This document shows positions 1-64,000 of a stretch of DNA of 64,000 nt, one piece after another. Position 1 is the stretch's first letter. Every line of letters begins with the position of its first letter. Where the stretch lies: positions 26,723-90,722 of the forward strand of contig NIVC01003570.1 in NCBI GenBank assembly GCA_002269645.1. The letters run 5' to 3'. The translations under genes were made by a program, and so were the position numbers. The DNA comes from Macrostomum lignano (lineage: Eukaryota). The notes under the pieces are model-generated. The model did no database searches. It had not been told where the DNA came from and saw nothing but the letters and a program-made list of their open reading frames with translations.

Positions 1-1
1 G

Positions 2-3000
2 CTGCTGTCGCTCCGTGACGCTGCACCGCAGCTCCTGGTCCATCGTTGACTCGGTGCTTACTGGTTGAAGACGATCGAGAGGCAGGCGGAGCTTCCGTCC
101 CAGCATCAGTTCAGCCGGCGACTTCTTGGTCAGCGCGTGCTCAGATGATCGATACGCGAGCAGCAGCTCCTGAACCGCCTGCTTCACCGGAACACCGTCG
201 GCGAGTAGTGCGCGCAGTGAGGTCTTGATGAAGCCGTTGAACCTCTCGACTCCGCCATTCTGCTGTGGACAGTAGAACGGAGTGCGACGGTGCTTGATGC
301 CGAGCGAGCTGAGGAAGTCCGTGAACTCGGTCGACACAAACTGAGGTCCGTTGTCTGTGGTAATTTCGTCTGGAAGCCCCCAGCGGACGAACAAGCTGCG
401 AAGGGCTTCGATGCAGGCAGCGGAAGTCACGGATAAAGATGCGATGATCTCAGGCCATTTGGAGTAGAGATCGTGGACGACGATGAAAAATCGATGGGAC
501 TGCGGCACATTGGCTTCCGGCAGCTCTCCAACGACGTCGACTTGCAGCTGCCGCCATGGACCCGCTGGTAGCTCCGTCGTTGACCATGGGACCTTGATCG
601 GCTTGAACGCTTTCTCGGACAGGACGCAGGCGCTGCAGTTCCGCACGAAGGCTTCCACGTCGCTGTCGATGCGCGGCCACCAGACCGTGTCGCGGCACCG
701 CGCCTTGACCTTGGCGACGCCGAGATGTCCTTGATGCGCCTCTGCCAGCACAAGGTCGCGGAGGTTAGTCGGGATGACAGCTCGGCTGCCTCTCGCCAGG
801 CAGCAACCATCGTTCCACAGGTAGAGCTCGTGTTGCACCTGGTGGAAGCCCTTCAGATCGGCTGGAACCTCGGCAGGCCATCCGTTGATGAGAAACCCGA
901 TGACTCGCTGCAGTTGGTTGTCGCTCTTGGTTGCATCGGCCAGTTGAGTGACTGAGATCGGCTCGGCGCTTCTGGCCAGCACCAGGTTGATGTCGGACTC
1001 GCTCTGGTGCTGCTCGTTGGACTCGTTGGCTGCACTCTTGCCGTCGTAGCCGTAGCGAGACAGAAAGTCGGGCTGGACGTTGAGCTTGCCGGGGACGTAC
1101 TCGATGTCGAAGTCGTAGACGAAGAGTCGCTCGCACCAGCGCTGAAGTCGAAGAGGTCGTTGGCCGACCCCTCGAGGTGACAGCAGGGTCGTCAGCGCTT
1201 GATGGTCGGTGAGGAGCTTGAACTTGCGACCGTACAGCAGCAGGTGCCAATGCTCGCAGCTCCAGACGCAGGCCAAGGCCTCTTTCTCTGACGCAGAGTA
1301 GCGGCGTTCGGTGTCGGATAGGGCTCGCGAGGCGAAGGCGACTGGTCGCAGCTGTCCGTGCTCGTCGACTTGGCTCAGGGTCGCGCCCAGGGCGACGTCG
1401 CTGCTATCGCAGGAGACGACGGTCTCGTGATCTTGGTCGAAGAACTTCAGGCACGGTGCTGATGAGATGAGCCGCTTCACCTCGCTGAAGGCCGCCTCGC
1501 ATTTCGCGTCCCAGTTCCATGGCGCGTCCTTGCGCAGGAGCGCTGTCAGCGGCTCGGCGACGTGAGACAGGTTCTTGATGTAGAACTGGAAGAACTTTGC
1601 AAAGCCGAGGAATGAAGCCAACTCTGCCGTATTGGTGGGTGCCTTGAGTTTCGATACGGACTCGGTGTGCGACTGGAGAGGTTGAATTCCCGCTGCGCTG
1701 ACGCGGTGTCCGACGAACTCGATCTCCGACGCCTTGAAGGTGCACTTCTTGAGATTGACGGTTACTCGATGCTGCAGCAGCTTGTCCAGTACCTGAAGTA
1801 CGCGACTTTCATGCTCGGCTTCCGTAGCGGCGTGAACGGCGATGTCGTCTTGGTAGTGAACGACGCCTCTGATGCCTTGGAGGATCTTGCCGACGACCTT
1901 CTGGAAGGCCGCCGGAGCCGAGCTGATGCCGAACGGCATCCGTCTGAACCGGTAGAGGCCGGATTCGGTGTGGAAGCAGGTCAGATTCTTGGCGTCATCG
2001 TGCAGAGGCAGCTGTAGATACGACTGGTTGAGGTCGATCCTTGAGAAAAACTTCGAATTGTTGAATTCGGTCACCAGGTCGGCGAAGGTAGGCAGTGACA
2101 TCGAGTCCGGGATGATCGCCTTGTTGACGCTTCGCAGATCAACGCAGAGGCGCAGCTTCCCATCGGCCTTGCGGGCACAGGTGACGTTGGACTGCCAGTC
2201 GGGGATGTCGCCGTCGACTCGCTCTATGATGCCTTCCTCCTCCCAGCGCTGAATCTCGCTGTCGCACTCCTGGCGCAGCGCTAGAGGCAGTCGGCGCAGA
2301 CGCTGAGCTACGGGAGACACAGTTGGGTCAACTCTGGGACGGTGGCAGAACCCTTTGATCTCACCGAGTCCGGTGCCCAAGGCGTGGTACTTAGCTGGAA
2401 TCCATTCGGGCATCGACGTGGTCGGAGGCTCCTCGGACTCGACCGCAGCAATCTGATGTCCGGAAGGCCCGAGAACTCTGCAGTTCAGCTTGTCCATCAG
2501 GTCGATTCCCATCAGGTCATCGCCGTCCATGACGACGGTGAAGGTGAACGACGGGAGCTGAACGCATTCGAACTCGACCGTGGCGTCGATCTCGCCGGCG
2601 ACACTGATGCTGGAGCCGTTGTATGACACGAGCTGTCTCTTTGACGGTCGCAGGGGGACCTTGGCGCCGAAAAGCTTCCGGCAGGTCTGCATGTTGATGA
2701 TAGAGACTTTGGCAGCTGTGTCCACCAACAGCGGAGTGCTGAACCCGTTGATCCTGACGCTGGCTCTCTTGTACTCGCCTTTCTTGTCCGTGCTGACGGC
2801 GAAGATGCTTTGCTGAGCGGAGCTGTCGAAGTCGACGCCTTGAACCTTCTTCTGAGCCGAGTGCGGTACCGTGGTGCTGCTCTTGCACACGCTGGCGAAG
2901 TGGTTGAGCTTTCCGCACTTCTTACACGCTTTGCCACGGGCAGCGCAGCGCGGGTCGCTGCCTGTGCGGTGGCCCGGCTTATCGCAGTGTGAGCAGCAGG

Positions 3001-3670
3001 GCTCCTGCAATGGTCGCGCTGTCTGGCCTCTGGTGCCGATCGGAGCTCTCTTGACGTTGATCTTCCTGATGCCGTCGTCAGCTGCATTCTTGCCGGTCAA
3101 GGACTTCTCACTCTGGACAGCTTTTTCCACCTGGGCAGCAATCTGGATTGCTCCGTCCAGGGTGAGCTTTCGCTCTAGCAGGAGGCGTTCGCGCACCTTC
3201 GCTGATGAAGTGCCGAAGATCAGCTGGTCCAGGATGAGGTCGTCGTGAAGGCTCTGGAACTCACAGTCTCTGGCGGCATGACGCAAGTTTGCCACGAATG
3301 CGTGCACGCCTTCGCCGCTCCGCTGGACGCACTTCCGAAAGTCATGGCGCTTGGCATACACGCTGACGGTGGGCTGAAAGTGCTCCTTGAGCAGTTTGCA
3401 TGCCGCTTCGAGTGTCGCTGGAGCTTCATCTGGAGACTTGATGAGAGTCCGGTAGACTCGCACTCCTTCCCGCCCGAGGCAGTGCACGAGCAGTGCTATC
3501 TTCCTGGCTTCTTGCAAGCCGTCGACTCCTGAAGCTAGCAGGTAGGTGTCGAACTCAGCGGCCCAAGTTTCCCATGAAACCACAGGTGTTCCTGGGTTTT
3601 CGAGAAATGGAGGCGGTTCTCTGAGGTTTAGTCGTAGCTCTGGCGCTGTGGCGTTGTCAGAGCTGCTCAT
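2..3670 (-). CDS. Gag-Pol polyprotein, at least ~1220 aa, 3' partial
   Basis: ATG at 3670 (MSSSDNATAPELRLNLREPPPFLENPG...W..W...FDTYLLASG...RKIALLVHCLGREG). Same frame holds two Zn knuckles (CSHCDKPGHRTGSDPRC, CKKCGKLNHFASVC), protease LLVDTAAKVSII (~2722), RT VVHYQDDI (~1855), RNase H CDSSDVALGATLSQ, integrase HQGH...CSAC and GIKHRRTPFYCPQQNGGVERFN (~300). Frame was spot-checked at these points, not codon by codon. Probably absent from the ORF track because no stop lies inside the window. Confidence 0.93.
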   Translation of the reverse strand, partial: MSSSDNATAPELRLNLREPPPFLENPGTPVVSWETWAAEFDTYLLASGVDGLQEARKIALLVHCLGREGVRVYRTLIKSPDEAPATLEAACKLLKEHFQPTVSVYAKRHDFRKCVQRSGEGVHAFVANLRHAARDCEFQSLHDDLILDQLIFGTSSAKVRERLLLERKLTLDGAIQIAAQVEKAVQSEKSLTGKNAADDGIRKINVKRAPIGTRGQTARPLQEPCCSHCDKPGHRTGSDPRCAARGKACKKCGKLNHFASVCKSSTTVPHSAQKKVQGVDFDSSAQQSIFAVSTDKKGEYKRASVRINGFSTPLLVDTAAKVSIINMQTCRKLFGAKVPLRPSKRQLVSYNGSSISVAGEIDATVEFECVQLPSFTFTVVMDGDDLMGIDLMDKLNCRVLGPSGHQIAAVESEEPPTTSMPEWIPAKYHALGTGLGEIKGFCHRPRVDPTVSPVAQRLRRLPLALRQECDSEIQRWEEEGIIERVDGDIPDWQSNVTCARKADGKLRLCVDLRSVNKAIIPDSMSLPTFADLVTEFNNSKFFSRIDLNQSYLQLPLHDDAKNLTCFHTESGLYRFRRMPFGISSAPAAFQKVVGKILQGIRGVVHYQDDIAVHAATEAEHESRVLQVLDKLLQHRVTVNLKKCTFKASEIEFVGHRVSAAGIQPLQSHTESVSKLKAPTNTAELASFLGFAKFFQFYIKNLSHVAEPLTALLRKDAPWNWDAKCEAAFSEVKRLISSAPCLKFFDQDHETVVSCDSSDVALGATLSQVDEHGQLRPVAFASRALSDTERRYSASEKEALACVWSCEHWHLLLYGRKFKLLTDHQALTTLLSPRGVGQRPLRLQRWCERLFVYDFDIEYVPGKLNVQPDFLSRYGYDGKSAANESNEQHQSESDINLVLARSAEPISVTQLADATKSDNQLQRVIGFLINGWPAEVPADLKGFHQVQHELYLWNDGCCLARGSRAVIPTNLRDLVLAEAHQGHLGVAKVKARCRDTVWWPRIDSDVEAFVRNCSACVLSEKAFKPIKVPWSTTELPAGPWRQLQVDVVGELPEANVPQSHRFFIVVHDLYSKWPEIIASLSVTSAACIEALRSLFVRWGLPDEITTDNGPQFVSTEFTDFLSSLGIKHRRTPFYCPQQNGGVERFNGFIKTSLRALLADGVPVKQAVQELLLAYRSSEHALTKKSPAELMLGRKLRLPLDRLQPVSTESTMDQELRCSVTERQQ

Positions 3671-3782
3671 TTCTAACTTCGCTGTGCTGAGTTTGCAGAA
3701 TTGCAATGCGATAGCGAGAGTTGGGCTTGTGGGCCTTGGCTGCCGTGAGTTGAGTTGAATTTTGCGCGGGGTGGTTTTTTGC

Positions 3783-3804
3783 CAAGTCCCTGCTTGCGAT
3801 GCCA
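3783..3804 (-). promoter_or_regulatory. Primer-binding site
   Basis: TGGCATCGCAAGCAGGGACTTG directly after the LTR. Its complement ends in CCA like a tRNA 3' end. The tRNA was not identified. Confidence 0.7.
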
Positions 3805-3805
3805 G

Positions 3806-3883
3806 TGTTGTGGCCGCTGGCCAAATGAATAAAGTCAATAATTCACTTAAGGCGAAGGAGAGGAGAGGTGGCTCTCATCTACA
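3806..3883 (-). repeat. Candidate 5' LTR, ~78 bp
   Basis: Minus strand TGTAGATGAG...GGCCACAACA has TG...CA ends and sits 1 nt from the PBS. The partner LTR is outside the window, so the outer boundary is inferred. Confidence 0.7.
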
Positions 3884-3980
3884 GTGAGCTAGCCAATATA
3901 TATTATCTGACTTATACTCATAGATGTACATCAGTTCGCGTACATTGAATAATAGCATTGAGCATGCACATTCACAACAC

Positions 3981-4690
3981 TAGGGTATGGAGGATACGGT
4001 TGCTAGGGTATGGAGGATACGGTTGCTAGGGTATGGAGGATACGGTTGCTAGGGTATGGAGGATACGGTTGCTAGGGTATGGAGGATACGGTTGCTAGGG
4101 TATGGAGGATACGGTTGCTAGGGTATGGAGGATACGGTTGCTAGGGTATGGAGGATACGGTTGCTAGGGTATGGAGGATACGGTTGCTAGGGTATGGAGG
4201 ATACGGTTGCTAGGGTATGGAGGATACGGTTGCTAGGGTATGGAGGATACGGTTGCTAGGGTATGGAGGATACGGTTGCTAGGGTATGGAGGATACGGTT
4301 GCTAGGGTATGGAGGATACGGTTGCTAGGGTATGGAGGATACAGTTGCTAGGGTATGGAGGATACGGTTGCTAGGGTATGGAGGATACGGTTGCTAAGGT
4401 ATGGAGGATACGGTTGCTAGGGTATGGAGGATACGGTTGCTAGGGTATGGAGGATACGGTTGCTAGGGTATGAAGGATACGGTTGCTAGGGTATGGAGGA
4501 TACGGTTGCTAGGGTATGGAGGATACGGTTGCTAGGGTATGGAGGATACGGTTGCTAGGGTATGGAGGATACGGTTGCTAGGGTATGGAGGATACGGTTG
4601 CTAGGGTATGGAGGATACGGTTGCTAGGGTATGGAGGATACGGTTGCTAGGGTATGGATGATCTGGTTGCTAGGGCATGGAGAATACGGT
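3981..4690. repeat. 23-bp minisatellite TAGGGTATGGAGGATACGGTTGC, ~30 copies, decaying to ~4860
   Basis: Directly visible near-perfect tandem units. Confidence 0.95.
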
Positions 4691-4993
4691 TGCTAGGATT
4701 ATGGCAATGTTAGAGACGGTTGCTAGGGGGATGTTAGAGACGGCTCTAGGAGATGTCGGAGACGGTTACTAGGGCAAGTTAGAGAATATTAAGTGCAGGT
4801 TGGAGACTGTTGCTATGCAAATATGCATCCTGAATAGCGTGAGCGGTTGCACATTAGTTGCTAAGGGCACTTTGGTGTTGGCGCCGGTTCCTTAGGAGGT
4901 TACCCTCAGCTTTTGTAATCGAAAGGAAAAGAAAATTTGCGAAATTTTACAAAATCCTCAAGTAGTTTGCCGCCCATCCTCGATACTCCGCAG

Positions 4994-6222
4994 GCCTACA
5001 AGGACAGGGCAAACCTGCTGCCGGAGCCCCTGCTGCCCAACCTCAACGAGCGATTCACCAAAGAGCAGCTGCTGTTCATCGCCTACTCACAGGTGAGAAT
5101 CCTGGCCCGCTGCTCTAAGCCTAATGAGGCTGCCTTGTTCAACTGTGCTGGTCCCGCCTCCAGCTTTGATTTTATCCCATCCAAGATTTCACATCTCTTA
5201 GCTGCCGTGCTTTTCAGTTTCTCCCTGCTCCCCAATTCCCTAATCCCCAATTCCCGATTCCCCAATTTCCGAATCCCTGATTCCCTAATCCCCAATTCCC
5301 GAATCCCCAATTCCCGAATCCCCAATTCCTGAATCCCCAATTCCCGAATCCCCAATTCCCGAATCCCCAATTCCCGAATCCCCAATTCCCGAATCCCCAA
5401 TTCCCGAATCCCCAATTCCTGAATCCCCAATTCCCGAATCCCCAATTCCCGAATCCCCAATTCCCGAATCCCCAATTCCCGAATCCCCAATTCCCGAATC
5501 CCCAATTCCCGAATCCCCAATTCCCGAATCCCCAATTCCCGAATCCCCAAATTCCCTAATCTCCAATTCCCTAATCTCCAATTCCCGAATCTTTAATTCC
5601 CGAATCCCCAATTCCTGAATCCCCAATTCCCAAATCCCTAATTCCCGAATCTTCTCCAATTCCCGAATCCCCAATTCCCGAATCCCCAAAATACTCTAGT
5701 CCCTAATTTCCGAATCTTTCCGAATTTCCGAATTCCCCAGAATTCCCGTGATCTCCGCTTCCCAAAGATTCTCACTTCCTGTAGTGAATTGTCCTAACTT
5801 CTAAACTCCCTTAGCCCCAAAGCGGCCTTTTCGTGTGACAAACTCAAAGTAGGGTCGAACTTGCTCAGCAGTCTTTATCAGCCAGCCATTGCCACACGCC
5901 GTCCTCTCTCAGTGTGCACAGGTGTTTCTTTTATGGCGATGAATAATCGGGCTTTGTGGAAGATTTTACGTTTCAAATCTTTATTTGTCTACTTTTCTCA
6001 GTAGTTTAAATCGATCTCTCACTTCTCCTTTGTATCGCCGCGCAGACCTGGTGCGAGCTGGAGACCAAGGAGTCGGTGCGCCAGTCGGCGAAGGTGGACC
6101 CGCACCCGCCCGGCAAGATGCGGGTGTGGGGGCCCATCAGCAACAACCACGACTTTGGTGGCGTCTTTAAATGCCCGGCCGGGGCTCGGATGAACCCGGT
6201 GAAAAAATGCACCGTCTGGTGA
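4994..6222 (+). CDS. M13 family metallopeptidase (neprilysin/ECE/PHEX-like), last two coding exons 4994-5092 and 6046-6222
   Basis: AG/GT-bounded exons join in phase 0: [33 protein letters not shown]|[58 protein letters not shown]. This matches the M13 C-terminal pattern EQLFF..YAQ.WC...DPH.P...RV...SN...F...F.C...MNP..KC.VW. Upstream exons are not in the window. Confidence 0.92.
5227..5690. repeat. 15-bp intronic minisatellite CCCCAATTCCCGAAT
   Basis: Tandem units inside the last M13 intron; source of the GIREL/DSGIG ORFs. Confidence 0.95.
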
Positions 6223-6384
6223 GGGCTGAACCTGCCCAGTTCCGAATTTGAAAACTCGAAACCCAAAAATTTTTCCCATTGTTTGCAACAAACAATTTTC
6301 CGAAAACAAGTATTCTCAAAAAGATCACTTTTTAAAAAATCGACCATTTGAACTACATAAACTAGAAACCCCTTTTTAACAGCG

Positions 6385-6645
6385 CTCCAACCCCAGACCA
6401 AGCCCTCCAACTCTAACCCCAATGTACGCGCACCCCAGACCAAGCCCTCCAACTCTAACCCCAATGTACACGCACCCCAGACCAAGCCCTCCAACTCTAA
6501 CCCCAATGTACACGCACCCCAGACCCAGCCCTCCAACTCTAACCCCAATGTACACGCACCCCAGACCCAGCCCTCCAACTCTAACCCCAATGTACACGCA
6601 CCCCAGACCAAGCTCTCCCAACTCTAACCCCAACACGCACCCCAG
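6385..6645. repeat. 42-bp minisatellite with CCCCAATGTACAC core, ~6 copies
   Basis: Visible tandem units downstream of the M13 stop codon. Confidence 0.9.
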
Positions 6646-7287
6646 ACCACGCCAGTCTACTAAGCTCTGTCTGTTTTACTGTAGACAGCAGAAACAAAAT
6701 TTTGAAACCGAAATTTAACACTCTAGATTTTAAGAAATGTGGAGTAACAAATAATTCACCACACAATTTTGGCTTAAGGAATTTTAGTTTTATGCAATAT
6801 TAATTCTGTAACTGTTGTGATTTTGTACAGCCGGCTAATGTGTATTTTTTGTATTCAGCATCGAAGCCGCAGTAGAAATGTGTTGTTGGTCTCGCATTTG
6901 TCAGCCTGCTGTCTATTCTATACTTGCGCTTATTATATATACGAAGCTGATATTTTATCATAGCCTGTCAGACTGATGCCACCTGTTTGATCTTCATCCA
7001 ATCAGCCGATCGATCTGGACGCACGCCGGTCCACGAGGTTCGGCACCGGAAAGCTTTGACATTCTGTTCGATTTTTCATCTTTATTTTTTGCTTTAGAAT
7101 AGAATCTGTAGCACTGCCCGCTGATATTCTGACCCGCAATTATTTAAACCATTTTTTCTGTTTATGTCAGTCTCGCAGCTTGCCGAATATTTTATCCACG
7201 TTTCCCGAATTCTGCAATTCTCGCTCTGCGTTTGATTTGTGCGCCCTGAATTGCGATGCCGCTCGCCCTTTATGCTACTGACAGCTG

Positions 7288-10210
7288 CGGTAAGTAGTAT
7301 GATGGGATTGTATTCTACTCGACTGGAAGTAGTATGATGGGATTGTATTCTACTCGACTGTAAGTAGTATGATGGGATTGTATTCTACTCGACTGTAAGT
7401 AGTATGATGGGATTGTATTCTACCTAACTGTAAGTAGTATAATGGGATTGTTACCCGACTGTAAGTAGTATGATGGGATTGTATTCTACCTAACTGTAAG
7501 TAGTATAATGGGATTGTTACCCGACTGTAAGTAGTATGATGGGATTGTATTCTACTCGACTGTAAGTAGTATGATGGGATTTTATACTACTCAAGTGTAA
7601 GTAGTGTGATGATGGGATTGTATTCTACTCGTCTGGAAGTAGTATGAAGGGATTGTATTCTACTCGACTGTAAGTAGTATGATGGGATTGCATTCTACTC
7701 GACTGTAAGTAGTATGATGGGATTGTATTCTACTCGACTGTAAGTAGTATGATGGGATTGTATTCTACTCGACTGTAAGTAGTATGATGGGATTGTATTC
7801 TACTCGACTGTAAGTAGTATGATGGGATTGTATTCTACTCGACTGGAAGTAGTATGATGGGATTGTATTCTACTCGACTGGAAGTAGTATGATGGGATTG
7901 TATTCTACTCGACTGTAAGTAGTATGATGGGATTGTATTCTACTCGACTGTAAGTAGTATGATGGGATTGTATTCTACTCGACTGGAAGTAGTATGATGG
8001 GATTGTATTCTACTCGACTGTAAGTAGTATGATGGGATTGTATTCTACTCGACTGTAAGTAGTATGATGGGATTGTATTCTACCTAACTGTAAGTAGTAT
8101 AATGGGATTGTTACCCGACTGTAAGTAGTATGATGGGATTGTATTCTACTCGACTGTAAGTAGTATGATGGGATTTTATACTACTCAAGTGTAAGTAGTG
8201 TGATGATGGTATTGTATTCTACTCGACTGTAAGTATTATGTTGGGATTGTATTCTACTCGACTGTAAGTAGTATGAAGGGATTGTATTCTACTCGACTGT
8301 AAGTAGTATGAAGGGATTGTATTCTACTCGACTGTAAGTAGTATGAAGGGATTGTATTCTACTCGACTGTAAGTAGTATGAAGGGATTGTATTCTACTCG
8401 ACTGTAAGTAGTATGAAGGGATTGTATTCTACTCGACTGTAAGTAGTATGAAGGGATTGTATTCTACTCGACTGTAAGTAGTATGAAGGGATTGTATTCT
8501 ACTCGACTGTAAGTAGTATGATGGGATTGTATTCTACTCGACTGGAAGTAGTATGATGGGATTGTATTCTACTCGACTGTAAGTAGTATGATGGGATTGT
8601 ATTCTACTCGACTGTAAGTAGTATGATGGGATTGTATTCTACTCGACTGTAAGTAGTATGATGGGATTGTATTCTACTCGACTGTAAGTAGTATGATGGG
8701 ATTTTATACTACTCAAGTGTAAGTAGTGTGATGATGGTATTGTATTCTACTCGACTGTAAGTATTATGTTGGGATTGTATTCTACTCGACTGTAAGTAGT
8801 ATGATGGGATTGTATTCTACTCGACTGTAAGTAGTATGATGGGATTGTATTCTACTCGACTGTAAGTAGTATGATGGGATTGTATTCTACCTAACTGTAA
8901 GTAGTATAATGGGATTGTATTCTACTCGACTGGAAGTAGTATGATGGGATTGTTACCCGACTGTAAGTAGTATGATGGGATTGTATTCTACTCGACTGTA
9001 AGTAGTAAGATGGGATTGTATTCTACTCGACTGAAAGTAGTATGATGGGATTGCATTCTACTCGACTGAAAGTAGTATGAAGGGATTGTATTCTACTCGA
9101 CTGTAAGTAGTATGATGGGATTGTATTCTACTCGACTGGAAGTAGTATGATGGGATTGTATTCTACTCGACTGTAAGTAGTAAGATGGGATTGTATTCTA
9201 CCTAACTGTAAGTAGTATGAAGGGATTGTATTCTACTCGACTGTAAGTAGTATGAAGGGATTGTATTCTACTCGACTGTAAGTAGTATGAAGGGATTGTA
9301 TTCTACTCGACTGTAAGTAGTATGAAGGGATTGTATTCTACTCGACTGTAAGTAGTATGAAGGGATTGTATTCTACTCGACTGTAAGTAGTATGAAGGGA
9401 TTGTATTCTACTCGACTGTAAGTAGTATGAAGGGATTGTATTCTACTCGACTGTAAGTAGTATGAAGGGATTGTATTCTACTCGACTGTAAGTAGTATGA
9501 AGGGATTGTATTCTACTCGACTGTAAGTAGTATGAAGGGATTGTATTCTACTCGACTGTAAGTAGTATGAAGGGATTGTATTCTACTCGACTGTAAGTAG
9601 TATGATGGGATTGTATTCTACCTAACTGTAAGTAGTATAATGGGATTGTATTCTACTCGACTGGAAGTAGTATGATGGGATTGTTACCCGACTGTAAGTA
9701 GTATGATGGGATTGTATTCTACTCGACTGTAAGTAGTATGATGGGATTGTATTCTACTCGACTGTAAGTAGTATGATGGGATTGTATTCTACTCGACTGT
9801 AAGTAGTATGATGGGATTGCATTCTACTCGACTGTAAGTAGTATGATGGGATTGTATTCTACTCGACTGTAAGTAGTATGATGGGATTGTATTCTACTCG
9901 ACTGTAAGTAGTATGATGGGATTGTATTCTACCTAACTGTAAGTAGTATGATGGGATTGTATTCTACTCGACTGTAAGTAGTATGATGGGATTGTATTCT
10001 ACTCGACTGTAAGTAGTATGATGGGATTGTATTCTACCTAACTGTAAGTAGTAAGATGGGATTGTATTCTACTCGACTGTAAGTAGTATGAAGGGATTGT
10101 ATTCTACCTAACTGTAAGTAGTAAGATGGGATTGTATTCTACTCGACTGTAAGTAGTAAGATGGGATTGTATTCTACTCGACTGAAAGTAGTATGAAGGG
10201 ATTCTTAACT
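7288..10210. repeat. 35-bp minisatellite GACTGTAAGTAGTATGATGGGATTGTATTCTACTC, ~83 copies with recurring variants
   Basis: Period 35 (e.g. 7741 to 7776). Confidence 0.95.
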
Positions 10211-10727
10211 ACTCGAGCAGTTTTCGGGCAGCTTTTCATGGTAGCAGTGCTGGCCGTGCAGCTGCAGTATTGCTGTCCGCAGAGTCCTGTCCGCCTGCAC
10301 TGTTTATTAAGGCTCTGCATCCATTCAATGTTGTTGATTGCAATATTTCATATTTTGTCTAAACAATTTTTTTGTTTGCTTCAGCATTCTAAGTTGTCAC
10401 CTGCAGGCTCTACGGAGCTCAGATGTGGTCTCATTGTAATTGTCTTGCACCGCTTTTATAAATTTTTTAACTGGCGGGGACTTCTGCAACAAAATTCAAA
10501 ATATACTACTCTTGTCAACGCTTATATAAGCAACGATTTTTTTAAGCTTTGATTTGTGTCGCGTGATAAGAAAAATCTCGATAAACTTTTGCGTTGTAAT
10601 TGTCGGGATTTTTTGCTTCGTTATTGATTTTTGCAGTGCATAACTTTGTGCAGTGCGGATGCATGGGTGATGCACCAGTGCAATCATTTTGCATCCTAAA
10701 ATTGATCCAGGAATCAAGACCAGCAAT

Positions 10728-11180
10728 TAAGGCTTGTTGAGTCACCAATGAGACAGAGCTTACATTGGGTTAAAGGCTTGTTGAGTCAGCAATGAGACAG
10801 AGCTTACATTGGATTAAAGGCTTGCTGAGTCAGCAATGAGACAGAGCTTACATTGGGTTGAAGGCTTGTTGAGTCAGCAATGAGACAGAGCTTACATTGG
10901 GTTAAAGGCTTGTTGAGTCAGCAATGAGACAGAGCTTACATTGGGTTAAAGGCTTGTTGAGTCAGCAATGAGACAGAGCTTACATTGGGTTAAAGGCTTG
11001 CTGAGTCAGCAATGAGACAGAGCTTACATTGGGTTAAAGGCTTGTTGAGTCAGCAATGAGACAGAGCTTACATTGGGTTAAGGGCTTGCTAAGTCACCAA
11101 TGAGACAGAGCTTACATTGGGTTAAAGGCTTGCTCAGTTAGCAATGACAGAGCTTGCTGAGTCAGAGCTTACATTGGTTA
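10728..11180. repeat. 44-bp minisatellite GGCTTGTTGAGTCAGCAATGAGACAGAGCTTACATTGGGTTAAA, ~10 copies
   Basis: Period 44 (10741 to 10785). Confidence 0.93.
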
Positions 11181-11326
11181 AAACCTTCGATCTATTTTGT
11201 TAGGGATAGTTTACTACAAATCAGCCAGACTCAACCGCAGACTCGGTGTGACATTGGGGGCGAAGCTTTCAAGAGTTTGTTTTAATCACTCAGTTGGCAT
11301 CGCGGCCAGTGAGCAGCCGCAGTCTC

Positions 11327-14300
11327 TCACACGCGAAGGAAGAATTCCCCAGGTACGTCCTGTAGCTCGTGCGGCAGAACGGGCAGTCTCAGCAGGTAGC
11401 AGGCGTCCAGGTGGAACAGCACGGCCTGGCAGTCGGCACCGCAGCTGAGTATGCAGTCGGTCAGGTCCGTCACGGGCTGCACGGTCCGGTAGAGGGGCCC
11501 ACTAGAGGATGTCACGTTCAGGTAGACTTTTTCGGACCGAGTGAACACATTGCACGGGAACAAGGGAAATTTGCACGGTTGAGATCTTGGAAGTTCCGCT
11601 GATAGTAACGATAAAAACTAATTGCAGGCCCAATGTCGCTGAGAAAGCATACAGTGTTATTGATCTGGTGTAAGTATGGAGCGGTTTATTCGCAGCGAGC
11701 GTGTGTCTTGGTCTGAGGGTTTCACAAGTTTATTGCTGGTTGAAGGGTGTCTTGGTCTGAGGTGGTTTCACAAGTTTATTGCTGGTTGAAGGGTGTCTTG
11801 GTCTGAGGTGGTTTCACAAGTTTATTGCTGGTTGAAGGGTGTCTTGGTCTGAGGGTTTCACAAGTTTATTGCTGGTTGAAGGGTGTCTTGGTCTGAGGGT
11901 TTCACAAGTTTATTGCTGGTTGAAGGGTGTCTTGGTCTGAGGGTTTCACAAGTTTATTGCTGGTTGAAGGGTGTCTTGGTCTGAGGGTTTCACAAGTTTA
12001 TTGCTGATTGAAGGGTGTCTTGGTCTGAGGGTTTCACAAGTTTATTGCTGGTTGAAGGGTGTCTTGGTCTGAGGGTTTCACAAGTTTATTGCTGATTGAA
12101 GGGTGTCTTGGTCTGAGGGTTTCACAAGTTTATTGCTGGTTGAAGGGTGTCTTGGTCTGAGGGTTTCACAAGTTTATTGCTGGTTGAAGGGTGTCTTGGT
12201 CTGAGGGTTTCACAAGTTTATTGCTGATTGAAGGGTGTCTTGGTCTGAGGGTTTCACAAGTTTATTGCTGATTGAAGGGTGTCTTGGTCTGAGGGTTTCA
12301 CAAGTTTATTGCTGATTGAAGGGTGTCTTGGTCTGAGGGTTTCACAAGTTTATTGCTGATTGAAGGGTGTCTTGGTCTGAGGGTTTCACAAGTTTATTGC
12401 TGGTTGAAGGGTGTCTTGGTCTGAGGGTTTCACAAGTTTATTGCTGATTGAAGGGTGTCTTGGTCTGAGGGTTTCACAAGTTTATTGCTGGTTGAAGGGT
12501 GTCTTGGTCTGAGGGTTTCACAAGTTTATTGCTGGTTGAAGGGTGTCTTGGTCTGAGGGTTTCACAAGTTTATTGCTGGTTGAAGGGTGTCTTGGTCTGA
12601 GGGTTTCACAAGTTTATTGCTGGTTGAAGGGTGTCTTGGTCTGAGGGTTTCACAAGTTTATTGCTGATTGAAGGGTGTCTTGGTCTGAGGGTTTCACAAG
12701 TTTATTGCTGGTTGAAGGGTGTCTTGGTCTGAGGGTTTCACAAGTTTATTGCTGATTGAAGGGTGTCTTGGTCTGAGGGTTTCACAAGTTTATTGCTGGT
12801 TGAAGGGTGTCTTGGTCTGAGGGTTTCACAAGTTTATTGCTGGTTGAAGGGTGTCTTGGTCTGAGGGTTTCACAAGTTTATTGCTGGTTGAAGGGTGTCT
12901 TGGTCTGAGGGTTTCACAAGTTTATTGCTGATTGAAGGGTGTCTTGGTCTGAGGGTTTCACAAGTTTATTGCTGATTGAAGGGTGTCTTGGTCTGAGGGT
13001 TTCACAAGTTTATTGCTGGTTGAAGGGTGTCTTGGTCTGAGGGTTTCACAAGTTTATTGCTGATTGAAGGGTGTCTTGGTCTGAGGGTTTCACAAGTTTA
13101 TTGCTGGTTGAAGGGTGTCTTGGTCTGAGGGTTTCACAAGTTTATTGCTGGTTGAAGGGTGTCTTGGTCTGAGGGTTTCACAAGTTTATTGCTGGTTGAA
13201 GGGTGTCTTGGTCTGAGGGTTTCACAAGTTTATTGCTGGTTGAAGGGTGTCTTGGTCTGAGGGTTTCACAAGTTTATTGCTGGTTGAAGGGTGTCTTGGT
13301 CTGAGGGTTTCACAAGTTTATTGCTGATTGAAGGGTGTCTTGGTCTGAGGGTTTCACAAGTTTATTGCTGGTTGAAGGGTGTCTTGGTCTGAGGGTTTCA
13401 CAAGTTTATTGCTGGTTGAAGGGTGTCTTGGTCTGAGGGTTTCACAAGTTTATTGCTGGTTGAAGGGTGTCTTGGTCTGAGGGTTTCACAAGTTTATTGC
13501 TGATTGAAGGGTGTCTTGGTCTGAGGGTTTCACAAGTTTATTGCTGATTGAAGGGTGTCTTGGTCTGAGGGTTTCACAAGTTTATTGCTGGTTGAAGGGT
13601 GTCTTGGTCTGAGGGTTTCACAAGTTTATTGCTGATTGAAGGGTGTCTTGGTCTGAGGGTTTCACAAGTTTATTGCTGGTTGAAGGGTGTCTTGGTCTGA
13701 GGGTTTCACAAGTTTATTGCTGGTTGAAGGGTGTCTTGGTCTGAGGGTTTCACAAGTTTATTGCTGATTGAAGGGTGTCTTGGTCTGAGGGTTTCACAAG
13801 TTTATTGCTGATTGAAGGGTGTCTTGGTCTGAGGGTTTCACAAGTTTATTGCTGATTGAAGGGTGTCTTGGTCTGAGGGTTTCACAAGTTTATTGCTGAT
13901 TGAAGGGTGTCTTGGTCTGAGGGTTTCACAAGTTTATTGCTGGTTGAAGGGTGTCTTGGTCTGAGGGTTTCACAAGTTTATTGCTGATTGAAGGGTGTCT
14001 TGGTCTGAGGGTTTCACAAGTTTATTGCTGGTTGAAGGGTGTCTTGGTCTGAGGGTTTCACAAGTTTATTGCTGGTTGAAGGGTGTCTTGGTCTGAGGGT
14101 TTCACAAGTTTATTGCTGGTTGAAGGGTGTCTTGGTCTGAGGGTTTCACAAGTTTATTGCTGGTTGAAGGGTGTCTTGGTCTGAGGGTTTCACAAGTTTA
14201 TTGCTGGTTGAAGGGTGTCTTGGTCTGAGGGTTTCACAAGTTTATTGCTGGTTGAAGGGTGTCTTGGTCTGAGGGTTTCACAAGTTTATTGCTGGTTGAA

Positions 14301-16824
14301 GGGTGTCTTGGTCTGAGGGTTTCACAAGTTTATTGCTGGTTGAAGGGTGTCTTGGTCTGAGGGTTTCACAAGTTTATTGCTGGTTGAAGGGTGTCTTGGT
14401 CTGAGGGTTTCACAAGTTTATTGCTGGTTGAAGGGTGTCTTGGTCTGAGGGTTTCACAAGTTTATTGCTGGTTGAAGGGTGTCTTGGTCTGAGGGTTTCA
14501 CAAGTTTATTGCTGGTTGAAGGGTGTCTTGGTCTGAGGGTTTCACAAGTTTATTGCTGGTTGAAGGGTGTCTTGGTCTGAGGGTTTCACAAGTTTATTGC
14601 TGGTTGAAGGGTGTCTTGGTCTGAGGGTTTCACAAGTTTATTGCTGATTGAAGGGTGTCTTGGTCTGAGGGTTTCACAAGTTTATTGCTGATTGAAGGGT
14701 GTCTTGGTCTGAGGGTTTCACAAGTTTATTGCTGATTGAAGGGTGTCTTGGTCTGAGGGTTTCACAAGTTTATTGCTGGTTGAAGGGTGTTTTGGTCTGA
14801 GGGTTTCACAAGTTTATTGCTGGTTGAAGGGTGTCTTGGTCTGAGGGTTTCACAAGTTTATTGCTGATTGAAGGGTGTCTTGGTCTGAGGGTTTCACAAG
14901 TTTATTGCTGATTGAAGGGTGTCTTGGTCTGAGGGTTTCACAAGTTTATTGCTGATTGAAGGGTGTCTTGGTCTGAGGGTTTCACAAGTTTATTGCTGAT
15001 TGAAGGGTGTCTTGGTCTGAGGGTTTCACAAGTTTATTGCTGATTGAAGGGTGTCTTGGTCTGAGGGTTTCACAAGTTTATTGCTGGTTGAAGGGTGTCT
15101 TGGTCTGAGGGTTTCACAAGTTTATTGCTGGTTGAAGGGTGTCTTGGTCTGAGGGTTTCACAAGTTTATTGCTGATTGAAGGGTGTCTTGGTCTGAGGGT
15201 TTCACAAGTTTATTGCTGGTTGAAGGGTGTCTTGGTCTGAGGGTTTCACAAGTTTATTGCTGGTTGAAGGGTGTCTTGGTCTGAGGGTTTCACAAGTTTA
15301 TTGCTGGTTGAAGGGTGTCTTGGTCTGAGGGTTTCACAAGTTTATTGCTGATTGAAGGGTGTCTTGGTCTGAGGGTTTCACAAGTTTATTGCTGGTTGAA
15401 GGGTGTCTTGGTCTGAGGGTTTCACAAGTTTATTGCTGGTTGAAGGGTGTCTTGGTCTGAGGGTTTCACAAGTTTATTGCTGGTTGAAGGGTGTCTTGGT
15501 CTGAGGGTTTCACAAGTTTATTGCTGATTGAAGGGTGTCTTGGTCTGAGGGTTTCACAAGTTTATTGCTGGTTGAAGGGTGTCTTGGTCTGAGGGTTTCA
15601 CAAGTTTATTGCTGATTGAAGGGTGTCTTGGTCTGAGGGTTTCACAAGTTTATTGCTGGTTGAAGGGTGTCTTGGTCTGAGGGTTTCACAAGTTTATTGC
15701 TGGTTGAAGGGTGTCTTGGTCTGAGGGTTTCACAAGTTTATTGCTGGTTGAAGGGTGTCTTGGTCTGAGGGTTTCACAAGTTTATTGCTGGTTGAAGGGT
15801 GTCTTGGTCTGAGGGTTTCACAAGTTTATTGCTGGTTGAAGGGTGTCTTGGTCTGAGGGTTTCACAAGTTTATTGCTGATTGAAGGGTGTCTTGGTCTGA
15901 GGGTTTCACAAGTTTATTGCTGGTTGAAGGGTGTCTTGGTCTGAGGGTTTCACAAGTTTATTGCTGGTTGAAGGGTGTCTTGGTCTGAGGGTTTCACAAG
16001 TTTATTGCTGATTGAAGGGTGTCTTGGTCTGAGGGTTTCACAAGTTTATTGCTGGTTGAAGGGTGTCTTGGTCTGAGGGTTTCACAAGTTTATTGCTGGT
16101 TGAAGGGTGTCTTGGTCTGAGGGTTTCACAAGTTTATTGCTGGTTGAAGGGTGTCTTGGTCTGAGGGTTTCACAAGTTTATTGCTGATTGAAGGGTGTCT
16201 TGGTCTGAGGGTTTCACAAGTTTATTGCTGGTTGAAGGGTGTCTTGGTCTGAGGGTTTCACAAGTTTATTGCTGATTGAAGGGTGTCTTGGTCTGAGGGT
16301 TTCACAAGTTTATTGCTGGTTGAAAAGACAAACAGCTAAATTCGATTTTCATCAAACTTGCTAAGATATTTTCTAATATTCTATTAACTAATATCGAATG
16401 CTTTTGAATAGTCGGTCAAGGTAGGCCTAAACGCTGCACTGCACCAAACTCTGTAATCAAGCTGCTGCCTCACCGGAGCGCAGGTAGATCTGGCGGTACA
16501 CGGAGATCCGCATTGCTCCTCCGCACATCTGGGCGGGGTTGCCAGCGCAGTTGGCGTAGCAGTCGGCGTCGGGTGCCGCGCCAAAACTGCCGTACGAGTT
16601 GCCGCAATAGCATTCGATGTGGAATTGGACGCCGAAGTACTTGAAGTTGCCGTAGCCGCAGAGACGTTGGACCAGCCCGCCAGGCCGTTGAGGTCGCGGC
16701 TCCCATCTTCCGAGAAGTCGAAGAAGCAGCCCAGAGGATCGAATTCGGCAGCCATGGAGTGGCGCAGGGCGAGGCAGCACAGAACTGCCAGCAGAAGGGT
16801 TGAGGCTCGCACTTTCAAGATCAA
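11327..16824 (-). pseudogene. Secreted WSC-domain + PAN/apple-like protein gene, frame-broken as assembled (exons ~16824-16474 and 11598-11327)
   Basis: Signal-like STLLLAVLCCLALRHSMA then FDPLGCFFDFSEDGSRDLNGLAG in one frame. LCGYGNFKYFGVQFHIECYCGNSYG...CYANCAGNPAQMCGGAMRISVYR (WSC Cys pattern) follows in another frame. Phase-1 GTGAG donor at 16473 joins the TATCAG acceptor at 11599 to give AELPRSQPCKFPLFPCNVF...DCILSCGADCQAVLFHLDACYLL...*. Start codon not identified. Confidence 0.75.
11702..16323. repeat. 44-bp intronic minisatellite GGGTTTCACAAGTTTATTGCTG(G/A)TTGAAGGGTGTCTTGGTCTGA, ~105 copies
   Basis: Period 44 (11881 to 11925); nearly invariant except one G/A site. Confidence 0.97.
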
Positions 16825-17984
16825 AGTGTGCTGTGCAGTCCTTCTGTTTTGTTTCGCGCATATTTATCGGGAATGAATGCAGCTTGGATGCTAAAAATTG
16901 CTGGTTGCCATGCACTGTTGCAACTGTCAACAGTTGGTCCGTGCCAGAGCCCAAAGCCCATCTATTTCTATCTATTTTCGCATCTCGTTGCATCGCTTCC
17001 GATGCAAAGACGTCTAAACTAGTGGTCCTTGTTCCGATTGCTAATAGTCCGCTTCAGTCTTAGGGGGAAGGAGAGGTGGGGAGCAGAGAGGAGAGGCATT
17101 GGCGTCCCTGGCAACGGGCTCCTTGAGAGCGCGCTAATTAACGAAAGACGCAGGTCTGGCCGTACTTCTGTTTCCTGTGGCTTCTCCTTCCCTCTGTTTT
17201 GCACCCCTTCATTTCTCACCAAGAAGGATGAACCACCGCAATGTGCCATCCTGTAATTTTCCACCCTGAAATGTGTCTTGCCTGCATGTGTAATCCAGGG
17301 GGCCGTAGCCTACTCGATCCAGAGCGGCGCTAAATTATTTCGTATGTGCCGGCGTCAGTACAGCCGCTGTGCACTCCTGTATGAGCCATTGTTTCGAAAA
17401 TCTTTTCAGCCGGAAATGGAAAGATAAACAAAAAAAATAAAATATTTGTGACTTATTATTAAAATTGATTCGTTTTAAGACGTGAAATTATTTGTTCAAG
17501 TGTTTTTAACATTGTAATTATGATCACGCCGAAATTCTTAACATTACACTTGTAAAGCTCTCTTTATCAACTGCGTTGCCTTTATTTTGTCTAGCGGATT
17601 CTGCTGTATTTTTGAGAGCTTACAACGGAAAGCATCGCGTTTTTCTTCACTTTAGCTCAAAGAAGTAAAGCTACGCTCCTCGGGGTTGGCGGTCTGTCTT
17701 GGCTGCGCCAGCTGTTCCTCCTCTGGAGCGGCCTCCGCGCCGGGCTCATTTTGTTTTTTCCGGCCGGCCGTGTCCGCCTGTCAACCGCATGGGCCAGTTA
17801 GCCGCCTCGCTTTTGATGTCTCTCTGAAACGGATGCTGGCTGCTGTAGTTTTTTCATGCGCTGCTTCATTCCACTGTGAACTCCTACTTGTTTGCGGCAT
17901 TCTATTGTCTTGGTTGCCTCATCATTTATGCCCGCCGAAATTTACTCTAGCCCCGCCTCCTTACTTAGGCGTCCATTATTTCAT

Positions 17985-18440
17985 TATTTACGCCAAGCCC
18001 CACTCCAATCCATTATGTACGCCAAGCTCCCCAATTCATTATGTACGCCAAGCCCCACCCCAACCCCCAATCCATTATGTACGCCAAGCTCCCCAATCCA
18101 TTATGTACGCCAAGCTCCCCAATCCATTATGTACGCAAAGCCCCACTCCAATCCATTATGTACACCAAGCCTCACCCCAATCCATTATGTACACCAAGCC
18201 CCACCCCAATCCATTATTTACGCCAAGCCCAACCCCCAATCCATTATTTACGCCAAGCCCCACCCCAATCCATTATTTACGCCAAGCCCAACCCCCAATC
18301 CATTATTTACGCCAAGCCCCACCCCAATCCATTATGTACGCCAAGCCCCACCCCAACCCCCAATCCATTATGTACACCAAGCCCCACCCCAATCCATTAT
18401 GTACGCCAAGCCCCACCCCAACCCCCAGTCCATTATGTAT
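17985..18440. repeat. ~30-bp degenerate minisatellite CCAATCCATTATGTACGCCAAGCCCCAC
   Basis: Visible tandem units; source of the overlapping P/H-rich ORFs. Confidence 0.9.
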
Positions 18441-18879
18441 GCCGGAAATTCAAGCGTATAGGCCGCACTATGGTGTGTGAGTGTGCCTGCCTGTGCGTAT
18501 GACTGAACCTTTGTCTCTTCAACGCCCAATTTGAATGTATATTTGATTATCAAATTTTCAATTCGTAGAACTTCGCAACCATTTTTTATTTAAAAACAAT
18601 GAAAATTACATCTTACTGGGCAATAATGATAACGTTTTTGATACGATGTTTTGATATTTACATCTTCATTTTCGGTGTGTGGTTTGTATTTGGGAACGAA
18701 ATTTCAAGTATTCGTACATAATAGAGCTAGTCGAATAAAACTTGACAAAATTTTGACAAAGCATAATACAAGAGAAAGCCATATACTTATTATAGCGAGT
18801 TAGCGATATAGCGATACTTATTAGCGAGAGCCTATGTTAGCGAACAACAGGGTTTATATAGTTTGTATTTACACATCTA

Positions 18880-19260
18880 GGGAATCGGGTGGGTGCTTCG
18901 CGGGATAGGAAATTATAATACTCGTAGAAAGCAAGGCCAGGGGAAGAGACCTTCACTGAGCGTGTACATACTGGGAGTGAGGTGGGCGCTTCGCGGGTTA
19001 GGAAATTAGAAGGGAGCGTGTACATCCTGGTAGTGAGGTGGGCGCTTCGCGGGGTAGGAAATTAGAAGGCAAGACCCAGTGAAAGAGACTTTCACTGAGC
19101 GTGTACATCTTGAGAGGGGGATGGGCGCTTCGCGGGGTAGGAAATAAGAAGGGAGTGTGTACACCCTGGGGTGAGGTGGGCACTTCGCGGGGTAGGAAAT
19201 TAAAAGGCAAGGCCAGGGGAAGAGACTTTCTGAGCGTGTATATCCTAGGGAATGGGGTGG
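18880..19260. repeat. Degenerate ~60-bp repeat containing GTGGGCGCTTCGCGGGGTAGGAAAT, ~5 copies
   Basis: Motif recurs at ~18890, 18980, 19040, 19120 and 19175. Confidence 0.75.
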
Positions 19261-20556
19261 AAAAGGAAAGAGGCAGATTAGGAGGCGTTTCTACGTTTGT
19301 AGTCTTCCAGTGAGTAGGGCATGTGCTTTATGAGGCATAAAGATATACAATTGGCATTCACAACAACTGATTTAAATGTACAGTACTCTAATAAATAAAC
19401 CAAAGCTGTTTCGCAAAACAAATTGCCTTCAATCGTTAAGCAGACAAATACAGCAAGAAACAGAAAGCTCTTTTCTGCTTTACACTGCATTAATAAGCAA
19501 TCAAGATGTGCGGCATTGTAACAAAATGCGAGTGCTAAAAGCAACTACCGAGGCTGGATTAGGCATGGAAGCATTGTTTACTAATTTTAACAAAAACAAT
19601 TAACAGCTTTGCTTTCAACCCAGCTCAACACTCAAATGCATCGCCAGATAGACAATTCTGTAAGCACTTTAAATTCTAATTAAGCAAACTTAAGCAGAGA
19701 CAAGGAGCAAAAACTGTAGCGAGACGCAAGCAATGATTAGGGCATTAAAAATTTGACTAATTCTGGTGAAACATGGATTGCCGGAAAGCATGAATATTTC
19801 ACAATAGGCAAGCGGGCAAGCAAGCTCATCAATGGAATCACAGCGAATATTTAATTTATGCTCCAATGATGCTAATGCCATTCAAATGATATGTGAACCT
19901 TGTGTACCACTGAAGGGTAGGCAGTAGCAAAAGTAAGCCAGTTTCATATTAAAACCCCTTTACATAAGCCACTCGATAAATTTTCTTACAAAATGCACCC
20001 AGTCTACTTTCTGTTGGGCATAAGAGTGCGCATGACTTCCTTAATTTGTTCGTCAGGACATTAAGTTTGGAAGAAAACGTACAGAAAACAGCTGAAGTTG
20101 TAAGCGTAAAAGAACCCTGCTATCAGGGCAGTCTAAATGTACATTTTTAGCTGGCGCCTCTGAAAATGTACATGGCTGGGGAAGGCAAATAAAATGGGGC
20201 AGGGGGCCTCGGGGTAAGAGATTTCGGGTGCAGAATACGTGGTCCGAGGGTTGGGCTAGGGAAGCGATCGATAACTGAGCCAATAAAGTCATCGGAAAGA
20301 GCAGAGAAGCCTGTAGTAACATTTGATTTTAATTTTAATTCGACCAAAAATCCCAGCAGACGCCCAATCGAAAGTAGCATGAGCATCAAATTACCAACTG
20401 GCCCATCCGGGGCTGCAAATAGCTCTGGCATTATCACTAACAGTAAAGTACTTTTTTTACTGACGTCTACTAATTTAACGATAGTTTTCCATACTTGCTA
20501 CTGTCCAGCAATTTCAGTAGTCTAAAGCGCAAGTTGTGATTAAGAAGCCTAGAAAG

Positions 20557-38773
<18,217 letters not shown>

Positions 38774-38829
38774 CTGAGACTCTACTCCATGAGGTTACTC
38801 TTTAGAGATGTTTTAGAGAGTTCTGAGAT

Positions 38830-39000
38830 TCTTAGTCAGTTGAGCCTTGTCAGCACCCTGAGATTCTTGGTCAATTGAGCCTTGTCAGCACCCTGAGATT
38901 CTTGTCAGTTGAGCCTTGTCAACACCCTGAGATTATTGTCAGTTGAGCCTTGTCAGCACCCTGAGATTCTTGTCAATTGAGCCTTGCCATCACCCTCAGA
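38830..39000. repeat. ~34-bp repeat GAGCCTTGTCAGCACCCTGAGATTCTTGTCAGTT, ~5 copies
   Basis: Visible tandem units. Confidence 0.85.
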
Positions 39001-42000
39001 TTTGTGTCTTAGGCCTTTAAAAGAACTCTACTATCGCCCCTAGAGAAGCTTGTCCTGAGTGATTTTATAATCCTGAGACTCGTGTCTTAAGCCACGTCAG
39101 AACAGTGCAATGGACCCTACTATCTAGCTGACGTGCTCTATGTACTGGTGTTCGAGCCCTCAACTAGAATATAAAAATATCGCTAACAAGCGATTATAAC
39201 AATCAACTTACTAGTTAATAGACTCCGTTTATTTCTACTGTAATGCTATTAGAAAATCGGCCTTCTCCAGTTGCCTCTCCGATATCAGCGAGCGATGCAG
39301 AGTTCAGCTGCCTGCGACTGGTTCCGCTTCAGTCTGACTGGGTGCCGCTCTCGGCTGCTATGTTTTGGCATTCGAGCAGGGCGGGGCAGAGAAACTGGGG
39401 TGGCAGCCGAGCTTTAGGGGGGGGGGAGCAGGCACTTGCATGCAGACTGCTGCCTGCGCGCACTGCTGGCCCTGCAGAGTGCACTGGAGAGCAAGGACGG
39501 GCCGCGGTGAGACGGCCTGGCGGGCAGCTTTGAGAATCGCGGGGAGGCAGTCGCCGCTGGCGTACACTGCTGCGCCTCTTTCTAGGCGAGCCCCGCCGCA
39601 TACTCGCCCTTCCATCCATCTCTCCCCTGTCTCCCGCTCCCCCCCAAGCCCAGCTTCACAGCCTCCCAAGTCGCCGTACAGCCAGCCCCATCAAGCGGAG
39701 AGGGTTGAACCGGCCGCATGCACTCCCGCGAAGAAAAATCCCCCAGTCCAGCATGGCCAATCAGCCAATTTTTTTGTGGATGCGGTGTTGTACAGTGAGG
39801 CAACAATGATCCCCCGGCACAGGCTTCCCCATCTCCTCTCCCCCCCAGCCAGCAATAAAGCCGACATGCAGCGACCAATTTCTGGCCGGGCGTTGCTTCA
39901 AATGGTTGACGGTTTGTCTGCCTGCCTGCCGGTGTCAGACAGTGGAGCGGACATGGAAAAGCTTCCCGCATGCACGCAGAGATGGAGAGGGACAGGTTTT
40001 AGACCTCTGGGGAGTCTGCTGCTGGTTTGTCTCCTCTGCGACCTCTCTCGGTCCCGAAAACGGATGATTTATTGAGTTGAAAAGATCGAGCTCTGTTTGT
40101 ATGCTGCAGTTATACGCTCGCAGCGCGCTGCTTTTTAAGACGTGCTTCAAAAGAGGGAAACAGAAAGTCAAGCACTTATTAATTTGAATGAGTGACTATT
40201 GCACCGCATGGAGACGTACTGGCTTGGTTATGAGGGGCTGTCAAAAGAGCGCACGCACTCTTAACAGTCTGCCATAAGCGTGCATTGGCGGAAATGAGGG
40301 CAAGATTGGTTCGAGCACAGCATCCAGAGTCAACCTTAGATCAGAACCACTCAGGGCTTGATGAAATAGCCATCAAATGAACCATTAAGTCCCATGAGTG
40401 GTGTACAAAGCGACGAAAACTGAAGTACAAGCCGCGTAATCACGCAAAATTTGCCAAGTTTTATGGCAAGCTGTTCGGAGTGCGTGAGAGGCGCAGGTCA
40501 GCTCTAGCTGTTGGCTATCGGAAATGGTCGAATTAAAATTATAGTCGAAGAGACGTGTCCTACTTCGGCAGTGAAAGGTGCTTCACCTGCCGGGAATCGA
40601 ATGGTCGAATTACTTTATTTGGTACAACACTGTTAACTTTGACTTCGGTGTAATTATTTACCTGCACGCTTGTGCCTAAAATTGACAAAGCCGGTGCATG
40701 CGCGCTTATCCTGTGCAGCATTCAGACGTTGACGATGTTTTCGACGTCTTCAAACATTGCGGGAAATGGGTTACTTTTACCTACACTTAATTACACCGAC
40801 GTTGTTCTCGATCGTTGGCGGATACGTTGCCGGACGTCAAAGCTAGTGCTTCAAGGGCGGATACTCGCTTGTGCCAGAGTGTCAAAAATTCGCAGGCGCG
40901 CTATACATTGTAATTGTGACAGTGCACACTCGCCTCCCATTTGGTTCTACATGTAAGTCTGATAAATTTCTTTGAACTCCTTTTTTCTTTTAACTGCAGC
41001 ATGCATAATTCATACCAATAGCTATTCGTCTTCTCGTGAGGGCGTATGCATGTAGCTTATAAAGCCTTTTGATTTGTTATATGTAGCTGTATCTACGTCA
41101 GTATAAACGGACTTTTTCGTTTCAATAATAACAAATGCGTCGTTCTATATATATTTATGTAAAACAAAAAGGCACAACAAAAACAGTTAAATTTTTTGTT
41201 TATTTTATTGAGTTAAAGCTTCTTTAAATTGACACAAATATATCCTATTTAGAATATTTTAATTTTTATAAAATTCAAAGAAAAAGCAGGTCTAAATCCA
41301 GGTCTAGCACTTAGCAGCTAGGGCCACACAGGCGAGCAGGCGCTGCAGGCAGACTGTCACTTGCTTCAATACTCAATATGTAAAATAATTCACACTTATC
41401 TCATGACCATGACAATTGAGTTTATGAATTCTCTATACATATTATTTACATCGAAAAATGCTTCGAAACTATTTTTTCACAACAATCATTTCATTTCATT
41501 GAGTTCTTATCTTAGGCCTCGTGTCATAAGTAATTCGATTCATTCTTAGGGGCTAGGGCTAGTGATTTCTCACAATGCAGATATTCGTGTTCATGATCAC
41601 TATTGTTATTGACATTCTATATCAAATTTGTTTATTTAACTGAGAACTTTTAAGTTTATATAGGCCCCTAACTTTAACACAATCATTAATCAAGTTGTCC
41701 AGTGACTAAAACCTCTAATTCTGACACTTCCAAAAACTATTTTATCTCTATTCAGCAGATAGTCTGCATTAAATGATACTCTGAATTGTATAGCAATGGC
41801 ATTTTATTTTTCTTTTGAGTATTTACTACCTTTAATTATAAAAATATTAGATTTTTTTCATAAAAAATCAGGACCCACTTAGCATTGATGGGCTTTTTGG
41901 TCTTTGTGCTATTGAAGGTAAGAAAAAACCAAATATTATATTATATCACTTACACTTAGGCCTAATAATTTTCTTTAATGATTTTTTTTATCAAAATATT

Positions 42001-42038
42001 AAAATGTTGCTTCTAAGTCTAGTAGGCCTACTAAATAC

Positions 42039-42565
42039 CCATAGTCAGGAAGGTGGCACAGTGTGCGCCGGAATAATTTTTTTGGGATGATTTGTGCTCC
42101 ATCTATGCACCATCTATGCGCCATTTGTGCGCTGTCTATGCACCGTCTATGCGCCACTCTTCACAAGTAGAGTTTTCTAAGAAAGGCCTTTGTATGAAAA
42201 GCCTTTTTAAAATATTATGCACATTTTCATTTTAAACAAACTTAAATTATACCTACAAATAGAGTAATGCAAAATTGACGTTTTTAGCGATAATTTATAC
42301 TAATTTTATTTACTGTTAATTTTAAAGAAGCAAAAGTTTATCACTGACTTTCTAGACTATACAAATATCCTTTATTTTATGTAAAATTTTTAATTTGCAT
42401 TACAATTTTCATGCATGTCAGGGACCTTATATGCCACAATTATGCGCCGTATGCACTAGGGACCTCAGTATGCGCCAAGTGCGCCGGGCTTGTGCGCCAA
42501 TGTGCGCCGAGACCCTTTGTGTGCGTGGGAATTTTCCCCCTCAGAGGCCACCTTCCTGACTATGG
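42039..42565. mobile_element. 527-bp MITE with perfect 19-bp TIRs and 8-bp TSD
   Basis: CCATAGTCAGGAAGGTGGC (42039-42057) and GCCACCTTCCTGACTATGG (42547-42565). CTAAATAC lies on both flanks (42031-42038, 42566-42573). AT-rich noncoding core with TGCGCC/TGCACC subterminal motifs. Confidence 0.92.
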
Positions 42566-44202
42566 CTAAATACTAGCAAAAACTTATATAGGCCTAAGGA
42601 TTAAATCATATCTCTATGCTTGTTATGATGCTTTATACTTGATTTAAAATATTTAGTTTTTATATATAAGTTTAGGATATAGCCTATAAATTATAAAAAT
42701 AAATATATCATTATCAATATCCAAAATCCAAATTTATATTATAGATCATATATAAAAGCTAAAAAAAGAATAAAAATTAATTAATTAGGCCTAATAAAAT
42801 ATTTTACTTTTAGTTCTTTATACTTTAATTTTAGAATAGTTATATTATTGCCAGTTCAGATATTTGAATAAAGTTTTATTAACTTTAAAGCATTTTTGCT
42901 AATATTAATAAATTAGATATTCACAAAATTTTTATTCTATAGGCCAGATTAATAATCTCAATCATTATTATAGGTTAGGTGAAAGAAAAGGAATAATGAC
43001 AAAAGAAAAAGATAAAAGTAATGATAAAAAAGATAAAAGGTAAGAAACAAGATCAAAGATAAAAATGATATATATAAAAGAAGAGGGAGAAGATAAAAAG
43101 AAAGAAAAGATAAAAAATATGAGAGAAAAAATGAGCAGGGAGAATAGTGGGAAGAGGAATATAGAAAAGAATAGGGAGAGGAGTGGGGAGAAAAGTGGGA
43201 AGAAAAAAGAGAAATAGAGAGAGAAGGAAGGAGTAAGGAGAGGAGAAAGGTTAGAAAAGAAAAAAGGAGAAAGAAGAGAGCTAGGGGAGGAAAGGAAAAG
43301 ACAGAAAATAAATGAAAGGGTAAAGAGAATAGAGAACAGAAAAGATACTTATAAAAGACAAACATTGAGTGGGCCAGATTGCTATTATAAAGTTCCAAAG
43401 GACTTGAGGGCCAAATAGAGGCTTTGTAGGCCACATGTGATATATGGGCTAGAGTTTGCCAACCTTTGTAAGTTGCAATAGATGTATCATTTAGATTTGA
43501 TTTATTATAATTAACTATCTGAATTAACTTTTGCTTTTAATAACTTATTTAATTCTTGATTTAATGTATTCTTATAATTGTTTGATAAAAGCAAGTAAAA
43601 TTGGCTACTAGTCACTTTACCAACAAGACATTGGCAATGGACACTTAGGTGATATCTCAGCAATAATATTAGGTTATTTTGGTAAATCTCCAAATACATC
43701 AATTTAACAAAGTAACAAAATAGCAAAAAGACCAGCTTCAAAGATGAGGCAAATTCTGGAAGCTGTGGAAGCAATACTATCAAGGAAGCAAGTTAGCTTT
43801 GCCGCTAACTTGACTCCTGTAGTTGGCTAAATGTCCTGAAATGTCCATCTATAATTTCATTGTGAGTTAATAACTTACTAAAATGGACTGATTGTTTTAT
43901 TTTATTTTCTTTTAATGACTTTTTTCTTTTGAAATTAAAATCAATAAGATATTTTAAATGTTTTAATGAAGTGCATAACTGACTTTTATTTTCATTTTAC
44001 TAATATAGTATCTTTGTGACACTATTTATAGTTAATCTTACTTTTGTAATGAATGATATACAAATATAAATTGTTTGTCAAATCCAATTTTATTCATACA
44101 TTCATATTGTATGCTTTTCACCAAAACTTGATTTGCCCCAAAAATTTTGCCAAAACGTCTTGCTGCCAAAGTACTATTACTTGTAAAAATTCAATCTTTT
44201 AG

Positions 44203-47200
44203 GTGCACTGGAACACCTGCTAGCCACAGAGCCCACCTTGCCAGACCAGATGCGGCAGGTGCTACTCCAACTGCAGCTTGTCTCACGTCGCACTGTCAAT
44301 CAGTCCTTGCCAATGGTGCAAAAATCAGATGAGGTGTACTTTGCTAACATGGGATTTCTCCTGTCTAGCAGTTGGAGGCCGAAAGTTCAATACGAACTGC
44401 TCACTGCTGAGCGTAACACTGGAAACTGGAATTCAGAAGGAGCAGTTGATGAAGCCAAACTGAAAGGTAAATTTTTAATGTCTATTCACTTAAAATGTTT
44501 AAAAACTTCATTGTTTACTTCTGGAATTCCAATGTGTGTTGTCGTACAATTCACACTTTTTACGGCCAACCCCCCAATGCACAGAAAGTGTACATCCTGA
44601 GTGAACGCGTGTACAAGTGCGTGCCTGTACAGTATTGGCAGATCCCTCATGCCAACACACTGTGCCACCTGTGCGCCATTTTCAGAGGAATTCACGGAGT
44701 CCCGCAGCGACCAGTGCCTGCTCGATGTGCACAGGAACAAAGACCGGTGCCGGTTCGACTCCAGCTGCCTCAGGCTGATGCTGCACGGAGATGGAGCTCG
44801 GGGCTACCACCTCACGCACCAGATACTCTATGCGACTTTTATTGAAGCCGTGAGAGTTGCTATGGCACCGTTTTTCATACTGATGGGGAACTGCTTGATC
44901 TGTCTATCTATCTATCTATCTATCTGTCTGTCTATCTATCTATCTTCTTTTTTAGTTGCTCGCACTCTTTTGCACTACTTGAGTAGTCTGATTTTCGAAC
45001 GGCAGGCTGGTTCCAGCAGGTAGTTCCTCTGGATAAAAGCGCTTACCGCGCCCATTGGCTTTCCAGCTGCCTTAATCGTTTCCGGTGATCTTGTGTGCGT
45101 GCATTCAGCTTGATTGGCTGCGGCAATCCAAACGCTTGCTTCGCAAGCGTTTGCTCGCTTGCTCGCTTCGCTCGCTCTTTCTCGCTATCTACCATCTATT
45201 GCCAGGACCTGCACCGGAGCGGTTACGAAAATTAGATTTCTCGGTAGTTGCTCGCACTCTTTTGCACTACTTGAGTAGTCTGATTTTCGAACGGCAGGCT
45301 GGTTCCAGCAGGTAGTTCCTCTGGATAAAAGCGCTTACCGCGCCCATTGGCTTTCCAGCTGCCTTAATCGTTTCCGGTGATCTTGTGTGCGCGCATTCAG
45401 CTTGATTGGCTGCGGCAAGCAAGCTCGAAAGAGCTCGCTTCGCTCGCTCTTTCTCGCTATCTACTATCTATCTATCTTCTATCTATCTATAATCTATCTA
45501 GGGGCATAATTTAGGAGCATCATTTTGGTAACGCAGATTTTCTTTTACGTTACTATTAGTAGTTTAGTCTAAGGAAGTCCCAGTTGATAGGCCAGTTAAG
45601 GCGTTAGCGGTATTATCTGTAAGCAAAGAGCAGTCGGATTTTCTGGGAAGCATCCCGTGTTGTCTGTCTAATCCAGTCTTGTTTTTCCTGCTAAGCCAAC
45701 TGATAAACATACATGTAACGAGTAATCCGCTGGGAACTTGTTAATTAACTTAGCCAGTAGCCCTACGGTGGGCCGCAGAATCCTGCGCTCTCAGTGCGCA
45801 TCCCACAGCAACCCGCACGCACCCCTCAGTCCGGCTGCGCTCCGCCTTCACTCGGCCTGCGTCGCCGGCTGGCCCAGCTGTGCGGCCGCGCCCTGCTGGA
45901 GCACCGGCAGCTCCTGCTGTACCTCCTGGCGCCATGGCGAGCCAGTCGACTTACTGGTCGCCGAAGTTCGAAGGTTCGCCGGCGAAGCCGGCCGCTGATG
46001 TTCGACCTGGCCCTGGAGCAGGGTGAGTGAGTTGCCGCAGTTGCTCCGGCGTCTGCTTGCATGCCCGCCTTGCACTCTCCGTGCCTTGGGGGCTGCAGGC
46101 CCTCTTGGTCGCGAATCGCATGTTCGGCCCCTATGACTGCTGAGTTGTCAGCTCAGCATCGCCTGCCCCAGTCCAAAGTTTTGCCGCCTTGCTGCGGAAC
46201 TTGAGAAATTTGTGCGAGGGGGCGTGCTTAACTCCCTCTCACCCCTCTCCCACTCGCCCACCCCCTCACTTTCCCTCCCACCACCTCCCCACTCATCTCC
46301 CACTCACCCCCTCTCACTTTCCCTCCCACCACCTCCTCACTCACCTCTCCCTCTCACCCCCTCTCCCACTCACCCCCTCTCACTTTCCCTCCCACCACCT
46401 CCTCACTCACCTCTCCCTCTCACCCCCTCTCCCACTCACCCCCTCTCACTTTCCCTCCCACCACCTCCTCACTCACCTCTCCCTCTCACCCCCTCTCCCA
46501 CTCGCCCACCCCTCACTTTCCCTCCCACCACCTCCCCACTCACATCTCCCACTCACCCCCTCTCACTTTCCCTCCCACCACCTCCTCACTCACATCTCCC
46601 TCTCACCCCCTCTCCCACTCTCATCCCCTCTCACTTTCCCTCCCACCACCTCCTCACTCACCTCTCCCTCTCACCCCCTCTCCCACTCACCCCCTCTCAC
46701 TTTCCCTCCCACCACCTCCTCACTCACCTCTCCCTCTCACCCCCTCTCCCACTCACCCCCTCTCACTTTCCCTCCCACCACCTCCTCACTCACCTCTCCC
46801 TCTCACCCCCTCTCCCACTCACCCCCTCTCACTTTCCCTCCCACCACCTCCTCACTCACCTCTCCCTCTCACCCCCTCTCCCACTCGCCCACCCCCTCAC
46901 TTTCCCTCCCACCACCTCCCCACTCACATCTCCCACTCACCCCCTCTCACTTTCCCTCCCACCACCTCCTCACTCACATCTCCCTCTCACCCCCTCTCCC
47001 ACTCTCATCCCCTCTCACTTTCCCTCCCACCACCTCCTCACTCACCTCTCCCTCTCACCCCCTCTCCCACTCTCATCCCCTCTCACTTTCCCTCCCACCA
47101 CCTCCTCACTCACCTCTCCCTCTCACCCCCTCTCCCACTCACCCCCTCTCACTTTCCCTCCCACCACCTCCCCACTCATCTCTCCCTCTCACCCCCTCTC

Positions 47201-49194
47201 CCACTCACCCCCTCTCACTTTCCCTCCCACCACCTCCTCACTCACCTCTCCCCTCTCCCTCTCACCCCCTCTCCCACTCACCCCCTCTCACTTTCCCTCC
47301 CACCACCTCCTCACTCACCTCTCCCTCTCACCCCCTCTCCCACTCTCATCCCCTCTCACTTTCCCTCCCACCACCTCCTCACTCACCTCTCCCTCTCACC
47401 CCCTCTCCCACTCACCCCCTCTCACTTTCCCTCCCACCACCTCCTCACTCACCTCTCCCTCTCACCCCCTCTCCCACTCACCCCCTCTCACTTTCCCTCC
47501 CACCACCTCCTCACTCACCTCTCCCTCTCACCCCCTCTCCCACTCACCCCCTCTCACTTTCCCTCCCACCACCTCCTCACTCACCTCTCCCTCTCACCCC
47601 CTCTCCCACTCGCCCACCCCCTCACTTTCCCTCCCACCACCTCCCCACTCACATCTCCCACTCACCCCCTCTCACTTTCCCTCCCACCACCTCCTCACTC
47701 ACATCTCCCTCTCACCCCCTCTCCCACTCTCATCCCCTCTCACTTTCCCTCCCACCACCTCCTCACTCACCTCTCCCTCTCACCCCCTCTCCCACTCTCA
47801 TCCCCTCTCACTTTCCCTCCCACCACCTCCTCACTCACCTCTCCCTCTCACCCCCTCTCCCACTCACCCCCTCTCACTTTCCCTCCCACCACCTCCTCAC
47901 TCACCTCTCCCTCTCACCCCCTCTCCCACTCACCCCCTCTCACTTTCCCTCCCACCACCTCCCCACTCACATCTCCCTCTCACCCCCTCTCCCACTCACC
48001 CCCTCTCACTTTCCCTCCCACCACCTCCTCACTCACCTCTCCCTCTCACCCCCTCTCCCACTCACCCCCTCTCACTTTCCCTCCACCACCTCCTCACTCA
48101 CCTCTCCCTCTCACCCCCTCTCCCACTCATCCCCTCTCACTTTCCCTCCCACCACCTCCTCACTCACCTCTCCCTCTCACCCCCTCTCCCACTCTCATCC
48201 CCTCTCACTTTCCCTCCCACCACCTCCTCACTCACCTCTCCCTCTCACCCCCTCTCCCACTCTCATCCCCTCTCACTTTCCCTCCCACCACCTCCTCACT
48301 CACATCTCCCTCTCACCCCCTCTCCCACTCTCATCCCCTCTCACTTTCCCTCCCACCACCTCCTCACTCACATCTCCCTCTCACCCCCTCTCCCACTCTC
48401 ATCCCCTCTCACTTTCCCTCCCACCACCTCCTCACTCACCTCTCCCTCTCACCCCCTCTCCCACTCTCATCCCCTCTCACTTTCCCTCCCACCACCTCCT
48501 CACTCACATCTCCCTCTCACCCCCTCTCCCACTCTCATCCCCTCTCACTTTCCCTCCCACCACCTCCTCACTCACATCTCCCTCTCACCATCTCCCTCTT
48601 ATCCCCTCTCCCACTCTCACCTCTCTCCCTCTCACCTCCTACTCTCACCCTCTCATTCTCACCCCCTGTCTCTCTCTCCCACTCTCACCGCTTTCCCTCA
48701 CCGCCTCTCCCACTCTCACCCTCTCCCTCTCACCCCTCTCCCTCTCACCCTTATTCCTCTCTCCCTCTCACCCACTCACAGTGTTCGCCTGCGGCAGAAT
48801 CGGATTCCTAGATTTTGTCTTGGACTCGCGTCTGCTGGCAGCCCTTCTGACGGCTCAGCACCCGCGCCTCGGCTGCTTCGGCCGCCAGTCGCTTCCAACG
48901 CCGCCGTCCCGGAGGCCGCTGGCAGTCGGCAGCGTGGCTGGCGGAGTCTGCGAGCTGCATCTCACCGGGGTGGCCGCCAGCGCCGCCTCCGCCTACTTGC
49001 TGATGTCGCTGCAGGGTCGGCGCGTCCTTGCAGAGCGGCTTCAGCGGTCGCCTGCATCGATTCGGGCCTCCGGCGCGCATCCTTCTTTGGCGCTGCTGCT
49101 GCCGCCCGTGCTGCTTCTTCTGCTGTTGCTGCTGGCGCGCGGCCGGAAGAAAAGATGTTGCAGACATTGCAGATTCATATTCAGGAAAATCTAA
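44203..49194 (+). CDS. C16orf89: UPF0764 / C16orf89 homolog; exons 44203-44466, 44686-44849, 45830-46022, 48782-49194; first exon not located
   Basis: Phase-consistent splicing gives EEFTESRSDQCL...CRFDSSCLRLM...GARGYHLTHQILY...SGC...LAQLC...FDLALEQVFACGRIGFLDF...LLTAQHPRLGCFG...CELHLTGVA. This matches recalled family motifs (SD.C, GY.L.HQ.L, D.F.E....CG..GF..F, Q...GCFG, H.T..A). Confidence 0.85.
44953..45418. repeat. Direct duplication of a ~175-bp block (44953-45126 and 45245-45418) between (CTAT)n tracts
   Basis: TAGTTGCTCGCACTCTTTTGCACTACTTGAG...TTGATTGGCTGCGGCAA repeated at a 292-bp offset. Confidence 0.9.
46225..48780. repeat. ~66-bp C/T-rich intronic minisatellite, almost G-free on the plus strand
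   Basis: Period 66 (46381 to 46447); fills most of intron 46023-48781; source of the ~1000-aa P/H/S/L ORFs. Confidence 0.95.
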
Positions 49195-49405
49195 TCACAA
49201 TTTGCTTCAGTGCTCAGCAATTCAAACTTTTTCTTCAGGTTTTTTAGCATCCTGAATCTCAGGTGCAGTCACTGGCGTCATCTCAGTCGTTTTTTTGGCT
49301 GAGCGAGTCTCAAGTAAAATTTCTGCGGCAGCTTTGTGTGCCCACGGTTTTTATATGAACGCGTCTTCTGGTCTTTGCTGCTTTTGCAACTTTTGTTGTC
49401 TTTCA

Positions 49406-50254
49406 TTATTTAGTTTATAGGCCTGCGAACTTAGAGCTCAAGGCAATGCAGCAAATTATTTAGTTTATAGGCCTGCGAACTTAGAGCTCAAGGCAATGCA
49501 GCAAATTATTTAGTTTATAGGCCTGCGAACTTAGAGCTCAAGGCAATGCAGCAAATTATTTAGTTTATAGGCCTGCGAACTTAGAGCTCAAGGCAATGCA
49601 GCAAATTATTTAGTTTATAAGCCTGCGAACTTAGAGCTCAAGGCAATGCAGCAAATTATTTAGTTTATAGGCCTGCGAACTTAGAGCTCAAGGCAATGCA
49701 GCAAATTATTTAGTTTATAGGCCTGCGAACTTAGAGCTCAAGGCAATGCAGCAAATTATTTAGTTTATAGGCCTGCGAACTTAGAGCTCAAGGCAATGCA
49801 GCAAATTATTTAGTTTATAGGCCTGCGAACTTAGAGCTCAAGGCAATGCAGCAAATTATTTAGTTTATAGGCCTGCGAACTTAGAGCTCAAGGCAATGCA
49901 GCAAATTATTTAGTTTATAGGCCTGCGAACTTAGAGCTCAAGGCAATGCAGCAAATTATTTAGTTTATAGGCCTGCGAACTTAGAGCTCAAGGCAATGCA
50001 GCAAATTATTTAGTTTATAGGCCTGCGAACTTAGAGCTCAAGGCAATGCAGCAAATTATTTAGTTTATAGGCCTGCGAACTTAGAGCTCAAGGCAATGCA
50101 GCAAATTATTTAGTTTATAGGCCTGCGAACTTAGAGCTCAAGGCAATGCAGCAAATTATTTAGTTTATAGGCCTGCGAACTTAGAGCTCAAGGCAATGCA
50201 GCAAATTATTTAGTTTATAGGCCTGCGAACTTAGAGCTCAAGGCAATGCAGCAA
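49406..50254. repeat. 50-bp intergenic minisatellite, ~17 near-identical copies
   Basis: ATTATTTAGTTTATAGGCCTGCGAACTTAGAGCTCAAGGCAATGCAGCAA; period 50. Confidence 0.97.
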
Positions 50255-50391
50255 AAATGAATTTGGGATTACTTTAGCTAGCTGATTTAATCCACTCCAG
50301 TCAGATACCAGGTAAAACTCACCTTCATCTTGCAGCCTCCTGCTATCAGCCTCAGTAGCCAAAGCATCAGCGGAGGCGGCTGCGGTTGGAA

Positions 50392-56639
<6,248 letters not shown>

Positions 56640-57284
56640 TTTATTTATTCTAAACTGCCTAACACTATTCAATCGCCATTTGTTTAATCTTTAGTCTAAG
56701 TGTTACATTGCGACATTTTATTCCCAATTTTATCCCATTCTAGTTGCTGCTTTTACTGCCTCGTGGCGCAGTCTATTGGCCACAGCGGAACTTGTCTGAC
56801 AGAGCGCTTCCCGCCTATTTTACCCTCTGACCTCGCGACCCCGTCTGCTCCCCTTTTTATAACGACCAGTTTATTGTTTTCGATTGCAGTGCTTTTAAAC
56901 TGAACATCAGTTCATTGAAATTCTAACAATTGCTGAACCTGTTAGCACACACCGCTCTCACTGATGATGGTCATTGCGCTGGCATACTCAAAAATACATC
57001 AGATCGTTTTTTGAAAAATTTAACTTAAATAATTTCTTTGCTTATTTGATCTCAGAACTGCAGGAAAAAGGTGTCCTAGCATAAGACCCCGTAATACAGT
57101 ACTTGGGACAGTTGGAGGACAGCTGCCCTGCCGAGCTTATAACTGTTTAACCACTTTCTCATATAAGTACTTATCGGTTTATCTCATAAATGTCTAAACA
57201 GTAATCTTAGCTGTAAACATTAACTGCATATTGCAAGCTAAATAACTTAAACTCGAATAGCTCTAATCGTAACCATTTGCTAGC

Positions 57285-57840
57285 ATGCACTCGTTCCAGG
57301 CCTTCCCTGCCTCATCCCAAGGTACACTCGCTCCCGGCCCTCCCTGCCCAACACCAAGGTACACTCGCTCCCGGCCCTCCCTGCCCAACCCCAAGGTACA
57401 CTCGCTCCCGGCCCTCCCTGCCCAACCCCAATGTACACTCGCTCCCGGCCTTTTCTGCCCAACCCAATGTACACTCGCTCCCGGCCCTCCCTGCCCAACC
57501 CTAATGTACACTTGCTCCCGGCCCTCCCTGCCCAACCCCAATGTACACTCGCTCCCGGCCCTCCCTGCCCAACCCCAATGTACACTCGCTCCCGGCCCTC
57601 CCTGCCCAACCCTAATGTACACTCGCTCCCGGCCCTCCCTGCCCAACCACTATGTACACTCGCTCCCGGCCCTCCCTGCCCAACCCCAATGTACACTCGC
57701 TCCCGGCCTTTTCTGCCCCACCCCATTGTACACTTCCGATTTTCCCTCTCTCACCCCAATTTTCACTCGCTCCCGGCGTTCTCTGCCTCACCCCAACGTA
57801 CACTCGCTCCCGACCTTCCCTGCCCCACCACAATGTACAG
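57285..57840. repeat. 37-bp minisatellite CCCCAATGTACACTCGCTCCCGGCCCTCCCTGCCCAA
   Basis: Visible tandem units, intergenic. Confidence 0.92.
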
Positions 57841-57952
57841 TCGTTCCTGAAACATGACTTCTCAGAATAGATTTTATATTTATCGGCACTCAAATGAATG
57901 ATAAAATGAAAGTCACAGTTTGGTCAGCTGCTGGTCACTGCGTTGATTTTTG

Positions 57953-59804
57953 TCAGTCTGCTCCTCCGTCGAAGCCACCATCAAAGTCGCCATTATAGTC
58001 CATGTTCTGATCGAACTGGTCATGGCTCATACCGTGATCGAACTGGTCATGGCTCATACCGTGATCGAACTGGTCATGGCTCATACCGTGATCGAACTGG
58101 TCATGGTTCATGCCGTGATCAAATTGGTCATGGCCCATACCGTGATCGAACTGGTCATGGCTCATACCGTGATCAAACTGGTCATGGCTCATACCGTGAT
58201 CGAACTGGTCATGGCTCATACCGTGATCGAACTGGTCATGGCTCATACCGTGATCGAACTGGTCATGGCTCATACCGTGATCGAACTGGTCATGGCTCAT
58301 ACCGTGATCGAACTGGTCATGGCTCATACCGTGATCGAACTGGTCATGGCTCATACCGTGATCGAACTGGTCATGGCTCATACCGTGATCAAATAAGTCA
58401 TGGCTCATATCGTGATCGAATTGATCGTGATCCATGTCGTGATCGCTCTCATCTTGATCATCGTCGTCCTCCTCGTCTGGGGAGCATCTGGGCTGCATCA
58501 TTCTGTTGGCAATCCACGGCTTGGCGCGCCGAGGCTTAGCGCCCCACGACCGGCCGCCCCCAGACAGGCCTCCTCTGAACAGTCCCCGAGCAAGCCGCCC
58601 ACGAACAGCCCTCTGGACAGGCCATCCTTGGACGGGCCACCCCTGGACAGGCCACCCCTGGACAGGCCAGCCCTGGACAGGCCACCCCACTTCGGAATGC
58701 CAATATTGGGCCGCTCCTGGCCAGGCCGCCGGCGAGGCCGCCAGCCAGGCCGCCGACCATGGCCGAGCCCATAAGCTTGGGAACGCCCGAAAAGCTTTTC
58801 GGCGCACCGAAGCTCATTGGGCGCTGCTGGTGCATCATCGGCGCCTGCGTCTGACCGAACGGCATCGAGCCGCGGTAGGCGGGCATCGACACGCTGGGCT
58901 CCACTGGATAGAATAGCAGCAGCACGGTTGGCGCGAACTCATGGATAAGGCGCGCAGTCGAGTCGTTGTAGTTCAGGTCACGCCGGGTCGAGTCGTAGCC
59001 CAGATGGCCGGCCCAGCCGCTGCAGTGGTCCCGCAGTCTCTGCCTGAAGTATTGGTTGCTTCGCAGTCCGTCGTAGGTTTGTCTTCGGTAGGGCTCGGCC
59101 AGGGTCATGTAGGCCTGGTAGATCTGCTGTGTGCGCCTTGACGCCTCGTACTCGTTGCTAGGGTGCCATCTGAAATTACAGAGTGGATTGCTAATCCAGC
59201 CAGTATGCCAGCTGCAAGTACGGAGTGGATTGCGAATCTAGCCAGTATGCCAGCTAGAAGTACGGAGTGGATTGCTAATCTAGCCAGTATGCCAGCTGGA
59301 ATAACGGAGTGGATTGCGAATCTAGCCAGTATGCCAGCTAGAAGTACGGAGTGGATTGCTAATCTAGCCAGTATGCCAGCTGGAATAACGGAGTGGATTG
59401 CGAATCTAGCCAGTATGCCAGCTAGAAGTACGGAGTGGATTGCTAATCTAGCCAGTATGCCAGCTGGAATAACGGAGTGGATTGCGAATCTAGCCAGTAT
59501 GCCAGCTGGAATAACGGAGTGGATTGCGAATCTAGCCAGTATGCCAGCTGCAAGTACGGAGTGGATTGCTAATCTTGCCAATATGCCAGCTGGAATTAAA
59601 GTGGATTGCTTATCTAGCTAATTATAGATTTAGTAGTGTAGCACGGACTGCTAATCTAAATTGAATATTAGTTCTAATATGTCAAAGCTTTTCAAAGCAG
59701 GCGAGAACTCACCGCTCACGCAGCTGTCTGTAGGCAGATTCGATGCTCTGCTTGCTGGACAAGCCCGACACGCCCAGCACCTCGTAGTAGAAATCCTCGG
59801 CCAT
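57953..59804 (-). CDS. J-domain protein 1 (HPS instead of HPD) with Gly/Arg-rich middle and (DHGMSHDQF)n tail; exons 59804-59713 and 59169-57953; two apparent 1-nt frameshifts
   Basis: MAEDFYYEVLGVSGLSSKQSIESAYRQLRER|WHPSNEYEASRRTQQIYQAYMTLAEPYRRQTYD via a phase-2 GT-AG intron. Reaching the tail requires restoring one base near 58708 and one near 58585. Confidence 0.75.
58005..58440 (-). repeat. 27-bp repeat, ~16 copies, encoding DHGMSHDQF
   Basis: GATCACGGTATGAGCCATGACCAGTTC units with synonymous variants (CAG/CAA, TTC/TTT, GGT/GGC). Confidence 0.9.
59180..59600. repeat. 42-bp minisatellite in the J-protein 1 intron
   Basis: GAGTGGATTGC(G/T)AATCTAGCCAGTATGCCAGCT... units. Confidence 0.93.
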
Positions 59805-60034
59805 GAATCTTGCCGTCAGAGCGCGGATCAGTTTCCAGATTTTGTCTCAAATCTATATACGGACTCGGGATCGAATTCTTGCCATAGAGTGCATTTTGGT
59901 TTTCTTATTCAAATCGGCAGTTTTGAATGCAAAACGAAGGCTATTTTTTATTAAATGAAATTGGTAAAAGTTAACAGAAACGCTGCTCAGGCTACTTCCA
60001 GTAGTCAGTTGATACTTGATGATTTGATTTCAGC

Positions 60035-60876
60035 TCAGCGCCGAGCCAGCTGGTTCAGAGCCGTGGTGGTCTGCTCCGTCTGCTCGCCGTTTTTGAACAC
60101 CGTCGTCACCTTTACCCCGTTCTCGACTGTCGTTCTGACGACCGTCCGGTTGCCCTGCCCGTCTTCCGTGGTCGTCTCGCTGACCGCGCTGAACTGCCCG
60201 ACAATTCCATCGTTGCCGACGTCGGCACTGCTGAACACTTCGTTATAGACGAAGAACGGGTCGCGGAAGGCGCTCCAGAGGTTCCGGTGCAGCTGCTCGG
60301 CTGTCGTGCTGCTCCACCTGAAGCTGCCGCCACCCGGCCGCGGACCGTGGGAGCTGCGGCGAGTGCGGTCATAGTCCGCCCGGCGGCTCGGGTCCGACAG
60401 CACTTGGTAGGCCTCGGACAGCTTGCGGAATCGCAGCTCGGCCTCCGGTCGGTTGTTCGGGTTCTTGTCCGGGTGCCACCTGGAGCAGTGGTTGCAGTGC
60501 GCGGGTGAGTTGGGGTTGGCAATGACCGTTTTCCGCCTTTTCAGCGCATCTTGCTGAACTCATCTTTTTCTGGTGCTTTGCTGGCACTTAATTGATACAT
60601 TTCTCGAGTCTTAATTACGAGCCTTTCGTACACCCTGCTGACATTCTTACAGGTACTTCGCCTTTTGTCATTTACTGACATCACTAGACATCACGCACTT
60701 TACTGACATCTAGCATTCACAATGTCATCTTTACTTCTCTTTGGTATGAGGTATCTCTTTGGTATCTTTGGTAAAATCTCACCTTAGTGCCAGTCGCTTG
60801 TACGCCTCCTTAATCTCCTGGCCGTGGCCGATGGAGGCACCTCCAGAATGGCGTAAAATTCCTCGGGGTTGGACAT
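60035..60876 (-). CDS. J-domain protein 2, DNAJB2/B6/B8-like, canonical HPD; exons 60876-60783 and 60479-60035; one apparent 1-nt deletion in exon 1
   Basis: [18 protein letters not shown](A)[13 protein letters not shown]|[37 protein letters not shown]...[12 protein letters not shown]...[27 protein letters not shown]. Exon 1 is 94 nt where 95 are needed. Confidence 0.88.
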
Positions 60877-61357
60877 GGTTTCGTCTTTGCTAATCTTACT
60901 ATTCTAATTAGCATCACTTGTGTGCTTTCCAGAATATGCACGCAAATACGGTTGTGCCATAGACTACGCTTGCGCGAGCTAAAATACTTTAATTAGCACA
61001 TGTCGTAAGGTGTCGTAGCGAGTGTTGAAAAGGATTGTTGGTTTAGTGCAAAATCAAGATCTGTATATTTTTTTTTAACTAAAATGTCTTGGGTTGACCT
61101 TATAAACAAAAAAATCTTGAATGCTACTGAAGCTCAGTGAATTGAAATGAATTATTCTTTTTAAAACGCTTTTAATAACAGAGGTTCGGTGTCCGGAAAT
61201 TTGGTTTGCAGGTCGAGTGAGAGTTAGAAAATGAGAGTGCACCGATCAAAAGCACTCGTCGTAAGCAGACTTTGCTCTCTTATCTTCCAGTTCCAAATCC
61301 TTTATAACTTTTGGCTGTCCTCCACCATTCACTTGTTAGTCTTGGTACTTTTTGTTG

Positions 61358-62122
61358 TCAACACGGATGTGTTTTGTGCGAACCACCGCGGTGCGAGCTG
61401 GGACCACCATGGTGCGAGCTGGGACCACCGTGGTGCGAGCTGGGACCACCGTGGTGCGAGCTGGGACCACCATGATGCGAGCTGGACCACCATGCTGTGA
61501 GCTGGGACCACCACCGCGCTGCGATATGGGACCAACCGAGACTGTCATTGCCTTGGAGACGTTGGTCAACTTGGTGGTCAGCCCTTGATTCTCATGTCCA
61601 CCTCCTTGCCGTTGCGGGTTACATTAAGGGTCATCTCACCGCCAGTTGACTGCACGGTGGTAATTTCAATCTTGTTGCCGAACGGGTCCACATTCTTGTG
61701 TGACGGGTGCCCTTGGCGATGTGCCGCTGCACCAGCTGCTCGCAGAAGGCCGGTCGCTGAGGTCAGACGGCGAGTTGCAGACGGCCTCGACGTGCACTTT
61801 GTACGGATCCCGCAGAGAGATTAGGTTGGACGGGAAAGAGAGCGCCTCTCCGCTCTCCGACTTCTCGCTGAGGAAGTTCTTCCTGAGTGCCGTCTCGAAT
61901 TCCTCGGTTAACTGGTCCAGTTCCATGGTGGATTCCTGCTTGACTCGCGACTCCTTGGATTTAACGTCGTTCTTTTCGAGGTCCTGTGCGTTAGACTTCA
62001 AAAGGCACTGCAGGTAGCGTTTGCGTTTTTCGTTGCAGTACAGAATCTGGAAGGCCTCGCTGATGCGGAAGAAGTGCCGCTCAGACTCCGCCTTGTTGTC
62101 CGGGTTGTTCTCCGGGTGCCAC
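61358..62122 (-). CDS. J-domain protein 3 (HPE), second exon only, several apparent 1-nt frameshifts; probable (GGPSSHH)n tail
   Basis: Acceptor AAG| then WHPENNPDNKAESERHFFRISEAFQILYCNEKRKRY. A downstream frame gives KNVDPFGNKIEITTVQSTGGEMTLNVTRNGKEVDM, resembling the paralog 2 C-terminus. Exon 1 was not found and may lie beyond the terminal array. Confidence 0.68.
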
Positions 62123-62759
62123 CTTGGTGTCAGATTGGCAAGGGAGTGATTTGGTCGGAGTGAGGCAATGGGAAGCTGATAATCAGGGTTGAAACGCAAA
62201 TTGATTTCTGGTGTACAGGTGCTGTTGAGATCGAGATTGAATAGAAGAATTTACGCATTGAGGAATAAAAGCGACGCATTGAATACGGCGTACATTAGTT
62301 GAACACTTTGACAGTAGCATAATAACACCGAATCTGCAACTTGTATTCGCGATTTCGCATGAATGAAATATTTAAATTTCCACAACTGACTGTTTGTTTG
62401 TTATTAATCACAATTTGTTAGTTTAGTTAGTCAGTGAGTCACAGTCACAGACCCCTAATTGGACTATCTGGTCGCTACAAAACACTCGTGAAATTTGACT
62501 CCTAGCATTGCAGTTTTTGGAGGAGAGCAGAATAGCTCTGCGGTTAGCCCTAGCCCCTGAGGCATACATGCCTGACAATGAGAACCGGAGTCGCTATACA
62601 ACCTGTGTGAACGTGTGCCTGCATGCATAAGCCTCGTATTCGTTTGCGAGAGTGCATCAGTGGAACAGGCATGACTGCTTGGATCCTCGCCGGCTGTGGA
62701 TAGACTGTTGTCACAATTTTTGCAGTACCAAAGCCACTGCAAACTACGATAATTAAGGC

Positions 62760-64000
62760 ATTCTGGTCAGCTCAACGCACTCTTCACCGGACATCTGGTC
62801 AGCTCAACTCACTCTTCATCAGACATTCTGGTCAGCTCAACGCACTCTTCACCGGACATTCTGGTCAGCTCAACTCACTCTTCATCAGACATTCTGGTCA
62901 GCTCAACTCACTCTTCATCAGACATTCTGGTCAGCTCAACTCACTCTTCATCAGACATTCTGGTCAGCTCAACGCACTCTTCACCGGACATTCTCGTCAG
63001 CTCAACTCACTCTTCATCAGACATTCTGGTCAGCTCAACGCACTCTTCACCGGACATTCTGGTCAGCTCAACTCACTCTTCATCAGACATTCTGTTCAGC
63101 TCAACGCACTCTTCACCGGACATTCTGGTCAGCTCAACGCACTCTTCACCGGACATTCTGTCAGCTCAACGCACTCTTCACCGGACATTCTGGTCAGCTC
63201 AACGCACTCTTCACCGGACATTCTGGTCAGCTCAACGCACTCTTCACCGGACATTCTGGTCAGCTCAACGCACTCTTCACCGGACATTCTGCTCAGCTCA
63301 ACGCATTCTTCACCGGACATTCTGCGTCAGCTCAACGCACTCTTCACGGACATTCTGGTCAGTCTCAACGCACTCTTCACCGCGACATTCTGGTCAGCTC
63401 AACTCACTCTTCATCAGACATTCTGGTCAGCTCAACGCCTCTTCACCGGACATTCTTTGCGTCAGCTCAACGCACTCTTCACCGGACATTCTGGTCAGCT
63501 CAACGCACTCTTCACGGACATTCTGGTCAGCTCAACGCACTCTTCACGGACATTCTGGTCAGTCAACGCACTCTCACCGGACATTCTGGTCAGCTCAACG
63601 CACTCTTCACCGGACATTCTGCTCAGCTCAACGCATTCTTCACCGGACATTCTGGTCAGCTCAACGCACTCTTCACCGGACATTCTGGTCAGCCAACGCA
63701 CTCTTCACCGGACATTCTGGTCAGCTCAACGCACTCTTCACCGGACATTTCTGGTCAGCTCAACGCACTCTTCACCGGACATTCTGGTCAGCTCAACGCA
63801 CTCTTCACCGGACATTCTGCCTCAGCTCAACGCATTCTTCACCGGACATTCTGGTCAGCTCAACGCACTCTTCACCGGACATTCTGGTCAGCTCAACGCA
63901 CTCTTCACGGACATTCTGCTCAGCTCAACGCACTCTTCACCGGACATTCTGATCAGCTCAACGCACTCTTCACCGGACATTCTGGTCAGCTCAACGCACT
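62760..64000. repeat. 33-bp minisatellite GGACATTCTGGTCAGCTCAACGCACTCTTCACC, runs off the right edge
   Basis: Visible; many 1-2-nt indels after ~63150. Confidence 0.95.

What the first reader, a model, noticed from the sequence alone, without database searches (positions are those of the whole stretch)
57953..62122. Tandem trio of J-domain genes with HPS / HPD / HPE motifs and divergent low-complexity tails
Seen: three same-strand genes within ~4.2 kb, each with a phase-2 intron immediately before W-H-P, which points to tandem duplication. Only the middle gene keeps HPD. Known: HPD is required to stimulate Hsp70 ATPase, and DNAJB2/6/8-type proteins act against aggregation. Inference: two paralogs have lost or altered Hsp70 coupling and gained His-rich repeat tails, forming a lineage-specific cluster of one canonical co-chaperone and two J-like proteins, possibly involved in metal handling or tissue-specific assemblies. 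Best novelty candidate in the window.
Basis: partly seen in the sequence, partly recalled or inferred. Interest (0 to 1): 0.72.

Follow-up and report, generated by a model that had tools for sequence, protein, structure and literature searches.

The report
Three tandem flatworm J-domain genes
Three neighbouring chaperone-helper (J-domain) genes of the flatworm Macrostomum lignano are real, and two of them lack the key HPD motif. However, their reading frames are broken at seven places in a low-quality contig end, so this is an ordinary lineage-specific gene expansion that needs re-sequencing before anything more is claimed.

Summary
The window is the last 64 kb of contig NIVC01003570.1 of the Macrostomum lignano Mlig_3_7 assembly (PacBio CLR, Canu, one Pilon round). 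On the minus strand, 57,953-62,122 holds three J-domain genes. A has WHPS, B has WHPD and C has WHPE. All three J domains are closest to DNAJB6/B8/B2.

B aligns full length to human DNAJB6. A lost the Asp through a 4-codon loop deletion, and C has a D-to-E change. Neither change looks like a sequencing error. A and B share a phase-2 GT-AG intron before W-H-P. C shows only the matching acceptor, and its exon 1 is not in the contig.

As assembled, the frames are broken seven times: twice in A before its (DHGMSHDQF)n tail, once in B exon 1 and four times in C. Every break fits one missing base in a G/C run, and adding seven bases gives stop-free ORFs of 436, 179 and at least 256 codons. Codon bias follows the corrected frames.

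Consensus error at a noisy contig end is my favoured reading (about 0.5). Real lesions in one copy of a triplicated genome come next (about 0.3).

J-like proteins are well known, and a 123-member HSP40 family is already published for this species. This is a new member of a known kind, of low to moderate interest.

The parts
59713..59804 (-). Gene A exon 1 (MAEDFYYEVLGVSGLSSKQSIESAYRQLRE plus 2 nt). It encodes helix I and helix II of the J-like domain.
   Evidence: ATG at 59804 and a GTGAGT donor at 59712. Codon bias and GC3 of 0.8-1.0 in this frame.
59170..59712 (-). Gene A intron, 543 nt, phase 2, GT..AG. It is mostly a 42-bp minisatellite (59164-59618).
58536..59169 (-). Gene A exon 2 in the J-domain frame: (R)WHPSNEY..., then a Met/Gly/Phe-rich linker. 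As assembled it stops at TAA 58538-58536. The part 58536-59108 is the only piece on record as a called CDS (190 aa).
   Evidence: The AF2 J fold has pLDDT 88-96.
58500..58750 (-). Gene A Gly-rich low-complexity zone (GGLA/GGLSR, 15-bp repeat 58613-58688). The best coding frame steps twice by one base here. Candidate G4 runs are 58688-58685 and 58587-58584.
57953..58499 (-). Gene A putative tail: an acidic stretch (DEEDDDDQDE), then about 16 nonapeptides DHGMSHDQF (27-bp array 58008-58420), with stop TGA at 57955-57953.
   Evidence: This is the only open minus-strand frame. Unit variants are 6 synonymous to 5 non-synonymous, the array has no indels, and codon bias is best in this frame.
57873..57884 (-). 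First poly(A)-signal-like hexamers downstream of gene A (GATAAA/AATATA/TATAAA), 70-80 nt after the tail stop. There are none between 58536 and 57885.
60783..60876 (-). Gene B exon 1 ([19 protein letters not shown]|[12 protein letters not shown] plus 2 nt). It has a one-base frame break in 60830-60817, with a candidate CC run at 60821-60820.
60480..60782 (-). Gene B intron, 303 nt, phase 2, GT..AG.
60035..60479 (-). Gene B exon 2: (R)WHPDKNPNN..., a short G/F-like linker and a DNAJB6-type C-terminal domain, with stop TGA at 60037-60035.
   Evidence: Pfam 91.7 bits. Full-length alignment to human DNAJB6 deltaST 6u3r, E=4e-24.
59947..59952 (-). AATAAA, 83 nt after the gene B stop. Gene A's ATG follows about 140 nt further on.
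61763..62122 (-). Gene C, J-like part of exon 2: (R)WHPENNPDNKAESERHFFRISEAFQILYCNEKRKRY..., followed by a charged linker. Acceptor AG at 62124-62123.
   Evidence: GC3 rises from about 0.5 to 0.8-0.95 exactly at 62122.
61358..61762 (-). Gene C distal part. The best coding frame steps four times by one base: about 61751, 61712-61710, 61584-61582 and 61484. It holds a possible DNAJB6-like beta-rich C-terminal domain and the (GGPSSHH)n repeat (21-bp array 61382-61513), with stop TGA at 61360-61358.
   Evidence: Smith-Waterman against B's C-terminal domain gives p about 0.01-0.02. AF2 predicts strands at residues 142-176, pLDDT 63-71.
62759..64000 (.). 33-bp minisatellite running to the contig end. 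It probably lies in gene C's first intron. It carries 17 indels against the unit consensus, 16 of them single-base, and 16 of them lie after 63160.
   Evidence: window 64000 = record end 90722.
60927..60939 (-). Heat-shock-element-like GCATATTCTGGAA (1 mismatch), 50 nt upstream of gene B's ATG.
   Evidence: The count of such sites in the window is not above chance (19 against 16.5 expected).

Best explanation
This is an old, lineage-specific tandem array of three DNAJB6/B8-type (class B, MRJ-like) J-domain genes in Macrostomum lignano.

Gene B is a compact canonical co-chaperone. It has a J domain with HPD, a short G/F-like linker and a DNAJB6-type C-terminal domain. By homology it should deliver aggregation-prone clients to Hsp70 and trigger its ATPase.

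Genes A and C are J-like (type IV) paralogues. They keep the J fold but lack the catalytic Asp. A lost four loop codons (HP[DKNP] has become HP-S). C has HPE. They are therefore expected to stimulate Hsp70 weakly or not at all, and to act as Hsp70-independent binders or as partners or competitors of B.

Both carry C-terminal low-complexity tails that grew by expansion of in-exon 27-bp and 21-bp minisatellites. These encode (DHGMSHDQF)n and (GGPSSHH)n, whose Asp/His/Met chemistry suggests divalent-metal or pH-dependent binding.

I read the seven frame breaks in the assembled sequence as single-base consensus deletions in G/C runs. They sit near the end of a PacBio-CLR/Canu contig in a genome where short-read polishing is hampered by three-fold paralogy.

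Shown here: the genes, the motifs, the introns of A and B, the fold, the frame breaks and the codon-bias path.
Inferred: that the breaks are errors, that the tails are translated, and all functional statements.
For: Family and fold:
- Pfam DnaJ hits for all three genes.
- Best PDB matches are DNAJB6/B8/B2 for all three, and B aligns over residues 6-178 to 6u3r.
- The AF2 J fold of A is confident and has a 5-residue helix II-III loop.

Old duplicates kept open:
- J-domain identity is 38-45%, and only one 47-nt DNA match links B and C.
- Even so, there are 871 codons without a stop after seven one-base additions.
- GC3 is 0.7-0.95 in the coding frames.

The codon-bias path changes frame in the same direction at all seven places. 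One place is pinned to a missing C by comparison with sister repeat units (61484). B's break is pinned to exactly one base by J-domain spacing.

Tail evidence:
- 6 synonymous to 5 non-synonymous unit variants in the DH frame, and stops in the other minus-strand frames.
- Poly(A)-like signals lie just after the tail stops.
- Only 7 of 70 array-spanning open frames in the window are at least 15% His, and two of them are these tails.
- C's out-of-frame segment resembles B's C-terminal domain (p about 0.015), while the in-frame read-through does not (p=0.99).

Assembly quality:
- The window ends at the contig end.
- There are 17 indels, 16 of them single-base, in the terminal minisatellite. About 11 kb of arrays further in have almost none.
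- The assembly is Canu CLR plus a single Pilon round (PMC5730564).
- 93% of read pairs multi-map (PMC10733133).
Against: - No read-level or cDNA data could be consulted.
- The 27-bp and 42-bp arrays inside gene A show no single-base noise. GGG runs are called reliably elsewhere, with 1 deletion in about 125 runs. A 1,291-codon retrotransposon ORF in the same window is unbroken. The error rate is therefore not generally high.
- The breaks are clustered (4 in 270 bp in C) rather than following a smooth gradient towards the contig end.
- Pilon used both DNA and RNA-seq reads and still left these sites.
- The called CDS on record for gene A stops at 58536, and B and C are not called at all.
- No homologue of the A or C non-J regions was found. 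Conservation is therefore unproven, although the databases seem to lack this species.
Confidence: 0.5

Rival explanations
1. The frame breaks are real. This contig carries one of the roughly three post-duplication copies of the locus, and this copy is decaying. B is dead through its exon-1 frameshift. C lacks exon 1 and has four frameshifts. A is truncated before its tail. Intact copies would sit in the paralogous blocks.
For: - About 70% of Mlig_3_7 is in 3-copy paralogous blocks. These differ by 2.2% SNPs, with an edit distance of 2.5%, which implies about 0.3% indel events (PMC10733133). Seven events in about 2.6 kb of coding sequence is of that order.
- Polishing with DNA and RNA reads left the breaks in place.
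- Nearby arrays without homopolymer runs show no noise, and GGG runs elsewhere are reliable.
- B and C are not called as genes.
Against: - There is no in-frame stop in 871 corrected codons, where about one would be expected alongside that many neutral indels.
- All seven shifts go in the same direction. The two that can be sized are exactly 1 bp, and both lie in G/C runs.
- Four events within 270 bp are unlikely under a uniform neutral rate.
- Codon bias is fully retained.
- The locus is 2-6 kb from a contig end that is demonstrably noisy.
Confidence: 0.3
2. The His-rich 'tails' are not protein. They are ordinary non-coding minisatellites in the 3' UTRs, like the rest of this repeat-laden region. 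A ends at 58536 as annotated and C ends at 61666. The open frames are a by-product of repeat units that are multiples of 3.
For: - 41% of the window is tandem repeat, and 70 array-spanning open frames occur by chance.
- About a third of the arrays have periods divisible by 3.
- The tails are out of frame with the J domains as assembled.
- The called CDS for gene A stops at 58536.
- No homologue or Pfam family matches the tail ORF.
Against: - The codon-bias path leads stepwise from the J frame into the tail frames.
- The Gly-Leu-rich motif continues across the shifts: GGLAGGLA, then GGLSRGGLSR, then GGLFRGGLSGGG.
- There is a synonymous excess in the DH frame.
- Both tails are His-rich in the sense frame.
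- Poly(A)-like signals follow the tail stops, with none in the 650 nt after 58536.
- C's putative C-terminal domain lies beyond its first stop.
Confidence: 0.15
3. HPS and HPE are themselves sequencing errors, and all three genes are canonical HPD co-chaperones.
For: The locus lies near a noisy contig end.
Against: - The noise consists of indels, not substitutions.
- HPE to HPD needs a G-to-C/T substitution inside a gap-free stretch that aligns with B.
- A's motif comes from an in-frame 12-nt shorter loop, with both flanks in frame.
- Dozens of other substitutions separate the three J domains.
Confidence: 0.02

Closest known systems
DNAJB6 / DNAJB8 / DNAJB2 (MRJ-type, non-canonical class B J-domain proteins; human DNAJB6b, PDB 6U3R)
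   Same: - All three J domains have these proteins as best solved-structure matches.
- Gene B matches end to end: an N-terminal J domain with HPD, a short Phe/Gly-containing linker and a beta-rich C-terminal domain.
- None of the three has a zinc finger.
   Different: - B lacks an obvious Ser/Thr-rich anti-amyloid segment. It aligns to the deltaST construct without extra sequence.
- A has no DNAJB6-like C-terminal domain. Instead it carries a Met/Gly-rich linker, GGLSR repeats and an acidic His-rich repeat tail.
- C's C-terminal-domain similarity is only marginal (p about 0.01-0.02) and requires frame corrections.
- A and C lack the Asp of HPD.
J-like / type IV Hsp40 proteins (J fold with a degenerate HPD motif, for example the Plasmodium type IV Hsp40s and Pam16/Tim16). 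Named from established knowledge, not tested here.
   Same: - A and C keep the J-domain helices and the conserved hydrophobic core. Pfam hits are above cut-off, and the AF2 fold of A is confident.
- The catalytic Asp is missing or replaced.
- Natural HPE and HPS J-like domains also turned up in unrelated two-J-domain proteins (P0011, P0013, P0016).
   Different: - These are recent-lineage offshoots of the DNAJB6 subfamily. They sit in tandem with a canonical copy and are not members of the described type IV groups.
- A's loss is a 4-residue loop deletion rather than a point change.
- The repeat tails have no counterpart that I could find.
Expanded HSP40 family of Macrostomum lignano (123 members reported, PMC9559072)
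   Same: Same species and same family. Tandem and polyploidy-driven multiplication of J-domain genes is already documented at the level of counts.
   Different: That survey did not describe these particular genes, their HPD variants or their tails. B and C are not even called in the record examined.

Membership tests
J-domain proteins (Pfam PF00226 DnaJ) | About 65-residue four-helix J domain detected above the curated threshold | tested here: met
   Scores are A 46.8, B 91.7 and C 29.6 bits against a cut-off of 27.8. C matches only profile positions 23-62 because its exon 1 is absent. The AF2 model of A shows helices 6-10, 18-31, 37-55 and 57-84 at pLDDT 88-96.
J-domain proteins (Pfam PF00226 DnaJ) | His-Pro-Asp tripeptide in the helix II-III loop | tested here: not met
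   B has HPD. A reads HPS, with a 4-residue gap placed directly after HP. C reads HPE. B is therefore a member, while A and C qualify only as J-like.
J-domain proteins (Pfam PF00226 DnaJ) | Stimulates Hsp70 ATP hydrolysis | not testable with these tools
   Needs a single-turnover ATPase assay with recombinant J domains.
DNAJB6/DNAJB8 (MRJ-type class B) | J domain closest to the DNAJB2/6/7/8 group | tested here: met
   Top PDB hits are 6u3r (DNAJB6), 2dmx (DNAJB8), 2ej7 (HCG3) and 2lgw (DNAJB2) for A, B and C.
DNAJB6/DNAJB8 (MRJ-type class B) | DNAJB6-type beta-rich C-terminal domain | tested here: inconclusive
   - B: met. It aligns to 6u3r up to residue 186, and Smith-Waterman against the human C-terminal domain scores 74 against 26.7 +/- 5.2 for shuffles.
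- C: BLASTP and the PDB search were negative. Smith-Waterman against B gives p about 0.01-0.02, and only in the frame-shifted segment. AF2 predicts strands at moderate confidence.
- A: no similarity beyond the J domain.
DNAJB6/DNAJB8 (MRJ-type class B) | Ser/Thr-rich region between the G/F linker and the C-terminal domain | tested here: not met
   B aligns co-linearly to the deltaST construct with no inserted S/T-rich block. By inspection there are only short SS/TT patches.
J-like (type IV) Hsp40 | J fold retained with a corrupted HPD | tested here: met
   A. C: for helices II (end) to IV only.
Pseudogene | Frame disruptions, in-frame stops and loss of codon bias | tested here: inconclusive
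   There are seven frame disruptions in the assembly. After one-base corrections there are 0 stops in 871 codons, and GC3 of 0.7-0.95 is retained. C's exon 1 is not in the contig. Reads are needed to decide.

The most novel reading that the evidence does not exclude
A and C are expressed, selectively maintained J-like proteins. Their Asp/His(/Met)-rich tails were born from minisatellite expansion inside coding exons and bind metal ions or sense pH. This would tie metal or redox stress to a DNAJB6-type anti-aggregation module without Hsp70 activation. It would be an example of how a tandem-repeat-rich genome manufactures new protein tails on duplicated chaperone scaffolds.
Probability: 0.12. 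Interest if true: 0.5.

Novelty: new member of a known kind. Interest (0 to 1): 0.25.

Why it matters
If the corrected models hold, the locus gives a compact natural experiment. One canonical DNAJB6-like co-chaperone sits next to two paralogues that lost the HPD Asp in two different ways and gained His-rich repeat tails. That is useful for asking what J-like proteins do without Hsp70 activation, and how minisatellites become coding sequence.

In practice the main value is cautionary. In Mlig_3_7, genes near contig ends can carry clustered single-base frame breaks that hide them from annotation. B and C are not called at all, and A is called only as a 190-aa fragment. This affects gene counts such as the reported 123 HSP40 genes.

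Tried and rejected
- Homologue searches. Word-indexed searches with B, A and C and an exhaustive HMMER search with A found only generic J-domain matches. Nothing matched the non-J regions. The collections seem to lack this species, so absence is uninformative.
Only the 190-aa ORF piece is on record.
- Candidate exon 1 for C at 62279-62200 (MRKFFYSI / LDLNSTCTPEIN) was rejected. It needs its own frame break, lacks the end of helix II and has no usable GT donor. GC3 there is at most 0.5 in all frames.
- A general homopolymer-deletion artefact across the assembly was rejected. The (GGGAGTGCA)n arrays show 1 one-base deletion in about 125 GGG runs. Run-length variants in other arrays are structured higher-order repeats.
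- A smooth quality gradient towards the contig end is only partly supported. The first 400 bp of the terminal array and C's J-domain part are clean.
- Heat-shock elements: one 1-mismatch site lies upstream of B, but such sites are not enriched in the window.
- A DNAJB6 C-terminal domain in C was not found by BLASTP or PDB search. Only a shuffle-tested Smith-Waterman gives weak support.
- Rfam and tRNA scans were empty.
- Plus-strand ORFs over the repeats are mirror frames of the arrays and have no codon-bias support.


Full report
**Origin of the sequence**

An exact look-up of the ORF at window 58536-59108(-) places it on NCBI GCA_002269645.1, contig NIVC01003570.1 (90,722 bp), at record 85,258-85,830. 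Window coordinate x therefore equals record x + 26,722, and window base 64,000 is the last base of the contig.

The accession is the Macrostomum lignano Mlig_3_7 assembly. It was built from PacBio CLR reads with Canu 1.4. It was polished once with Pilon, using Illumina shotgun and RNA-seq reads, and then scaffolded (PMC5730564).

The DV1 line is a neopolyploid. About 70% of the assembly lies in three-copy paralogous blocks that differ by 2.2% SNPs (1.1% in CDS). The edit distance is 2.5%, and 93% of read pairs map to several loci (PMC10733133). Tandem repeats make up 15% of the genome and about 41% of this window.

**What is at 57,953-62,122**

All three genes are on the minus strand.

- **Gene A.** The ATG is at 59804 and exon 1 spans 59804-59713. 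A 543-nt GT-AG intron (59712-59170) is filled by a 42-bp minisatellite. Exon 2 starts at 59169 and reads (R)WHPSNEYEASRR...
- **Gene B.** The ATG is at 60876 and exon 1 spans 60876-60783. The GT-AG intron is 303 nt (60782-60480). Exon 2 spans 60479-60035 and reads (R)WHPDKNPNN...
- **Gene C.** An AG acceptor lies at 62124-62123, and an exon from 62122 reads (R)WHPENNPDNK...

In A and B the intron splits the codon before Trp after its second base (phase 2). In C the acceptor is at the homologous position, and GC3 jumps from about 0.5 to 0.8-0.95 exactly there.

Pfam DnaJ scores are 46.8, 91.7 and 29.6 bits against a cut-off of 27.8. C's hit covers profile positions 23-62 only.

**Relationship of the three genes**

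For each J domain the best solved-structure matches are DNAJB6, DNAJB8, HCG3 and DNAJB2. B aligns over residues 6-178 to the human DNAJB6 deltaST construct 6u3r (E=4e-24). That alignment includes the C-terminal beta-rich domain.

The paralogues are old:

- B and C are 45% identical over 40 residues.
- B and A are 38% identical over 45 residues.
- At DNA level only a 47-nt stretch (79% identity) links B and C.

The tandem-duplication reading is supported, but the event is ancient.

**Are HPS and HPE real?**

HMMER places a four-residue gap directly after His-Pro in A, so DKNP is missing. A's 'HPS' is therefore the result of a 12-nt in-frame loss, with both flanks in frame.

AlphaFold models A's J fold with pLDDT 88-96 and only a five-residue helix II-III loop.

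C's Glu codon (GAG, 62112-62110) sits inside the gap-free stretch that aligns with B. Turning it into Asp would need a substitution. The local noise consists of indels.

I regard both motifs as real. The rival that they are errors gets about 0.02.

As assembled, the reading frames are broken.

- **B, the only HPD gene.** It loses frame inside exon 1 (..SATA|[12 protein letters not shown]..).
- **A.** The J frame runs to TAA 58538-58536. The Asp/His repeat is open only in another frame (58813-57956).
- **C.** The J frame stops at 61668-61666, and the later segments are open in other frames.

A codon-usage and GC3 scan, trained on confident exons, follows these paths:

- A: frame m2 to about 58721, then m0 for 58720-58571, then m1 to 57956.
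- B: m0 to m1 near 60825.
- C: m0 to about 61790, m1 to about 61700, m2 to 61581, m0 to about 61520, then m1 through the repeat.

All seven steps go in the same direction, the one produced by a single missing base.

- The last step in C is pinned by the sister repeat units (GGTGGTCC-AGC against GGTGGTCCCAGC, at 61484).
- B's step is pinned to exactly one base by J-domain spacing.
- The low-complexity motif in A reads on smoothly across the shifts: GGLAGGLAGGLA..GGLSRAGLSRGGLSRGG..GGLLGGLFRGGLSGGG.

Adding one base at G/C runs at the seven places gives uninterrupted ORFs of 436 (A), 179 (B) and at least 256 (C, from exon 2) codons, with no stop.

**Error or real lesion?**

*For error:*

- The cluster is 2-6 kb from a contig end.
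- The terminal 33-bp array carries 17 indels, 16 of them single-base, and 16 of them lie in the last 840 bp. About 11 kb of arrays further in have essentially none.
- All shifts have the same sign, lie in G/C runs, and are 1 bp wherever they can be sized.
- Codon bias is intact and there is no nonsense codon.
- Four events cluster in 270 bp, which fits a low-quality patch better than a uniform neutral process.
- Polishing is handicapped by multi-mapping reads.

*For real lesions:*

- The 27-bp and 42-bp arrays inside gene A are noise-free.
- GGG runs are called reliably elsewhere.
- A 1,291-codon retrotransposon ORF in the same window is intact.
- Pilon had DNA and RNA reads and left the sites unchanged.
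- The density of events (about 0.3%) equals the indel divergence between paralogous blocks. One redundant copy could therefore be decaying.

I put error at about 0.5 and real decay at about 0.3. The tools here cannot settle it, and reads can.

**Are the tails protein?**

*Supporting:*

- The sense frame is the only open minus-strand frame of the 27-bp unit. Unit variants are 6 synonymous to 5 non-synonymous there, against 1:10 and 3:8 in the other frames.
- Codon bias favours the tail frames.
- There is no poly(A)-like hexamer for 650 nt after A's first stop. One cluster lies 70-80 nt after the tail stop, which matches B's 83-nt spacing. C's signals also follow its tail stop.
- Only 7 of 70 array-spanning open frames in the window are at least 15% His, and two of them are these tails.
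- In C, the segment beyond the first stop resembles B's C-terminal domain (Smith-Waterman 37-42, shuffle p about 0.01-0.02). The in-frame read-through does not (p=0.99).
- AlphaFold places four strands in that segment at pLDDT 63-71.

*Against:*

- The frames do not connect in the record.
- The called CDS stops at 58536.
- Minisatellites with open frames are everywhere in this window.
- BLASTP and PDB searches do not detect a C-terminal domain in C.

**Mechanism (inferred)**

- **B** should behave as a small DNAJB6-like co-chaperone. It does lack an evident Ser/Thr-rich block.
- **A** has a J-like domain, a Met/Gly/Phe-rich linker, GGLSR repeats, an acidic stretch and about 16 DHGMSHDQF units. 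The tail is 174 residues with 47 Asp and 32 His, pI 4.3.
- **C** has a J-like domain with HPE, a charged linker, a possible C-terminal domain and (GGPSSHH)n.

Established mutagenesis of DnaJ-type proteins shows that the HPD Asp is required for Hsp70 ATPase stimulation. A and C have therefore probably lost or weakened that coupling. They may act as Hsp70-independent binders, as modulators of B, or as metal- or pH-responsive scaffolds. None of this was tested.

**Comparison and novelty**

J-like (type IV) proteins with degenerate HPD motifs are a known class. Unrelated two-J-domain proteins with HPE and HPS even appeared among the search hits. DNAJB6-type proteins are well studied, and M. lignano is already reported to have 123 HSP40 genes (PMC9559072).

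No homologue of the non-J parts of A or C was found. However, the databases appear not to contain this species.

I file the trio as new members of a known kind, with modest interest. The immediate practical lesson is about annotation: B and C are not called, and A is called only as a 190-aa fragment.

Noticed in passing
window 2-3874 (-): An uninterrupted 1,291-codon Ty3/gypsy-type gag-pol reading frame, cut by the window start. Pfam finds protease, RVT_1, RNase H, an integrase zinc-binding domain and the integrase core (rve). Its translation appeared once in a generic ORF listing. I did not delimit or reconstruct the element. It served only as an internal control for the indel error rate.
   Followed up: partly
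window 5229-5771: A 15-bp minisatellite (TCCCCAATTCCCGAA) and its flank hold 5 of the window's 19 heat-shock-element-like matches, including the only perfect one (5642-5654). It lies 1.4-1.9 kb upstream of the retrotransposon ORF on its strand. M. lignano Ty3 families with HSEs in their LTRs are heat-induced (PMC12801592). Whether this is such an LTR was not examined.
   Followed up: no
window 62759-64000: A 33-bp minisatellite runs to the contig end. Two unit subtypes alternate up to about 63100. After that a single subtype carries 16 indels against the unit consensus (15 of them single-base) in 840 bp. This looks like unpolished long-read consensus noise at a contig end.
   Followed up: yes
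whole window: About 26.5 kb (41%) of the window is tandem repeat, in roughly 36 distinct arrays with periods of 4-88 bp. These include a 44-bp x105 array (11703-16324) and several (CTGT)n tracts. This is well above the 15% genome average reported for the species.
   Followed up: partly
window 30860-35365: Nested repeat. Blocks of an 88-bp tandem unit recur every 581 bp (later 669 and 755 bp), each followed by an identical 243-bp segment (open frame [13 protein letters not shown]...) that is present six times. This is a higher-order macrosatellite.
   Followed up: no
window 16460-17053 (-): An exon-like open segment with a WSC carbohydrate-binding domain (Pfam 46.5 bits). It is part of an unexamined gene.
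   Followed up: no
window 50392-56639 (+) and <=49194 (+): The record carries a spliced 787-aa gene (Ala/Leu-rich, no Pfam hit in its largest exon) that converges on gene A, and upstream of it a DUF4735 gene. Only about 230 bp separate B's stop from A's ATG, and about 480 bp separate C's stop from B's ATG. This species uses trans-splicing, so co-transcription of the trio is conceivable. I state the trans-splicing from memory and did not check it.
   Followed up: no
proteins P0011, P0013, P0016: Unrelated proteins from the global library carry two J-like domains each, one with HPE and one with HPS. The same two HPD variants seen here therefore recur together elsewhere in nature.
   Followed up: no
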